Shown: positions 1 through 64,000 of the stretch, piece by piece
Position numbering within the stretch: the stretch's first letter is position 1
Layout: the number at the start of each line of letters is the position of its first letter
Origin: Planctomycetota bacterium
Lineage (GTDB): Bacteria; Planctomycetota; Phycisphaerae; Phycisphaerales; SM1A02
Direction of reading: 5' to 3'
Assembly: GCA_036336805.1 (NCBI GenBank)
Contig: JAYZFJ010000056.1
Coordinates: forward strand, 5,014 to 69,013
DNA: 64,000 bases
Translations under genes and position numbers: made by a program
The notes under the pieces: model-generated
The model's input: the letters and a program-made list of their open reading frames with translations, nothing else
The model's database searches: none
What the model was told of the DNA's origin: nothing

Positions 1-393
1 GGCCTGATCATCCGACTCGACCCGCCCGAACCCATCGTTCACCAGAACGCAAAGGTCGGCGAAGCGGTGCGTCGCTCGATCAAGGTCGACATCTACGATC
101 TTCACACCCCCAAGTCCGTCGCGCATTCCGGTACGGTCACCTGCACCTGGACCGATCTGGGAGGTTGGCGAGTCAAGGTTCCGATGGGGGAGTACGACAC
201 CCACCTGGTGCGCATCGAGTACCAGGGCAGCGTCGGTCCGGCCTCGGTCGACGGGAACAAGTACATGTTCCTCGCCAAGGGGATCGGCCCGGTGGCATTC
301 ACCGATTCGAGAGAAATTTCAGCATTTCTCTTCTTCAGCGAGTCGCAGCAGAAGGCGGGAATACTCTCCGCCATAAGCCATCCGGAGAACTGA
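1..393 (+). CDS. hypothetical protein, 5'-truncated by the window edge
   Basis: Frame 1 is open from nt 1 (GLIIRLDPPEPIVHQNAKVGEAVRRSIK...) and runs through the 67..393 track ORF. No recognisable motif. Confidence 0.45.
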   Translation, partial: GLIIRLDPPEPIVHQNAKVGEAVRRSIKVDIYDLHTPKSVAHSGTVTCTWTDLGGWRVKVPMGEYDTHLVRIEYQGSVGPASVDGNKYMFLAKGIGPVAFTDSREISAFLFFSESQQKAGILSAISHPEN

Positions 394-524
394 GGGCCCA
401 TTCGTCCTCCCGCCGAGGTCCGACGCGAGGCGCCCGGATTCCCTATCATGTTCCCCCCGCGAAGCCGGGAACCGGCTTGTGGAACGTGCCAATCAACAGA
501 GACCTGCAACGGAGAAGAATCCCC

Positions 525-1475
525 ATGCGTCGTGCGAAGATCAGCGTCATCGGAGCCGGAAACGTCGGAGCCACCTGTGCTCACTGGGCCGCGTCCAAGG
601 AACTCGGGGACGTCGTGCTCGTCGATATCCCGGACAAGGAAGGGGTCGCCAAGGGAAAGGCACTCGACCTCGCCTGCTGTGCACCGATGGAACGATTCGA
701 CTCCAACATCATCGGAACCTCCGACTACGCGGATGCGGCTGGATCCGACGTGGTGATCGTGACCGCCGGCCTTCCCCGGAAGCCGGGGATGAGCCGTGAC
801 GACCTGATCGAGACCAACGTCAAGATCGTCCGCAGTGTCTCGGAGAAGATCGCCGAGCACTGCCCCGAGTCGATCGTGATCCTGGTCTCCAACCCGCTTG
901 ACGCGATGGTGTACACCGCCTGGAAGGCCACCGGTTTTCCCACCAACCGCATCGTCGGGCAGGCCGGTTGCCTCGATGTGGCGCGCTACCGGGCGTTTCT
1001 CGCGATGAAGATCGGGTGCTCGATCGAGGACATCTCAGCACTGCTGCTCGGCGGGCATGGTGACGACATGGTCCCGCTGCCTCGCTACACCTCCGTGCAC
1101 GGCATACCCGTCCAGCAGCTGCTTCCGGAGAGCGACATCACCGAGTGCGTCGAGCGGGCCAAGGTGGGCGGTGGTGAAGTCGTCAAGTTGATGGGAACCA
1201 GCGCCTACTACGCCCCCGCAAGTGGCTCGGTCCAGATGGCCGAAGCGATCATCAAGGACAAGAAGCGGATCCTCCCTTGCGCCGCCTACTGCGAGCAGGA
1301 ATACGGGATCGGTGGCTACTTCGTCGGAGTGCCGTGCGTCCTCGGTGCCAACGGTGTTGAACAGGTGGTCGAGATCAAGCTGGATTCCGATGAACAGGCG
1401 CTCATGGATGAATCGGTCAGCCACGTCAAGGACCTCGTCGGCATCGTCACCGACATGTTCCCCGATCTGGCCTGA
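525..1475 (+). CDS. mdh: malate dehydrogenase (LDH-like, NAD-dependent)
   Basis: ATG at 525 is preceded by GGAGAA at 511-516. The N-terminus MRRAKISVIGAGNVGATCAHW is a Rossmann GxGxxG motif. The rest has typical MDH/LDH motifs (VIVTAGLPRKPGMSRDDL, GGHGDDMVP). The upstream part of the 165..1475 ORF was rejected. Confidence 0.95.
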   Translation: MRRAKISVIGAGNVGATCAHWAASKELGDVVLVDIPDKEGVAKGKALDLACCAPMERFDSNIIGTSDYADAAGSDVVIVTAGLPRKPGMSRDDLIETNVKIVRSVSEKIAEHCPESIVILVSNPLDAMVYTAWKATGFPTNRIVGQAGCLDVARYRAFLAMKIGCSIEDISALLLGGHGDDMVPLPRYTSVHGIPVQQLLPESDITECVERAKVGGGEVVKLMGTSAYYAPASGSVQMAEAIIKDKKRILPCAAYCEQEYGIGGYFVGVPCVLGANGVEQVVEIKLDSDEQALMDESVSHVKDLVGIVTDMFPDLA

Positions 1476-1492
1476 TCAATGGGAATCTCGGG

Positions 1493-1521
1493 CAGGGTGG
1501 TGTCCTTCGGACGCCACCCTG
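1493..1521. terminator. GC-rich 13-bp hairpin between convergent genes (terminator-like, no clear U-tract)
   Basis: cagggtggtgtcc-ttc-ggacgccaccctg forms 13 pairs including one G.U. It lies 18 nt after the mdh stop and before the 3' end of the minus-strand ORF 1561..1854. Confidence 0.4.
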
Positions 1522-1560
1522 TCTCATGGGAGCTCCTCTTTCCTCGCGCTCGATCCGCGT

Positions 1561-1854
1561 TCAGTCGTCACCGATCCGCCCACCGGCATCCGGTGCACCG
1601 TCGATGAGGTCCAGCAGCTGTCGCAGCTGTGATCGCGATTTCGGATCCGACCAGAGAATGTCGTACTCCAGCCTGAAGTTGCATCGGTGAAAGCGAACGT
1701 TCTGGGTGAAGACCGGTCCGTTGGTCAGGACCAGGGTACAACTGTCGAAGGCGCAATCGATGAAGGCGTGCCCCGCCAGGTGCATGGTCTGCCCCGTGAA
1801 GTTCCGGTTTCGGTGGGTGCTGAAGTGTGTTTCCGGTCGCTTGGGGTCCTGCAT
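1561..1854 (-). CDS. hypothetical small protein (97 aa)
   Basis: The ORF fills the gap between mdh and the next gene. Hand-counted third-position GC is about 77%, which fits coding DNA in this genome. No family recognised. Confidence 0.5.
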   Translation of the reverse strand: MQDPKRPETHFSTHRNRNFTGQTMHLAGHAFIDCAFDSCTLVLTNGPVFTQNVRFHRCNFRLEYDILWSDPKSRSQLRQLLDLIDGAPDAGGRIGDD

Positions 1855-1932
1855 GCCCCAAGACTACCTCGATCTCGAACGAGCGTCTCACTATCAGGCC
1901 TCTTTCCTGCTGAATTCAGGGCGATCCGGTCG

Positions 1933-2475
1933 ATGGCTTCAGCGGTGCGCACGTTTCCCTCCTCAGTTCTTCGTCTTCTGGATCCAGGCTGGCCGTGGCT
2001 GCTTGCCGGAGTGCTGCTCATGGTGTCCGCGGCGGTGATTCCCTCCGAACAGCGGCTCCTTCGTGAGGAAGCCGCCGTCCGTCAGCTCGAAGAGGAGCGG
2101 AATCACCTTCGCCAGGTCTCCGAGACCTACGTCCGGTTTCTGGATGAGGTCGGAAGGGGCGAGGAATCCCTGGTCCGGCGGTTGGCCGCAGCCCAGCTCG
2201 GAATCGTTCCGGAGGGGGCGGAACCTCTGGTCATGCTCTCCGGTGTGACCGATCCCCCGACCCGCTGGATCGAGCGAGCAGCCATGGTTCAGCTCGGTCA
2301 GGATCAGTCCACGGCCGATGCCACGGCGGACTCGATGCTGGTCTCCATTCTGGAAGGGACCGGCCAGCTCTGGATCTTCGGGGCAGCCCTGTTCCTCATC
2401 TTCGTGGGACTCCTGCTGGGACCGGCCACTGATGAGCCTGATCCCGCGAATTCGAGCGCTTCCGCCACCGCCTGA
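1933..2475 (+). CDS. hypothetical membrane protein with N-terminal TM plus coiled-coil and a C-terminal TM
   Basis: Internal ATG at 1933 (MASAVRTF...). It has a hydrophobic stretch WPWLLAGVLLMVSAAVI, then a heptad-like LLREEAAVRQLEEERNHLRQV, then a second TM LWIFGAALFLIFVGLLLG. The upstream part of ORF 1687..2475 overlaps the opposite-strand gene. Confidence 0.5.
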   Translation: MASAVRTFPSSVLRLLDPGWPWLLAGVLLMVSAAVIPSEQRLLREEAAVRQLEEERNHLRQVSETYVRFLDEVGRGEESLVRRLAAAQLGIVPEGAEPLVMLSGVTDPPTRWIERAAMVQLGQDQSTADATADSMLVSILEGTGQLWIFGAALFLIFVGLLLGPATDEPDPANSSASATA

Positions 2476-2491
2476 CCGGTCCCCACGATTC

Positions 2492-3499
2492 ATGGGTAGG
2501 GTTCTGTTCGCGATGGTCGACCCGCCTGCACACCCTCCGAATGCTCCATTGGATGGCAAGCCATCCGTGGATGACGCCCTCTTGACCCTGGACCTGGTCA
2601 AGGGCCTCGAGCGGAGGCGTCTGCGGAATCTCCTGACCAGCTGTGGTGGGGCGCAGAGACTGCTCGGGCAGGACGTCGAATCACTTCGGCGTTCGACGGG
2701 CTGCTCCTCCCGATGGGCGACTTCCTTCATGCGTCGCTGTGAGGAGGCTGCCAACCGAGTGGGTGATGAGCGTCGTTTGATGAAGGCGTTGGGCTGTCGA
2801 CTGATCAGCGAATCCATGGGGGGCTATCCACCCCTGCTCCGACTCATCCCCGATCCACCGGTGCTGCTGCGTGTCCGCGGTGGATTTCCCAAGGCAGTGC
2901 TTGAAAGCACCCAGCCTTCGGTGGCGGTGGTGGGGAGCCGCCGGCCCAGCCCTCATGGATGCCGCCAGGCTCGACGGTTCGCCGAGTTTCTGGTGGATCA
3001 TGGGGTCCACCTGGTCTCGGGTGGGGCTCGTGGCATCGATGCCATCGTCCATCGGCAGGCCGTCCTGGGTTCCAGCGCGACCACGGCGGTCATGGGCAGC
3101 GGTCTCGGTCGGGTCTATCCACCGGAGCACGAATCCCTCTTCGACTCGATCCTGGAATCAGGAGGAGCGCTGGTCAGTGAGTTTCCCATGCGTACACCGC
3201 CGCGTCCGGCTCACTTTCCGCGCCGCAATCGAATCGTCTCCGGCCTGTCGCTCGGTGTCCTCGTGATCGAGGCAACGAGTCGATCCGGGGCGTTGATCAC
3301 CGCTCGGATGGCGGTCGAGGACCATGGCCGCGAGGGAGGAGCACTCCCCGGGCGGATCGATGACTCCGCCTCGCAGGGCTGCCTTCGGATGATCGCCGAA
3401 GGGTGGGGGGCTCTGGTCCGCTCTCCCGAGGAGGCACTGGAGCTCCTGACCTCCCCGACACCCCTCCTGGCGTGCCGGGAAGCAGTTCTCAGAGGGTGA
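2492..3499 (+). CDS. dprA: DNA-processing protein DprA (Smf)
   Basis: Carries the DprA Rossmann-like core: VAVVGSRRPS...VSGGARGIDAIVHRQA...VMGSGLGRVYPPEH...FPRRNRIVSGLS...VIEATSRSGALITA. The start is set at ATG 2492, immediately after the upstream gene's stop (2473-2475). Confidence 0.9.
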   Translation: MGRVLFAMVDPPAHPPNAPLDGKPSVDDALLTLDLVKGLERRRLRNLLTSCGGAQRLLGQDVESLRRSTGCSSRWATSFMRRCEEAANRVGDERRLMKALGCRLISESMGGYPPLLRLIPDPPVLLRVRGGFPKAVLESTQPSVAVVGSRRPSPHGCRQARRFAEFLVDHGVHLVSGGARGIDAIVHRQAVLGSSATTAVMGSGLGRVYPPEHESLFDSILESGGALVSEFPMRTPPRPAHFPRRNRIVSGLSLGVLVIEATSRSGALITARMAVEDHGREGGALPGRIDDSASQGCLRMIAEGWGALVRSPEEALELLTSPTPLLACREAVLRG

Positions 3500-3626
3500 A
3501 TTCGATTCTTTCCTCCTTTTCCGGCAAGAACTGCATCGCCCCCATGGACTGGTCGATGAAGTGAACCATGGTGTGTCCCTGAAAGTAGTGAAGGGGGGTC
3601 CCCAACCACTGCTCAGGAGTCTTCAT
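3489..3626 (-). CDS. possible small protein (45 aa, MKTPEQWLGTPLHYFQGHTMVHFIDQSMGAMQFLPEKEERIEFTL)
   Basis: Lies in the dprA / phosphoesterase spacer. Hand-counted codon-position GC is GC1 ~51%, GC2 ~31%, GC3 ~78%, the classic coding signature of a high-GC genome. The RBS is weak and no family was recognised. Confidence 0.35.
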   Translation of the reverse strand: MKTPEQWLGTPLHYFQGHTMVHFIDQSMGAMQFLPEKEERIEFTL

Positions 3627-4377
3627 GACACGTATCGCACTCATCTCCGACATCCATGGCAACGCACTCGCCCTGCGCGCGGTGCTTGAGGACATCTCCT
3701 GGAGGGGGGTTGACCGGATCGTCTGCCTGGGGGATGTCGTGGGATACGGCCCCGAACCCGCCGAGTGCCTGCAACTGGTGAAGGAACACTGTGAGATCTG
3801 CATTCGTGGCAACCACGAGGATGCCCTGCTCCACCCGAAGCAGGCGGCCGGATTCAACGCGCACGCGCGAGCGGCACTCAAGTGGACCGCGACTCAGCTG
3901 GATCTCGAGGCGATGAGTGGAATCCAGGCGATGCCGACCTGGTCTCATCTGAACAACGAGGTCGTGTGCGTGCATGATTCACCGGTGCCTCAGGACGGCC
4001 ATGGCTACATCCGATCCCGTTCCGATGCCACCCCGGTGCTGCGGTCCATGGAGGATCGGATCTGCCTCTTCGGTCACACGCACCTGCCCCGGGTCTTCAC
4101 GATCGCCCGGGAGCGTAGGCTTGACCGCGCCTCGCGCCTGCACCCGAAGAGCGGGGACCTGGTCCAGTTGGACCGCAGTGACAAGTACCTGCTCAACCCC
4201 GGGAGCGTCGGTCAGCCTCGTGATGGTGACTGGCGTGCGAGTTGGGGGATACTCGATCTTTCGGCGATGACCTTCAGCACCCATCGCAGTGCCTACGAGG
4301 TGTCCTCGGTCAGGCACGCGATCGCCTGTGCCGGCCTGCCGAACTCGCTGGGGGAGCGCCTCCTCATCGGTGCCTGA
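3625..4377 (+). CDS. metallophosphoesterase (YfcE/MJ0936-like calcineurin-fold phosphoesterase)
   Basis: MTRIALISDIHGN ... LGDVVGYGP ... RGNHE ... GHTH ... NPGSVGQPRDGD matches the canonical DxH / GD / GNHE / GHTH motif series. Confidence 0.85.
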   Translation: MTRIALISDIHGNALALRAVLEDISWRGVDRIVCLGDVVGYGPEPAECLQLVKEHCEICIRGNHEDALLHPKQAAGFNAHARAALKWTATQLDLEAMSGIQAMPTWSHLNNEVVCVHDSPVPQDGHGYIRSRSDATPVLRSMEDRICLFGHTHLPRVFTIARERRLDRASRLHPKSGDLVQLDRSDKYLLNPGSVGQPRDGDWRASWGILDLSAMTFSTHRSAYEVSSVRHAIACAGLPNSLGERLLIGA

Positions 4378-4559
4378 CCCGGGTCGATCTGCGCCCATTG
4401 TCGCGGCTGTACGGGGGATTTGGTGGGTAATTGCCCCTTCCTGCGGTTTCCGTGATCGGTGTCGCGCCTCTCACTTCCTACCTTCCGGAAGGGGCCTGTC
4501 AGGTGCGAGTGCACCGGGGACAACCAGTCAATCGTGTTCCCGTCGCATGGCTTCCTTCC

Positions 4560-5279
4560 ATGGACGAATGTCGTGAGGGCGTGTCTTCAGTGTCGAACAT
4601 CCACAGCAGCATCGCCACTCTGGCCATTTCCATCTGCCGAGTGGGGGCCTTGCTCGCCCTGCTCCAGATGGCCGCCTGGGTCGGGGGATTCGCCGAACTC
4701 TCCAACGAGCCGAGTCCCGATCGGGCTCCGCCGCCAGTTGCGGGCATCAGCTACCTGCAGTCGGTCGGCGAGCCTCAGCTCGGCGCCGTGGTGGGAATCA
4801 CGTCTCCCCCGATCGAATCCGCCCGGTCCTCGATCGTGTCGGTCCTGGGCCTCGTCAGGGAAGTCACGCGAGCCCTGCTCTGGATGCTGGTACTGATCCT
4901 GATTCCTCTGGGACTCCTCATCGGCGTGAGCGCGCCCTTTGTCGGCCAGGTCGATTCCTATCGAATGATGTTCGGCACCGTGGCGCTGCTCGGCCTGCTT
5001 CCGCTCGCTCGCGCCGAGTCGATCCCCATGCCGTGGGTGGCGGGCGGTCCGCCGTACCTGCCCGAGTCGCTCCTCGCGGGAGGTGCGGTGCCGCTCGTCA
5101 CCGCGATCCTGCTCGGCTCGGCTGCGGTTCTCTTCGATTCACGGCGCCTGGTCGACTCCGACCCCCGGACCACGTTGGGGCCGGCCGCAAGCCTCTCCTC
5201 CAGCGATGTGCAGGCGATCATCCAGAGGGGTGAGCCGTGTCGGATCAGGTCCAGCCGATTGCGTAGAACAATGCCGTGA
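4560..5279 (+). CDS. hypothetical multi-pass membrane protein
   Basis: Several hydrophobic helices (ATLAISICRVGALLALLQMAAW, ALLWMLVLILIPLGLLIGV, GTVALLGLLPLA, VPLVTAILLGSAAVL). The start is uncertain: ATG 4560 was chosen and the track ORF starts at 4431. The 3' end overlaps convergent mlaE by ~35 nt. Confidence 0.45.
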   Translation: MDECREGVSSVSNIHSSIATLAISICRVGALLALLQMAAWVGGFAELSNEPSPDRAPPPVAGISYLQSVGEPQLGAVVGITSPPIESARSSIVSVLGLVREVTRALLWMLVLILIPLGLLIGVSAPFVGQVDSYRMMFGTVALLGLLPLARAESIPMPWVAGGPPYLPESLLAGGAVPLVTAILLGSAAVLFDSRRLVDSDPRTTLGPAASLSSSDVQAIIQRGEPCRIRSSRLRRTMP

Positions 5280-6099
5280 AGGCGAGGTCGCAGAAGATCA
5301 CGACGACGATCGTCTGGACAACCGTCTGAGTCGTTGCGTTGCCGACTCCCGCTGCACCACCGCTGACGCGCAGTCCGTTCCGGCAGGCGATGAGGCCAAG
5401 GATGAGGCCGAAGACACTCGCCTTGATCAGCCCGGTCATGAAGTCACCCACCACCAGCTGCGACAAGGTGTTGTCCTTGTAGACCTGGTAGGGGATGTCC
5501 AGGAACACGACCCCGACGAAGCCGCCGGCGAATACCGCGCACAGATCGCCGAGCACCGTGAGCAGGACGAGGCTGAGGGCGGTTGCGATGAGGCGGGGGA
5601 TGACCAGGAAGCGGATGGGATTGAGCGCCATCGATTCCAGGGCCTCGATCTCCTCATTGACCACCATCGTTCCGATCTCGGCGGCGATCGATGCACCGGC
5701 GAATCCGGTGAGCACCACCGCCGCGATCAGGGGGCCCAGTTCCCTGAACACCGCGACTCCCACGAGGTTCGCAACCTTGTCGACCTGTCCGAACTGCTGA
5801 AGGCTGGGCGCGGTCTGAAGTGCGAGGATGAAACCGATGCAGCCACTGACCAGGGAGACGATCGCAATCGATCGCACACCCACCCGGACCATCTGGCTGA
5901 CGATGGCGGACTGGCCGATGCGGACCTTGCGAAGAACGAGTGCTCGATACACCCATCGCAGGGAATCGAAGAGCAGCCAGACCAGGCTGCCCAGGTACTC
6001 GTTCACCTCGTACCAGGCCTTGCCCGTGGCGCTTATGATCTTGCTGACGGGTTTTAGTGCTTCCACGTGATCAGAGTTCCTTGGCCTCGGAAAGTTCAT
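5245..6099 (-). CDS. mlaE: MlaE-family ABC transporter permease (phospholipid/lipid transport)
   Basis: Typical MlaE/Ttg2B sequence: GVRSIAIVSLVSGCIGFILALQTA...FRELGPLIAAVVLTGFAGASIAAEIGTMVVNEEIEALESMALNPIRFLVIPR. An alternative GTG start at 6066 would remove the 29-nt overlap with the upstream STAS gene. Confidence 0.85.
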   Translation of the reverse strand: MNFPRPRNSDHVEALKPVSKIISATGKAWYEVNEYLGSLVWLLFDSLRWVYRALVLRKVRIGQSAIVSQMVRVGVRSIAIVSLVSGCIGFILALQTAPSLQQFGQVDKVANLVGVAVFRELGPLIAAVVLTGFAGASIAAEIGTMVVNEEIEALESMALNPIRFLVIPRLIATALSLVLLTVLGDLCAVFAGGFVGVVFLDIPYQVYKDNTLSQLVVGDFMTGLIKASVFGLILGLIACRNGLRVSGGAAGVGNATTQTVVQTIVVVIFCDLAFTALFYAIGWT

Positions 6100-6418
6100 C
6101 GACGATCTTGAAGACCGTGTCGAGTCGGGCGATCTCGAAGATTGACTTCACTCGCTCCTGCAGTCCGACCAGGACCAGCGTGGCCTCGGATCGATTCGCC
6201 AGCTGCATCCCCTCGACCAGGGTCGCCACGCCCGACGAGTCCATGTAGGGAACGTTGTGAAGGTCGATCGCCACCTTGGAGGGTTTGTTGTTGAACACTT
6301 CGGCGATGACGCTCCTGAACGAGGGCGCTCGACTGAGGTCGATCTCACCGTCCGGGGTGACCACCGTCATCTCGTCCTGCTGTTCGACTGCAACCGGGAG
6401 TTCTTGGTCTGATGTCAT
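6071..6418 (-). CDS. STAS-domain protein (anti-sigma-factor antagonist / MlaB-like)
   Basis: 115 aa with SpoIIAA/RsbV-like architecture. It has the conserved phosphorylatable-serine motif DSSG (VPYMDSSGVATLVEG). Confidence 0.85.
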   Translation of the reverse strand: MTSDQELPVAVEQQDEMTVVTPDGEIDLSRAPSFRSVIAEVFNNKPSKVAIDLHNVPYMDSSGVATLVEGMQLANRSEATLVLVGLQERVKSIFEIARLDTVFKIVDELSEAKEL

Positions 6419-6433
6419 CGTGTCATCGCCTGC

Positions 6434-6910
6434 TTACTTTGTCTGAGGAGACCTTGATCGCTCTGAGTCACCCAGTGATTTCTCACCGAGGTGCTTCTCC
6501 ATTATGACCCGCATTCCCTTTTCCTGCTTGCGGCGCTCGAAGGTGCAGAAGTCCATGATCTCTCGCATGATATGGACTCCGAGTCCACCGGGGCGGACGT
6601 CATCGAGGTCGCGCCCCTGGATCGAGTCGGGATCGATCTGCTCGGCCTCGTCCTCGATCATGATGCGAATTCCCGCCGGATTCTCCTTGAGCATCCAGAC
6701 CGCGATGTGGATCGGTTCGTCGTCGCGTTCCTCGTAGCCGTGTCGAATGATGTTCGCCAGGGCCTCGTCGATCGCGAGGGCGATGTGGCCGCATTCGGTC
6801 TCGTCGAATCCGATCCGCTGAGTCAGGCTGAGGATCATGCTGCGCACGCTCGAGAGCAGCCGGGGCTTGCTCTGGAGCTGCATCACCAGATCCGGGGGGA
6901 GATCGGTCAT
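6434..6910 (-). CDS. RsbW/SpoIIAB-type anti-sigma regulatory serine kinase (HATPase_c)
   Basis: Internal ATG at 6910 (MTDLPPD...). N-box-like [16 protein letters not shown] and G-box-like [15 protein letters not shown] are present. The upstream part of the 6434..7495 ORF was rejected. Confidence 0.85.
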
Positions 6911-7350
6911 CCACGCACCTCGGGGCTGGTCGTCTCGGTCGTGACCTCCGGAGCGGGAACCACGCGGATGGACTCGGTTCCGGTGGTCTCCAGGGCGAAC
7001 GTCCGCCACTTCAGGACCGACTGGAAACGCACTTCCGGAGGATCGAAGAATCGGTATCCCAGGTCCTGATCGGTCAGCTGGATCAGGCCGCTGATCGCCA
7101 TGAAGCGCACCATGGCATCGTCCGCGATGAGCAGCCGCACCATTTCCTTGAGATCCTCGCGCTGGAGGACTCCCTCGGCTTCCGCCTTGCGAATCGTTTC
7201 CTTGATCGCATGGGTCCTGGCAGCGGGGGAGGCAGAGTTGAATCCACCCCGGGTGATCGATGGTGCGGTGCAGCTGCTGGTCAATGGGAGCAGGCACACG
7301 CAGAGCAGGCAGAGCGTCGGGGTGAGGATGGTCTTGAGGAAGCTCGGCAT
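6907..7350 (-). CDS. putative lipoprotein (helical/HEAT-like)
   Basis: N-terminal signal peptide with a Cys-containing lipobox-like region ([15 protein letters not shown]). The stop overlaps the kinase start by 4 nt (ATGA), suggesting translational coupling. Confidence 0.6.
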
Positions 7351-9048
7351 CGGCTTCTAGGATACCTTTCTCCCCGATTCTTCGCCCCAAATTGGACAAA
7401 TCAGACCGCTTCTCCTCGACCCCCTCCTCGCCGCAACGGGTATTCTGACGGTCTGGAAGGCGGCATTTCGTCGACTTCCCTTCGTGGAGTCCCACCCATC
7501 AGCACCCCAAACGAACCCATTCTCATTCTCGATTTCGGCAGCCAGTACGCCCAGCTCATCGCGCGTCGAGTGCGCGAGGCCGGGGCCTTCAGTCTGCTGG
7601 TGGCCCCTTCCACCCCGCTGGAGAAACTGCAATCGCTCTCCCCCAAGGGAATCATTCTTTCCGGAGGACCGTCCAGCGTCGGTGAGGAGGGCGCCCCCCG
7701 GTGTGATCCACGGCTGTTCGAACTCGGCGTACCGGTGCTGGGCATCTGCTACGGAATGCAGCTTGGCTGTGAGTTGCTGGGTGGCGTGGTCGAGCCCGCG
7801 CCCGCCCGGGAATACGGACGAGCTCGGCTCGAAATCAGTGCCACCGAGGGACTCCTCGGGGGGATTCCCACGCTCACCTCCGTCTGGATGAGCCACGGTG
7901 ATCAGGTCACGGGACTCAGTGACTCGTTCATTCCTCTGGCCTCGACCGACACCTGTCCATTCGCCGCCGTGCGACACGTAGAGCAGCCTTTCTATGGAGT
8001 TCAGTTCCATCCCGAGGTGACCCATACCCCCCACGGCGTCGACATCCTGAGAAACTTCCTCTTCGGGATCTGCGGATGCAGTGGTTCCTGGAAGATGAGT
8101 GAGTTCATGGAGACTGCCTGTGAGCAGGTTCGTTCCCAGGTCGGAAGCGATCGGGTCATCTGCGGGCTCTCCGGTGGAGTCGATTCCTCGGTGGTCGCGG
8201 CCCTGCTCGCTCGCGCCATCGGGGATCAGCTCACGTGCATCTTCGTGGACAACGGCCTGCTCCGAAAGAACGAACGAGAGCTGGTCGAGCGTACCTTCAG
8301 GGATCACTTCGACGTCGATCTCCGAGTGGTGGATGCCACGGCCGAGTTCCTTGGTGATCTTGCGGGAGTCACGGATCCGCAGGAGAAGCGGCGTCTGATC
8401 GGACATCGATTCATCGAGGTCTTCAAGGAGACCGCTCGGGACGTGGGGTCCAACGTGCGGTTCCTGGCCCAGGGCACTCTGTACCCCGACGTCATCGAAA
8501 GCGGGCAGTCCCTGGCGGGTACCGCCGCGAACATCAAGCTCCACCACAACGTGGGCGGGCTGCCCGAGCAGCTGGGGTTCGAACTGGTCGAGCCGCTCCG
8601 AGATCTCTTCAAGGACGAGGTCCGGACCCTCGGTGAAGTACTCGGTCTGCCGCCTGCGATCGTCTGGCGACACCCGTTCCCCGGTCCGGGACTCGCGGTC
8701 CGGGTCCTGAGCGACATCACGGCGGACAAGCTGGACCTGCTCCGCGACTGCGATGAGATCCTCCTGGAGGAGATCGTCGCGAATGAACTTTACCGGAGCA
8801 CCAATCAGGTCTTTGCCGTGCTGCTTCCGGTTCGCTCGGTGGGGGTCATGGGAGACGGTCGCACCTACGACTCGGTGGTCGCGATTCGTGCCGTCGAGAC
8901 CCAGGACTTCATGACCGCCGACTGGGCCCGCATCCCCTACGACGTGCTCGCATCGATCTCCAATCGGATCATCAACGAGGTCAATGGCGTCAATCGCGTG
9001 GTCTACGACATCTCCTCGAAGCCACCGGCCACGATCGAGTGGGAGTAG
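7210..9048 (+). CDS. guaA: GMP synthase (glutamine-hydrolysing)
   Basis: Has the GATase1 N-terminus [18 protein letters not shown], the catalytic GICYGMQ, the ATP-PPase SGGVDSS P-loop, and a C-terminal ...PPATIEWE. The conserved part begins near nt 7516. ATG 7210 is the only canonical in-frame start upstream of it; see the finding on the start codon. Confidence 0.93.
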
Positions 9049-9584
9049 CCCACACGGAGTGATTCGCTGATGGTATTTATTTTCAGCACGGTACACAGGC
9101 ACCACTTCAGCAAAGCAGTTGCTGGCAGATGAAAACGACGTACTGATCCATGTTTCACATGTGGCGAAGCGAGCACCCAGTGACACGACTACTCGATCGT
9201 ATCCTTTAAATGTACATTGATTTTGCTTCGGATCGGCAGGCCCGCGAGCCCAGCCGGTCCAGTGTTCGCCGGAGCCCATCAAGCCCAGACGTCATCGATG
9301 CCCGCCAAACGGCCTCTTCGTCATATGAATGGACTGAACCAGTCAGACTCCTGGTGGACCATGAGCCGCTTCGATTTTGCAAGGGAAGTTGAGATGGAAG
9401 TTGAGCGATGTGACACTGAAGAGAAGTGGAATGCGGCTTGCCAGTGCGGGGGTGTGTCTGTTCGTTCTGCAGGAAGGCAAACGTGTCGGTGGCTGCCATG
9501 AAGTCGGTAGTCAGCGGCCTCTTTGCAAGTTAGATCTCTGGAAGATTAGATACGTATTCGCTCAATGGACCAGGTGAGGACCAT

Positions 9585-10385
9585 ATGTCAGTTAAAACAG
9601 TGATAGGCAAATTGGACAAAGCTGCACTGGGCGGAGCATTGGCACGGGCATTTGCTTCTCAGAGAGTCAAGAAGAGTCTCAAGCACCAAGCTTCCCGTAT
9701 CAGCTATGGCTTTGATGTCCAGTATCAGAAGAACGACAGTTCAGTATTGAATGTCCTTGCCGATACGTATGGATCAGATAAAGGTGAGGTTTCAGCTGAT
9801 TCAAATCCGTATAACTGGCCCAGTCACAATTATGCCGACTTCTACAGTCTTGTTTTCGGGCTTCGCAGGAACGATGTTGAAACTGTCATCGAGTGTGGGC
9901 TGGGTACCAACAACGCTGCTTTAGAATCTTCAATGGGTGTTGATGGGAAGCCGGGAGCCAGTCTGAGGATGTGGAGGGATTACTTTCCGAATGCCAATAT
10001 CGTCGGTTGTGATATTGATAGTGACATCTTGTTTTCGGAAGAGCGAATCAAGACCTTCTGCTGCGATCAGACTTCCACTGAATCGATACATGCTTTTTTG
10101 AAGGATGCGGAAATCGACCCGGGTTCAGTCGACGTCATCATTGACGACGGATTGCACGAGTATTCCGCGGGCATCTGTTTCTTCGAAAACATGATTGGAT
10201 GTCTCCGTGCTGATGGCATTTACATCATCGAAGATGTCAATCACTCCGACGTCATGAAGTACAAGGACTACTTCTGTGAGAACAGCGTCTCCTTCGAGGC
10301 CAGATTCGTCTGCCTGAAATCGCCCTACAGAAATTGGGGTGACGACAACAACCTGATTTGTGTGACACGAAAACAGATGGCTTGA
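9585..10385 (+). CDS. class I SAM-dependent methyltransferase (sugar/small-molecule type), low-GC
   Basis: RBS GGTGAGGA lies before ATG 9585. Motif I VIECGLGTN, an acidic end of beta-2 (IVGCDID) and DVIIDDGLHE are present. Three hand-counted 60-nt samples give 47%, 40% and 47% GC, against ~60% in the neighbouring guaA. Confidence 0.8.
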   Translation: MSVKTVIGKLDKAALGGALARAFASQRVKKSLKHQASRISYGFDVQYQKNDSSVLNVLADTYGSDKGEVSADSNPYNWPSHNYADFYSLVFGLRRNDVETVIECGLGTNNAALESSMGVDGKPGASLRMWRDYFPNANIVGCDIDSDILFSEERIKTFCCDQTSTESIHAFLKDAEIDPGSVDVIIDDGLHEYSAGICFFENMIGCLRADGIYIIEDVNHSDVMKYKDYFCENSVSFEARFVCLKSPYRNWGDDNNLICVTRKQMA

Positions 10386-10578
10386 GGATTCCGTCTCTGC
10401 TTTGCAAGGAGCATGGATGGCTTCTGACTTGCAACAGCTTCTTCGTACTTCCGAACGAGGTGATCAGCTCGAGATGAATGTCGTACGAGCCGATGCGTTG
10501 TTTCAACGCGGCCATTGACCGGGGACAGGACCGGCCCTGGTCCGGAACACCGTACTGCACACCATCCGTGGAGGATGC

Positions 10579-11706
10579 TCAGTCCCTGCGGAACGTGCTG
10601 CGGGTCAGCATCAGCTCCAGGGTCTGGCAGATCAGGTCGATCTCGCTGTCGACCAGGTCGTTGTGGAAGGGCAGACAGATCGAGCGCATCATCGCGCGTT
10701 CCGCCACCGGCCACGGGCCGCCTCCGACCTCCGCGGGGTAGTTGGTCATCGAGGCCAGTTCCAGAGCCGACTGACTGTCGATCTCGTGCCGTCTCATCCC
10801 GGCGATGACCTCGTCCCGATCCTGATCGGAGAACCGATCGCTCAGCCGCACCAGCATGTGGCACCAGCCCATCTTGACCGACGTGGGGGGGGACTGAAGG
10901 AGCAGATCTGAATTCCCGCTGAGTCTCCTGATGTAGCCGCCTGCGATCTCCTCGCGTCGTTCGATCCACCGATCCAGTCCACCGAGTCGGGTCATGCCCA
11001 TGGCGGCACGAAGATCGTCGTAGGGGGCATCCATGCCGGAGGCCATGGACGTGAGCCGTCCTCCTTGCCCGACGGCGCGATTCTCACAGCGGATCGCGCG
11101 TGCGGCGTGGTCCAGATGGTCGTCGTGGGTCAGGATCAAGCCTCCGGTCCCGGTGCTGATCGGGCTCGCTGGTCCGAGATCGAGCACTGCGATCCGTCCG
11201 AACTGGCCCACCCGCTCACCAGCGGCCCGCCCCCCCAGCGCCGAACCCACGATCTCCAGCAGAGGGAACTCGCTGCGGGTCGCAAGCGTGGCGAGCTGGT
11301 CGAGGCCGTCGGGGCAGCCGAGCGCCGCGCTGCCCACCACCATTCGCGTTTGTTCGGTGATCGCGGCTTCCGCCTGGTCGACCCGCATGCAGAGCGTGAG
11401 GGGGTCCACGTCGATGGCGATCACCTTCGCCCCCAGCCGACGGGCGGCCGAAGCGGCTCCTCGGGCTCCGATTGCAGGCACGATCACTTCGTCTCCGGGT
11501 TCCAGACCGAAGGCGGCCATCGCGACCTCGATGGCCGTACCCAGGGAGGTGGTGCTGATGCAATGGGGACGTCCCATCCGGGCCGCCATCATCTGTTCGA
11601 ACGCATCGACGGCGGCTCCTGCGGTCGTGTTTCGAAGCAGGTTTGCGATGGCCCGCACTTCCTCGTGCGTGATGTACAGGCTGGTCAGCGGGATCTCATC
11701 GCTCAC
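10579..11706 (-). CDS. DegT/DnrJ/EryC1/StrS-family aminotransferase-fold protein (possibly non-canonical, no Schiff-base Lys seen)
   Basis: Family-typical GDEVIVPAIG...AKVIAIDVD and the overall length and layout fit. At the position of the SFxxxK...GEGG motif the sequence reads LDLGPASPISTGTGGLILT, with no lysine. Confidence 0.8.
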   Translation of the reverse strand: MSDEIPLTSLYITHEEVRAIANLLRNTTAGAAVDAFEQMMAARMGRPHCISTTSLGTAIEVAMAAFGLEPGDEVIVPAIGARGAASAARRLGAKVIAIDVDPLTLCMRVDQAEAAITEQTRMVVGSAALGCPDGLDQLATLATRSEFPLLEIVGSALGGRAAGERVGQFGRIAVLDLGPASPISTGTGGLILTHDDHLDHAARAIRCENRAVGQGGRLTSMASGMDAPYDDLRAAMGMTRLGGLDRWIERREEIAGGYIRRLSGNSDLLLQSPPTSVKMGWCHMLVRLSDRFSDQDRDEVIAGMRRHEIDSQSALELASMTNYPAEVGGGPWPVAERAMMRSICLPFHNDLVDSEIDLICQTLELMLTRSTFRRD

Positions 11707-11779
11707 GTTGGAAACTCCGATGCGCCGGTCGGGCGGCGCTGGTGTCGAATCTATGGGTGATCATTGTGTCTGTCCAGAT

Positions 11780-13300
11780 TCAGGAGCCACCCATGATCTC
11801 CATCATCGCCTGCTCCGTTCGATCGTTGTGAGACAGCCAGAGCCATCCGGCGATCGCACGGGTCTGCTTGCTGATCCGGCCACCACCGGATGCGACGAGT
11901 CCCAGCTCTTCAAGGTCCTCGTCGTCCAGTTCGGGCATGGCCCTGGCCTTGATCAGGACCGCGAGCGAGCGGAGGCTGCGATCTGCGTGGTCTTCGTAGA
12001 ACTCGGCGATTCGAACCGCCTCTGGAGGATTGTTCTCGAGGATCGCGGTGAGCATCACCTCCCCGAGAATCTCACGGTTCTCCAGAAACGAGGCGTCTCG
12101 GATGATCTGCATGATCTCCTTCGGGTATTCCGCATCAATGCTTCGCAGGATTCGCCCCGCCACCGGCTGGAATCGTGAATCATCAAGTGCACTCCGAAGA
12201 ACCATCGTCCGGATCTCCATCGCTTCATCCCGATCCTCGGTCTGCTCCGCGATCGCCAGAGCGGCCTGAAGGGAGAGGGGATGTCTGATCTTCAGAAGCT
12301 CGCTGGTTCGGTCGCTGATGTCGCTCCCGTCCTCCAGCGATGCGCCCGCCAGCGCGAGCCTCTGGTTCAGCTGACGCTCGTCACTGATGCTGCTCCAATC
12401 CGAGGTTCTGAGTCCTCGTTCAATCGCCGCCACCCCGAGCCGGGAGCGATCCCCCGAGGATTCGGCGAGTCGTGTCGCTTCCATCCAGAGGGCGAGGCCC
12501 AATTCGCAGTCACAGCCCATCGCGGAATCGATCGCAGCCAGCCTCAGGCTTCGGGGGAACTGATCGTCGTTCGCCACCATTCTGAGGACCGCCAGTGCTC
12601 CCGGCATCGGGTGCCAGGAGGCGATGTCGATCAGTGCACTGGCCACCACGATACGTTCGGGCAGGGCCATCTCGGAGAAGTTACCGATCTCGACCTCGAG
12701 GGGGCCCGAATCACCGACTTCGTCATTCAGGAGCGCCGCGCCGACCATGCGGGTTGCGGGATCCCGCGCGGCCAGGAGTTCATCGATCGATGCGCGATCG
12801 AGTTCAAGGTCGAGTCGTATGCCCATGATGATCCCGACGGCCTTCTCGGAATCACCCAGGTCCGGGAAATTCCGAATTCCGCGAATGAGGTTCTCGTCGA
12901 ATCGGTCCAGGCTGATCGCGGCGATCAGCGCAAGCTGGCGTTCCTTGGGCGCGAGCTGCTGGAGCAGGAACGGATCCAACGCCCCCTGTTCGAGTTCCGC
13001 CAGAGCGAGCAGGGCATCGATCCGCAGGCTGGGTTCATCGGAGGCGAACAGGCTCTGGAAGAGCGGACGCATCCTCGGATCCTCGAGCTGCCGAAGCGCA
13101 AGGAGGATGTTGTGGTTGCTGCCGTCTCGACGCACCGTGATCCCTCGACTGATGGCGGCAATCGAGGATTCATAGGGATCGGAGGTGATGTAGTTTCCCT
13201 GGGCCATGCCCGGGTCGGACAGGGCCGCAAGCATCGCCGGTGCGATGATCCGGGAAGTCCACCATGAAAGCCTCTGAGTGATCATGCCGTGAGTGTACAC
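11780..13300 (-). CDS. hypothetical secreted alpha-helical (HEAT/ARM-like repeat) protein
   Basis: N-terminal signal-like IIAPAMLAALSDPGMAQG, followed by a Leu/Ala/Arg-rich repetitive helical sequence. It starts 27 nt downstream of the dnaA stop on the same strand. Confidence 0.6.
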   Translation of the reverse strand: MYTHGMITQRLSWWTSRIIAPAMLAALSDPGMAQGNYITSDPYESSIAAISRGITVRRDGSNHNILLALRQLEDPRMRPLFQSLFASDEPSLRIDALLALAELEQGALDPFLLQQLAPKERQLALIAAISLDRFDENLIRGIRNFPDLGDSEKAVGIIMGIRLDLELDRASIDELLAARDPATRMVGAALLNDEVGDSGPLEVEIGNFSEMALPERIVVASALIDIASWHPMPGALAVLRMVANDDQFPRSLRLAAIDSAMGCDCELGLALWMEATRLAESSGDRSRLGVAAIERGLRTSDWSSISDERQLNQRLALAGASLEDGSDISDRTSELLKIRHPLSLQAALAIAEQTEDRDEAMEIRTMVLRSALDDSRFQPVAGRILRSIDAEYPKEIMQIIRDASFLENREILGEVMLTAILENNPPEAVRIAEFYEDHADRSLRSLAVLIKARAMPELDDEDLEELGLVASGGGRISKQTRAIAGWLWLSHNDRTEQAMMEIMGGS

Positions 13301-13327
13301 GACCAGGCCGATTCGGAAGCGCTCACA

Positions 13328-14908
13328 TCATCTCCGCGCGGAGCTGCGGAGGATGTCGTACTTGAGCTGTTCGACCAGTTCACGAAGCGTGACGTTGTCG
13401 CCACTCTGCAGGGGCAGTGCCGCGGTGGGCTGGCCTTCATCGGCCTCCGATTCCGCAAGCTCCCGCTCGATTCGCCGGGCGGCAGTGTGCACCGTGGAGT
13501 GGTTTTCCCGGCCCAGGCCACGAGCGATCTCCGGGAAGCTCAGGGTGGTGAGTTCCCTGGCCAGGTGGACCACGAGGCTGCGGGCCAGTACCACCCGACG
13601 GTGGCGGCCACGTCCCAGCAGTTCATCGGGCTCGATCCCGAGGCGTTCACACACGGAACTGATGATCTCACCCAGGCGCACCGGGGTGCGTGGTCCGGAG
13701 GAGAGGTCGCCCTCGAACATCTGCTCGACCATGATCGCACCCACCGGTCCTCCCCGGGCACCGTCGAGCCTTCGCAGAGCGGAGAGCTTCGTCAGTGCCC
13801 CGCCCAGTTCCCGAACCGAGCCGGTGAAGCGTCCGGACAGGAGGCGTGCCGCCGTCTCGGTCAACTCCAGGTCGTGATCCTCGGCGATGCGCCGAACCAG
13901 TTCCTCTCGCATCGGTGGATCCGGCCGGCCGATTCCAACCACCATTCCGGAGAGGAATCGACTGGTCAGCGAGGCGCTGAACCGGCCGATCTGCCTCGGA
14001 TGCTCGTCGGAAGCCAGGAGGATGCAGGCGCCACCGAGGCCGATCGCGTCCAGGGTGTGCAGGAACTCGTTCTGGGTGGCCGTCTTGTTGCTGAGGAAGT
14101 GGATGTCGTCGATTGCGAGCAGGTCCAGCTGCCTCATGCGGGTCCGGAAGCCGTCGATCTTGCCGCTTCGCACCGCGGCGATGTATTCATTGGTGAATTC
14201 CTCGCCTGTGACGTAGCGGATGCGACGACGCATGATCGGGTTGCCGATCGCCTGCTGGCGCTTTTCAACCACCCCCTGAAGCAGATGGGTCTTCCCGACC
14301 CCGCATTCCCCGTGGATGAACAGCATCGAGGGTGCGCCTTCGATGTCTTCGCCGATCGACTGGGCCGCTTCGTAGGCGAGTCGGTTGGAGTTTCCGATCA
14401 CGAATTCGTTGAGTCGGCGCAGCTGCTGACGGCGGAAGTTCCTGCGCTTTGCGGCCGGTGACTCGTCGCTGCGCGAACGCGCGTCGGTCTCCGGGACCGC
14501 GGATCGGGTTCCCCGCGGGCCACGTTCATTCTCGACGCTGCGTCCATCGGCCTCCGCCGGGTGGAACGATTCCGGTGACACGTGAAGATCGATCGTTCCG
14601 TTCTCACCGATGGTCTCCCGGACCACGGCTTCAAGATCCTGTCGGAAGTGCCGCTTGATCCAGTCCGCGACGAACTGACTTTCGGCGGCGATGTTGAGTC
14701 GATTCTGTTCGATCGTGAGTCGGGTCGTGTGGTCGAACCACATCCCGTATCGGTGCTGGCCGATCCGATCGGTCAGTCGATCGGTGATTCTCGGATCGTG
14801 CCGTTCGGTCGTCGGGGTGTCGGTGTTTCTCTGGTGGGATCGAGTCGGCTTGCTGCTGGAGCGCTTGCTGGAGGAGTTCGGGGGTGGATTCGTGGTGCTG
14901 CGCGGCAT
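13328..14908 (-). CDS. dnaA: chromosomal replication initiator protein DnaA
   Basis: AAA+ Walker A GECGVGKTHLL, Walker B LLAIDDIHFL, sensor/box VII regions, and a C-terminal HTH (RRVVLARSLVVHLARELTTLSFPEIARGLGRENHSTVHTAARRIE). Start chosen at ATG 14908 (MPRSTTN...). The longer ORF to 15211 was rejected. Confidence 0.95.
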   Translation of the reverse strand: MPRSTTNPPPNSSSKRSSSKPTRSHQRNTDTPTTERHDPRITDRLTDRIGQHRYGMWFDHTTRLTIEQNRLNIAAESQFVADWIKRHFRQDLEAVVRETIGENGTIDLHVSPESFHPAEADGRSVENERGPRGTRSAVPETDARSRSDESPAAKRRNFRRQQLRRLNEFVIGNSNRLAYEAAQSIGEDIEGAPSMLFIHGECGVGKTHLLQGVVEKRQQAIGNPIMRRRIRYVTGEEFTNEYIAAVRSGKIDGFRTRMRQLDLLAIDDIHFLSNKTATQNEFLHTLDAIGLGGACILLASDEHPRQIGRFSASLTSRFLSGMVVGIGRPDPPMREELVRRIAEDHDLELTETAARLLSGRFTGSVRELGGALTKLSALRRLDGARGGPVGAIMVEQMFEGDLSSGPRTPVRLGEIISSVCERLGIEPDELLGRGRHRRVVLARSLVVHLARELTTLSFPEIARGLGRENHSTVHTAARRIERELAESEADEGQPTAALPLQSGDNVTLRELVEQLKYDILRSSARR

Positions 14909-15055
14909 TGGCTTCTCGATGGCTACTGAGTGAATCGGACAGTTTCCCGAAACCCGTGGGGCTTCGTTCCTTCTCGTCCGGCAGTCCAGGTCCGCGCAGT
15001 CGATGTCGCTGCGTGAGTGCCCCTTCCTGGGAGGGCGGATGCAGCGAAAACGGCG

Positions 15056-15754
15056 GTGGAACTGCCGAATCAGGGTCTCGAGTCCATTCGCATCGAGGAG
15101 CTCGTGACGCCGGTGCGCCTCCAACGGGATGGTGCGCGGGCCGGTTTCATCGAGGTGGAGGGCGTGATCGACGGTGCCGATCCCGGCAACCGGCGGCCCG
15201 CTGGAACACATCCACCAGGCTTCGGCGTCAGGCAGGGCCTGAATCCACCGAGGCCTTCCTCAGCGGTTCAGGGGATGAATCATCGGGCTTGAGCGTGCGA
15301 ACTTGGCTCAAGAGACTCGTCAGAGCAGGCCGGGACCAGGTCGGACAGATCTCACGACGGACCTGCTGTCCGAAGGCAGACACGGTTACAGCTCGTGCAC
15401 GAACCACTCATGCTTCATCTTGGCACCCTGGGGGGCCTGGTTCCGGCTGTCGTATCTGTGCGGTTTCCTCGCACTGCTGGAGGAAACCGGGAAATCTGTC
15501 GGGCCTCATCCTGATTTGCCGTGACGAGTGATGGTGCGGGACCCGGAGGTCGCGCTGATTCATCCACTCAACCACGTGTTCCACGTCCTTGTGGAACAGA
15601 ACCAATTGTAGCGCAAACAACACGACTTGCAAGGGGGTGCTGCCGACTTGGCGGTGAAGGTGTCTTCCGAAACCTCTTGTTTCAAGGGGTTTGGTGAACT
15701 TCGAAATCTCGTTCTCCACCATGTCCACACCCGATGTCCATGCCGTGTGGAAAA
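15056..15754. other. cluster of DnaA-box-like motifs (candidate oriC / dnaA control region)
   Basis: TCCAC cores at 15211, 15244, 15563, 15580, 15715 and 15724. GTGGA cores at 15056, 15155, 15591 and 15747. The best 9-mers against TTATCCACA/TGTGGATAA are TGTGGAAAA (15746-15754, 8/9), ATGTCCACA (15721-15729, 7/9), TCATCCACT (15560-15568, 7/9) and TGTGGAACA (15590-15598, 7/9). No convincing ORF lies in 14909-15806. Confidence 0.5.
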
Positions 15755-15806
15755 ATCGGGTGTACTTGACAAATCCCTCTTCGCTCCAGCCGGGTTCACG
15801 GTTCGA

Positions 15807-16769
15807 TCAGTCTCGTCGGATCGTGTCGTCGTGATCATCCCGGTCGATCTTCCGGACGAGGGCGCACCGCCTGGTCGTGGGAGTGAACCCGGCAGATCGG
15901 TACATCGTCATGGCGGGGGTGTTCGATTCATCGACGGCGAGAACCACTGTTTTCTGAGCCGTTTCGCTGATCTTGAAGAGCGCGTGCGCCAGCAGGGCAC
16001 GACCCATTCCCTTTCCGCGCATCTCGGGAGTGATGCCCAGATACACGAGTTCCGCCACCTTCTCGTCACGCGCGCGGTTGATCAGACAGGCGCCTGCCGG
16101 GGAACCCTCGAAGGAGAGAATCGTCCACCAGTCGGGCTTGAAAATCCCGGAGTTCATGTGGCCATCCAGAATGTCGTTCATCCGGCGAAGTCCGACCAGG
16201 CCCGGACAGTCGAGGGTCTCGATGTAGGTTCGCGCAAGCAGCTGCTCGAGCATCGTCCGGTCCTCCGATCGATAGCTCCTGAACGAGCTGCCCTCGGGGG
16301 GCGTCGCCTGCTTCCGATGCCTCCGGCCGAGGCTCGCCTGCATGTAGGTGAGAATCGCGATCTGCTTCAGCCCGCTTTGTTCAAACGCCTGGATCTCCCG
16401 ATGTTCATCCGGGGTGACCAGGGCCTGGACCAGGCAGAGGCCTTCCTGCGCCAGGGCGGCGCTGGCGACCTGGAGAACCTCGCTCGCGAGGGTGATCTCC
16501 ATCGGGTTGCGAGGTGGACTGACGAAGAGCATGGCGGTCCGCCCCGGATTGATGGAGGCCAAGGCGGAACACCGGACCGCACCCTCGGTGTCGAACGCAC
16601 ACCAGAGGTTTCCAAGGTCCATCGACGTCTCCCGTGCGAACCGCATGAACCGTTCTGCGCGCAGGCGATCCGAGCCGAGCAACCGCTCGATGCCCTCTCG
16701 GCGTTTCGCCGGCCCCGCCCGCCCGATGCGGTGCTGGCCAGAAGGGGGGGTGTTTCGCTTCTTGTGCAT
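15807..16769 (-). CDS. GNAT-family N-acetyltransferase (two-domain)
   Basis: C-terminal acetyl-CoA-binding motif ITPEMRGKGMGRALLAHAL ... MTMYRSAGF. The N-terminal half is also GNAT-like. The exact start is uncertain. Confidence 0.75.
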   Translation of the reverse strand: MHKKRNTPPSGQHRIGRAGPAKRREGIERLLGSDRLRAERFMRFARETSMDLGNLWCAFDTEGAVRCSALASINPGRTAMLFVSPPRNPMEITLASEVLQVASAALAQEGLCLVQALVTPDEHREIQAFEQSGLKQIAILTYMQASLGRRHRKQATPPEGSSFRSYRSEDRTMLEQLLARTYIETLDCPGLVGLRRMNDILDGHMNSGIFKPDWWTILSFEGSPAGACLINRARDEKVAELVYLGITPEMRGKGMGRALLAHALFKISETAQKTVVLAVDESNTPAMTMYRSAGFTPTTRRCALVRKIDRDDHDDTIRRD

Positions 16770-16952
16770 CCTCAGGGCCCTTTCCTGGGGGGCAGGAACC
16801 CGCGATTTGATGCGTTCTGGAGAGACATCAGCGCGAAGAGATCGGTATCATTACAGGCCTGAACCCGGTGATTGGTGGGTGGACCGTCATCACCCCGGCC
16901 GGGGTCTCCGGGCCGGTACGGGTTGCCAAGATTGGAAGAGGCCAGTTGATTC

Positions 16953-17672
16953 ATGAGTGACATGATTGAGACGTTTCGCAAGTCAGGCAAGTGTGGAATC
17001 AGGCAAACCCGTGCACTCGTGGCCGGGCTGCGACGTGGCCTGAGCCTGCTGGCCCTCCTTCTGGTCCTTGGTGGCGGCACCGGCGACTTCGCACAGGCCG
17101 CATCCCAGGCTCCGCAGATCTGGACGCTCGACATCAAGCCCGGTCCGCTTCGACTCTACGTCGATCCGATCGATGACCGCCACTATCACTATTTTACCTA
17201 CCAGGTCGTGAACTCGACCAAGGCAGATCGCATGTTCGCTCCGACCATCGAATTGTTCACCGACACGGGGCAGATTCTCCCCTCCGGCAGCGGGGTGTCT
17301 TCCCAGGTCTCCCGGCGCCTCATGGGGCATCTGGCCAATCCACTCATGGAGGATGAGCATCAGATCATCGGAGATCTGAAGCAGGGGAAGGAACATGCCA
17401 AGGATGGACTGGTCATCTGGGAGGCCGTGGATCTGGACACGAACCAGATCACGATCTTCGTCACCGGTCTCAGCAACGGGATCAATCGAGTACCCCATCC
17501 GGTCACCGGAGAGGACGTATTGCTTCGCAAGACCCTCCGACTCGACTACGTCATCCCGGGCAACCTCGCCGACACTCGGCGTGCGGATGCCACCCCCGAT
17601 CCCCAGGAAGACACCGAGCGGGCGATCCAGCTGCACGCCAAGATTCCGCACGGAATCTGGATCTGGCGCTGA
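16953..17672 (+). CDS. hypothetical secreted protein
   Basis: Signal peptide LSLLALLLVLGGGTGDFAQAAS, followed by a soluble domain with no recognisable motif. Confidence 0.6.
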   Translation: MSDMIETFRKSGKCGIRQTRALVAGLRRGLSLLALLLVLGGGTGDFAQAASQAPQIWTLDIKPGPLRLYVDPIDDRHYHYFTYQVVNSTKADRMFAPTIELFTDTGQILPSGSGVSSQVSRRLMGHLANPLMEDEHQIIGDLKQGKEHAKDGLVIWEAVDLDTNQITIFVTGLSNGINRVPHPVTGEDVLLRKTLRLDYVIPGNLADTRRADATPDPQEDTERAIQLHAKIPHGIWIWR

Positions 17673-17840
17673 GCCCCGTTCCCTCCATGGCCCCTCAGCG
17701 GTCTCCAGGGGGGGTTCCCGACATTTGATTCCCCTTGGCGTCGTTCAGGGGGGTTGCTTCCAACCGATTCCCGCTATACTGCGCGACTCGTCCCGACAGG
17801 GTCGATTTCAGGAATCACAGCACCAGTGGAGTGATCAGCG

Positions 17841-18140
17841 ATGGCACACAAGAAGGGTCAGGGTTCTTCAAAGAACGGCCGCGACTCCAATCCGCAATTC
17901 CGTGGCGTGAAGCTGTACGGTGGCCAGCAGGCAAAGGCCGGCTCGATCATCATCCGACAGTGCGGTACCTCCTTCAAGCCCGGCTACAAGGTGCTCAGGG
18001 GTCGAGATGACACCTTGATGGCCCTGGTTCCCGGGACCGTCCGATTTCGGGGCCGTTTCGTCGACGTGATTCCTGCCGATGACTCGGTGCAGCAGTACGA
18101 GGTCGTCGACCGACCGAATCCCCGACGCAAGCGCGCCTGA
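17841..18140 (+). CDS. rpmA: 50S ribosomal protein L27
   Basis: [29 protein letters not shown]...[10 protein letters not shown] matches the canonical L27 N-terminus. Confidence 0.97.
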
Positions 18141-18223
18141 GGTCCCAACACACCGCACGTCTTCCTGCTCCCGATGATTCATGACGGGGGCTCGTCTTGT
18201 TGTGTTTCCAACCGGAGCCCACG

Positions 18224-19285
18224 ATGCTCGTTGACCATGCCACCATCCTCATCCGTTCCGGAAAGGGTGGCGATGGCTCCAACAGCCTGCATCGGGAAAA
18301 GTTCATTCCCAAGGGTGGTCCGGATGGCGGCGACGGTGGAAAGGGTGGCGACGTCATTCTCGTTGGTGATCCACACCTGGACACGCTGGCCGCCTTTGCC
18401 AGACGTCGACTGCTGAAAGCCGAGGATGGTGCGCCGGGAAGCAAGAACGAATGCTACGGCCGTTCGGGTGAGGACCTGCTGGTTCGGCTCCCTCTTGGCT
18501 GTCAGGTCTTCGACGACCACAGCGGGGAGCTGATCGTGGACATCGTGGAGGCGGAGCAGACCTTCGTGGCCGCTCCCGGTGGTCGGGGAGGACGGGGGAA
18601 CGTCCATTTCGCCACGCCCACCCACCAGACGCCTCGTGAATTCGAGAAGGGGGGCGAGGCGGTCGAGCGGGCGATTCGCCTTGAACTCAAGCTGATCGCC
18701 GACGTCGGACTGGTCGGCCTGCCCAATGCCGGCAAGTCCACCATGCTTTCCCGGGTCTCTCAGGCTCGTCCCAAGGTCGCCGACTACCCGTTCACGACGC
18801 TGGGTCCGCAGCTGGGGATGATCGACCTGCCCGGGGAACGGCGCGTGGTGATCGCGGATCTTCCGGGTCTGATCGAGGGGGCCGCCTCCGGTGCCGGACT
18901 CGGTCATGATTTCCTGCGACACGTGGAGCGGACGACCGTGCTGCTCCACCTGCTCGACTGCGCGCCGCCCGACGGCTCCGATCCAGCGGCGAACTACCAT
19001 GCCATCCGTCACGAACTGGCGAGTTTCAGCTCGGTCCTGGCGGAGAAGCCGGAATTGGTCGCCTTGAACAAGATCGACCTGATTCCGAAGGACCAGCGGG
19101 AGTCCTTCATCGAACGGGTGGCGGGGGCGATCGGCTTTCCCAGGGGCGCTCGACCTCATCTGGTGTCCGGGGTCAGTGGTGAAGGCGTCCCCGAGCTGCT
19201 CGAATCGTGCTGGCACGAACTGGTCGAGGTTCGCGAGGCGGGACATCACTCGGCCCGTGGTGCCTGGGGCGCCGGTTCGTCATGA
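18224..19285 (+). CDS. obg: GTPase Obg/CgtA
   Basis: Obg fold MLVDHATILIRSGKGGDGSNSLHREKFIPKGGPDGGDGGKGGDV, then G-domain motifs GLPNAGKST, DLPGLIEGA and NKIDL. Start chosen at ATG 18224. Confidence 0.95.
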   Translation: MLVDHATILIRSGKGGDGSNSLHREKFIPKGGPDGGDGGKGGDVILVGDPHLDTLAAFARRRLLKAEDGAPGSKNECYGRSGEDLLVRLPLGCQVFDDHSGELIVDIVEAEQTFVAAPGGRGGRGNVHFATPTHQTPREFEKGGEAVERAIRLELKLIADVGLVGLPNAGKSTMLSRVSQARPKVADYPFTTLGPQLGMIDLPGERRVVIADLPGLIEGAASGAGLGHDFLRHVERTTVLLHLLDCAPPDGSDPAANYHAIRHELASFSSVLAEKPELVALNKIDLIPKDQRESFIERVAGAIGFPRGARPHLVSGVSGEGVPELLESCWHELVEVREAGHHSARGAWGAGSS

Positions 19286-20832
19286 ACGACGTACCGGCCA
19301 CCCGTCGGCGATCCCTGAAGTCCAGGCTGTTGCTGGGAGTCGGTGTTCTCGCGGCCGGACTCTTCGCGGGGTGGGTTGTCCTGGTCTCCGTCTGGGGACA
19401 ACAGACGCTCGGGCCCCAGCGAAACTTCCTCGAGGAGCGGAATGCGCGCATCGATTCCATCCCCCCGGATCAGCGGGCCTGGCCTCGGCTCAGAGATGCG
19501 GTGGACGAGCTTGGGTTCATTCCCTGGGAATCATTCGATCGTCAGGTCGAGGAGCTCACGGGGTCGGCCGAATCGACGGAACGGGATCGCTGGCTGCTTG
19601 AGAACGAGGAAGGACTGGCGTCGCTCCGGTCCGCGCTTCGACGTCCCCGGCTCGGACTCGCCTGGTACCCGGAGGTTCCGCCGGTCGTGGATCACTTCCT
19701 CCTGCTGAGTCCCGAGGAGCGACGGAGTCTGCCCCTCGCCAGGCCTGCGGATGCATCCTTCGTCGATGACGAGTCACTTCTGATCAACCTTCCCCTGCGG
19801 TTTCCCAAGCCGATGCGGGCGATGGCGCGTCTGCTCGAGGCCGATGCCCTCCGGGCGGCTCGAACGGGTGCTCCCGAGCAGGCCGTCGATGACTGCATCG
19901 CGATCCTGGACCTGGCCCGGCTCTGCCAGCAGGATCCGATGCTGATCGCCCAGTTGAGTGCCTTGTCGATCCGATCGCTGGCCCAGCAGACGATCCTCGA
20001 AGTGGTTTCCACCGAGTCCGTGCGTTCCAATGCACGGCAGCTCGCTCGGCTTGCCGAGGCGCTGTCGGTCCCCATTTCGCCGGTGTCTCTCGACGGGGAG
20101 CGCATGATCCTCGAGGACATCGTCCAGAGGTTCTACACCGACGACGGAGCCGGTGATGGATACCTCATGGCGTCCAAGCTTTCCAACGCCGCGTACCTGA
20201 CCAACCTGCAGCTGCCGGTCCTCTTCCTGCCCGACTCCTCTCTGCACAGCCATGTACTGCAGCCGGTCGTGGCGAGATCCGCCGGCTCGCGCCGGGAGGT
20301 TCTCGATGCCTTCGAGGAGCTGGCATCCGAGCACCAGAGGCTCGGGAACGCAGATCCCTGGCAGATCGACTGGACGCGGTTGGAGGCGATGCAGGATGGC
20401 TTGAAGTCCGATGGATTGCTTGGAGCCCTCCATCGATTTCCCTTGCCGCTTCTGGCTCCGAATTACGAGTCACTCGTCCTGGCCAGCCAGAGCAGTCGGT
20501 TCAGGCACGAGTGCACGAAGCTGGTGGTCGCGGTGCATCGGTTCCGAGTCCGGACCGGGCAATGGCCCGACCGCCTCGAGCAGCTGCAACCTGACCTGCT
20601 GACCGAGGTGCCGCGAGATCCCTACGACGGAGCCTTCCTTCGATACCAGCTCCGGGGCGACCAGCCGGTCATCTGGTCGATCGGAACCGACTCCATCGAC
20701 AACGGGGGGGTCTTCGACGAGCCCACCGGGCCGTTCGCCCTGAAGCGAGTGTCCCCGCAGGATGGTGGCGTGACTTCGGCGGCGGTGGACCAGCGGCTCT
20801 GGCCCGCCTCGATACCTCCGAGCCGCGAGTGA
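19282..20832 (+). CDS. hypothetical membrane-anchored protein
   Basis: ATG 19282 overlaps the obg stop (ATGA). It has an N-terminal TM LLLGVGVLAAGLFAGWVVLVSVW and a large extracytoplasmic helical domain. No motif recognised. Confidence 0.65.
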   Translation: MNDVPATRRRSLKSRLLLGVGVLAAGLFAGWVVLVSVWGQQTLGPQRNFLEERNARIDSIPPDQRAWPRLRDAVDELGFIPWESFDRQVEELTGSAESTERDRWLLENEEGLASLRSALRRPRLGLAWYPEVPPVVDHFLLLSPEERRSLPLARPADASFVDDESLLINLPLRFPKPMRAMARLLEADALRAARTGAPEQAVDDCIAILDLARLCQQDPMLIAQLSALSIRSLAQQTILEVVSTESVRSNARQLARLAEALSVPISPVSLDGERMILEDIVQRFYTDDGAGDGYLMASKLSNAAYLTNLQLPVLFLPDSSLHSHVLQPVVARSAGSRREVLDAFEELASEHQRLGNADPWQIDWTRLEAMQDGLKSDGLLGALHRFPLPLLAPNYESLVLASQSSRFRHECTKLVVAVHRFRVRTGQWPDRLEQLQPDLLTEVPRDPYDGAFLRYQLRGDQPVIWSIGTDSIDNGGVFDEPTGPFALKRVSPQDGGVTSAAVDQRLWPASIPPSRE

Positions 20833-20873
20833 TTCCACGAGGTGGTACCGCCAGCTCGACCGTGCGTCGGGCC

Positions 20874-21443
20874 TCAGTCCCCGTGTATCTGTCGAAGTCG
20901 TGGTGAGAGTCGCAGAAGCAGCTGCACCCGTTCGAACTCGTTGATCCACTCCTGCAGAGTGGCGCTCAATTCATCCTCGGGGACGTCCGCTCCCGGCAAC
21001 TGGCAGGATGCGCCCACCTGCTTTGCGGCGATCGATCGGTATCGAGCGAGCGTCCGATCCCCCAGATAGCTCACCAGCTCGAAATCCTCGGAACAGAAGA
21101 TCAGGGTCGGCACGCGAAGTCCGGCATTGATCCGCACTGCTTCGGCCAGTTCCAGATGCTCGTCACGATCCAGCCAGCTCAGCCGGATTCGATCGCTGGC
21201 CCGCGCGATCTGGTCGAACATCGGCCCCTGCGCGACGCAGTCCCCGCACCAGATCCCCGAAAGGCACAGCACGTTCATGGTTCGAGTGAAGCCTCCCAGG
21301 AGCGCGCGCTGCGGCTCGCTCAGGTGCACTCGATCATGGATGGCCTGCCACTGGGCGGCGCGCTGGGGGTCGCTCGAGAGGTAGGTCTGGTAGTCGTCAC
21401 CGGCTTCATGCCGTTGGCGCAACTGATCGGGTTCAAGATGCAT
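20874..21443 (-). CDS. thioredoxin-fold protein (WCGDC active site)
   Basis: CxxC motif GIWCGDCVAQGP followed by a Trx-like RVPTLIF. Start chosen at ATG 21443, which has GAGGA 8 nt upstream. The track ORF extends to 21479. Confidence 0.75.
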   Translation of the reverse strand: MHLEPDQLRQRHEAGDDYQTYLSSDPQRAAQWQAIHDRVHLSEPQRALLGGFTRTMNVLCLSGIWCGDCVAQGPMFDQIARASDRIRLSWLDRDEHLELAEAVRINAGLRVPTLIFCSEDFELVSYLGDRTLARYRSIAAKQVGASCQLPGADVPEDELSATLQEWINEFERVQLLLRLSPRLRQIHGD

Positions 21444-21598
21444 GGTTCGTTCCTCGGAGGGGGGATTTCCTGGGATCACCGTAGATCCTACCCCCTGGCC
21501 CGTTCGGGAGCCGTTTCGAGTCGGGTTTCTTCACGGCCGCGGTTCGGGGATCTCGACGCTTTCCGCGGGCACCGACCAGGTACTGCGAACCGGGACCG

Positions 21599-23041
21599 TC
21601 AGTTGGACGGGTCCAGTCGTTTCGAGAGCTTGCGAGCGATGGGTTCCGTGGTCAATCCCTGAATGACCACCGAGAGGACGACCACGATGAAGGTGCCGAG
21701 GAGGAAGTCCGGCCGCAACGGCGCCTGGTTCTTGTCTGCGTACGTGATGTACGGCGGAATGCTCAGGGCCAGAGCGAAGGAGACGCCGCCTCGAATGCCG
21801 GCCCAGGTCATCAGGACCAGACCGGCGTGGTTGATCTTGAGCATCCGGTTACGTCCCAGTCTGGCCAGCCAGGGTATGAGCAGGCTTGTGTACCGTGCGC
21901 AGATCACGACCGGGAAGACCACCACCGCGGCGACGGCAACCTGGACATTCCACTGGACCACCAGAAGCTCGAGACCGATCAGCGCGAAGAACAACGGGTT
22001 CACGACGTTGTCGACGGTCTTCCAGAATTCATGAATCGGTCGATCCATCGAATCGATGTAGTCCGCCCGCCTCTGTCCGAAGACGATCCCTGCAATGGTC
22101 ACCGCGACCGCGTTGGAGATCCCCAGGGCATCCGCGACCCCTCCGGTGCCCAGGGCGATGCCGAGCGTGAGCAGAACGGTCAGGGACTTCTTCTCGGTGG
22201 TCTTCACCAGATAGGCACCGAGGTAGCCGGTGATCAGGCCGAGCAGAACCGCTCCCCCGGCGATCCAGATGAACTCCAGCGCGATTCTGGCTGCGCTGGG
22301 ATCGACTGTCGCCGCGGTTCCGCCGTCCGAATTCCCGGTCGCCCAGAACTGGAGGATCAGCAGGAAGAAGACGATCGAGGTGGCGTCGTTGAACAGCGAT
22401 TCCCCCGAGATGTAGGCCTTGATCGCACCCTTGACCTTGAGTCGGCGGAGGATGCTCATCACCGCGACCGGATCGGTCGGGGCGATGATCGCCGCGAAGA
22501 GGAAGGAAAGACCCCAGTCCACCGCCAGATTCCAGTCGTGGGGCGTGACGGCGTTCAGCCAGTTCATGCTCCAGTAGACCAGGCATGCGGTGATCGCGAT
22601 CGAGATCGCGGTTCCGAGGGTGGCGGCGTAGGTGATCGACCACCGGTACTTTCGAACCAGTTTCGAATCCAGCTGCATCGCCCCCGCGAAGAGCAGGAGT
22701 CCCAGCAGAAGGCTGAGCACGAGATCGCTGCTGTACTGGTCGAGCTGTTGCTTCACCGAGCTGATCTTGACGAGCTCGAGGTCGCCCAGGCTGATCAGAA
22801 CCAGCGCGAAGACGATGCCGGAGACCATGGTCCCGACCGCGCGGGGGAGCTTCAGGAATCGTGCATTCGCGTAGGCTCCGAGGGCCACCAGGCCGACGAA
22901 GATCGAGATGAGACTGAACACGTTGTAGCGGTCGGGGGCACCCGGAATGATCTGGGTGAGCTGTGATCCCGGATCGGCGGGGGCCGCGGTGTCCGTCGCC
23001 GCCTGGGCCAGCAGTGGGGTGATTTCGAGCAGGAATGCCAT
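21599..23041 (-). CDS. cation:proton antiporter (CPA1, NhaP-type Na+/H+ exchanger)
   Basis: About 12 TM segments with CPA1-typical motifs FAAIIAPTDPVAV and GESLFNDATSIVFF. Confidence 0.85.
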   Translation of the reverse strand: MAFLLEITPLLAQAATDTAAPADPGSQLTQIIPGAPDRYNVFSLISIFVGLVALGAYANARFLKLPRAVGTMVSGIVFALVLISLGDLELVKISSVKQQLDQYSSDLVLSLLLGLLLFAGAMQLDSKLVRKYRWSITYAATLGTAISIAITACLVYWSMNWLNAVTPHDWNLAVDWGLSFLFAAIIAPTDPVAVMSILRRLKVKGAIKAYISGESLFNDATSIVFFLLILQFWATGNSDGGTAATVDPSAARIALEFIWIAGGAVLLGLITGYLGAYLVKTTEKKSLTVLLTLGIALGTGGVADALGISNAVAVTIAGIVFGQRRADYIDSMDRPIHEFWKTVDNVVNPLFFALIGLELLVVQWNVQVAVAAVVVFPVVICARYTSLLIPWLARLGRNRMLKINHAGLVLMTWAGIRGGVSFALALSIPPYITYADKNQAPLRPDFLLGTFIVVVLSVVIQGLTTEPIARKLSKRLDPSN

Positions 23042-23061
23042 GGTTCTGATTCAGTGGCGGG

Positions 23062-25749
23062 TCAGCTGCGTTCCTCGAGTTCGGTCAGCAGGGTTCTCAA
23101 CGCATCGAACGCCTCCATCGGTGAAAGCTCCTCGATCGAGAGCTCGCGAAGTCGACTGATGACCGGATCCACCGCTTCCTGGAACAGCGAAAGCTGGTCA
23201 CTGGGTGGGGTGCGGTCGAGCGGTTCGGGGGTGCCGACCTCGTTGACCACCAGTGAATCGAGCACCTCCTGTGCCCGTGCGAGCGTTTCGCGGGGGAGGC
23301 CTGCGAGTCTGGCCACGTGGATCCCGTAGGACTGGTCGGTCCGGCCCGCCTGGATCCGGTGGAGGAAGATGATCTGGTCGTTCCACTCCCGCACGGTCAC
23401 GTGCAGGTTGCTGACCGAGGGCATCGAATCCGCCAGGCTCGTGATCTCGTGGTAGTGCGTCGCGAAGAGTGTCGGCGCTCGGCGCTCGGCGAGCGTCTCG
23501 GTGATCGCCCAGGCCAGCGAAAGTCCGTCGAGGGTGCTGGTTCCCCGTCCGATCTCGTCCAGGATGATCAGGCTTCGTTCGGTCGCATGGTGCAGGATGT
23601 TGGCGGTCTCGGTCATCTCGACCATGAAGGTCGATCGTCCCGTGTGCAGTTCGTCGCTGGCCCCGATTCGGGTCAGGATCCTGTCCATCATCCCGATCCG
23701 TGCCTGTTCGGCCGGCACCCAGGCACCGGCATGGGCGAGCAGCGCGATCAGCGCCACCTGACGGATGAAGGTCGACTTGCCGGCCATGTTCGGTCCGGTG
23801 ATGAGGGCGAGGGTCGCAGGATGTTCGGAGCAGGCCAGGGTGCAGTCGTTGGGAACGAACGAATCCCTGAGCATCGATTCGAGCACCGGATGACGACCTC
23901 CCTCGATGTGCAGCCCCGGTGCGTCGGTCATCTTCGGGCAGGACCACCCGCGCCGGGCGGCGACCTCCGACAGGCCGAGGAGGCAGTCGACCTCCGCGAC
24001 CAACCGGGCGAACTGTGCGATCTGCACGTTCTTCTCCGAAATCGCCTCGCAGAGTTCGATGAAGAGATCTCGTTCGCGATCCAGGGCCCGGGCCTCCGCG
24101 GTGGTGACCTTTTCCTCGAAGGTCTTGAGTTCCGGAGTGATGAAGCGTTCCGCATTCTTGAGGGTCTGCTTGCGGGTGAAGCTCTCGGGTGCCTTGTCGC
24201 TGTTGACCCGGCTCAACTCGATGTAGTACCCGAAGACCGTGTTGAAGCCGACCTTCAGCGAGGGGATCGAGGTCTCCTCGATGATGCGTGCCTGGTACTG
24301 GGCCAGCCAGGTGTTCGCATCCCGTTGGAGAAGTCGCGCCTCGTCGAGGACCTCATCGACGCCGTCCCGGAAGAGCCCACCCGCCCGCAGGTGGCTCGGG
24401 GGCGCTTCCACGCAGGTCTCCTGGATCCGTTCCTCGATCTGCACCAGCTCCAGCCCGAGCCGGGCGAGGCCCTCGCGTTGATGCTCGAAGGCGGGTCGGG
24501 CATCAAGCTCGTCGGTGAGTTCCACCAGCCGGGAGAGGGACTGGCCGAGTCCGACCACGTCCCGCGGCGTGGCACGTCCCATCGAGATCCGGGAGCCGAT
24601 GCGGGCGACGTCCTGAATTCCGTCGAGGATCGTCCGGAGGCGTTGACTGAACTGATCGTCGTCGATGAACGCACCGATCGCTCGATGGCGGGCCTCGATC
24701 CGGCCGCGGTCCCGCAACGGCCAGCAGAGCCACTCTCGGAGGAGGCGTCGTCCCATCGGAGTCCGTCCTCGCTGAAGAACCGAGAGCAGGGTGCCTTCCG
24801 AGGTTCCCGCTCGCATCGTGCGTGCGATCTCGAGGCTGCGAAGGCTGGTGGCATCGATCACCAGGTGCTCGTGTTCCGTACAGAGCCTCGGAGGCTGCAG
24901 GTGCGCGAGGCTGGCCTGCGGTTCATCGCCACCTCCCGGCCCCTGGGTCTCCCGCAGGTACTGCAGCAGGGCCCCCGCCACCTCGATCGCAGGCTGATGG
25001 TCGGCCAGCCCGAACGCCTCCAGGGAATTGACCTGGTGAAAGGACTCCAGCAGACGTCGCGCATGCTCCAGCTGGAACGTCCATTCCGCACGGCGACTGA
25101 TCGGAGCGAGGCCGGACTGTTCGAGCTCGCTCAACCAGGCGGGGTCGTCCTCCGATGGTTCGCTGACGATCAGTTCAGCCGGGCCTATCCTCGCGAGCTC
25201 GTCGACCAGTCGATCGGCGGGGACGTCGTGGATCTCGAACGCCCCCGTCGAGAGTTCGGCGGTCGCGATCACCACGCGCTCCCCGGTGTGGTGGACCGCC
25301 GCGAGGTGGTTGGGAGCGGCGTCGTCCAGCATCGATTCATCGATGAGGGTTCCCGGAGTGAGCACCCGCGTCACCGCCCGATCGACCACGCCCTTCGCAT
25401 CCTTGGGATCCTGGACCTGATCGCAGATCGCGACCCGGTGACCACCTTCCACCAGGCGACGCAGGTAGCCCTCCATCGAGTGGTGGGGGACGCCGGCCAT
25501 CGGCATGCCCTTGGTTCGTTCGGTCAGGGTGATTCCGAGTGCCTCGTGGGCGACCTGAGCGTCGGTTCCGAACAGCTCGTAGAAGTCACCCATTCGAAAG
25601 AGCAGCAGGCATTCCGGATGCTCGATCTTGAATCGGACGTACTGCTTCATCGCCGGCGTCTGCCACATCGGACCCGCGAACTCGGGCGGGCAGGGGGTGG
25701 CCGGAGCCGAGCCGGATTCAGGCTTCGTGGACGATGACGGTGAACGCAT
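23062..25749 (-). CDS. mutS: DNA mismatch repair protein MutS
   Basis: N-terminal TPAMKQYVRFKIEHPECLLLFRMGDFYELF, Walker A TGPNMAGKSTFIRQ, and DEIGRGTSTLDG. Start chosen at ATG 25749 (alternative 25668). The ORF extension to 25896 runs through a tRNA and was rejected. Confidence 0.95.
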   Translation of the reverse strand: MRSPSSSTKPESGSAPATPCPPEFAGPMWQTPAMKQYVRFKIEHPECLLLFRMGDFYELFGTDAQVAHEALGITLTERTKGMPMAGVPHHSMEGYLRRLVEGGHRVAICDQVQDPKDAKGVVDRAVTRVLTPGTLIDESMLDDAAPNHLAAVHHTGERVVIATAELSTGAFEIHDVPADRLVDELARIGPAELIVSEPSEDDPAWLSELEQSGLAPISRRAEWTFQLEHARRLLESFHQVNSLEAFGLADHQPAIEVAGALLQYLRETQGPGGGDEPQASLAHLQPPRLCTEHEHLVIDATSLRSLEIARTMRAGTSEGTLLSVLQRGRTPMGRRLLREWLCWPLRDRGRIEARHRAIGAFIDDDQFSQRLRTILDGIQDVARIGSRISMGRATPRDVVGLGQSLSRLVELTDELDARPAFEHQREGLARLGLELVQIEERIQETCVEAPPSHLRAGGLFRDGVDEVLDEARLLQRDANTWLAQYQARIIEETSIPSLKVGFNTVFGYYIELSRVNSDKAPESFTRKQTLKNAERFITPELKTFEEKVTTAEARALDRERDLFIELCEAISEKNVQIAQFARLVAEVDCLLGLSEVAARRGWSCPKMTDAPGLHIEGGRHPVLESMLRDSFVPNDCTLACSEHPATLALITGPNMAGKSTFIRQVALIALLAHAGAWVPAEQARIGMMDRILTRIGASDELHTGRSTFMVEMTETANILHHATERSLIILDEIGRGTSTLDGLSLAWAITETLAERRAPTLFATHYHEITSLADSMPSVSNLHVTVREWNDQIIFLHRIQAGRTDQSYGIHVARLAGLPRETLARAQEVLDSLVVNEVGTPEPLDRTPPSDQLSLFQEAVDPVISRLRELSIEELSPMEAFDALRTLLTELEERS

Positions 25750-25838
25750 GCACCCAGTGTAGCGGGGCCGGGGCCCCGTTCCGGATGGAACGTCAAGCCG
25801 TCCCCCAGACCTCGGTTCGAGGGTGGGTGAGGACGAAA

Positions 25839-25911
25839 TGGAGCGGAAGGGGATCGAACCCTCAACCTCCTCGATGCGACCGAGGCGCTCTCCCAATTGA
25901 GCTACCGCCCC
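25839..25911 (-). tRNA. tRNA-Ala (anticodon CGC)
   Basis: The 73-nt sequence was folded by hand into a cloverleaf: GGGGCGG-TA-GCTC-AATTGGGA-GAGC-G-CCTCG-GTCGCAT-CGAGG-AGGTT-GAGGG-TTCGATC-CCCTT-CCGCTCC-A. It has the G3:U70 Ala identity pair and A73. CCA is not encoded. Confidence 0.9.
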
Positions 25912-25986
25912 CGAAGGGGACCACGCATTCTACCCGGCCGGCGCGGCGCACGCCATGCCGCAACACCTCCCCCAAAAGGCATTACC

Positions 25987-26994
25987 ATGGCTCACGAACC
26001 TGCATGTGAGAGCTCATCCATGGCCCTGACCTTCACCGTCTACTGCATCTTGATCGCGATTGCCTCGGTCGTGGGAGGGGTCATTCCGCTTCTCTTCCGC
26101 CTCACGCACCTCAGGATCCAGCTGGCTCTGTCCTTCGTTTCCGGCGTCATCCTCGGGGTCGGCCTGCTGCACATGCTCCCACACGCGATCGAAGGCGGGG
26201 GCGATCCCCACCAGCTCTTCATCGCGGTGGTGGCCGGATTCCTCACGATCTTCATCCTCGAGCGCTTTCTCTCCTTCCACCACCATGAATTCGAGGGCTC
26301 CGACGCCCCCGGGGAGGAGCATCCCCAGGAAGCGGACGGTTCCCACCAGCACCACTCCATGAGCTGGGTCGGAACGTTCTTCGGAATGACGATCCACACC
26401 CTGGTGGCCGGAGTGGCCCTCGCCTCCGCCACGGTGGCGTCCTTCACACTCAACGAGGAGCCGACCGATGCCATCATCACCCTTGCCGGCTTCGGTACCT
26501 TTCTCGGGATCTTCCTTCACAAGCCATTCGATGCGCTGACCATCACCACTCTGATGCGAGCCGGGGCGGCCACCCGTTGGAAGACGATGGTCGTCAACCT
26601 GCTCTTCGCACTGGTCATTCCGCTCGGAGTGGGGCTGTTCTTCCTGCTGGAAGGACTGGGTGAATGGAATCATCTTGCTTCGTACGCACTCGCGTTCAGT
26701 GCCGGGACGTTCATCTGCATCGGAAGCTGTGACCTGCTCCCCGAACTGCAGTTTCACAAGCACAATCGCTTGAGTCTCACCGTGGCCCTGATCCTCGGTC
26801 TGGTTCTCGCCTGGGCTTCCGGACTGCTGGAACACCACGATCACGACCATGGGCACGGCCACCACGGCCACGGCCACCACGACCACGGCCACCACGACCA
26901 CCACGATCACGGCCACCACGATCACGGTCACCACGACCACGGCCACCACGGTCACGACCACGACCACGACCACGACCATCCCCACCCTCACTGA
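25987..26994 (+). CDS. ZIP-family divalent metal (zinc) transporter with poly-His/Asp/Gly C-terminal tail
   Basis: ZIP-like TM helices (GLLHMLPHAIEGG, SAGTFICIGSCDLLPEL), a His-rich cytoplasmic loop, and a 53-residue H/D/G tail. Start is ATG 25987 or 26020. Confidence 0.85.
   Translation: MAHEPACESSSMALTFTVYCILIAIASVVGGVIPLLFRLTHLRIQLALSFVSGVILGVGLLHMLPHAIEGGGDPHQLFIAVVAGFLTIFILERFLSFHHHEFEGSDAPGEEHPQEADGSHQHHSMSWVGTFFGMTIHTLVAGVALASATVASFTLNEEPTDAIITLAGFGTFLGIFLHKPFDALTITTLMRAGAATRWKTMVVNLLFALVIPLGVGLFFLLEGLGEWNHLASYALAFSAGTFICIGSCDLLPELQFHKHNRLSLTVALILGLVLAWASGLLEHHDHDHGHGHHGHGHHDHGHHDHHDHGHHDHGHHDHGHHGHDHDHDHDHPHPH
26833..26991 (+). repeat. in-frame tandem codon repeat (CAC/GAC/GGC units) encoding (HGHHD)n-like tail
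   Basis: Sequence reads cac cac gat cac gac cat ggg cac ggc cac cac ggc cac ggc cac cac gac ... over 53 codons made only of H, D, G and P. It lies inside the ZIP CDS. Confidence 0.8.
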
Positions 26995-27005
26995 CAGGAT
27001 TCACC

Positions 27006-27188
27006 ATGAAAGCCGAACCGCTGCTTGCAGAACTCAACCGACTCCGAGCAGATCTTGATGCCGACCCTCAGGATCCGGAATGGTTCACCCTCCACCACGT
27101 CTTCTGTTTCGTGAGTTACAAGATGGGTGATTTTCAGGCCTACCTCGATGAAGCGATCACCGCCGATGATGAGGTTCCGGACTTCTGA
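27006..27188 (+). CDS. possible small acidic protein (60 aa)
   Basis: The ORF starts 11 nt after the ZIP stop. Hand-counted GC3 is only ~60%, and no motif was recognised. Confidence 0.35.
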   Translation: MKAEPLLAELNRLRADLDADPQDPEWFTLHHVFCFVSYKMGDFQAYLDEAITADDEVPDF

Positions 27189-27244
27189 ACCGCTTCCGCG
27201 GCGATGCAATCGGGTAAGATCGACCCCCTTGTGAGGTACCCGCG

Positions 27245-30058
27245 ATGAGCGAAGGACAGACTGAAAAGCGCAGCTACAAGAAGACCCTCAATCTGCCCCG
27301 AACCGGGTTTCCCATGAAGGCGAATCTCGCGCAGAACGAGCCGAAGTCGGTCAAGGCATGGAAGGCGGAGAACATCTACTCCAGGGTTCAGGCCGCCCGG
27401 GAGGGTGCGCCCTGCTTCAGCTTCCACGACGGTCCGCCCTACGCCAACGGTGACATTCACGTTGGGCATCTGATGAACAAGGTCCTCAAGGACCTCGTGG
27501 TCCGTTCTCAGCTGATGGAAGGACGATGGTGTGCCTTCGTCCCCGGTTGGGACTGCCACGGACTGCCGATCGAGCAACGGGTGATGGAAGAACTGGTCGA
27601 GAGTGGGCGAATCGAGAAGATCTCGAGCCTCGAACCCGACCAGCAGCGCATGGCGGTCCGTCGTGAATCGCAGAAGCTGGCCGAGAAGTTCCACAAGCGC
27701 CAGCGTCTCCAGATGGAGTCGCTGCTCACCTTCGCCGACTACGATCACCCCTACCTCACGATGAGTCCGGAATTCGAGGCCGCGACTCTCGACGTCTTCG
27801 CGGATCTCTGCGGGCATGGTCTGGTCTATCGGGACCTCAAGCCAGTTCACTGGTCGCTGGAGAACCGGACTGCTCTGGCGGAGGCCGAGCTCGAGTACAT
27901 GGACCGGGAGGACCCCTCGGTCTACGTCGAGTTCGAGGCGGTTGATCGCGATGCGGTCGCGGCCGCGTTCGGTGTCGATCTGGACGTCACGCCCTCCTTC
28001 ATGATCTGGACGACCACCCCCTGGACCCTGGTGGCGAACCTGGCCATCGCGGTGCATGAACGCTTCGACTACGTCCTGGCCCGCATCGACGGCAGCGAGA
28101 CCGTCGTCGCGAAGGAACTCCTGGATGCGCTCGCCCGGCAGTCCGGCGCCGAGTCGATCGAGGTGATCGGGACGTGTCCGGGTTCGAAGCTGGTGGGACT
28201 GAGCTACCACCACCCGTTCTGCGATCGCGTCGGCCCGATCGTCGCCGCGGACTACGTCACTCTGGAAGGGGGAACCGGTCTGGTCCACACCGCACCCGGC
28301 CATGGCGCCGACGACTACCGGACCGGCCTGCGCGAGGGGCTGCCGATCTACTGCCCGGTTCTCGAGGATGGCACCTACGACGACAGTGTTCCCGAGTGGA
28401 TGCAGGGTCTCTCGATCTGGGAGGCCAACACCCGTGTCACGGAACTGCTTCGCGACAGCGGGCACCTCTTCCACGACTACCTGTTCACCCACAGCTATCC
28501 CCATGACTGGCGCGCCAAGACTCCGGTGATCTTCCGCGCGACCGAACAGTGGTTCATCGGGGTCGATCGTCCGTTCGACGACGGCCCGTCCTTGCGGGAT
28601 CGCGCCCAGCATGCGGTGCAGTCGGAAGTCTCCTTCGTGCCGGAATGGGCCCGCAACCGCATGGTCGGAATGCTCGAGACGCGTCCGGACTGGTGCCTCT
28701 CGCGACAGCGTTCGTGGGGACTCCCGATACCCTCGTTCCGTCGACCGGACGGTTCGGTCTTCCTGACCCCGGCCAGCGTTCGTGCCGTGGGAGCGGCCTT
28801 CCGCGCCCGGGGAAGCGATGCCTGGTTCCTCGAGACCCCGGTGCAACTGCTCGGTGACTACGACCCCTCTTCGGATCCCGACGCCCCGGCCGATCTCAAC
28901 CTCTCGGACCTGGTGAAGATGTACGACATCTTCGACGTCTGGTTCGAGTCGGGGTCCACCTGGAATTCCGTGTGCCGGGAACGTTCACTCGGCTATCCGA
29001 TCGACCTCTACCTCGAAGGCTCGGATCAGCATCGCGGTTGGTTCCAGGCGTCCCTGCTGACCGCCGCCGGCGTGACCGGTGCCGCTCCCTACCGGACCCT
29101 GCTCACCCACGGATTCATGGTCGACAAGGACGGACGAAAGATGTCCAAGTCCGGGGGCAACGCCCTCGCCGTGGAGGCGCTGTTGAAGGACTACGGGGCG
29201 GACGTCTGTCGCTGGTGGGTCTCCTCCCTGGCGTTCGACGGTGACGTGAAGGTCGATCTGGAGTTCTTCCGCCTGGCCGGGGAGAGCTACCGGAAGGTCC
29301 GCAACACCCTTCGCTTCCTCCTGTCGAACCTCGACGACTTCGATCCGACGTCGGACCAGGTCTCGCTGGACTCCATCGAACCCCACACCGTCGATGGCTG
29401 GATACTCGGCCACGCCGCCCAGGTCGAGCGTCACGTGCGTGACGCCCTCCATCGGTACGCGTTTCGCGAGGCGCATCTCGCCCTCTTCGACTTCTGCAAC
29501 GACGCGCTCTCCTCGACCTACTGCGTCGCGGTCAAGGATCGTCTCTACTGCGACACCCCGGACTCCCCGCGCCGTCGCCGGTGCCAGACCACCATGCACG
29601 TCCTGGCCGACCTCCTGTGCCGACTGCTGGGACCGATCATCCCGCACACCGCCAACGAGGCGTTCGCGCAGCTGCATGGCGAGGACGTGCGATTCTTCGA
29701 GTCCTCGCACCTCGACCTCTCCTACGAGAGCGCTCCCGAATGGCCCGCGGTCATGGTCCAGATGGAGGGCGTGCTCAAGGCACTGGAGGAGGCGAAGTCC
29801 CGCGGCATCGAGAACCCGCTGGATGCCGGCGTGGTGGTACCCGATCCCGAGGACCGCTTCCTGCCGTTCGCCGAGGATTTCGCTGATCTCTGCGGAGTGA
29901 GTCGGGCGCGTTTCCAGCATGGCCTCGGTACGATCGAGATCGAAGACCTCCGCGACGAACCACGATGCGAGCGTTCCTGGAAGCGGGATCCCACCGTCGC
30001 GGAGCGATCCGATGGCGGGATGCTCAGCGACCGGGACGCCGCGGCGATCGGTGTCTGA
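27245..30058 (+). CDS. ileS: isoleucine--tRNA ligase
   Basis: Class I HIGH motif (PYANGDIHVGH), KMSKS motif (GRKMSKSGGN), and a CP1 editing-domain-sized insert. Length is 937 aa. Confidence 0.97.
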   Translation: MSEGQTEKRSYKKTLNLPRTGFPMKANLAQNEPKSVKAWKAENIYSRVQAAREGAPCFSFHDGPPYANGDIHVGHLMNKVLKDLVVRSQLMEGRWCAFVPGWDCHGLPIEQRVMEELVESGRIEKISSLEPDQQRMAVRRESQKLAEKFHKRQRLQMESLLTFADYDHPYLTMSPEFEAATLDVFADLCGHGLVYRDLKPVHWSLENRTALAEAELEYMDREDPSVYVEFEAVDRDAVAAAFGVDLDVTPSFMIWTTTPWTLVANLAIAVHERFDYVLARIDGSETVVAKELLDALARQSGAESIEVIGTCPGSKLVGLSYHHPFCDRVGPIVAADYVTLEGGTGLVHTAPGHGADDYRTGLREGLPIYCPVLEDGTYDDSVPEWMQGLSIWEANTRVTELLRDSGHLFHDYLFTHSYPHDWRAKTPVIFRATEQWFIGVDRPFDDGPSLRDRAQHAVQSEVSFVPEWARNRMVGMLETRPDWCLSRQRSWGLPIPSFRRPDGSVFLTPASVRAVGAAFRARGSDAWFLETPVQLLGDYDPSSDPDAPADLNLSDLVKMYDIFDVWFESGSTWNSVCRERSLGYPIDLYLEGSDQHRGWFQASLLTAAGVTGAAPYRTLLTHGFMVDKDGRKMSKSGGNALAVEALLKDYGADVCRWWVSSLAFDGDVKVDLEFFRLAGESYRKVRNTLRFLLSNLDDFDPTSDQVSLDSIEPHTVDGWILGHAAQVERHVRDALHRYAFREAHLALFDFCNDALSSTYCVAVKDRLYCDTPDSPRRRRCQTTMHVLADLLCRLLGPIIPHTANEAFAQLHGEDVRFFESSHLDLSYESAPEWPAVMVQMEGVLKALEEAKSRGIENPLDAGVVVPDPEDRFLPFAEDFADLCGVSRARFQHGLGTIEIEDLRDEPRCERSWKRDPTVAERSDGGMLSDRDAAAIGV

Positions 30059-30116
30059 ACACCATCCTTCATCCCGAATTCGAACCTCCAAGCCAAGGAC
30101 CCGAGATCCAACACCC

Positions 30117-30476
30117 ATGAGCGAACAACTGCCCAACATCGATTTCGAACACTTCAGCAAGATCGATTTCCGTGTCGCCACCGTGACCGCCTGCGAGGCG
30201 CACCCCAACGCCGACAAGCTCCTCAAGGTGACGCTCGATGACGGGACCCCGGAGGGACGTCAGGTCTGCGCCGGGATCAAGGCCTGGTACGAGCCGGAAT
30301 CCCTGGTGGGGAAGCAGGTGGTGATCGTGGCGAACCTCGAGCCACGCAAGCTCCGAGGCGAGATCAGCCAGGGCATGATCCTGGCCGCGAGCGAGATGAC
30401 CGGCGAGGGTGATGAGCGCGAGGTCCGGGTGCTGGCGGTCGACGGGGCCGTGCCTCCCGGCTCGCGGGTCAGTTGA
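30117..30476 (+). CDS. tRNA-binding domain protein (CsaA / MetRS C-terminal / EMAP-II-like OB fold)
   Basis: Internal ATG at 30117. FRVATVTACEAHPNADKLLKVTLDDG...QVCAGIKAWYEPESLVGKQVVIVANLEPRKLRGEISQGMILAA is typical of this family. Confidence 0.85.
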   Translation: MSEQLPNIDFEHFSKIDFRVATVTACEAHPNADKLLKVTLDDGTPEGRQVCAGIKAWYEPESLVGKQVVIVANLEPRKLRGEISQGMILAASEMTGEGDEREVRVLAVDGAVPPGSRVS

Positions 30477-30530
30477 GTCCACCCGGCGGAAGTTCGCCGG
30501 GGAACACGGTCGGTCTGGTTGCGGACGGAG

Positions 30531-32516
30531 TCAGCTCGAAGTGGTCGCCGGGGCATCCGAGGCATCGGCGGTCGTCGAGTCATCAGACTGCTCGCCGTCC
30601 TCCACGCTGATTCCAGCGTCCTCCGCTTCCGCGGCCGCCTGGGTCTCACGATCCATGTAGCGGAAGTTGTGACGCTTGCGCAGGGCCTTCAGGGAGAACG
30701 TTTCCAGCAGGTCGCTGGCCGTCTCCTCGCTCGCCATGATTCCGAAGAGTCCCTCGGAGTCCGCGAGCTCGCGCCAGCTCTCCTGAGTCATCGGCTTCAG
30801 GGAGGCGATCTGCACACCGATCACCGAGAGGCTCTTCTCGTCCGGAATGAAGAAGATCCGCTTCGAGGCGGGAAGGTCGCCGGCCGGAATCGTGTAGTCG
30901 AGGCCCTCGCTCCGCTCGATGATCTGATTGACCACGGTGCTTTCCGGAGCCAATCCGAGGATCCTGGTGGGGGACTTGATGCCGTAGCGGAGGAACTGCG
31001 GATTCGCTTCGGCGATGTTCGCCTGGAACCTGACCTCGACGTCGTTCTCCTCCGCGATCGTCTGGAGTCCGGACGCCGCGGCCCTGGCTTCGAGCTGGGG
31101 GATCTCCGCGACCAGCTTCTGGTACCGCTCAAGGTTGCGGACGTCCCGCTCGACCTGGTCCCGCACCTCGTCGAGGTTCGCGGGAGGATGCTCCCGATCG
31201 GCCTTGATCAGGCGGAATATGTAGAGGTTTCCGGGGTTGTCGGTGAAGACCGGACTCGAGACGCCCAGCTGCGAGGGAATCACGTCCTGCTTCCCGAATT
31301 CGGTGGCGGACATCACGTATTCACCGGGAGAGATCGCCCGGGTTCCGAACTTGTTGGACCGACTCTGGCCGAGGCCCTCGATGGCATTGATCTCGCTGGC
31401 GGTCAGCAGGCCGTCGGAGACTCCGAGGGACGGGGGGGTGTCGAGACCGAACTCCTCGACCATCGCGGTCGCCAGTTCGTCGTAGTTGGCGCGCTGCTCC
31501 GCCCAGTCCTCGGGCAGCGAGTATTCGCCACCGGTTCGGGACAGTCCCCGCCGCGGCAGCTGGATCTGGTCGTTGAGGAACTTCGCGATCTCCTTCATCC
31601 GATCGTCCAGCTCCTCCTGGCCAAGGATGCGTCGGACGGAGTTCTCGTAGTCCTTGAATGCGGGCTTCTCACCACCGACGGCGATCGCACCGAAGCGTTC
31701 CGGATCCTGCATGAACGCCTTGCGCATCGTGATGGGGTCGATTCCCGAACCGTTCGTCAGGGCTTCGGAGACCTGTTCGCGATCGACCATCAGCCATTCA
31801 AGTTCCGCGCGGTCCTCGAACTTGTATCCGAACCCGGTGTCCCCATCCCCGGCAAGAACTTCACGGTAGGTCGTGAACTGGGTCTGCAGGGATTCCTCGT
31901 CCGGTGCTTCCGATGATTCCTCGTCACTGTCTTCCGGGGCCCGCTTCGCATCGAGGATGAGCAGGTCCGCGTCGACGGCCATGCCGAGTTTCGCCGCGGT
32001 GTTCTGGAGACGCACGTCTGAGAAACGAGCCGCGGTCTGGAACTGCTGCGAAAGCCGTCCCACACCCTGGATCTTGGCCAGGGTCTGCAGGGCCTTCTGG
32101 GTGTTGAAACCGGAGGTTCCCTGCATGCGGGCGATGAGCGTGGTCGGGCTCACCGCACCGTTGGACTGCAGGCTCATCGATTCGGCCATTCGTTCGCCGG
32201 ACCCGGGGCCTCCGACCAGTCCCGCCTGTTCGGCTTCCCGGCTCAGCAGATACCAGTAGGCGGGGTCGTTCGCCGCACCCAGTGCGTTGATGAACGGATT
32301 GCTCGCCAGTTCGAGGATGCGCAGCTCGGCCTGCAGTTCCTGGAGGCGTCCGGTGGTGACGGTTTCGCCATCGCCGACTTCCGCCCAGTCGCCACCGGTC
32401 TGCGCCGCGTACTGGGAGAGGCCTTGAATCGCCTGAGGGAGGAGGAAGCTGATGAGGAGGATCGTGCCGAAGACCGCGAGGATCCAACCCTGGTATTGAC
32501 GGAGGAACTTGAACAT
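30531..32516 (-). CDS. PpiD/SurA-N-like periplasmic chaperone, membrane-anchored
   Basis: N-terminus MFKFLRQYQGWILAVFGTILLISFLLPQ is the typical PpiD N-terminal anchor. It is followed by a long helical domain and an acidic C-terminal tail. A parvulin domain is not obvious by eye. Confidence 0.6.
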   Translation of the reverse strand: MFKFLRQYQGWILAVFGTILLISFLLPQAIQGLSQYAAQTGGDWAEVGDGETVTTGRLQELQAELRILELASNPFINALGAANDPAYWYLLSREAEQAGLVGGPGSGERMAESMSLQSNGAVSPTTLIARMQGTSGFNTQKALQTLAKIQGVGRLSQQFQTAARFSDVRLQNTAAKLGMAVDADLLILDAKRAPEDSDEESSEAPDEESLQTQFTTYREVLAGDGDTGFGYKFEDRAELEWLMVDREQVSEALTNGSGIDPITMRKAFMQDPERFGAIAVGGEKPAFKDYENSVRRILGQEELDDRMKEIAKFLNDQIQLPRRGLSRTGGEYSLPEDWAEQRANYDELATAMVEEFGLDTPPSLGVSDGLLTASEINAIEGLGQSRSNKFGTRAISPGEYVMSATEFGKQDVIPSQLGVSSPVFTDNPGNLYIFRLIKADREHPPANLDEVRDQVERDVRNLERYQKLVAEIPQLEARAAASGLQTIAEENDVEVRFQANIAEANPQFLRYGIKSPTRILGLAPESTVVNQIIERSEGLDYTIPAGDLPASKRIFFIPDEKSLSVIGVQIASLKPMTQESWRELADSEGLFGIMASEETASDLLETFSLKALRKRHNFRYMDRETQAAAEAEDAGISVEDGEQSDDSTTADASDAPATTSS

Positions 32517-32576
32517 GACGACCTTCCGTGGGCAGCGCCCGTGATCGACTGATGCGGTGGAGCCTGCGTCCGAGGA

Positions 32577-33182
32577 CTAGCGATAGAATTCGACGATGAG
32601 GTTCGTGTTCACATCGAACGGGATCTGGTCCGAAGTGGGCTGGGCCACGACCTTCAGCGTGAGTTCCGCGGGGTTCACTTCCAGCCAACCGGGCACCATG
32701 TGGCCGGCCAGACTTTCCATGTTCTCGCGGGCGAGCTTCGTGGACGAATCCTTGCCGCGAACGGTGATGACGTCTCCGGGGGAGAGTCGGTAGCTCGGCC
32801 GGTCGACCTTCTTGCCGTTGACCAGAAGGTGTCCGTGCACCACGAACTGTCGTGCCGCCCAGATCGTCCGGGTGAAGCCGGCCCGACGGATCACGTTGTC
32901 GAAGCGGCATTCGAGCAGCTGCAGAAGGTTCTCCCCGGTGTTGCCGGGGCGCCGAGTCGCTTCCGCGAGGTATCGGCGGAACTGCTTCTCCATCACGTTG
33001 TAGTGGTAGCGGAGCTTCTGCTTCTCATCCTTGCGGATGCCATAGTCCTTCACACGTCGTCCGCGGAAGCCGTGCATCCCGGGCGGGGACAGCTGTCGCT
33101 TGGAGGTGTGCTTGGGGATGTCCGCGATCGGCACGCCGACGCGTCTGGAGAGCTTGACCTTGGGTCCCAGGTATCGGGCCAT
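32577..33182 (-). CDS. rpsD: 30S ribosomal protein S4
   Basis: MARYLGPKVKLSRRVG... is the canonical S4 N-terminus, and an S4 RNA-binding domain is present (RLDNVIRRAGF-like CRFDNVIRRAGFTRT). Internal ATG at 33182. Confidence 0.97.
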   Translation of the reverse strand: MARYLGPKVKLSRRVGVPIADIPKHTSKRQLSPPGMHGFRGRRVKDYGIRKDEKQKLRYHYNVMEKQFRRYLAEATRRPGNTGENLLQLLECRFDNVIRRAGFTRTIWAARQFVVHGHLLVNGKKVDRPSYRLSPGDVITVRGKDSSTKLARENMESLAGHMVPGWLEVNPAELTLKVVAQPTSDQIPFDVNTNLIVEFYR

Positions 33183-33358
33183 GGGGTTCCTTCCGGGTTC
33201 TATGGAGCAAGAAGAGACGAAACAGACCTTCCCAGTGGGGGAAGTCGAGTCGAGCATTGAACCACCAGATCGCCTCCACGTCAAGATTCGGGAGCCGTTG
33301 GGAAAGGGTACGGAGTCATCCTCGAGACCGCGTTTGGGCCCAAAAATGCCGCTGAGGC

Positions 33359-35296
33359 TCAATGAGGGGCGATTGAGGACTCATACGCGCGACTTTCGTC
33401 GTTGCGTCGCCATTTGAGATAGGCCGTGTTCAGGACCCGTAAACCACCGGGAGTAGGGTAGTTACCCGTGAAATACCAGTCTCCGGTGAACTCCGGCATC
33501 GCTTGGCGAAGCCCCTCCACCGTCTGATAGACCACGGAAATCTCGCCATCCCATTCCAGCTGGTCGGAATGGATCAGCCGGGCGATGCGCTGGGAGAGTT
33601 CCTCGTGGGTGAACGGTTCGTAGAGTCGAGCGACGTGGTTGACCAGTTCGCCGTTTGGCAGTTTCTCCTGCTGAAGGCAGGCGGTTTCGACTTCTTCGAG
33701 GAGCCCCTGTTCGCCTCGTTCGTGCAGCAGGTCCACCGCCGCCTCGAACGCGATGAAGCGTCCCAGCTGGCTCATGTCGATGCCGTAGCAGTCCGGGTAC
33801 ATGATCGGTGGGGCGCTGGATGCAATGACGATCTTGCGTGGGTTCAGTCTCGAAAGCATCGTGATGATCGATTCCCGAAGGGTGGTCCCCCGGACGATCG
33901 AATCGTCGATCACCACCAGGGTGTCCCGGTTCGAGGCGATTCCCCGAGTCAGGTCGTAGACGTGACCGACCAGATTCTTCCGGGCCGAGTCATGCGTGAT
34001 GAAGGTCCTCAGACGCTGGTCCTTCTGCGCGATCTTCTCCGCACGAGGGGATGCCGAGAGCGCCTGCTCGATGGCGGTGCGATCGGCCGATCCATTTCGG
34101 ACCAGTTCGAGGATGTCGTCGACCGCGCGCCGGTGGGCATGTGCCTGGAGGCCTTCGAGCATGCCCAGGTAGGCGGTTTCGGCGGTGTTGGGGATGAACC
34201 CGAAGACCGAATGGTCCAGATCGTCGTCGATCTCCTCCAGAATGCGTGGGACGAGATTGCGTCCCAGGTTCTTGCGTTCCTGGTAGATGTCTCGGTCGTT
34301 GCCCCGGCTGAAGTAGATCCGTTCGAAGGTGCAGCGCCTCGGCGGGAGCGGGTCGATGTAGGGCTTGACTTCGTAGTCTCCGTCACGCTTGATCATCAGA
34401 GCGTGTCCCGGTGGGAGTTCCTGCACCTCGCTGGGATCGACGTTGAAGACGGTGCACAGCGCCGGGCGCTCGCTGGCCACCGCGATCACTTCCGAATCGA
34501 CGTGGAGGAAGGCGGGTCGGATCCCCGCCGGATCCCGGCAGGTGAAGAGGTCCCCGTTGCCCAGCAGGCCCCCCAGGACCCAGCCGCCATCGAAGTCGGC
34601 GGTGGCCTTGCGGAGGATCCTCAGAAGATCGAGCTGCCGGGAGACCTCCGTCGCCAGTTCCCGGCCGCGCAGGTTGGCGAACGAACCCTCGCCCATCGTG
34701 CTGGAGAGCATGTTGTGCTCCCGGTCGATCATGTAGCCGATGCGTTCCATCACCGCCTGGGTGTCCGATTCCCCCACGACGTGGAGGCCGTACTCGACCA
34801 GGCGCTGGTGGAGCTCGGCCGCATTGGTGAGGTTGAAGTTGCCGGCCAGGGCCAGGTTTCGGCTGGCGACGTTGTTGCGTCTCACCAGGGGATGGCAGGC
34901 GTCGGTGGTCTGGCCTCCGTGGGTGCCGTAACGCAGGTGGCCGATCATCGCCTCTCCGAGCATCGGCACCCGTCGCTTGAGGGAGACGTCGTCGAGCTCG
35001 CGCAACTGCTTCTGTGAAAGGCGCGAGGCCGGCCCCATCGCACGATCGAAGAGGCGCTCGATCGGGTTGGTCTTGGCGGAGCGCAGGCGCTCCATGAACC
35101 GATCACCCGGTTGCATGTCGAACTTGACGGTTCCGATGCCCGCCCCGTCCTGGCCGCGGTTGTGCTGTTTCTCCATCAACAGGAACAGGCGATGCAATCC
35201 CCAGAAGGGGTCGTCGTACTGCTCGCGATACCACGAGAGGTCCTTTCTCAGTCGGACCACCGCGAGGCCGCATTCGTGGAGGATTCGATCGCTCAT
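33359..35296 (-). CDS. purF: amidophosphoribosyltransferase (class II glutamine amidotransferase, long form)
   Basis: N-terminal ...HECGLAVV (Ntn Cys), NRGQDGAGI, and a PRTase motif VVIDDSIVRGTT. Confidence 0.88.
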   Translation of the reverse strand: MSDRILHECGLAVVRLRKDLSWYREQYDDPFWGLHRLFLLMEKQHNRGQDGAGIGTVKFDMQPGDRFMERLRSAKTNPIERLFDRAMGPASRLSQKQLRELDDVSLKRRVPMLGEAMIGHLRYGTHGGQTTDACHPLVRRNNVASRNLALAGNFNLTNAAELHQRLVEYGLHVVGESDTQAVMERIGYMIDREHNMLSSTMGEGSFANLRGRELATEVSRQLDLLRILRKATADFDGGWVLGGLLGNGDLFTCRDPAGIRPAFLHVDSEVIAVASERPALCTVFNVDPSEVQELPPGHALMIKRDGDYEVKPYIDPLPPRRCTFERIYFSRGNDRDIYQERKNLGRNLVPRILEEIDDDLDHSVFGFIPNTAETAYLGMLEGLQAHAHRRAVDDILELVRNGSADRTAIEQALSASPRAEKIAQKDQRLRTFITHDSARKNLVGHVYDLTRGIASNRDTLVVIDDSIVRGTTLRESIITMLSRLNPRKIVIASSAPPIMYPDCYGIDMSQLGRFIAFEAAVDLLHERGEQGLLEEVETACLQQEKLPNGELVNHVARLYEPFTHEELSQRIARLIHSDQLEWDGEISVVYQTVEGLRQAMPEFTGDWYFTGNYPTPGGLRVLNTAYLKWRRNDESRAYESSIAPH

Positions 35297-35342
35297 GTTC
35301 GCCGTCGAGAATATCGAGTTCGCGACGCTCGGTGTTCAATTG

Positions 35343-36182
35343 TCAGGCAAAGAGTCCGAGTTGAACCGGATCCGGCCGGGGCAGGTCCAGTTCCACCCGG
35401 GACCCCGGCTGGTTCGGCCAGCTGATCTCCATTCGATCCGCGAGTTCCGGGACGTTTCGCTCCCAGAACCGGCGAAGGCGCTCCCGGCAGTTGCAGTCCC
35501 GTGAGAGGTGCAGGAGGACGACGGCGCCCAGTGGTCGGGCCTCCGCGGGCCGATCGGCGAGGGTTCGGACCGCCTCGAGGCATTGCTGGTTGGACAGGTG
35601 CCCTCGGCCACCCATGATGCGCTCGATCAGGTAGGGGGATCGGCCGGATTCTCGTTGCATCACGGGGTCGTAGTTCGATTCGATGCCCAGGGCGTCCACC
35701 CCCGCGAGGTGCTCGAGCAGGGCGGGTTCCACGCTTCCCAGGTCGGTGGCCCACCCCAGACTGGCGTCACCGCAGCGAATCCTGAACGCCGCGCTGCCCG
35801 TTTGGTCGTGCGGGGTGCGGATCGGATCGAACTCGACTCCCGCAACGGGCTGAAACGCTCGATCGAAGGGTCTCAGCAGGTCGGGGGGTACGCCCTTGCG
35901 TTCCGCCTCGGCGAGGTGCGCGCGGGGGACATGGACCGGAGTGCGGGTGCGCTGGAGGGTTCGGGTCCAACTTGATCGCATGTGATCGGAATCCGCGTGG
36001 GTGAGGACGATTGCCTCGATCGTCCTGCCCTCGAGCCCGAGTTCCTTCATCCGCCCGGCCACGGTGCGCGGCCCCAGTCCCGCATCGAGCAGCAGGTGGT
36101 GGTGGGCATGGTCGGTCCGGAAGGAGAGCAGGGTGGCATTGCCACTGCTCGAGGAGCCCAGGACCTGAAAGGCGATCGACAA
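35343..36182 (-). CDS. MBL-fold metallo-hydrolase
   Basis: HxHxDH motif as LTHADSDHM, with LLLDAGLG upstream and a typical beta-lactamase-fold length. Confidence 0.8.
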   Translation of the reverse strand: MSIAFQVLGSSSSGNATLLSFRTDHAHHHLLLDAGLGPRTVAGRMKELGLEGRTIEAIVLTHADSDHMRSSWTRTLQRTRTPVHVPRAHLAEAERKGVPPDLLRPFDRAFQPVAGVEFDPIRTPHDQTGSAAFRIRCGDASLGWATDLGSVEPALLEHLAGVDALGIESNYDPVMQRESGRSPYLIERIMGGRGHLSNQQCLEAVRTLADRPAEARPLGAVVLLHLSRDCNCRERLRRFWERNVPELADRMEISWPNQPGSRVELDLPRPDPVQLGLFA

Positions 36183-36212
36183 CGGCGCATCCTTGCGGGG
36201 TTGGGGGCGGCG

Positions 36213-37043
36213 TCACGTGGTGGGGCGTGCGTCGTACCCACTTCGGGATCGGGAATGGAACGCGGTGCAGATCGGGCGTTCCGAGCGGTCGAGGAAGTCG
36301 GTGATCCGCTGGAGCACCGGGTCTCGGGTCTCCGTGGCCCTCTGCCGGATCTCGTCGATCGCCGTTGGCACCGAGAGCCCGCGCCGGTTGATGATCTTGA
36401 ACACCCAGCGGACCATCGCGATCTCTTCCGCGCTCATGCCCAGCCGACGCATGCCGACCAGGTTCACGCTGGCCGCGATGTTCGTCGCGGTGATCACGAA
36501 CCAGGGGAGGACGTCGTGGGTGGTGGCCGCACCTCCGCTGAGCATCGCCCCGAACCCGAGTCGCACGAACTGGTGGACGCAGGTGCCGCCACCGATGTTC
36601 ACATGGTCCTCCACGATCGTATGGCCGGCCAGCTGGACGGAATTCGCCATGGTCACGTTGTTCCCCACCTGGGTGTCGTGACCGGCGTGGGCCTGGGCCA
36701 TGATGTAGTTGTTGTTCCCGAGGGTGGTCGGTGCCTCGTTGGTGAGGGCACGATTGATCGTGACGTGCTCGCGAATCACGTTGTCGTTGCCGATGAGGAC
36801 CCCGGGACTCTCGTGACCGGGATCGACCGAGCGGGACTGCGGGGTGAAGCCGATCGTGGTGAAGGGGTAGATGACGTTGCCGGATCCGATCCGGGTCGGT
36901 CCGGTGATCCAGCAGTCCCCGACGAGTCGAGAGCCCGAACCGATCGACACCGTTCCGGAGATCGTGCAGCGCGGCCCGATCTCGACGTCGTCCGCGAGTT
37001 CGACGTCACCGTCGATGATGGCTGTAGGGTGGATCTTCGGCAC
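36213..37043 (-). CDS. lpxA: acyl-ACP--UDP-N-acetylglucosamine O-acyltransferase
   Basis: MPKIHPTAIIDGDVELADDVEIGPRCTI begins a left-handed beta-helix of hexapeptide repeats. HAGHD and an LpxA C-terminal helical domain are present (NLVGMRRLGMSAEEI). Confidence 0.9.
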   Translation of the reverse strand: MPKIHPTAIIDGDVELADDVEIGPRCTISGTVSIGSGSRLVGDCWITGPTRIGSGNVIYPFTTIGFTPQSRSVDPGHESPGVLIGNDNVIREHVTINRALTNEAPTTLGNNNYIMAQAHAGHDTQVGNNVTMANSVQLAGHTIVEDHVNIGGGTCVHQFVRLGFGAMLSGGAATTHDVLPWFVITATNIAASVNLVGMRRLGMSAEEIAMVRWVFKIINRRGLSVPTAIDEIRQRATETRDPVLQRITDFLDRSERPICTAFHSRSRSGYDARPTT

Positions 37044-37119
37044 GCCGACAGTGTACCGCCGGGAGGCTCAGGAGTGCCATAATCCCCAGCGATATCTCTC
37101 CGCACGCTACGCTGGGTGC

Positions 37120-37848
37120 ATGAGCGCTCCGCCGCCGAACCCCGCTCCGCTGGTTTTCGAGGACCTTGGCCGCATCGGCTATGCGGAGGCCCTCGAGATC
37201 CAGCGTGCCCGACACGCCGAGGTGGTGGCGGCCCGAGGTGCTGCTTCGGGGCGTGATCACCCCGGCTTTCGGATTCTTCTGCTCGAGCACGATCCCCCCG
37301 TGATCACCCTCACCCGGCGTCCCGGGATTCGCGAGCACCTGCTCGCGACGCCGCAGCTGCTTGCCGCCGATGGGATCCAGGTGGTCGAGACCGATCGAGG
37401 TGGAGACATCACCTACCACGGCCCGGGCCAGTTGGTCGCCTACCCGATCCTGGACCTGACCCTTCTGGGATTGAGGATCCATCCCTACATGCGCCTGCTG
37501 GAGGACGTGGTCATCCGCACCCTCGCGGTGTTCGGGATCGAGGCGGGGCGGGACCCCGATGCCACCGGAGTCTGGATCGATCCCCGAGAACCGACCGCCC
37601 GCAAGATCGCCGCGCTCGGCGTTCGGTTGAGTCGGTGGTGCTCGATGCACGGTCTGGCCCTGAACGTCGATCCCGACCTCGATCATTTCCGCCTGATCGT
37701 TCCCTGCGGGCTTCATGATCGATCGGTCACCAGCCTGCGCGCGGAGCTGGGCGACGCCTGCCCCACGATGGAGACGGTCCGTGGGGTGCTGCGCGGGGCG
37801 TTCGAGGCTCGGATCGCCGAGGCTATTCGAGATCGAGCTCGTCCATGA
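37120..37848 (+). CDS. lipB: lipoyl(octanoyl) transferase
   Basis: LLLEHDPPVITLTRR, RGGDITYHGPGQLVAYPILDL, KIAALGVRLSRWCSMHGLALNV and PCG are all present. Internal ATG at 37120. Confidence 0.9.
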   Translation: MSAPPPNPAPLVFEDLGRIGYAEALEIQRARHAEVVAARGAASGRDHPGFRILLLEHDPPVITLTRRPGIREHLLATPQLLAADGIQVVETDRGGDITYHGPGQLVAYPILDLTLLGLRIHPYMRLLEDVVIRTLAVFGIEAGRDPDATGVWIDPREPTARKIAALGVRLSRWCSMHGLALNVDPDLDHFRLIVPCGLHDRSVTSLRAELGDACPTMETVRGVLRGAFEARIAEAIRDRARP

Positions 37849-38533
37849 CGTGCTGGGTGATGTCCACGGCCTCGGGGTACTTCAGGAACGTCCGCAGCTG
37901 GATCTGCAGCAGCGCCTGATCGGAGTTCTGGGTCCCGAACGGTTCCTCGGTCGGGATGAACCGGTAGATGAAGTCGATCGAACGCTGATCGGCGACGATC
38001 TCCGTGGCCTCGATCAGCTCCCGGTAGCTGCGCTCCAGCTGGGTGGCCTCCAGCTGGGTGATCCGACCTCGTGCGACCTGGGTGAACTGCTGGTACTCCT
38101 GCATCAGGGCCTGCATGCGTCCCTGGGCTTCGGGGAAGCTGGGGTCGTCCTCACCGATCTCCCCGTACTCCTCCTGGATCGCCATCGCCTGGTCGTTGAA
38201 CTCCTGCTCGAGTTCCTTGAGTTCGTTCTCCATCTCCTGGCGCTCGCCGAGGTAGTCCTCGGTCTGGAGCAGCTTCTTGATGACCGCGTCGATGTGCACC
38301 GCACCGATGCTCCACGCCCGGGAGGTCGGTTGCTCCCCCCAGGCGATGCGACTGTCCTCGTTGCGCACGACCAGCGGAGGCTCTCCGGTGAGTTCGAGCG
38401 AGTCGGCCGGTCCGAGGGTCTCGAACCCTCGGATCATCGCGTCCGCGATCGTGGTCGAGGTGCCGGGCCTCAGCAGAGCGAGGGTCGCGACGGCAAGGGC
38501 CACGATCAGAAGGGTACGGTCAATCATGCGCAT
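37823..38533 (-). CDS. OmpH/Skp-like periplasmic chaperone (coiled-coil)
   Basis: Signal peptide LLIVALAVATLALL, then a Glu/Gln-rich coiled-coil EMENELKELEQEFNDQAMAIQEEY...MQALMQEYQQF. Confidence 0.55.
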   Translation of the reverse strand: MRMIDRTLLIVALAVATLALLRPGTSTTIADAMIRGFETLGPADSLELTGEPPLVVRNEDSRIAWGEQPTSRAWSIGAVHIDAVIKKLLQTEDYLGERQEMENELKELEQEFNDQAMAIQEEYGEIGEDDPSFPEAQGRMQALMQEYQQFTQVARGRITQLEATQLERSYRELIEATEIVADQRSIDFIYRFIPTEEPFGTQNSDQALLQIQLRTFLKYPEAVDITQHVMDELDLE

Positions 38534-38572
38534 GGTCGGTTTCTCCGGTAGAGGCTCGGGGCCTGGTTGGCG

Positions 38573-40375
38573 TCATTCCTGTTCCAGCACGGCCATGAAG
38601 GCTTCCTGCGGGATGTTCACGCTTCCGATGGTCTTCATCCGCTGCTTGCCGGCCTTCTGCTTCTCGAGCAGCTTCCGCTTGCGGGTGATGTCGCCGCCGT
38701 AGCACTTGGCGGTGACGTTCTTTCGCAGTGCCTTCACCGATTCGCGAGCGATGATCTTGCCACCGATCGCGGCCTGCAGTGCGATCTCGAACTGGTGCCG
38801 ATCGATCTGCTTCCGAAGCTTCTTCAGGATCGCTCGGCTGCGGACTTCCGCGGTCAGGCGATGGCAGATCAGGCTGAGCGCCTCGACCGGCTCGCCATTG
38901 ACCATGATCGAGACCTTGACGAGGTTGTCCCGCCGATAGCCGGTGATCTCGTAGTCCATGGTGCCGTAGCCCCGGGTGATCGACTTCAGCTTGTCGTAGA
39001 AGTCGTAGATGATCTCCGCGAGGGGGAGTTCGAAGTCCAGGATCTGCCGCTTCTCGCTCAGGAACTGCTGGCCCTTGAAGATCCCGCGACGACCGTCGCA
39101 GAGTTTCATCAGGTCGCCGATGTTCTCGTTGGGGCAGATCATCTCGAGTTTCACGATCGGCTCGCGAATCCCCTCGATCTTGCTCGGATCGGGCAGGTCC
39201 GCGGGGTTCTGGATCTCGACGCTGGTACCGTCGCGCATGTCGACCATGTAGGAGACGGTCGGTGCGGTCTGCACGATCTCCACATTGCCCTCGCGTTCGA
39301 GACGTTCCTGGACGATGTCCATGTGGAGCAGTCCGAGGAAGCCGCAGCGGAATCCGAAGCCGAGTGCCTCGGAATGCTGGGCCTCGAAGGTGAAGCTGGC
39401 ATCGTTGAGGTGCAGTTTCTCGATCGCCTCGCGGAGGGTCTCGAAATCGCTCTTCTTGCCGCCCTGCACGGAGCTCGAGGGGTAGAAGTCGCAGAAGACC
39501 ATCTGGTTGGGTTCCTCGTACCCGGGCAGCGCCTCCGGAGCGGGGTTGTTCAGCATGGTCACCGTGTCACCCACCCGGACATCCCCGAGCGTCTTGATCG
39601 ATGCGACCATCCATCCGGCCTCGTTGGTCTCGAGGGTCTTCACCTGCACCGGAAACGGCGTGTTCTTTCCGAGGTCGGTCACCGTCCAGTGCCGCCCGGT
39701 TCCCATCATCAGGATCTTCTGGCCCAGTTCCAGCCTGCCGTCGAAGACCCTGGTCGAGACCACCACGCCCCGGTAGTCGTCGTAGTGGCTGTCGAAGATG
39801 AGTGCGCGCAGCTTGTCGGTCTTGGGTTCCGGTGGATCGGGGAATCGTTCGCAGATCGCGTCGAGCAGTTCCTTGATGCCCTGACCGGTCTTCGCCGAGA
39901 CCAGAATGCAGTCCTCCGCGGGCAGGCCGAAGACCTGCTCGATCTCCATCGCGACGCGATCGGGATCCGCGGCGGGAAGGTCGATCTTGTTGATCACCGG
40001 GATCAGTTCCAGGTCGTTCTCCACCGCGAGGTACGCGTTGGCGACGGTCTGGGCCTGGATGCCCTGGGCGGCATCGACCACCAGCACCGCTCCCTCGCAG
40101 GCGGTCAGGGCGCGGGAGACCTCGTAGGTGAAGTCGACGTGCCCCGGGGTGTCGATGAAGTTCAGCTGGTAGGTCTCCTCCTCGAAGTCCCAGGGGACGC
40201 TCACCGCCGCGGCCTTGATCGTGATCCCGCGTTCCCGCTCGAGGTCCATCGAGTCCAGCAGCTGGTCCTTCTGCTTGCGTTCATCGACCGCCCGGGTCTC
40301 CTGCAGCAGACGATCCGCCAAGGTGCTCTTGCCGTGGTCGATGTGGGCGATGATCGAGAAATTACGGATCTTCAC
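38573..40375 (-). CDS. lepA: translation elongation factor 4 (LepA)
   Basis: MKIRNFSIIAHIDHGKSTLADRLL, DTPGHVDF and NKIDL are present, with the LepA-specific C-terminus ...KRKLLEKQKAGKQRMK. Confidence 0.97.
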   Translation of the reverse strand: MKIRNFSIIAHIDHGKSTLADRLLQETRAVDERKQKDQLLDSMDLERERGITIKAAAVSVPWDFEEETYQLNFIDTPGHVDFTYEVSRALTACEGAVLVVDAAQGIQAQTVANAYLAVENDLELIPVINKIDLPAADPDRVAMEIEQVFGLPAEDCILVSAKTGQGIKELLDAICERFPDPPEPKTDKLRALIFDSHYDDYRGVVVSTRVFDGRLELGQKILMMGTGRHWTVTDLGKNTPFPVQVKTLETNEAGWMVASIKTLGDVRVGDTVTMLNNPAPEALPGYEEPNQMVFCDFYPSSSVQGGKKSDFETLREAIEKLHLNDASFTFEAQHSEALGFGFRCGFLGLLHMDIVQERLEREGNVEIVQTAPTVSYMVDMRDGTSVEIQNPADLPDPSKIEGIREPIVKLEMICPNENIGDLMKLCDGRRGIFKGQQFLSEKRQILDFELPLAEIIYDFYDKLKSITRGYGTMDYEITGYRRDNLVKVSIMVNGEPVEALSLICHRLTAEVRSRAILKKLRKQIDRHQFEIALQAAIGGKIIARESVKALRKNVTAKCYGGDITRKRKLLEKQKAGKQRMKTIGSVNIPQEAFMAVLEQE

Positions 40376-40444
40376 GGGCGATTCGATTCCTGTACGGGAC
40401 GTCGGCGGAGTGGGGTCCTGAATGATAGGCGATCACAGCGGGAC

Positions 40445-42001
40445 TCAGGAGCCGACGACCGGAAGTGAGAGCCCTTGTTCGAGTTCTGCGGTGGGTTGAG
40501 CGACGAGGTCGTACCCATCGCTTCCCACGACCGTGCACCGGACCAGCTCCCCCGGGCTGAGCGGTTGCTGGGAAGCCAGGTAGGTCAGGGAATCGATCTG
40601 CGGGGCCTGGTGGTAGGCCCGACCGACGTACAGAAGCGAGTTCTGGCCGCTCACCCCGGGAGTGGCCCGCCCTTCGGTCGCACCCTGGGCGGAGTCGTCG
40701 ACCAGGATGTCCAGCTGGACCTTCTGCTCCGCGAGGTAGGCGGCGTTCTCGAAGGCGATGCGCTGCTGCAGCAGCATCAACTCCTCCTCACGCTGGAGCT
40801 TCACCTCGTCGGGCACGTGCAGTTCGGGGTCCTGGTCCATGCGACCCGCAGGGGTGCCCTTCTCGCGGGAATAGCGGAAGACGCCCATCGCCTCGAACTC
40901 CATGTCCTCGACGAACTCCATCAACTGTCGGTGGTCGTCCTCGGTCTCCCCGGGGAATCCAGTGATGAAGGTGGTCCGGATCGCCATGCCGGGAATCCGC
41001 TCGCGCAGGCGTTCGATCAGCTCCCTCTGTTCCCGGGCGCGCACGTTGCGTCTCATCGCATCAAGCATCGGATCGCTCGCATGCTGCAGCGGGATGTCGA
41101 TGTAGTTGACCACGTTCCTGAGCCGCGCGATCGCGTCGATCATCGCATCATCGAAGAACGTGGGATAGGCGTACATCAGTCGCGCCCAGCCACCTCCGGC
41201 CTCCTCCAGAATCCCATCGACCGACTCAAGCATGCCCACCAGCCCGGGCTCGTACCCGATGTCGTAGCCGAAGCTGGTGGTGTCCTGTCCGATCAGGTTC
41301 AGTTCGAAGCATCCCTCGTTCACCAGGGTGCGCGCTTCCTCGAGGATCCGATCGACGCCCTTGGAACGCATCTTGCCGCGAATCGAGGGGATCGTGCAGA
41401 ACGCACAGGACTGATTGCATCCTTCGGAGACCCGGAGGTAGGCCCAGTGGCGGGGGGTCAGACGCATCCGCTGTCGGTCGTCCTCGAAGTACCCGATCCC
41501 CTTGCCGTCCTTGCCGTGGACGGTCAGCCCGGTGGTCTTCATGCCTCGTTCGCCCGCCGCCTGGAGGGCGTTGCCGGCGATCCAGTACCGCGGCGCATCC
41601 GGGTCCTCGATCGCGTTTTCCCGGGGCGGAGCGCTGCCCCGCACTGCTTCGAGCACGTGGTCGCGGTCGAAGACCCCGATCATCGCGTCGATGCCAGGGG
41701 CCCATTCCAGGAGCTTCGCTCGATGACGCTGCACCAGACAGCCGGCAACCACCACCCGGCGGGGGCCTCCGGCCTGCTTGCGCTCGATCGCTTCGCGGAT
41801 CACGTCGAGCGACTCGTCCTTCGAGGCCTCCATGAACCCGCAGGTGTTCACCACGATCGCGTCGGCCTGGTCGTGATCCGACACCAGCTCGAGTCCGCTC
41901 TGGGCCAGCGTGCCGAGCATCTTCTCGCTGTCCACGAGATTCTTGGGACAGCCGAGACTGACGAACGCCACGGAATGGATGGTGGAGGAAGCCTGGCTCA
42001 T
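40445..42001 (-). CDS. rimO: ribosomal protein S12 methylthiotransferase RimO (radical SAM MTTase)
   Basis: UPF0004 N-terminus VSLGCPKNLVDSEKM...NTCGF, radical-SAM CNQSCAFCTIP, and a C-terminal TRAM-like region. Confidence 0.88.
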   Translation of the reverse strand: MSQASSTIHSVAFVSLGCPKNLVDSEKMLGTLAQSGLELVSDHDQADAIVVNTCGFMEASKDESLDVIREAIERKQAGGPRRVVVAGCLVQRHRAKLLEWAPGIDAMIGVFDRDHVLEAVRGSAPPRENAIEDPDAPRYWIAGNALQAAGERGMKTTGLTVHGKDGKGIGYFEDDRQRMRLTPRHWAYLRVSEGCNQSCAFCTIPSIRGKMRSKGVDRILEEARTLVNEGCFELNLIGQDTTSFGYDIGYEPGLVGMLESVDGILEEAGGGWARLMYAYPTFFDDAMIDAIARLRNVVNYIDIPLQHASDPMLDAMRRNVRAREQRELIERLRERIPGMAIRTTFITGFPGETEDDHRQLMEFVEDMEFEAMGVFRYSREKGTPAGRMDQDPELHVPDEVKLQREEELMLLQQRIAFENAAYLAEQKVQLDILVDDSAQGATEGRATPGVSGQNSLLYVGRAYHQAPQIDSLTYLASQQPLSPGELVRCTVVGSDGYDLVAQPTAELEQGLSLPVVGS

Positions 42002-42663
42002 GCATTGATCCTAGCCGGAGGATCCCCCCAACCGTAGAGTCGATGTTCACGAACGTAGTCTTCGACCTCGGGGGCCAGCAGGGAATTCAGAGACCGGCCC
42101 TCCGCGATCAGGGTTCTGATGTCCGTGGAGCGATCATCGAGCATCGGGAGCTCCAGGGTCCTGGCGAGCCAGAGCCCGGCGCGGTCGGGGTGGAGCCGCT
42201 GGTATTCGGCGCTCAGGGCGTTTCGGGAGTGGGGGGGACGTGGCATCACCACTGGTTCGGCCATCTGCTCGACCTGCTGCCACTCTTTCCAGGTGGTGAA
42301 GTTCAGTGCCTGGTCCGCGCCGATCAGCAATCGAAGCCTGGCGTCCCGGAAAGCAGGTTCCCGGACCAACCTCCGAAGGGTGTCGATCGTCCAGCTGGGT
42401 CCGGGGTGATCGACTTCGATGCGGCTGATCGTGGTGTTGGTGGTTCCCTTGAGTGCAGCCTCCAGCATGCCGATGCGGTGGGCCACCGGCGTCGGCGGGG
42501 TCTCGGTCTTCTGGGGATTGACGTTGGCGGGAATGAAGACCACCCGATCGGCACCGATCGACTCCGCGGCCGCCAGCGGCAGGGTGGTGTGTGCTCGGTG
42601 GGGCGGATCGAAGGTCCCCCCGAAGAGCAGCACCGTCTCGGAGTGTGCCTCGGGTGTCTTCAT
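41998..42663 (-). CDS. nadD: nicotinate-nucleotide adenylyltransferase
   Basis: Internal ATG at 42663. LLFGGTFDPPHRAH is the (H/T)xGH motif, followed by PANVNPQK. The stop overlaps the rimO start by 4 nt. Confidence 0.9.
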   Translation of the reverse strand: MKTPEAHSETVLLFGGTFDPPHRAHTTLPLAAAESIGADRVVFIPANVNPQKTETPPTPVAHRIGMLEAALKGTTNTTISRIEVDHPGPSWTIDTLRRLVREPAFRDARLRLLIGADQALNFTTWKEWQQVEQMAEPVVMPRPPHSRNALSAEYQRLHPDRAGLWLARTLELPMLDDRSTDIRTLIAEGRSLNSLLAPEVEDYVREHRLYGWGDPPARINA

Positions 42664-43325
42664 CCCACGGGTCCTCTCGACAGCGCCTCCGAGAGCACCG
42701 CACCCAGTCGGTTCATCGCGGTGTTCGTGACCCGGTTCATCTCGCGCAGGCGACCGACCAGCGAGGGGCTTCGCAGCACACTGCCCGCAATCGCCCCGAT
42801 CGAGACCCGACCGCGATGGTCCACCCATCGGTCGCACCCCGGTGGCAGCGTGTCGTCCAGGCCGTCGCTGATCGCGCGGAGAATTCCGAACGTCCACCCC
42901 AGTTCGATGCCCTTTGCCACGAAGGTCAGGGACTCCATGTCGACGATCGAGGCGTTCAGGGTCGCATGGAGGGCACGCTTCGCGGGTCGGGAATTCACCA
43001 GTCGGGTACTGGACGTGCCGTCCACCCGAGGAACGCCCAGCGCATCCGGCAACCGCCAGCGGGTCTCGGTCCGGGGAACGCTGGGGCTCACCACCGCCTC
43101 GACCTCCACCACGTCTCCCGGGACGTGGTCCGCCACCAGGCTTCCCGCCAGCCCCGCGAGAATCACGGGTCGGTCGAGCCGACGATGCGCCCCGGCCCAC
43201 CGGGCGACACCCTCCCGGCCGGGTCCGCAGCATTCCACCAGCACCTCATCGGGCAGGCTGGAGCCCGAGAGGGCCTTGCGCTCCACCTCGAGGGCGCACA
43301 GGATGATTGGCGGTGGTTGGCTCAT
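42660..43325 (-). CDS. nucleoside phosphorylase-family protein (PNP_UDP_1; MTA/SAH nucleosidase or HpnG-like)
   Basis: IILCALEVERKAL...ILAGLAGSL...VDMESLTF...ILRAISD shows the pattern of this fold. The stop overlaps the nadD start by 4 nt. Confidence 0.65.
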   Translation of the reverse strand: MSQPPPIILCALEVERKALSGSSLPDEVLVECCGPGREGVARWAGAHRRLDRPVILAGLAGSLVADHVPGDVVEVEAVVSPSVPRTETRWRLPDALGVPRVDGTSSTRLVNSRPAKRALHATLNASIVDMESLTFVAKGIELGWTFGILRAISDGLDDTLPPGCDRWVDHRGRVSIGAIAGSVLRSPSLVGRLREMNRVTNTAMNRLGAVLSEALSRGPVG

Positions 43326-43401
43326 CGCGGAAGCGTAGCAGGATGGAGAGTGGGTGCGGGGTCCTTGCCCCCAGCGAACTCCGCGATAAGATAGGTCTGA
43401 C

Positions 43402-43476
43402 GGCCCCATCGTCTAGTCAGGTCCAGGACACCAGGTTTTCATCCTGGGAACAGGGGTTCGAATCCCCTTGGGGTCA
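43402..43476 (+). tRNA. tRNA-Glu (anticodon UUC)
   Basis: GGCCCCATCGTCTAGTCAGGTCCAGGACACCAGGTTTTCATCCTGGGAACAGGGGTTCGAATCCCCTTGGGGTCA folds into a cloverleaf by hand. The anticodon loop is TTTTCAT. CCA is not encoded. Confidence 0.92.
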
Positions 43477-43480
43477 TGCA

Positions 43481-43519
43481 GGGCGCGGTTCCTTCACCGG
43501 AACCGCGCCCGATTTTTTT
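43481..43519 (+). terminator. rho-independent terminator after tRNA-Glu
   Basis: Perfect 12-bp stem gggcgcggttcc / ggaaccgcgccc with loop ttcacc, followed by gaTTTTTTT. Confidence 0.8.
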
Positions 43520-43560
43520 CACTCCAATCCCTGGAAACCGTGCACATCCAGGAGTCGCAC

Positions 43561-44304
43561 GTGGCTCGAATCCCGGTCATTTCAAGCCTCCTCCTCGGCC
43601 TGCTCGCTTCGGTCGCCCTCGCCCTTCCGCCCCTGGATGCGACCAGCCGGGCGATTCTCACCACCGCGGTGGATGATCGCGACCACCAGGAAGCCGCCTT
43701 CTCGGTGCTGGTCGAGGAGCTGCTGCGACGAGCGGGCGAACCAGCCGGGTCCACCGGCTCCCTCCTCCCGGCGGAGACCTGGGCGATTCTGGTGGAGTCT
43801 CCGGATGACCATCGCGGCATCCCGCTGGTCCTCGAGGGTCGAGTGGAGCAGCGCACCGAGCTTGCGCGGCCCTGGGACACCATGTGCGAACTGTTCGTTC
43901 GTCTGCCGGACGAACGCGTGGTGGCGGTCTTCGTCCCGGCGAGCGACGAGGGTTCGCCCGGCGATCGGGCCCGCTTCGAGGGTCGCTTCTACAAGCGGCT
44001 CTCCGCGGTCGCTCGCGACGGCATGCTCCGTCGCTATCCCGCCGTCGTGGCGCGACGGGTTCCCGCCGCGTCGCGGCAACCGATGGCGTACGCACTGCCC
44101 GCGCTGCTCCTCGGGCTCGGGTTCTGCTGGATCGTGCTCAGGCGTCTGGCGGGGGCATCACGCACTCGGCGCCGGATGCCCGCCGGGCCGCGGGTGGTGG
44201 GGGGAAGTTCCCCCAATGACCCCGAACTTCCGGACGAACCCGCCAGGGCACTCGACGTACTTCGCTCCAGACACGATCATCCTGACAAGGGAGGTGCCTC
44301 GTGA
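43561..44304 (+). CDS. hypothetical exported/membrane protein
   Basis: GTG 43561 has AGGAG 6 nt upstream. It has the signal peptide ARIPVISSLLLGLLASVALALP and a C-terminal TM LPALLLGLGFCWIVL. The track start (43468) lies inside the tRNA and was rejected. Confidence 0.5.
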   Translation: MARIPVISSLLLGLLASVALALPPLDATSRAILTTAVDDRDHQEAAFSVLVEELLRRAGEPAGSTGSLLPAETWAILVESPDDHRGIPLVLEGRVEQRTELARPWDTMCELFVRLPDERVVAVFVPASDEGSPGDRARFEGRFYKRLSAVARDGMLRRYPAVVARRVPAASRQPMAYALPALLLGLGFCWIVLRRLAGASRTRRRMPAGPRVVGGSSPNDPELPDEPARALDVLRSRHDHPDKGGAS

Positions 44305-45431
44305 GCACCATCGATGTACGACTTGAGGATCGCTCCTACCAGGTCTCCGTGGAGGCCGGCATTCGTTCGCGCTGTGGTGCCATGCTGAGGGCGCTGGTCG
44401 GCGATGCTCCCGGGCGCAGGGTCCTGCTGATCGCGGACGAAGCGGTCTCGGAGACCTTCGCGGAAGACGTTGCCGCCTCTCTGGAAGAGGCGGGGTTCGG
44501 CCTTGCGTTCGGAACCGTCGAGGCACACGAGACCAACAAGTCACTTCCCGCGCTCTCCGCACTTCTGGAGGCGGCGGCACGGGAACACATCGATCGATCG
44601 AGCGTGGTGGTTTCGGTGGGTGGGGGCATCGTCGGCGACCTCGCGGGATTCGTCGCCGCCAGCTGGTTGCGGGGCATCGCCCTCGTCCACGTGCCGACGA
44701 CCCTGCTCGCAATGGTGGACGCCGCGATCGGGGGCAAGACCGGAGTGAACCTGCCACTGCCCGACGGAACCCTCGGGAAGAACCTGGTGGGCGCCTTCTG
44801 GCAGCCGCTCGCAGTGCTGAGTGATCCGGAAGTGCTTGCGAGCCTGCCTCGCCGCGAACTGGCCTGCGGACTCGCCGAGTGCATCAAGCACGGACTGATC
44901 GCCGATTGGGCGCTGCTCGATGAACTGGCCGCGCTCGCACCCTCGATCCTGGCCGGGGAGGTCTCGGCCTGCGAAGACCTGGTTCGGCGCAGTGCCGCGG
45001 TCAAGGCGGGGATCGTCGGCCTCGATGAACGTGAGCAGGCGGGCGGCGAGGCGACGTCCGCTCGGGCATTCCTCAATCTCGGGCACACCTTCGGGCATGC
45101 GATCGAGACGGTGCCCGAGCTCGGTCTCAAGCACGGCGAAGCGGTCGCGATCGGCCTGGTCGCGGCCGGTGCCTGTGCGCGCGCTCTCGGAAGCTGGTCC
45201 GAGGAGGAATCCCGTCACCTCGAGGCGACGCTCGAAGCATGCGAACTGCCCACTCGGCTGTCCGCGAAATGCAGCGTCGGCGAATTGATCGAGCGCATGG
45301 GCTGGGACAAGAAGGTCCGAAACGGCACTCTGACGATCGTGGTGCCCGACGGGCGTGGCTCGGTCAGGCTTCATCCGGATCCGACCCCCGAGCTTCTGGC
45401 CGAGGCCTGGCACGCCGTGGGCGCCGACTGA
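44301..45431 (+). CDS. aroB: 3-dehydroquinate synthase
   Basis: VSVGGGIVGDLAGFVAASWLRGIALVHVPTTLLAMVDAAIGGKTGVN and GKNLVGAFWQP are present, together with the metal ligands ...HGLI...HTFGHAIE. Confidence 0.93.
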   Translation: MSTIDVRLEDRSYQVSVEAGIRSRCGAMLRALVGDAPGRRVLLIADEAVSETFAEDVAASLEEAGFGLAFGTVEAHETNKSLPALSALLEAAAREHIDRSSVVVSVGGGIVGDLAGFVAASWLRGIALVHVPTTLLAMVDAAIGGKTGVNLPLPDGTLGKNLVGAFWQPLAVLSDPEVLASLPRRELACGLAECIKHGLIADWALLDELAALAPSILAGEVSACEDLVRRSAAVKAGIVGLDEREQAGGEATSARAFLNLGHTFGHAIETVPELGLKHGEAVAIGLVAAGACARALGSWSEEESRHLEATLEACELPTRLSAKCSVGELIERMGWDKKVRNGTLTIVVPDGRGSVRLHPDPTPELLAEAWHAVGAD

Positions 45432-45495
45432 CCGAAGGCGGATATTGCAGACGATCCTCCGGGTGTTCCGATAAGAGGACTCTGGAGGTTCCGTC

Positions 45496-46890
45496 GTGCG
45501 GACGATCGCGTTGGTCAATCAGAAGGGTGGCTGTGGCAAGACGACCACGGCGATCAATCTCAGCGCTGAATTCGCCCATCGCTCATTGCGAGTGCTGCTG
45601 ATCGATCTCGATCCTCAGGGACACTGCGCCGCGGGGCTCGGGGTACCGGAGGGTTCCATCACCCGGGGCATCGAGGACGCCCTCGAGGCGAACCTCACCT
45701 ACGAGCCGGACCTGGTGGACGAGATGATCTGGGAGGTCGGCAGCGGTCTGAACCTGATCCCGAGCACCGTCCGCCTCACCAATTTCGAGAGCGCCGACCA
45801 CGAGCACGCGGAGGATCATGACCGGGATCGCCGACTGCTGCGGGTGCTGGAGCTGGTCGAGGATCGCTTCGATGTCTGCATCGTCGACTGTCCGCCTGCG
45901 ATTGGCTGGTTGACCTTCAACGCCCTGCGCGCCGCCGATGAGACCCTGATTCCGGTCGAGACCGGCTACTTCGCCCTCAAGGGTGCGGTGCGCCAGGCGA
46001 AGACGATCGACACCGTCGTGAAGCGCATCGGCCGTCCTCTGGACTTCTTCCTCCTGCCGACCATGCACAACGAGCGCTCCGCCCGTTCGGAGAACATCCT
46101 CTCCGCGATGCAGAGCCGCTTCGGCGACCAGATGGCACCACGCGTGATCCGGGAACACGAAGCGCTGAGGGAAGCGGCCAGCATGGGCCAGCCGATCCAG
46201 CAGTTCGCGCCCGATTCCGCGGCGGCGGAGGACTTCGCGGGGCTTGCGGAATGGATTCTCGGCCACCAGCAGACGACCGTCGCCACCGAGCAGGCTCGGT
46301 TGCGTCTGGAATCGGCTGATGCGGCCACCCTTCGCGAGGAGGATCCTCGCCCCGCATCGCAGGAGCCCGCCCCGGCCTCGATCAAGGAATCCCAACCCTC
46401 GACCCCCGTCCCCGAGCGAAACGAGCGGGTGCAGGCGGTGCTCCAGCGGGTGGGCCGGACCGAGGGCACCGCGGACAAGGGTGTGGTGTTCGACGTCCAG
46501 CGGCTCCCCGAAGGCGTGCTGGACCGAGTGCGTTCCGGTTCGAAGGGCCTCCAGTCCCTGGTCGTCGACCCCTACGAGGCCAGTGTGGATTCTGCCGGTG
46601 GAGGTCCTCGTTTCGGCGTGTTTCCCACGGCGAAGGGCGCGTGTTTTCGTCAACCCGCTTCCCTGGGAACCCGTCTGGCGATCACCGGTGAGTTCAACCA
46701 GTGGGATGCCGATGGGGAGGCGATGACCTGCACTGCCGACGGCGTGCATGAGGTCATCCTGCCACTTGCCCCCGGAACCTATCGCTACCGCCTTATCGTT
46801 GACGGCGCTCCGACCGCGGATCCCCACGGTCAGGCCTCGGTGGAGGGCGACGCGACCACCTGCGTGTTCGAGATACCCGCCTCCTCCTGA
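45496..46890 (+). CDS. ParA/Soj-family ATPase fused to a C-terminal CBM48 / AMPK-beta glycogen-binding-like domain
   Basis: GTG start with GGAGG 7 nt upstream. The deviant Walker A is NQKGGCGKTT, with LLIDLDPQG and VDCPP. A ~115-aa low-complexity linker follows. The C-terminus then reads LAITGEFNQWDADGEAMT...GVHEVILPLAPGTYRYRLIVDGAPTADP (about nt 46609-46884). Confidence 0.85.
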   Translation: MRTIALVNQKGGCGKTTTAINLSAEFAHRSLRVLLIDLDPQGHCAAGLGVPEGSITRGIEDALEANLTYEPDLVDEMIWEVGSGLNLIPSTVRLTNFESADHEHAEDHDRDRRLLRVLELVEDRFDVCIVDCPPAIGWLTFNALRAADETLIPVETGYFALKGAVRQAKTIDTVVKRIGRPLDFFLLPTMHNERSARSENILSAMQSRFGDQMAPRVIREHEALREAASMGQPIQQFAPDSAAAEDFAGLAEWILGHQQTTVATEQARLRLESADAATLREEDPRPASQEPAPASIKESQPSTPVPERNERVQAVLQRVGRTEGTADKGVVFDVQRLPEGVLDRVRSGSKGLQSLVVDPYEASVDSAGGGPRFGVFPTAKGACFRQPASLGTRLAITGEFNQWDADGEAMTCTADGVHEVILPLAPGTYRYRLIVDGAPTADPHGQASVEGDATTCVFEIPASS

Positions 46891-46924
46891 CCCTTCGATC
46901 ACCCCAGCCAGCTGGACCCCGGCC

Positions 46925-48484
46925 ATGACCTCCAACGATCCCATCAACGACATCATCAACGGATTCGTGTCCCAGCCGGAGCTCACGGAGTGCTCGGGCT
47001 CGACCCTGAGTCCGGCCCGCGCGAAGATGACGATCGACCGTGATCGACGGTCACATCCCCGCGCATCCACGAGCACCGATGATGATTCGACCCAGGCGTC
47101 GAAGATCCCACCCCTTGGCCTGGAGCTTCTCTTCCTCGGCAACCTGCCGCATTGGGCGAAGCTCTGGGCACCCGAGTACGCCCGTCGGGTCGCCGCCGAG
47201 GATGGTCCGGTCGCGCTCGTCCAGCTCGGGTACAAGACCTGCACGGTGCAGGTCTTCGGGGGCTGCGCCGGGACGACCGATCTTCCGGAAGGCTCCTCCG
47301 ATCGAATCCAGGACATCGTCAACTGGCTCGCCTTGCACGTGAACCGGGTGCTCATCGAACCGCGGGCGCTCGACGACGACGAGACGATTCTGGAGACGGA
47401 GCTCCCCGTCACGATCATGACCGGTGCCGACGAAGCCGCGAAGATCGAGGCCTACCGTCGCTCGAAGGAGCTGGTGGAGGTCGCCCGGGCCGCGGAGTTG
47501 CCCGCGCCCCGGATGGGGATCGTGGTTGCCGGAACTCGGGAATCCGAAGCCCGGATGATCGCCGCCCGCATCGGTGAGACCGCCGAGCGATTCCTGAAGT
47601 TCGCCCTTCCGTTGATTCAGGTCATCCCCTCGATGGGGCCGGATTCGACGGGCTCCAGCGCCGGTGACTGGCACGACGTCGAGGTGGGACAGACCTACGG
47701 AACCGAGCGTTTCGTGGCTGAACTCCGGCGTGCCTCCCTGGACCGGACCTGCGGTTCCTCCGAAGAGCCCGGTGATCTGCCGGAAGCCGAGGCCATCGAA
47801 CTCGCAGCGGGCACGGCCGACGATTTGCTCGACTCCCGTGGAGACGTGACCGAGTCCGCACCCGGACTCGATCCCCTCTCGGGGGTTCTGGAGTCGCTCG
47901 CCGAGGTCCCGGTTGCGGGCCCTGATGCACGCGAGCTTGAAGCATTGCAGGATGAACGTCGTGCACTCGAGGAGCGATTCGAGCCGGTTGCCGCTTCCGA
48001 GGCCGCGCGTCCCACCGAACCTCAGCCCGTTCCCGCGGAAGCCACCACCCGGGTGCTCGAGGACGAAGGGGGCCTTGGCCCCGACGTCGAGCGATCCGAG
48101 GAAGCCTTCGATTCGCGGGGATGCCTCGCCAACCTCATTCCGGGATTGACCGTGATCGATCTGCCCTGTCCGGTCGATCAGCGGATCGAACTCGCGCTCG
48201 ATGAGGATCACCACCTCCACCTCGTCGCGCATGAATCCTCATTCCGTTCGCTGCGAGCGGCGGAAGCCTGGGCGATCACCAACCGAAGCCTCCTCGAGGC
48301 GGTGCTTCCGGGGCTCGCGCCATTCGAGCAGCGGGGGGTCCGCCTCGATCTGCTGGTGGAGGATGCCGCGGAAGCCAGCGACCTCCAGAAGACCGGGCTC
48401 TTCCTGCATCTGCTGGAGGAAGTCGACGGTCGACCTCGCACCCTCGCGCTGAACAACCGGCGCAGTGCCTTGAACCTCGGTTGA
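46925..48484 (+). CDS. hypothetical acidic protein; N-terminal half resembles a ParA/MinD fold with degenerate P-loop
   Basis: ATG 46925 lies 35 nt after the ParA-like gene. LELLFLGNLPHWAKLW...GPVALVQL sits in the Walker-A position, and ELPVTIMTGADEAAKIEAYRRSKELV resembles the MinD/ParA switch region. The C-terminal half is acidic. These similarities were judged by eye only. Confidence 0.55.
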   Translation: MTSNDPINDIINGFVSQPELTECSGSTLSPARAKMTIDRDRRSHPRASTSTDDDSTQASKIPPLGLELLFLGNLPHWAKLWAPEYARRVAAEDGPVALVQLGYKTCTVQVFGGCAGTTDLPEGSSDRIQDIVNWLALHVNRVLIEPRALDDDETILETELPVTIMTGADEAAKIEAYRRSKELVEVARAAELPAPRMGIVVAGTRESEARMIAARIGETAERFLKFALPLIQVIPSMGPDSTGSSAGDWHDVEVGQTYGTERFVAELRRASLDRTCGSSEEPGDLPEAEAIELAAGTADDLLDSRGDVTESAPGLDPLSGVLESLAEVPVAGPDARELEALQDERRALEERFEPVAASEAARPTEPQPVPAEATTRVLEDEGGLGPDVERSEEAFDSRGCLANLIPGLTVIDLPCPVDQRIELALDEDHHLHLVAHESSFRSLRAAEAWAITNRSLLEAVLPGLAPFEQRGVRLDLLVEDAAEASDLQKTGLFLHLLEEVDGRPRTLALNNRRSALNLG

Positions 48485-48494
48485 GTCGTCTTGC

Positions 48495-49517
48495 TCAGGC
48501 CATGGCCGGAACGCGGGCGAGGAAACCACGCCAGGCCCCGCTGCGGAACGAATCGAGCTCATCCTCCGTCCAGCCCTCATCCGCCAGGGCGAGGGCGATC
48601 CGTGCGTAGTCCTCGGGGCGTTCGAGGGATCGCGGCAGTTCCTGCGGCGTGAACCCCCCATCGGCATCACTGCCCAGTCCGATCCGCTCCCGTCCGAAGG
48701 CATCGGCGAGGCAGTGGATGTGATCGATGACGTCCTGCAGTTGTGCGCGGGCGCTTCGAGTGAGGAACCGTCCGTAGAGGTTGATCCCCGCGATCCCTCC
48801 GCGTGAGGCGATCGCTTTCGCGTGGTCGGTTCGGAGGTGCCTGATCGCACCCGTTCCCTCCGGAAGCAGTTTCCTCGCATTGGAATGACTCGAGGCGATC
48901 GGGCCCCTCGCCTCCGCGAGCAGGTCATCCAGCGAGTCGTCCGAAAGATGGGAGACGTCGTGGGCGATGCCCGAGTCGTCGAGTGCGCGGACGAGTTCGC
49001 GGCCCTCCGAAGTCAGTCCGCCCGCCCGCTGGTTTCCCCCGCTGTAGCGAGAACCGTGCGCCCAGGAGAGTCCGACCATCCGCACTCCGCGGGCGGCCCA
49101 GAGCGCGACCTCCTCCGGGGAGCGGATGGGATCCGCGCATTCCATCAGCAACACGACGCCCAGCGGACCGTCGGTGGTCTCCATGCACGCGTCGAGTGCC
49201 CGCCGATCCCTGATGATTCGCACCAGTCCCTGGTGCTCCCATGCCTCGTAGAGTTCGAGTTGTCGCATGCCCGCCCGGTGCGCACCGTCTCGATCCTCGT
49301 GAGTCCCGTAGCCACAGGGGTCGTCCGGTTCGTGGGCGGCGGTGAAGATCGTGGCCAGGCAGCAGCGCACCCGGCCTCGGGCGAGGCTCGGAAAGGTGAT
49401 CGCCGCCTGCCGGGGATCCTCCTCCTCGCGCAGGGTCCGGGTCTCCGGGTGTCGATCCAGTGCCATGTAGGCGAGGTCCAGGTGGCCATCGAGCCAGGGG
49501 GGTGGAGGTGTGGTCAT
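48495..49517 (-). CDS. membrane dipeptidase (peptidase M19)
   Basis: DGHLDLAY, GVRMVGLSWAHGSRYSGG and GIAHDVSHLSD follow the pattern of renal-dipeptidase-family metal ligands. Confidence 0.85.
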   Translation of the reverse strand: MTTPPPPWLDGHLDLAYMALDRHPETRTLREEEDPRQAAITFPSLARGRVRCCLATIFTAAHEPDDPCGYGTHEDRDGAHRAGMRQLELYEAWEHQGLVRIIRDRRALDACMETTDGPLGVVLLMECADPIRSPEEVALWAARGVRMVGLSWAHGSRYSGGNQRAGGLTSEGRELVRALDDSGIAHDVSHLSDDSLDDLLAEARGPIASSHSNARKLLPEGTGAIRHLRTDHAKAIASRGGIAGINLYGRFLTRSARAQLQDVIDHIHCLADAFGRERIGLGSDADGGFTPQELPRSLERPEDYARIALALADEGWTEDELDSFRSGAWRGFLARVPAMA

Positions 49518-49585
49518 GATCGCCTTTCAGCTGCTCTGGGAGGGGGGCATGGAGTCGGGTCGGTGGAGGCGGTATCCTCTCAGGA

Positions 49586-50059
49586 ATGTCGACGTCGTGT
49601 ACCGAACCGCTTCCCGTGCCCGCCTCGCCCGGCGCCCTTCGTCTCAAGAGACGACTGGTGGCGGGGCTCGTGGCGGCGGGCTGCGCGACTCTGCTGCTGC
49701 TGGCAGCCTGGATGCAGCCGTCCTCGGCGGGGTTGGGCACCCACCAGCAGTTGGGGCTCGCCCCCTGCGGTTGGATCGTGTACGGCGGGATTCCCTGCCC
49801 GTCCTGTGGGATGACCACCTCCTTCGCGCATGCCGCCGACGGCAACTTCCTGGGTGCGCTCCAGGCGCAGCCCGCCGGTGCGGTGTTGGCGTTTCTCACC
49901 GCATGCACGCTGGTCATCGCATCCTGGCAGCTGGTCACCGGCGAGCGTCTGCTCGGGTTCTGCACGGACCGCATCGGTGCCCGCTTCTTCATGGGCTTCG
50001 GCGCCCTGGTGGTTCTCGCCTGGATCTACAAGATTCTGGTCTTTCGAGGAGTCCTCTGA
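49586..50059 (+). CDS. DUF2752-like membrane protein
   Basis: The CPSCGMTT motif (CPxCGxT) is flanked by TM helices, as is typical for DUF2752. Confidence 0.65.
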   Translation: MSTSCTEPLPVPASPGALRLKRRLVAGLVAAGCATLLLLAAWMQPSSAGLGTHQQLGLAPCGWIVYGGIPCPSCGMTTSFAHAADGNFLGALQAQPAGAVLAFLTACTLVIASWQLVTGERLLGFCTDRIGARFFMGFGALVVLAWIYKILVFRGVL

Positions 50060-50730
50060 TGTCCCCACGCTTCATTCGATCGGCTCTGCTTCTCTCCCTG
50101 CTCTGCGGCTTAAGTCTGCTGCTCGGCGGGTGCTTCGTCCCCGCCCTGGCGGGCGCGATCGGCCAGAACATCGAGCGCTACAAGAAGATCGAGGTGCTCG
50201 CCGAGTACGAGGGACTGGACAACGAGACCGTCGCCGTCGTGATCCAGTGTGAACCATCGATGCTCTACGAGTATCCGCAGATCTACGGAACGATGGCGAT
50301 GAACATCTCGCGCCGTCTCCAGGAGAACGTCCCCGGCATCAAGGTGCTTGCCTACCAGCAGGTCATGCAGTGGCAGTACCAGACACCGAGCTGGTCGATG
50401 CTCGCCTACGGCGAGATCGCCGAGGAACTCGGGGTCGAACGCGTGGTCCTGGTCGAGGTCTACGAATTCCGCCTCCATCCCGAGGGAAATCGCTACCTGT
50501 GGGACGGAGCCTGTGCGGGATCGGTCGGAGTCATCGAGCGGGATGGCTGGGATCCCGACAGCTTCGCCAAGACCTGGGACATCTCGGTGAAGTTTCCCGA
50601 CGTCACCGGCGTGGGACGAGAAAGCGCCACCGAATCGCAGATCCAGATGGGTGTGCTCGCCAAGTTCGTCGACGAGGTGTCCTGGCTCTTCTACCGCCAC
50701 GTCGAGGACAAGTACCCCGATCAGATCTGA
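50059..50730 (+). CDS. lipoprotein (paralogue 1)
   Basis: The ATG overlaps the upstream stop (TGATG). A lipobox is present (LLLGGC). It is related by eye to the next gene (IAEELGVERVVLVEVYEF vs IAREAGVKQLIFIEIETF). Confidence 0.65.
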   Translation: MSPRFIRSALLLSLLCGLSLLLGGCFVPALAGAIGQNIERYKKIEVLAEYEGLDNETVAVVIQCEPSMLYEYPQIYGTMAMNISRRLQENVPGIKVLAYQQVMQWQYQTPSWSMLAYGEIAEELGVERVVLVEVYEFRLHPEGNRYLWDGACAGSVGVIERDGWDPDSFAKTWDISVKFPDVTGVGRESATESQIQMGVLAKFVDEVSWLFYRHVEDKYPDQI

Positions 50731-50779
50731 TCGGCCCCCCATCCGTCTCCTTCCCTCTCGCCTTCCTCAGCTCCTCCAG

Positions 50780-51508
50780 ATGAAACCAGGTGCCCGAGTG
50801 AACACGAACCCTGCCGCCCAACCCTTCACCGCCACCCTCATCGGCCGCATGGTCGTGGGGCTCCTCCTGAGCGTGGTCATGCTGCTTCCCGCCTGCAACA
50901 TCCTGATCCCCGTCTCCTACGCGATCGATGGGAAGGGGCAGGTCGAGGCGGAGCACGAACTCGAGCAGATCAAGACCCTGGTCTTCGTGGACGACAGCCT
51001 CAACCTGCTGCCCCGGCAGGTGCTGAAGGTGCGCCTGGCCGAGGCGGTGTCCAACGACCTGGTCATCCGGGGGCTGATTCCGAACACCGTCAATCCCGGT
51101 GATGCGATGGCGATGGTCCGTTCGCGGGATCGAAGCGGCCAGCAGATGTCGATGCAGTCGATCGCACGTGAGGCCGGCGTCAAGCAGCTGATCTTCATCG
51201 AGATCGAGACCTTCGAGTCCACCGTGCGCAACACCCAGTTGCGTCCGAACGCCTCCTGCAGCATCCGGGTCATGCACTTCGACAAGGGAGGGCGTGTCTA
51301 CCCCGTGACCTCGATCCAGGGACCGAACAACGCCGGGGACCGCATCGTGGAGGTCCAGCTGCGGGAGGTCGCCCCGGAGAAGGCGATCTCTCCCTCCGAC
51401 CGTCGCAAGGTGGAGCAGCAGCTCATCGGCAAGCTGACCGCTTCGATCGTCAAGCTCTTCCGAAGCTACGATCGCCTCGAACTGGGTGAGAACCTTGGCG
51501 TCAAGTGA
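50780..51508 (+). CDS. lipoprotein (paralogue 2)
   Basis: Internal ATG at 50780. A signal peptide with lipobox is present (MLLPAC). It shares its architecture with 50059..50730. Confidence 0.65.
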   Translation: MKPGARVNTNPAAQPFTATLIGRMVVGLLLSVVMLLPACNILIPVSYAIDGKGQVEAEHELEQIKTLVFVDDSLNLLPRQVLKVRLAEAVSNDLVIRGLIPNTVNPGDAMAMVRSRDRSGQQMSMQSIAREAGVKQLIFIEIETFESTVRNTQLRPNASCSIRVMHFDKGGRVYPVTSIQGPNNAGDRIVEVQLREVAPEKAISPSDRRKVEQQLIGKLTASIVKLFRSYDRLELGENLGVK

Positions 51509-52526
51509 CCTCGGGCTCTCGCGGACTTCCCTGGTTCACCTCGTCGATTCCGAGGCGTTGCCGGGTCGGATCCGTCGGGTTGAACTGATTCGTCGCGGCA
51601 CCGATTCCCCGGTGGTGGTGGTCGGTCCGTTCGAGGGTGAATGCCGCTGCGCGGGATTCGGTTTGCAGGCCCACGGATCATCACTGCCCCGTACCCTCGG
51701 CACCGTGCTTTGCGGTCTCGACGTCGGTCCCGGCCGGGCCCTGCCGTGCAGCTGGTCCTATCGGGTGGCGCGCAGCGTCTCGGAGTTCTGCCGCGAGCAA
51801 CTGCTGATCGCGAGCGGTCCTCCCTCTCCCCTCGCCGTACGCGAGCGCCTGGAGGGACTGTACGTGATCGCTCCCGACGAGTGTTCGGCGAATGCCTGGC
51901 AGCGTCTCGGTGCCCTCGACACCCGGGTGCTCCCGGCGTGCGGTTTTCCCGATCGGGCCCCGACCGTTCCGACCGCTGCGCCGGAGGCCCTGCGGGTCGG
52001 GATCGTCTGCGATGAAGCGCAGACCGAGGAGGAGGCGCTGCTGATGCTGCACCGCTTCGGGGTGGTGGCCCTGACGAAGAAACCCTTCTTCGCTTGTCTC
52101 AGCGCCGACTCGCCGCACGTTGGCGCGATGATGCGCTACGCACGGCACGTCGGCATCGAATCGTCCTTCGAGCTTCTCGATGAATCGGGGTTCCCCGGCG
52201 AGATCGACGTGGCGATGGTGGTGGTGGAGGATGCCGCCCGCTCCAGTGAACAGGTGCTGGATCTGTGCGCCCGGGGGATCGTGGTGATCGCCTACTCCGC
52301 GAGGGCGCCGATCGACGATTCGATCTCGCTGCGGGAACACGGAATCATCGAATGTCCGGCGGGCGTCACCAACGCCGGGTCGGTGCACCTGCTGGCGCTG
52401 CACACCGAGCCCGATCTCCTGGAATCCGCCCGAAAGGCGGCGTTCCGGCTGGGGGTCGGACTGCCCCCCGATGGCTGGAAGGCCCGGTTCGGCGAACTGG
52501 TCGGGTCCCTGATCAGCGGGTCCTGA
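51486..52526 (+). CDS. hypothetical protein, weak GT-B (glycosyltransferase C-terminal half)-like pattern
   Basis: Only a loose resemblance was seen (VLDLCARGIVVIAYSARAPIDDSI...EHGIIECPAG...LLESARKAAFR). The start is uncertain; GTG 51486 overlaps the upstream gene. Confidence 0.4.
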   Translation: MRTLASSDLGLSRTSLVHLVDSEALPGRIRRVELIRRGTDSPVVVVGPFEGECRCAGFGLQAHGSSLPRTLGTVLCGLDVGPGRALPCSWSYRVARSVSEFCREQLLIASGPPSPLAVRERLEGLYVIAPDECSANAWQRLGALDTRVLPACGFPDRAPTVPTAAPEALRVGIVCDEAQTEEEALLMLHRFGVVALTKKPFFACLSADSPHVGAMMRYARHVGIESSFELLDESGFPGEIDVAMVVVEDAARSSEQVLDLCARGIVVIAYSARAPIDDSISLREHGIIECPAGVTNAGSVHLLALHTEPDLLESARKAAFRLGVGLPPDGWKARFGELVGSLISGS

Positions 52527-53619
52527 AGAACGACTCGGCGGCACCGTGGTAGAGCGTCTCGAGGAGCATCGGATCCAGTCCGTGGCAGGTCACCTCGGGT
52601 GCGGCATCCTCGGGGTGGCGTTCGGGATCGACCATGTGAAGGTCGGGATCCACGATCGGTGACTCGAAGCGTCCGGTCTGCTCGAAGAGTCGTCGCAGGG
52701 TCCAGTACCGACTGGCATAGAGGTCGAACGCCTGGTCCTCGCCGCTGGCCTTCATCGCGAGTTCGTTCCCTTCCGATTCCCCGAGGTGGTCGTCCATGGT
52801 CACGATGTCCGATCCGAAGAGGATTCGCCCGCGCCACTTCGTCATGAACTGGGTAAATGCTCCGGTGTCCTGTCCCCCCAGTTCCCGCAGCATCCACTTG
52901 CACGCACTGGTGTCCAGGTGCAGGTTCGGGTGGCGTTCCAGCAGGCGATCCAGGAACTCGAGATCCTCGGGGAATCCCCCCATGTGCGCGGCGATCCACG
53001 GACCTTCGAAGGCATCAAGCATCCGCTCGAGGGGACGATACTGGTCGAGCTTGGTGCCGTACCTGGCGGAGTCGGTGTACCTGGCCTTGAACCAGGTGTT
53101 GGGGTCCGCGACGTGGGTCATGATCGCCATGCCGAGTTCGCTCGCCAGGCGTGCGGCCTCACGGTACATCGGTGAATCGAGTTTCAGGGCGCCCGGGTGT
53201 CCCAGCTCCTCCTCGGCGTCGCGCATTCGGGGAGCGGCGAAGAGCTTCACGATGCCCGCTCCCAGCTCCCGGAATCGTTCGATGCGGTGGAGGAAGTCCG
53301 ATCCCATTGCCTCCATCCGATCCGGATTCGACCAGTCGGGGACCGCATTGAAGCGGATCATGTCTCCGAGGACCTCCCGGACCTCGGGGACCGCCTCCAA
53401 TCGTGTCATCGAGTAGACCCGCGTCACTCCGAAGAGCCGAGCGGCCCGGGCGTAGATCGCGGCACTGCGCGGCCCCCCGATGTGGGCGTGGACATCGATG
53501 ATCTCACAGGGTGGGGGGGGCATCCGCCCGGCCTCGGCGGCGTAGTCGTCACCGAAACGGTTGCTCGGGCCGGTTCGTCGGGCGGGTGGGGCAGGGTGGT
53601 CGGTGGCGGGGTCGGTCAT
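52513..53619 (-). CDS. amidohydrolase-family (TIM-barrel metal-dependent hydrolase) protein
   Basis: The IIDVHAHIG metal-binding HxH motif is present near the N-terminus. The length and alternating pattern fit amidohydrolase_2. Confidence 0.7.
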   Translation of the reverse strand: MTDPATDHPAPPARRTGPSNRFGDDYAAEAGRMPPPPCEIIDVHAHIGGPRSAAIYARAARLFGVTRVYSMTRLEAVPEVREVLGDMIRFNAVPDWSNPDRMEAMGSDFLHRIERFRELGAGIVKLFAAPRMRDAEEELGHPGALKLDSPMYREAARLASELGMAIMTHVADPNTWFKARYTDSARYGTKLDQYRPLERMLDAFEGPWIAAHMGGFPEDLEFLDRLLERHPNLHLDTSACKWMLRELGGQDTGAFTQFMTKWRGRILFGSDIVTMDDHLGESEGNELAMKASGEDQAFDLYASRYWTLRRLFEQTGRFESPIVDPDLHMVDPERHPEDAAPEVTCHGLDPMLLETLYHGAAESFFRTR

Positions 53620-53642
53620 CGCACCGGAATGGTAGCAGCGAC

Positions 53643-54185
53643 TCAGTGTCCCTCGGCGACCAGTTCGTGAAGTTCATCCTCGACCTCGATGGCCAGGAGT
53701 TCCTCCCGCAGGCTGGGACCTTCCAGCTCCTCCTCGAAGAGACCGTCCCGGTTGATTCCGGCCGCGACGATGTTCCCCACGTACAGCTCGCAGTCGGAGT
53801 CGATGTCGATGTGCCTGGCCAGTTCACACTCGAACCACGCCACCGAGTCCTGCAGGACCGGGATGTCGTTCGGGGTGTAGTCGATCTGCAGGCCGATGAA
53901 GGGATTGATCGAGTCCACGCTGGAGTGGACGAATCGCCGCACCTGGGCGCGGGATCGTCGGTCGATGATCGCCACCGCGAATCGACGACTGTCGCGAATG
54001 AGGGGGCTGAGGATCTGGCCCTTGCGGGTCGACATGACCAGGGTCGGGGGGGTGTGGCCACCCTGCATGACGAACTCTGCAAGCACGCCGTTGCTTCGCC
54101 CCTCGCTGGTCGCGGTCACCAGGAAGTTTCCCGCCGGGAAGGCCCTCAGTGCTTCTTCAATAGCGACTCCGCATGCCTGGATCAT
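53643..54185 (-). CDS. flavin reductase-like (FMN-binding split-barrel) protein
   Basis: FPAGNFLVTATSEGRSNGVLAEFVMQ...PTLVMSTRKG...FAVAII... is typical of the Flavin_Reduct domain. Confidence 0.75.
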   Translation of the reverse strand: MIQACGVAIEEALRAFPAGNFLVTATSEGRSNGVLAEFVMQGGHTPPTLVMSTRKGQILSPLIRDSRRFAVAIIDRRSRAQVRRFVHSSVDSINPFIGLQIDYTPNDIPVLQDSVAWFECELARHIDIDSDCELYVGNIVAAGINRDGLFEEELEGPSLREELLAIEVEDELHELVAEGH

Positions 54186-54353
54186 TCTTTCGCCTCACAA
54201 CTGATGACGGTGGTGTGTCAGGCGATGGATGGACTCGATCGCCTTGATTTTTTTTCAAAATCAGCCAATGCATCTGATCCCTTGCTGGACAAGGGCTTAC
54301 GACAATATCAGTAGACCAGATATCTCGTTTTTTGGGACCAGTAATCTTGCAGA

Positions 54354-54398
54354 AGGGGGAATAGTGGGTAGAAATGTTGAATGGTGGGGCAAAGTGGG
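54354..54398 (+). promoter_or_regulatory. putative MraZ operator: 10-bp-phased GTGGG direct repeats upstream of mraZ
   Basis: GTGGG occurs at 54364-54368, 54384-54388 and 54394-54398. A degenerate AGGGG sits at 54354-54358. All are in 10-nt register. They overlap a possible promoter (TTGCAG-N16-TAGAAA) and lie 46-90 nt upstream of the mraZ start. Confidence 0.55.
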
Positions 54399-54443
54399 TT
54401 ATTGTCCTCCTGTTCCCGGACTTCATTCATGAGGTACTGATGC

Positions 54444-54917
54444 GTGTTCTTTCTCGGCGAATACGAGCATTCAATCGACGCGAAACAGCGGCTGGCCATC
54501 CCCGCCGAGGTGCGCGACATGCTCCATCCCGAGATTCACGGATCGGCCTTCGTCGCGGCTCCGGGCGGCAATGGATCCCTCTGGCTCTGGCCGGCCAAGA
54601 CCTTCGAAACCCTCTCCAAGGAACTGGCCGGTTCGCTCCTGGGCAACGACGACCTCGACGACTTCGAACGCCTGGTCTACTCCCAGTCCGCTCGCGTCCC
54701 GCTGGATTCCGCCGGACGCATCCGGATCCCCGCCCGCCTGCTCGAGCAGTACGGCCTGGGGGGATCGGTGATGGTGCTGGGGGTACGGGATCATCTGGAA
54801 CTCATGACACCGGAGGCCTGGCGCGAGGAACAGTCGCGCCTGGAACCGGCTCGAACCGACATCTGGCGACGTGCCCGGCAGGCCATGGCCGAACGTCGCC
54901 CCAACAAGGACCAATGA
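54444..54917 (+). CDS. mraZ: transcriptional regulator MraZ
   Basis: GTG start with GAGGT 8 nt upstream. MFFLGEYEHSIDAKQRLAIPAEVR and a second SpoVT/AbrB-like repeat LDSAGRIRIPARLLEQ give the canonical duplicated DxxxR motif. Confidence 0.92.
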   Translation: MFFLGEYEHSIDAKQRLAIPAEVRDMLHPEIHGSAFVAAPGGNGSLWLWPAKTFETLSKELAGSLLGNDDLDDFERLVYSQSARVPLDSAGRIRIPARLLEQYGLGGSVMVLGVRDHLELMTPEAWREEQSRLEPARTDIWRRARQAMAERRPNKDQ

Positions 54918-55275
54918 GCATGACGATGTCTGGACATCATCTTCAGGCTCGGAATCGTGTCGACCCGCGTTCATGGACGGATCGCGGGCTCGACCGGGGA
55001 AACATCGAGAGGCTTTGTGAAACTCGCGTTGGAACGGACTCCAGTTTCCAGCCATGGACGGCTGACGCTCTCGATGACTGCCCGATTCGGGTGGGCAGAT
55101 CCGGCGTGTATCACTGAATTCCCCGTGTTTCTGGAAGCCTCGTGCTTCCTCACTCACCGGTCGGCACGGACGGCCACCCGGTGATCGGATCCCTCGGATC
55201 CGGCAATCAGTGGTCTCGAGCGATTTGATGCGAGACCCCGCGATCCAGGGTGTTGTTCGGATCGACGACTCCTCA

Positions 55276-55307
55276 ACGAACTCGGTGACCGCCGTCACCG
55301 AGTTCGT
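55276..55307. terminator. perfect 14-bp GC-rich hairpin downstream of csrA (terminator-like, no U-tract)
   Basis: acgaactcggtgac-cgcc-gtcaccgagttcgt, lying between the convergent genes mraZ and csrA. Confidence 0.4.
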
Positions 55308-55328
55308 TCATTTCCCGGACGTTGAAAG

Positions 55329-55353
55329 CGCCCATCGGTGGCACCGATGGGCG
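55329..55353. terminator. perfect 12-bp palindromic hairpin 38 nt downstream of the csrA stop
   Basis: cgcccatcggtg-g-caccgatgggcg. The apical pairs must open to form a loop. Confidence 0.4.
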
Positions 55354-55390
55354 ATCGTGAATCGTCGAGTCGTGAAGCGGGGAGGTGGGC

Positions 55391-55624
55391 TCAGTTGCCG
55401 TCGTTGGCGGCGGGTCGGATGGTTCCGACGACCGATTGTCCGTCCTCGCCGTCGGCCAGGATCTGTTCGGCGATTTCCCGGCGATGGACTTCGATCGAGC
55501 GGGGGAATTCGAACGCCACGCGAACCCGGTCACCCTTGATTGTGGCGATGCGCACGACCCCGATCGGTGCGGAGGGATCTCCGATGACAACTTCTTCGCC
55601 TTCTCTACGGGTGATGACTAGCAT
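55391..55624 (-). CDS. csrA: carbon storage regulator CsrA
   Basis: MLVITRREGEEVVIGD...VRIATIKGDRVRVAFEFPRSIEVHRREI is the canonical CsrA sequence. AGGAGG lies 8 nt upstream of ATG 55624. A ~25-aa C-terminal extension is present. Confidence 0.93.
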   Translation of the reverse strand: MLVITRREGEEVVIGDPSAPIGVVRIATIKGDRVRVAFEFPRSIEVHRREIAEQILADGEDGQSVVGTIRPAANDGN

Positions 55625-55924
55625 GGTTCGGACCTCCTGCCGATCCAGCATCGCGATCACTGCGATGCGGGGAGCTCAACTCGTTCAGTGCGAGATCAAT
55701 CAATCCAATCGCCCTGAATTCAAGTACTCTAGGGTACCCTACTTTGCTCGAATTCCGTTCCGGAAACCGCCCAAAGCGCGGGGCCTCGAGCCCGCTCGTG
55801 GATCCGGACGGCGCTTCCGGACGCTCGAAACGGTGAGCAAGTCGCCAGCACGGCTCCTGAACCATGATTTTCTGGGACCGTCGCACGGCGGCCGCCGTCG
55901 CCAATTTTTTTCGATCCGTTTCGA

Positions 55925-56191
55925 TCAGGAGTCAGTGGCTTCCACGCCACTGACTTCCGGAACCCGCTGCTTGAGCATTCGCTCGATTCCGTTGTGCAGG
56001 GTGTTGGCGCTCGACGGGCAGTCGATGCACGCGCCCATGAAACGAATCCGCACCAACCCCTCGGGGGTGACTTCGACCAGCTCGATGTCGCCGTCATCCT
56101 CCTGAATCATGGGGCGCATCAATTCCAGCACCGCCTTGACCCGCTCGGAGAGTTCGGCGTGTTCACCCTGGTTGGCTGAGTCTTCACTCAT
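55925..56191 (-). CDS. NifU-C/Nfu-type Fe-S cluster carrier protein
   Basis: VKAVLELMRPMIQEDDGDIELVEV...IRFMGACIDCPSSANTL carries the Nfu CxxC motif. Internal ATG at 56191. Confidence 0.85.
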   Translation of the reverse strand: MSEDSANQGEHAELSERVKAVLELMRPMIQEDDGDIELVEVTPEGLVRIRFMGACIDCPSSANTLHNGIERMLKQRVPEVSGVEATDS

Positions 56192-56306
56192 GAATCGGTC
56201 CGCCTGATGGTTCCACGGGATCCTGGCCGGGCGCGAACCCGCGACCAAACCAGTCAAAGCGAGGTAGAGTCTAGCATGACCCACATGACCGTGAGGAGGA
56301 TCATCG

Positions 56307-57827
56307 ATGAGTTGCCCTCAACCTGCTGAATCCGTGCCCGATGGGACCTTCCGAACGCTGTCCGAGCGATGCACGGCGGAACGCGAATACGGGCGCTTGA
56401 GACCGTTGTTGCTCCTGGGCACCCTGCTTCTCTGGCTCATCGTGCACTCCGGGTGCGGCATGGGCGCTCCTCGAGACCCTTATTCGACCCTGAGCAACCC
56501 GCGGGCCTCCGCCAATGCCCAGCTGGACGCGCTCTCTCGATTGGACAGTCCCTCGCCCTCGCCGCGGTACCTCGACGAGCTTGCGCGACTCACCCTCTCA
56601 CCGAACCACCTTGAGTCGGTTCGCAAGGCCGCGTTCAACCGTCTGGCGAACGCCGACCCGGCCAGACTCGACGAAGTCCTCGCGACCACGCTCTCCCGCA
56701 TCCAGCCCACGGACTTCCGGGCCTGGGTGATCACCCGACTGGGCGAACTCGACCGCAAGCAGCTGACCAAGGCGATCATCCGATCCTGGGCGATGCCCAC
56801 GGCCTACTGGCTGCGGGATCGTGAGCGTCCCGAACCGACCGCCCTCGCGGTGATGTACGGAGGCAAGGACAAGGTGGCGGTGGTTCTGCTCGACACCCTG
56901 CTCAGCGCGAATCCTCTGGTGGAACGCAACCTTCGAATGCGCTGCTGGGAGCTGATGGTCGGACTCGACCAGGACGAGCTGCTGGTGGAGCTGGTCAACA
57001 GCGGCGACCTCGTCGGGACGGATCCGATGCTCCTCGACATGCGTTCCGCGATCAACGACCTGGGGGTGCTCCCCCGCAACAAGGAGGAGATCCTCTGGAT
57101 ACGGGAACTCCGCAAGGACGATCACGCCGACTACTGGACCAAGCTGTCCGAATCGTTGAGCCGCCTGGATGCGTCCCGTCGCCAGTCCCTGGCCGCACGC
57201 GAGTTGCCCCTGGTGGTCGCCGCGGACCGACACCGTTCCGATCTGCTGGGACTGGATCAGGCGGCTCTCTACGAACTGCTCGCCCGCCAGATCGAATCCA
57301 GCGGGCCTCGATACACGGCCGATTTCAGCGGGTGGGAGATCAAGATCACCGAACGACTCAACGATGTCCGCGACCAGGTCACCTGGGGGGATCTGGTCGC
57401 GATGGTGCTGGCTCGGGAAGCGTTGCAGGACCCGGCGTTCCTCGATCACCTCTTCGACCAGGCGGATCGGGACATGATCGACTCCACCACCGAGTACGGG
57501 GGGGTGATACGACTGGATCCCAAGGGGCGTTTCGAGCTGGTGGAGCACCCTCCGCGCTCCCGGATCTCGGATGAGAAGTACCTCGCCCCCCAGTCGCTGT
57601 TCGACGACGGGTACACCGCGCTCTTCCACTTCCACAACCACGCCCAGAACTACACCAATCGTCGGCACGCCGGCCCGCACATGGGTGATCTGCAGTACGC
57701 GGACGAGACTGGAGCCAACTGTCTGGTGTTCACGTTCGTGAAGCCGGATCTTCTGAACGTCGACTTCTACCGCCACGACTCGGTGGTGGTCGATCTGGGC
57801 ACCGCCCGACGTCCGGACCAGGGCTGA
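56307..57827 (+). CDS. lipoprotein with helical repeat region and a C-terminal HxH-containing (JAB/MPN-like?) domain
   Basis: GAGGAGGA lies 6 nt upstream of ATG 56307. A lipobox is present (LIVHSGC). The C-terminal sequence is TTEYGGVIRLD...LFHFHNHAQNYTNRRHAGPHMGDLQYA. Confidence 0.65.
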   Translation: MSCPQPAESVPDGTFRTLSERCTAEREYGRLRPLLLLGTLLLWLIVHSGCGMGAPRDPYSTLSNPRASANAQLDALSRLDSPSPSPRYLDELARLTLSPNHLESVRKAAFNRLANADPARLDEVLATTLSRIQPTDFRAWVITRLGELDRKQLTKAIIRSWAMPTAYWLRDRERPEPTALAVMYGGKDKVAVVLLDTLLSANPLVERNLRMRCWELMVGLDQDELLVELVNSGDLVGTDPMLLDMRSAINDLGVLPRNKEEILWIRELRKDDHADYWTKLSESLSRLDASRRQSLAARELPLVVAADRHRSDLLGLDQAALYELLARQIESSGPRYTADFSGWEIKITERLNDVRDQVTWGDLVAMVLAREALQDPAFLDHLFDQADRDMIDSTTEYGGVIRLDPKGRFELVEHPPRSRISDEKYLAPQSLFDDGYTALFHFHNHAQNYTNRRHAGPHMGDLQYADETGANCLVFTFVKPDLLNVDFYRHDSVVVDLGTARRPDQG

Positions 57828-57849
57828 CACGACTCGGATTGGTGCCCCC

Positions 57850-59301
57850 GTGCAGTTACTCGTCCTCCTACTCCTCGCGTCGGTCCTGTATGCGGACCAG
57901 TTGCCGGGTTCGTTGCCGAAGGAGACGACCCGGCTGCTTGCGTTGCTCGCCTTCCTTCCTCCGATTCTCTGCGTGGTGGTGGAGTTCTTCGTGGTCCGCC
58001 GGACTCTGTACCTGGCCACCAGCGGATTCGTGTCCTCGGTTCGGCGGGCGAGTCTCCGCCTGCGGGTCATGCAGTGGATTGTCGTCGGTTGCACCGTACT
58101 GTCGCTGCTCGGACTGGGATGGCTGGAACTGGTCCGGACCGTGACCGGGGATCTCGTGGTCCTCGACGAGCTGCTTGCGATCCTGCCGGCCCTGCTGCTG
58201 CTCGCCATGCTCTGGGCGGTGCAGTGGCCGCTGGAACGGCTGCTTCGGGAGTCGATGCTGCTTCGACGGCTCGATCAGGGGCTGCCTGTGCATGCGATTC
58301 CCTCCACCGGGCGGTACGTGGTCGAGCAGGTCCGCATGCACCTGCTCCTGATCGTGGCCCCGGCACTCACCGTCCTCGCCCTGGTGGAGACCGCCGACCT
58401 CTGTACCCGCCTGGTCCTTCCGGAAGCGGATGCTGCCGTGGTCGCCCCCTGGGCGGCGGGGGGGTCGGGACTGCTCGGGTTGCTGATCGCCCCCCTGGTG
58501 ATCGGTCGCGCGATCGGCGCGACCCCGCTTCCTCCGGGCACGATGCGCGGTGCGATGGAGCAGGTTCTTCGGGATGCCGGGGTACGCGTCCGCGACATCC
58601 TGGTCTGGCCCACGAGCGGTTGCCTTCTCAACGGAGCGGTCGTCGGCCTGCTTCCGCGGGTGCGATACGTGCTGCTGACCGATGGCCTGCTCGAACTGCT
58701 CTCGCTCGACCAGATCCGGGCGGTGATGGCGCACGAGGCGGGGCACCTCCGTCATCGACACCTGCCCTGGACCGCACTGATTCTGGTCACCCTCTTCGCG
58801 GGGTACGGGCAGCTCATGGAGTGGATCATCAATCCGATCTTCCAGGCGATGCTGCCCGGAAGTGGCGACCCGGCGAGCCTGCAGTCGACGTTCGAGATCT
58901 TCGGGGTGGTGGTCGTGGGGGGCATGTGCTTCTTCAGCTTCGGGGCGATCTCCCGGCGCTTCGAACTTCAGGCGGATGCCGCGGCGGCCTGTGACCTCAC
59001 GTTTCGCAACCGTGAAGAGGACCACTCCGCGGCCGCGGGCATCGTGAGCTCCGGAGCCGTCGACCTGATGAGCTCGGCCCTGGGCATGGTGGCCCTGGTC
59101 AACGGCCTCGACCCCTCGCGCCACACCTGGCGGCATGGTTCGATACGCTGGAGGCAGCAGCGTCTGCGTTCGATCGTCGGACGGCCGATCTCCGGATTGC
59201 GCATCGATGCCCAGATCCGGTGCCTCAAGGGGCTGACCGTGCTCGTCCTCTGTTCCCTGTTCCTGGTCTGGACCCTCCAGTACCTGGGCCAGGGCTCCTG
59301 A
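57850..59301 (+). CDS. M48-family (HtpX/Ste24-like) zinc metalloprotease, polytopic membrane protein
   Basis: The HEXXH motif appears as MAHEAGHLRHRH within a multi-TM protein. Start is GTG at 57850. Confidence 0.8.
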   Translation: MQLLVLLLLASVLYADQLPGSLPKETTRLLALLAFLPPILCVVVEFFVVRRTLYLATSGFVSSVRRASLRLRVMQWIVVGCTVLSLLGLGWLELVRTVTGDLVVLDELLAILPALLLLAMLWAVQWPLERLLRESMLLRRLDQGLPVHAIPSTGRYVVEQVRMHLLLIVAPALTVLALVETADLCTRLVLPEADAAVVAPWAAGGSGLLGLLIAPLVIGRAIGATPLPPGTMRGAMEQVLRDAGVRVRDILVWPTSGCLLNGAVVGLLPRVRYVLLTDGLLELLSLDQIRAVMAHEAGHLRHRHLPWTALILVTLFAGYGQLMEWIINPIFQAMLPGSGDPASLQSTFEIFGVVVVGGMCFFSFGAISRRFELQADAAAACDLTFRNREEDHSAAAGIVSSGAVDLMSSALGMVALVNGLDPSRHTWRHGSIRWRQQRLRSIVGRPISGLRIDAQIRCLKGLTVLVLCSLFLVWTLQYLGQGS

Positions 59302-59329
59302 ACCACACTCCCCTCCGGTTGGATCCTTC

Positions 59330-60274
59330 ATGAGCACCTTTCGATTCACCAAGATGACCGCGATCGGCAACGACTACGTCTACGTCGACGCCGACCGCCA
59401 TGAACTCCAGGACCCCGGGGCGATCGCGCACCTGATCTGTGATCGCCATCGCGGGATCGGTGGTGACGGTCTGATCCTCGTCGGATCCCGCGACGTCGAT
59501 GACGCCGACGTCGAGATGCGGATCTTCAACCGCGACGGCGGTGAGGCGGAGATGTGCGGAAATGGAATCCGCTGTGTCGCACGCTTCGCGATCGAGCAGG
59601 GCATGGTCGAAGGACCGGTGGTCACCGTTCGGATCGGCGCCCGGGTCCTGGAGGTGACGACCATCGCCACCGATGGAGTGATCGACCGAGCGTCGGTCGC
59701 GATGGGAAGCCCGGGTACGCTGCTGCGCGATGTCGCGGCCTCGATTCCGGGGCTGCATGGTGATGAACCGGGGATCGGGCTTCACTTCGACTTCGACCTG
59801 CTGCTGGAGGACGAGGGACCCACTCTGCGGATCGCGGGCGTCGAACCGATCTGCAGCCTGGTCTCGATGGGCAATCCCCATCTGGTCTTCTGGACCGATC
59901 GTCCCGACCAGATCCCGCTCGAACAGGTCGGTCCCCGACTGGAGCACCACGCGTGGTTCCCCGACCGCATCAACGTGCACTTCGTCCGGGTGGATGCCCC
60001 CGATCGAATCACGATGCGCACCTGGGAACGCGGCAGCGGAGCGACCCTGGCCTGCGGTTCGGGCGCCTGCGCGGTCTGCGTGGCCGGTGTTCTCGAAGGT
60101 CGCACCAATGCATCGATCAGCGCTCGTCTTCCCGGGGGTATCCTCGAGCTGGCCTATGATCGTGACTCCGGGAACGTCACGATGGCCGGCCCGATGCTGC
60201 GGGTCTTCACCGGGGAGATCGACCCGGAGACGATCGAACTCGAACCCCACCAGGAGCCACTCTGGCATGACTGA
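59330..60274 (+). CDS. dapF: diaminopimelate epimerase
   Basis: FTKMTAIGNDYVYVD, the first catalytic Cys in MCGNGIRC, SMGNPHLV, and the second Cys in ACGSGACA. Confidence 0.95.
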   Translation: MSTFRFTKMTAIGNDYVYVDADRHELQDPGAIAHLICDRHRGIGGDGLILVGSRDVDDADVEMRIFNRDGGEAEMCGNGIRCVARFAIEQGMVEGPVVTVRIGARVLEVTTIATDGVIDRASVAMGSPGTLLRDVAASIPGLHGDEPGIGLHFDFDLLLEDEGPTLRIAGVEPICSLVSMGNPHLVFWTDRPDQIPLEQVGPRLEHHAWFPDRINVHFVRVDAPDRITMRTWERGSGATLACGSGACAVCVAGVLEGRTNASISARLPGGILELAYDRDSGNVTMAGPMLRVFTGEIDPETIELEPHQEPLWHD

Positions 60275-61523
60275 CCCAAATGCACTCGACGAGCTCGAAC
60301 TTCGCATTCGTGACCGACTGAAGGGGCGCCAGCAGGAACTGGTCTCGGACCTCGAGGCGATGGTCGCGATCCCCTCCGGGCAGGGACACGTTCCCGGGCT
60401 CGATCGGATGCGGGCACTCATGGTGGAACGCCTGGAAGCGCTGGGTGCGACCTCCGAATTGTTCGACGGGGATCCCCGTCCGCCCTGGTTGCTGGGTGGT
60501 ACTGATGCCGCGCCGCCTCCGACCGTGGTCTGTTCCCGACCGTTGGAAGCGGGGGGGCCGAGGATCCTGATCGCGGGGCACCTCGATACCGTCCACGACC
60601 CCGAGGACACCTTCATCTCCCTGACCCACGAAGCGGACGGCATCTCCCGCGGCCCGGGGGCGGCGGACATGAAGGGCGGGCTCCTGGTCGCGCTCGCCGC
60701 GCTCGAGGCGCTCGATGCCGAGGGCGTCGAATGCCACTGGACCTACCTGCTCAACAGTGACGAGGAGACCGGAACGTTCTGTTCTGAACGCCACCTCGAG
60801 GACGCGGCGCGTCAGCACGACATTGGATTGGTGATCGAGCCCGCACTGCCCGACGGTTCCCTGGTGGTGGAGCGGATGGGCTCTGGTCAATTCATGATCG
60901 AAGTCGATGGACTGAGTGCGCACGTCGGTCGCGAATTTGAACGCGGGATCTCCGCGGTCAAGACCCTCGCCGAGGTGATGACCCAGGTGCTCGCCCTCGC
61001 CGATCCCGAAAACGGCAAGATCGTCAACATCGGGCCCCTGAAGGGTGGGGGGGCGACCAATGCGGTTCCTGAACACGCCGCCTGCTGGGGCAACCTGCGC
61101 TTTGCGAATCCCGAAGCCCAGGCATCCCTTGCCGCCGCGATCGAGGCGATCGAAGCGAACTTCTCGACCGACGAATTCGGTCGTCCGCTGCCCGACGACC
61201 ACCTGCCCCGGGTCACGATCCATCGGACGTTCAATCGCCCCGCCAAGCCCGAGACCGAGGACGTGACCGCGATCGCGATGGCCGCGCGCTCGGTCGCCGA
61301 GGCCCTCGGCGGCGAAATGCCCTTCGGCCGGACCGGGGGCGTGTGCGATGCGAACGTGCTCCAGTCGGCCGGTCTGCCGTGCGTGGACACCCTCGGTATC
61401 CGCGGCGGCAACCTGCATCGTCGTGACGAATACGTCGAGATCGACTCCCTCTGGGAACGCGCTGCGCTCTTCGCGATCCTGATGAAGCGGATCAGCTTCG
61501 GCGAGACCGACCTGATCCAATGA
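60267..61523 (+). CDS. M20-family metallopeptidase (DapE/ArgE/CPG2-like)
   Basis: Internal ATG at 60267 overlaps the dapF stop by 8 nt. GHLDTV, GAADMKGG, DEETG and a dimerisation-domain-sized insert are present. Confidence 0.85.
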   Translation: MTDPNALDELELRIRDRLKGRQQELVSDLEAMVAIPSGQGHVPGLDRMRALMVERLEALGATSELFDGDPRPPWLLGGTDAAPPPTVVCSRPLEAGGPRILIAGHLDTVHDPEDTFISLTHEADGISRGPGAADMKGGLLVALAALEALDAEGVECHWTYLLNSDEETGTFCSERHLEDAARQHDIGLVIEPALPDGSLVVERMGSGQFMIEVDGLSAHVGREFERGISAVKTLAEVMTQVLALADPENGKIVNIGPLKGGGATNAVPEHAACWGNLRFANPEAQASLAAAIEAIEANFSTDEFGRPLPDDHLPRVTIHRTFNRPAKPETEDVTAIAMAARSVAEALGGEMPFGRTGGVCDANVLQSAGLPCVDTLGIRGGNLHRRDEYVEIDSLWERAALFAILMKRISFGETDLIQ

Positions 61524-61902
61524 CTCAGTTCCGCCGGCACAATCCGATCACCATCAGGACCAGCCCCCCCAGCACCCGCCGGCGATGAAGCCGAGGACCC
61601 CGCCGACGGCGAGCAGGCCCGAGTGCATCCCACCAGGACGCTGCCGAGCGAGAAGAGGTTGTCGAAGCGGCGAAGGTTCAGACCAGCGATCGTGTCGGTG
61701 ACAAATGGGTTTTCGTTTGTGGGGTGTCTGGAGCCGGATGGGGGCTGGGTGCTTCGGACTTCATTCGCGCATGCTACGGATCTCTGATGCCGAGGTGGCG
61801 TGTCCGGAAAACCACGTGCCCATTCCCTCCTGCAGGCCTTCCTGCACCGGCTTGACGAGAGACAAGTCGATATTCCCGGTGCTCTGCTAGAATGCATCTC
61901 CT

Positions 61903-63351
61903 ATGGCGACCACAAACGAACATCATGACGTGATGGGATCGGCGTTCGCGGCCAATGAAACCGTTCAGGCCTCGATCGAAGCGATCTTATCGGAACTTCG
62001 CACTGCTCAGGCTTCGCTCACCGGGGCCCGACCACCTCGTGAGGGCACCACCGAGACCTACGAAGGCTGGCTGCAACGGGCCGCAGAGGTCCGAGGCCGC
62101 CCCTGCCTCTATCCCTATATAGGTTCCGGCTTCGGCAACGGCCCCCTCGTGGAACTCGCCGACGGGTCGGTCAAGTGGGACATGATCAACGGCATCGGCG
62201 TGCACATGTTCGGCCACTCGCACCCCGAGATGGTGCGCGCGCAGCTCGAGGCGGGACTCGCCGACGTCTGCATGGAGGGGAACCTCCAGTTCAACGCGGA
62301 CATGGTCGAGCTCTGCGAGCTCCTGGTCACCGAGGCGTCCAAGGGTTCGAACATCGCCCACTGCTTCATGACCAACTCCGGTGCGATGGCCAACGAGAGC
62401 GCCTTGAAGGTCTGCCAGCAGAAGACCGGTGGTGCGCCGCGCATCATCGCGTTCAACGACTGCTTCATGGGGCGTTCGACGACCATGGCTCAGATCGGTG
62501 ACTCCGCCGGCGGCCGGATGGGGATTCCGCTCAATGCGCTGGTCGACTACCTGCCGTACTACGACGAGCTCGACGGCCCCGCCTCCGCCTGCCATGCGTT
62601 GCAGCGGCTGAACGAGTACATCAAGCGATACCCCGGACAGCACTCCTGCTGCATCTTCGAGCTCGTGCAGGGTGAAGGCGGGTTCACCGTCGCGCCTCGC
62701 GAGTTCTTCGTACCCCTCATGGAACGCTGCAAGGAAGTGGGCATTCCCGTCTGGAGCGACGAGGTCCAGACGTTCGGGCGCACCGATGCGATGTTCCGCT
62801 ACCAGGGAATGGACCTCGGCCAGTACGTCGACGTGACCACCATCGGCAAGATGAGTCAGGTCTGCGCTGCGCTCTACACCGAGGAGTTCAACCCGAAGGC
62901 GGGCCTGCTCAGCGGCACCTTCGCTTCCTCCACCAGCGCGTTCCGTTGCGGCCTTGCCGCCCTCTCGACGCTCCGGGACGGGGGCTACTACGGTCCCACC
63001 GGTCGCATCTCCGAACTTCAGATCGCCTGGCGTGAACACTGCGCCGCCCTGATCGAGGCCCACCCGGAGTTCTTCCCCCCGGTGCCTGATGCCCTCGGCC
63101 GCCATTCGGAGCAGTTCGTCTCCGGGACCGGCGGGATGATGCGGCTCACTCCCTTCGGTGGTGATCGAGCGAAGATCATGAAGTCCCTGCATGCACTGTT
63201 CAAGCACGGGGTGATCGCCTTCATCTGCGGCCACGGCCCCTACCACCTCCGGTTCCTGGCTCCGGTCGGAGTGATGGAGCCCGAGCAGTTCGAGCCGATC
63301 TTCGAGATCATGACCGCCGCCTTCGCCGAGACCCACGCCTCCGGCGACTGA
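61903..63351 (+). CDS. class-III PLP-dependent aminotransferase (ArgD/AstC/lysine-aminotransferase-like)
   Basis: TNSGAMANESALK, SDEVQTFGRTD and the PLP Lys context TTIGKMSQ are present. Length is 482 aa. Confidence 0.85.
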   Translation: MATTNEHHDVMGSAFAANETVQASIEAILSELRTAQASLTGARPPREGTTETYEGWLQRAAEVRGRPCLYPYIGSGFGNGPLVELADGSVKWDMINGIGVHMFGHSHPEMVRAQLEAGLADVCMEGNLQFNADMVELCELLVTEASKGSNIAHCFMTNSGAMANESALKVCQQKTGGAPRIIAFNDCFMGRSTTMAQIGDSAGGRMGIPLNALVDYLPYYDELDGPASACHALQRLNEYIKRYPGQHSCCIFELVQGEGGFTVAPREFFVPLMERCKEVGIPVWSDEVQTFGRTDAMFRYQGMDLGQYVDVTTIGKMSQVCAALYTEEFNPKAGLLSGTFASSTSAFRCGLAALSTLRDGGYYGPTGRISELQIAWREHCAALIEAHPEFFPPVPDALGRHSEQFVSGTGGMMRLTPFGGDRAKIMKSLHALFKHGVIAFICGHGPYHLRFLAPVGVMEPEQFEPIFEIMTAAFAETHASGD

Positions 63352-63403
63352 GCCGCCGGCTTCGCTTCAACCCGAACGGAAAGCCCAAGGAGTTTCCGAG
63401 AAC

Positions 63404-64000
63404 ATGTTCCTGGTCAGACCCGCCAAACTCGACGACCTCGACCTTCTGCTCAAGCTCGCGAGAACCGTGCATTTCGTGAACCTCCCGCCGGACAAGGACG
63501 TCATCGCCGGCAAGATCCTCCGATCCCGCAAGAGCTTCAACGGGGAGTATGACGACGACGAGCGGCAGAGGCTCTTCATGTTCTGCCTCGAGGACACCCA
63601 GACCGGGAACCTCATCGGTTCCTCGATGATCGTCTGCTGCGTCTCCTGGCCGGGGCATCCCCACACCTACCTCAAGGTGCGGCGGCGCGAGTTCTACAGC
63701 GAGGATCTCCAGGGTGGCCAGGTCCATCTGACGCTGGAATTCGACACCGACGAGACCGGACCCTCGGAGCTCGGTGGGCTGATCCTCGCCCCCGGTTACC
63801 GCGGTCATCCCGAGAAGCTCGGCAAGACGCTGAGCATGATCCGCTTCCACTTCATCGGACTCCACCCCGAGCAGTTCAGCGAGCGCCTGCTCGCGGAGAT
63901 GATGGGTCGGATCACGCCCGACAGCCGGAACCTGTTGTGGGACTACCTCGGTCGGCGGTTCATCAACCTCTCCTACAAGGAAGCGGACCTCTTCTGCCAG
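63404..64000 (+). CDS. astA: arginine N-succinyltransferase-family protein (AstA-like), 3'-truncated by the window end
   Basis: AAGGAG lies 11 nt upstream of ATG 63404, and the frame stays open to the window end. MFLVRPAKLDDLDLLLKLA... and ...LGRRFINLSYKEADLFCQ parallel E. coli AstA (...LGKRFFSMDFSRADFLCG, recalled from memory). It is absent from the ORF track because no stop falls in the window. Confidence 0.8.
   Translation, partial: MFLVRPAKLDDLDLLLKLARTVHFVNLPPDKDVIAGKILRSRKSFNGEYDDDERQRLFMFCLEDTQTGNLIGSSMIVCCVSWPGHPHTYLKVRRREFYSEDLQGGQVHLTLEFDTDETGPSELGGLILAPGYRGHPEKLGKTLSMIRFHFIGLHPEQFSERLLAEMMGRITPDSRNLLWDYLGRRFINLSYKEADLFCQ

Follow-up and report, generated by a model that had tools for sequence, protein, structure and literature searches.

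The ParA-type ATPase and its carbohydrate-binding module

The analysed window is a 64 kb stretch of DNA from a Planctomycetota bacterium (GCA_036336805.1, contig JAYZFJ010000056.1, forward strand, positions 5,014-69,013), and all the coordinates given below are window positions on its + strand. The studied locus consists of two consecutive genes. Gene 1 (45496..46890, GTG start), identified from its open reading frame, translation and Pfam matches (AAA_31, CbiA and AMPK1_CBM), encodes a ParA-CBM48 fusion of 464 aa. Gene 2 (46925..48484, ATG start), delineated by translation, homologues and profile search, encodes a 519 aa partner from an unnamed family. A Shine-Dalgarno-like GGAGG (45484..45488) can be read 7 nt before the GTG of gene 1. 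The earlier note on this DNA had described a ParA fused to a carbohydrate-binding domain and followed by a second gene after 35 nt. The fusion and its downstream partner were confirmed by the ORFs, Pfam and motifs; the spacing has to be corrected to 34 nt between the gene 1 stop and the gene 2 ATG. We read the two genes together as a conserved, uncharacterised ParA-type module restricted to Phycisphaerae, a class of the phylum Planctomycetota. No published description of such a pair was found in the literature, in line with the earlier note, which had not recognised it as a described system.

The N-terminal part of gene 1 (aa 1-255, 45496..46260) is a ParA/Soj-like deviant-Walker-A ATPase domain according to its PDB matches and invariant residues. 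All three previously quoted motifs were present, namely Walker A NQKGGCGKTT (aa 8-17, 45517-45546), Walker A' LLIDLDPQG (aa 34-42, 45595-45621) and Walker B VDCPP (aa 130-134, 45883-45897), and the ATPase is complete, as had been proposed. Pfam assigned aa 1-181 to AAA_31 (E 8.7e-42, 143.5 bits against a cut-off of 27), with additional matches to CbiA (E 1.4e-16, 61 bits against a cut-off of 25.4) and, over aa 1-255, to CBP_BcsQ (E 9e-14). The closest PDB sequences were 8ray_B of the ParA family (E 2.3e-36) and the Thermus Soj 1wcv (E 3.7e-34). K10, G11, G12, G14, K15, T16, T17, D37, D39 and D131 were invariant in 33 family members, so that the deviant Walker A with its signature lysine is accompanied by the Walker A' and Walker B aspartates (D37/D39 and D131). 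Judged from its sequence, gene 1 carries every residue expected for an ATP-binding, dimerising ParA/Soj ATPase.

The 120 best database homologues of gene 1 were all of similar length and contained the ParA domain, and most of them had a recorded AMPK1_CBM or CBM_48; the source databases label such homologues 'chromosome partitioning protein'. The score of gene 1 against the NCBIfam ParA_partition equivalog was 100.3 bits, below the cut-off of 180. An assignment as MinD was rejected on the basis of the low minD_bact equivalog score (42 bits, below the cut-off of 212.9) and of the C-terminus, a CBM beta-sandwich without a terminal amphipathic helix. NCBIfam cellulose_yhjQ and the eps tyrosine-autokinase family matched weakly, far below their cut-offs, and the PADLOC defence models gave only P-loop-level matches for gene 1 (E 2.5e-4 and 1.8e-3) and none for gene 2. 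The Soj hallmark PRNVRLSEAPS is replaced by IREHExLREAAS in the gene 1 family. The position aligned with the DNA-binding arginine of Soj (R189 in B. subtilis) is non-basic; gene 1 reads HEALRE where Soj has RNVRLSE. Inspection of the gene 1 protein revealed neither a signal peptide nor a membrane segment.

The ATPase domain is followed by a linker (aa 256-370, 46261..46605), presumably disordered, whose length and sequence varied in the family alignment. Its sole conserved stretch was the R311/R318 motif 'RAAELxxRV', represented here by ERVQAVLQRVG (aa 310-320, 46423-46455), a segment of probable helical character. The C-terminal module (aa 371-464, 46606..46890) was identified by Pfam, by profile comparison with PDB and by residue mapping, and contains the motif GEFNQW...YRYRLIVDGAPTADP at aa 398-443. 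AMPK1_CBM (PF16561) matched aa 391-449 above its gathering cut-off (E 3.5e-8, 34.0 bits against 26.8). A profile built from 25 C-terminal domains of the family ranked AMPK beta-2 (E 6.5e-11) and AMPK beta-1 (E 1.1e-10) highest in PDB, followed by pullulanase, SIP2, the GlgB CBM48, LSF1 and SEX4. The earlier assignment to the CBM48/AMPK-beta type thus held, and by these profile criteria the module is a genuine member of it.

In AMPK beta-1, the glycan is contacted by W100, K126, W133 and N150. The equivalent of W100 was tryptophan in 200 of 201 CBM domains of the family, and the complete W-[RK]-W-N set was retained in 126 of the 201 (63%); these ligand contacts appear to be under purifying selection. 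To our knowledge, glycogen is the only obvious alpha-glucan ligand for a protein that lacks a signal peptide or membrane segment. In the window protein, the four positions are occupied by W403, R432, P439 and T455. Two of the four contacts have been lost, and the glycan-binding site looks degraded.

The partner protein

The product of gene 2 is acidic (pI 4.5, net charge -43), as had been noted before, and the gene 1 protein is acidic as well. No match was obtained for gene 2 in Pfam, NCBIfam or PADLOC, and none of 32 family members matched Pfam; the profile search collected 1,164 representatives of 50%-identity clusters at E<=1e-3. The 11 close homologues were syntenic wherever their context was read. 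Near the N-terminus lies the peptide DPINDIINGFVS (46937..46972, consensus DPxDELAxLFLT), which was kept across the 32 divergent members. AF2 placed a helix at aa 6-15 and modelled the residues after it with low confidence. The peptide is a candidate ParA-contact site.

The N-domain (aa 61-276, 47105..47752) was predicted by AF2 with a pLDDT of ~90 and, on the basis of the model and Foldseek, would adopt a MinD/FlhG-like (SIMIBI) alpha/beta fold. The best Foldseek matches in PDB were FlhG 4rz2 (E 1.7e-5, prob 1.0), FleN 7ejw (E 7e-4) and MinD 1hyq (E 1e-2), and others included dethiobiotin synthetase, Get3, HypB and NifH; all top matches were SIMIBI proteins, although the target-normalised TM reached only 0.35-0.49 for the full-length model. 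GNLPHWAK (aa 72-79, 47138-47161) occupies the P-loop position, and the Walker A pattern GxxxxGK[ST] is absent from gene 2; the family consensus reads G[HN]LPxxxG/A, without a conserved lysine. From these residues, the N-domain is expected to be incapable of binding nucleotide through a P-loop. The most conserved motif of the domain in the family alignment was VTIMTGADEAAKIEAYRRSK (aa 162-181, 47408-47467), and G72, L74, P75, W81, A172, Y177 and G203 were family invariants. Profile-profile alignment of gene 2 to the ParA family by hhalign detected no sequence-level likeness (probability 0.2). The degenerate ParA/MinD-like fold previously suggested for gene 2 is retained as a predicted SIMIBI fold without a P-loop, and its likeness to ParA/MinD belongs to the structural model rather than to the sequence.

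The N-domain is followed by an acidic linker (aa 277-400, 47753..48124) with a net charge of -24. It was variable across the family and is predicted to be disordered (pLDDT <50), apart from a predicted helix at aa 335-351, ELEALQDERRALEERFE. The C-domain (aa 401-519, 48125..48484) was modelled from 30 sequences as a compact alpha/beta unit with high confidence (pLDDT 94, pTM 0.88). Foldseek found no significant structural match for it in PDB, where EndoMS/NucS ranked best (E 0.045), and the best BFVD matches were MmcB-like and PD-(D/E)XK proteins (E 0.016-0.1). P416, D426, H432, W449 and H495 were conserved. These weak leading matches share a fold of the PD-(D/E)XK nuclease type. An assignment as a PD-(D/E)XK nuclease was rejected in view of the weak E-values and the absence of a conserved lysine after D426.

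Distribution and gene neighbourhood

The pair was compared across 88 related loci, the 80 best GTDB loci and TARA relatives. The fusion is widespread in Phycisphaerae, and the CBM was present in 72 of the 80 GTDB loci. A gene 2 homologue was found directly 3' of the ParA gene and on the same strand in 56 of the 76 GTDB species loci in which its presence could be assessed, as well as directly downstream in all the TARA relatives, even at ~25% gene 2 identity. In related loci, the stop-to-stop ORF boundaries of the two genes often overlapped or lay a few bases apart. The co-occurrence on which the earlier reading depended was thus observed in other genomes, including all close relatives, and in most of the class gene 2 follows the ParA gene in the same orientation as its dedicated partner. 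Twenty loci contained a ParA-CBM gene without an adjacent gene 2 or other conserved neighbour, and a Sedimentisphaerales-type clade possessed ParA-CBM with an intact site and no adjacent gene 2. Within the clade of the window, the glycan site of the CBM decays; in six species the whole CBM is gone while gene 2 is retained, which implies that the ParA-partner core of that lineage is independent of glycan binding. Glycogen binding looks to be ancestral but dispensable there, with ParA and its partner as the core.

Upstream of the pair lies aroB (44301..45431; 3-dehydroquinate synthase, Pfam DHQ_synthase and DHQS_C), a conserved neighbour that was located directly 5' of the ParA gene in 41 of the 88 related loci. 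No terminator-like site was found between aroB, gene 1 and gene 2, and aroB probably belongs to the same transcription unit. An M19 dipeptidase, a DUF2752 protein and an amidohydrolase were further conserved neighbours in many loci. Conservation extends to aroB and other housekeeping neighbours, so that much of the co-occurrence may represent synteny inherited within one class. The window also contains dnaA, ~30 kb from the pair, and mraZ lies nearby without a following dcw cluster. No genuine ORF with a ParB signature (CTPase, GERRxRA box) was found in the 64 kb window, and none within ~7 kb in the 88 loci. The search for parS (TGTTNCACGTGAAACA) returned a single 3-mismatch site at 33460 of the window, which is the chance level, and no site with <=1 mismatch in the 88 loci. 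The previously reported lack of a nearby ParB or parS thus extends to the whole window and to the related loci. Neither a cargo gene nor a glycogen-metabolism gene was detected in the conserved neighbourhood or the window, and the conserved neighbourhood contained no polysaccharide-synthesis genes.

Possible functions and known systems

The pair may serve to position or anchor glycogen or some other component of the cell. Our leading reading, to which we assign somewhat less than an even chance, is an uncharacterised ParA-type module whose CBM anchors the ATPase to glycogen in the ancestral state and whose core is glycogen-independent in the window lineage. ParA would bind ATP, dimerise and sit on a matrix, for which the nucleoid is the likeliest candidate given the Soj-like ATPase. 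The partner would bind ParA via its N-terminal peptide, or its pseudo-ATPase domain would mimic a ParA monomer, and it would control ATP hydrolysis and release, as ParB, McdB, MinE and PomXY do elsewhere. In the ancestral and commonest form, the CBM would anchor the ATPase to cytoplasmic alpha-glucan (glycogen); granules distributed or tethered along the nucleoid would then be inherited by both daughter cells or, alternatively, ParA activity would be made dependent on glycogen. In the window lineage, with its degraded W-R-P-T site and sister species devoid of the CBM, the core probably acts on other cargo without binding glycogen. The earlier note had proposed the positioning of a glycan cargo with a pseudo-ATPase adaptor. 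Each of the four observations that the note named as refuting was looked for, and none was made: the CBM match reached significance, the predicted gene 2 fold is SIMIBI/MinD-like, co-occurrence was seen in other genomes, and ParB and parS were missing from the window and the 88 loci. The function itself goes beyond the evidence. Counted against the leading reading are the missing W133 and N150 equivalents in the window CBM, the six species without a CBM, the 20 loci with ParA-CBM and no adjacent gene 2, the absence of cargo and glycogen-metabolism genes nearby, the acidity of both proteins, the non-basic R189 position and the share of the co-occurrence that inherited synteny may explain. In the canonical scheme, a ParA ATPase associates with the matrix and leaves the cargo to its partner, and an ATPase with a cargo-binding domain of its own does not simply fit this.

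The pair persists in species with a degenerate CBM site or no CBM at all, which would also suit a system for the spatial control of chromosome segregation or of division-site placement, an unlikely alternative that still deserves weight. Instead of a handle on cargo, the CBM would then be an accessory sensor of glycogen or energy state, following AMPK-beta logic, or a module for protein interactions. Chromosomal Soj/ParA as the nearest solved structures, dnaA at ~30 kb and the housekeeping neighbourhood conserved across Phycisphaerales are consistent with such a role, and so is the division of Phycisphaerales by binary fission without FtsZ, the mechanism of which is unknown according to published reviews (PMC5147048). 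On the other hand, the pair is not linked to any division or segregation gene, mraZ lacks a dcw cluster, ParB and parS were missing from the window and the 88 loci, and the Sedimentisphaerales-type clade has no adjacent partner. Most of the family strongly conserves the four glycan contacts, which points to genuine carbohydrate binding. It is improbable that gene 1 is no more than this class's chromosomal partition ParA (Soj) with a lineage-specific C-terminal extension, a canonical ParB-parS elsewhere and gene 2 as an unrelated neighbour. The top PDB and NCBIfam similarities to Soj/ParA partition proteins, the labels of the homologues and the origin-proximal locus with dnaA in the same window would agree with it, but the ParA_partition score stays at 100 bits against a cut-off of 180, the hallmark region is altered with a non-basic R189 equivalent, and parB was adjacent in 0 of 88 loci against 56 of 76 for gene 2. 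Moreover, in every one of the 56 GTDB loci with a detected member of the gene 2 family, that member lay downstream of this ParA, and the conserved N-terminal peptide of the family is of the kind used by ParA partners.

We give little credence to an assembly or regulatory factor on glycogen that would organise or regulate glycogen-metabolising enzymes without positioning anything, comparable to BcsQ of cellulose synthase or the MinD-like BY-kinases of polysaccharide export. This idea draws on the CBP_BcsQ match and the weak cellulose_yhjQ and autokinase matches, and on the kinship of the CBM to those of AMPK beta, SEX4 and LSF1, which bring regulatory enzymes onto glycogen or starch; however, the BcsQ and BY-kinase scores are all far below family cut-offs, the conserved neighbourhood is devoid of glg and polysaccharide-synthesis genes, and the pair persists without the CBM. 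Similarly doubtful is the view that gene 2 owes its position to inherited synteny alone and that the two proteins do not work together. Although aroB, the M19 dipeptidase, DUF2752 and the amidohydrolase are conserved across many of the same loci, and gene 2 is missing from the vicinity of ParA-CBM in 20 loci, gene 2 is kept immediately 3' and co-oriented where other downstream neighbours are undetectable (the M19 dipeptidase was found in 19 loci, gene 2 in 56). The tight or overlapping boundaries and a predicted gene 2 fold of the same NTPase class as gene 1 likewise favour a working pair.

When compared with known systems, gene 1 is nearest in sequence to the Soj/ParA proteins of ParABS (T. 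thermophilus Soj 1wcv and Helicobacter pylori Soj 6iub, E 1e-29 to 1e-36), with which it shares all three Walker motifs (A, A' and B), including the signature lysine of the deviant Walker A. It differs from them in lacking an adjacent ParB/parS, in scoring below the partition equivalog cut-off, in the altered PRNVRLSEAPS region, in the extra 210 aa of linker plus CBM48 and in a partner from an unrelated family. An ATPase gene followed by a lineage-specific partner is also the arrangement of the orphan ParA/MinD cargo-positioning systems McdA-McdB (carboxysomes), PomZ-PomXY (division site) and ParC/PpfA-ParP (chemoreceptor arrays), although McdA is only a distant match to gene 1 (E 3e-11). Their partners, like gene 2 with its predicted disordered linker, are disordered and charged with a conserved terminal peptide, and we propose these systems as the working analogy. 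There, cargo is bound by the partner and the ATPase has no domain for it, whereas here the ATPase itself carries the CBM; a pseudo-NTPase domain is not known from any of the McdB, PomXY or ParP partners. The CBM resembles AMPK beta-1/beta-2, SIP2, SEX4, LSF1 and the GlgB N-domain (profile E 6.5e-11 to 5e-7), and most family members keep the equivalents of the four AMPK beta contacts, in contrast to the Pro and Thr of the window copy at the W133 and N150 positions. It is joined to a ParA ATPase and not, as in AMPK beta and other CBM48 proteins, to a kinase scaffold, phosphatase or glycoside hydrolase. Like FlhG, gene 2 has a conserved helix, here a predicted one, on the N-terminal side of the domain, and FlhG, FleN and MinD are the best Foldseek matches of its N-domain model. 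Unlike these proteins, it has GxLP in place of GKGGxGKT, no detectable sequence similarity to them, and an additional acidic linker and C-terminal domain. PhaM and PhaF tether PHB granules to the nucleoid and are not ATPases. No sequence similarity between them and the gene pair is known; they are functional analogues by idea, in that a storage granule carried on the nucleoid reaches both daughter cells, with glycogen as the putative counterpart here.

The ParA ATPase and its carbohydrate-binding module

Gene 1 (45496-46890, + strand) starts with GTG, is preceded by a GGAGG sequence 7 nt upstream of the start and encodes a protein of 464 aa. Residues 1-255 matched the Pfam families AAA_31 (E 8.7e-42), CbiA and CBP_BcsQ. 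The closest solved structures by sequence were ParA/Soj proteins of the chromosomal type (8ray_B, 2.3e-36; Thermus Soj, 3.7e-34), and the matches to McdA, MinD and FleN in the PDB were far weaker. None of the NCBIfam equivalog thresholds was attained, with ParA_partition scoring 100 bits against a threshold of 180 and minD_bact 42 bits against 213. Across 33 aligned homologues, no variation was seen in the signature lysine, the P-loop, Walker A' or Walker B, which bears out the complete deviant-Walker-A ParA/Soj ATPase described in the earlier note. The alignment also revealed the family-specific invariant motifs DPQxHCAxGLG, DRDRRL and PVETGyF. Unlike Soj, whose hallmark is PRNVRLSEAPS, the family carries IREHExLREAAS, and the residue aligned with the DNA-binding arginine of Soj (B. 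subtilis R189) is variable and non-basic, with an invariant arginine two residues later.

The linker (aa 256-370) varied in length and sequence among the 33 homologues, save for one short segment with the consensus RAAELxxRV (aa 310-320, window 46423-46455), in which R311 was invariant and R318 nearly so. Its residue pattern suggests an amphipathic helix, and the segment might serve in docking or dimerisation.

AMPK1_CBM matched the C-terminal region (aa 391-449) at 34.0 bits, above the Pfam gathering score of 26.8. When a profile of 25 C-terminal domains of the family was compared with the PDB, the top matches were AMPK beta-2 (6.5e-11) and beta-1 (1.1e-10), followed by pullulanase, SIP2, the CBM48 of GlgB, LSF1 and SEX4; the CBM48/AMPK-beta module recognised earlier by eye was thereby confirmed. 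HMMER aligned the family pattern GdFneW...YeYr...dgeW...nS on GSFNNW...HQYK...DGQW...NN of AMPK. The aligned AMPK beta-1 positions are the glycogen contacts W100, K126, W133 and N150. Among 201 family domains, the W100 equivalent was W in 200, the K126 equivalent R or K in 169, the W133 equivalent W in 144 and the N150 equivalent N in 127, and the complete W-[RK]-W-N set was present in 126 (63%). The window protein carries W403, R432, P439 and T455 (W-R-P-T). Given these counts and residues, carbohydrate binding, as judged from the contact positions, has good support for the family at large and is doubtful for the window copy, which appears to be a degenerate variant of the type that binds glycogen.

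The partner protein and the genomic setting

Gene 2 (46925-48484, + strand) begins with ATG 34 nt past the gene 1 stop and encodes 519 aa; the NCBI record of the identical protein is VX641_07655. It had no match in Pfam, NCBIfam or PADLOC, none of 32 divergent relatives gave any match, and the gene 2 profile matched no PDB sequence. A word-indexed search recovered only 11 relatives, all marine. Searching 1.84 billion cluster representatives with a profile yielded 1,164 relatives at E<=1e-3 and 965 at E<=1e-10, and the family comprises more than 1,000 clusters at 50% identity. Four parts were distinguished in the family: a conserved N-terminal peptide (DPxDELAxLFLT), an N-domain (aa 61-276) with the invariant residues G72, L74, P75, W81, A172, Y177 and G203, an acidic linker that is variable across the family (net charge -24 in the window protein) and a C-domain (aa 401-519).

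The AlphaFold2 model of the N-domain (pLDDT ~90) matched FlhG best in the PDB (E 1.7e-5, probability 1.0), with further matches to FleN, dethiobiotin synthetase, Get3, HypB, BchL/NifH, MinD and ArsA. All the best structural matches belong to the SIMIBI class, at a target-normalised TM of 0.35-0.49. The N-domain has no Walker A motif; GNLPHWAK (G[HN]LP in the family) forms the loop that joins strand 1 to helix 1. The conserved TGAD...Y...K motif comes after a buried strand, which would take the place of the Walker B strand of MinD and FlhG. The predicted fold and the absent Walker A are consistent with the earlier proposal of a ParA/MinD-like fold without a P-loop; homology to ParA was not detectable by sequence, as hhalign of the two family alignments returned a probability of 0.2. 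The C-domain, modelled alone from 30 sequences (pLDDT 94), had no significant structural neighbour. Matches to Ppx/GppA in a Foldseek search with full-length gene 2 were taken as spurious because they were not seen again with the C-domain modelled alone. Two libraries converged on PD-(D/E)XK-type proteins for this domain, and a nuclease identity was not adopted since the convergence was weak, the domain is acidic and a conserved catalytic motif is lacking.

The window, chromosomal DNA with a G+C content of 62-68%, comes from a marine MAG assigned to Planctomycetota. Upstream of gene 1, aroB ends at a distance of 64 nt and was the immediate upstream neighbour of the ParA gene in 41 of 88 loci. 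An M19 dipeptidase gene, convergent with gene 2, lies 10 nt beyond the gene 2 end. No terminator-like site was found between aroB, gene 1 and gene 2. A strong terminator-like hairpin (43481-43520, + strand; 12-bp stem with 10 G-C pairs, followed by a T-run) sits at the beginning of a long ORF (43468-44304) upstream of aroB; no + strand gene that it could terminate lies upstream, and the true start of this conserved hypothetical gene (245-278 aa) is probably downstream of the hairpin. At 49586-52526 (+ strand), a DUF2752 gene is followed by three hypothetical genes without Pfam match, and the same order was found beside the module in many Phycisphaerales loci, both in L001-L008 (loci around gene 1 relatives) and in a tblastn survey. 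Core-genome synteny and the lack of a PADLOC match spoke against a defence-island reading of the module, which was rejected. None of rsmH, ftsL, ftsI and the mur genes comes after mraZ (54444-54917, + strand); ORFs without Pfam match, then M48 peptidase and dapF genes, lie downstream. We class it as an orphan mraZ from a lineage that lacks FtsZ; as the genes after it are unrelated, a connection with the dcw division cluster was rejected. Four further large ORFs (506-661 aa) had coding-like GC3. Pfam gave them no match, at E<=1e-4 for 11780-13300 (- strand), 19207-20832 (+) and 30531-32516 (-), and at E<=1e-3 for 56307-57827 (+).

Distribution and linkage of the two genes

All 120 best database matches to gene 1 were full-length with the ParA domain present, most had AMPK1_CBM or CBM_48 on record, and every named organism among them was assigned to Planctomycetota or Phycisphaerae. 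A scan of GTDB species genomes seeded with gene 1 confirmed at least 566 ParA relatives, which probably include generic ParAs sharing the search motifs. The best 80 of these loci were labelled Phycisphaerales, Phycisphaeraceae, Tepidisphaerales, Sedimentisphaerales and Anaerohalosphaeraceae, with a few third-party assemblies labelled Pirellulales or Isosphaeraceae. Local HMM searches of the same 80 loci detected a CBM in 72 of the ParA ORFs. A gene-2 homologue was located directly downstream on the same strand in 56 of 76 assessable loci, 50 of them with a CBM on the ParA and six without. The co-occurrence for which the earlier note proposed a check holds for these loci and fails in 20 of the 76, where ParA-CBM proteins, all with W-R-W-N, had no gene 2 within 7 kb. 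Neither another conserved neighbour nor a substitute conserved partner was found in this clade. In one locus (L007, 7427-8846; contig_17130, 1.03 Mb), the gene-2 homologue after ParA-CBM is broken across three frames, and long-read indel errors are a more likely cause than a pseudogene.

On a neighbour-joining tree of ParA domains, the sequences with a degraded site (W-R-P-T in the window clade, W-R-E-A/V, W-R-T-A and W-Q-S-T) and those lacking the CBM formed one contiguous group, in which gene 2 was kept. The loci without gene 2 formed a separate group.

Proposed mechanism and relation to known positioning systems

With the domain identities, conservation and gene linkage established here, the anatomy of genes 1 and 2 fits a ParA-type two-component module, a reading we hold at slightly less than an even chance. 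The ParA would form an ATP-switched dimer on a matrix (probably the nucleoid), with the gene 2 product acting as a regulator or adaptor dedicated to it; ancestrally, the CBM would tie the ATPase to cytoplasmic glycogen. Dimerisation with ATP, matrix binding, stimulation by the partner and binding of glycogen are all inferred properties of such a module. The pair outlives the decay and loss of the CBM, and its core role in the window lineage is therefore probably not glycogen handling.

Alternatively, the module may regulate division or segregation, with the CBM as an accessory glycogen-sensing domain, which we consider rather unlikely. The window contains dnaA (13328-15211, - strand; Pfam Bac_DnaA, DnaA_N and Bac_DnaA_C) ~30 kb from the module and is therefore probably origin-proximal; this keeps the segregation reading alive and proves nothing. 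No parAB adjoins dnaA in the window, and GC skew across it has no clear switch. It is improbable that gene 1 encodes a plain Soj working with a ParB elsewhere. Its sequence is closest to Soj, but the Soj hallmark is replaced, and no ParB box or parS was present in the 64-kb window, in agreement with the earlier note, or in any of the 88 related loci. An organiser of glycogen enzymes, of the BcsQ or BY-kinase kind, would fit the CBP_BcsQ match and the AMPK-like CBM and has little probability in our estimation. Mere synteny could account for the adjacency of the two genes, as the loci lacking gene 2 might suggest; this too has little probability in our view.

Our preferred reading, the two-component module, has a more far-reaching version, which we regard as tentative and on balance doubtful. 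It would make the module the first system of the ParA type to be devoted to a storage granule of polysaccharide, in which an ATP-switched ParA has its own glycogen-binding module, a new pseudo-NTPase partner replaces adaptors of the ParB/McdB type, and glycogen inheritance or placement, or a read-out of glycogen status, is coupled to the nucleoid in FtsZ-less dividers. Phycisphaerae abound in both marine and freshwater environments. The module is not a one-off, being carried by several Phycisphaerae orders, and is both widespread and unstudied. According to published reviews, binary fission in Phycisphaerales proceeds without FtsZ, by a mechanism not yet known (PMC5147048). If the inference holds, the module would offer a handle on the organisation and inheritance of glycogen in bacteria and a ParA partner made from a dead NTPase domain. 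Natural variants are ready for comparison, with the site intact or degraded, the CBM absent or the adjacent partner absent.

Full-text literature searches found no ParA fused to CBM48 or AMPK-CBM, no ParA-dependent glycogen positioning and no gene 2 partner family, and reviews of PVC cell division did not mention the module. ParA/MinD ATPases are the general means by which bacteria place chromosomes, plasmids, carboxysomes, chemoreceptor arrays and division sites, and we found none described as acting on glycogen or with a carbohydrate-binding module. Compared with the known ParA/MinD positioning systems, it is unusual that the ATPase itself bears a ligand-binding module and that the partner is a pseudo-NTPase.
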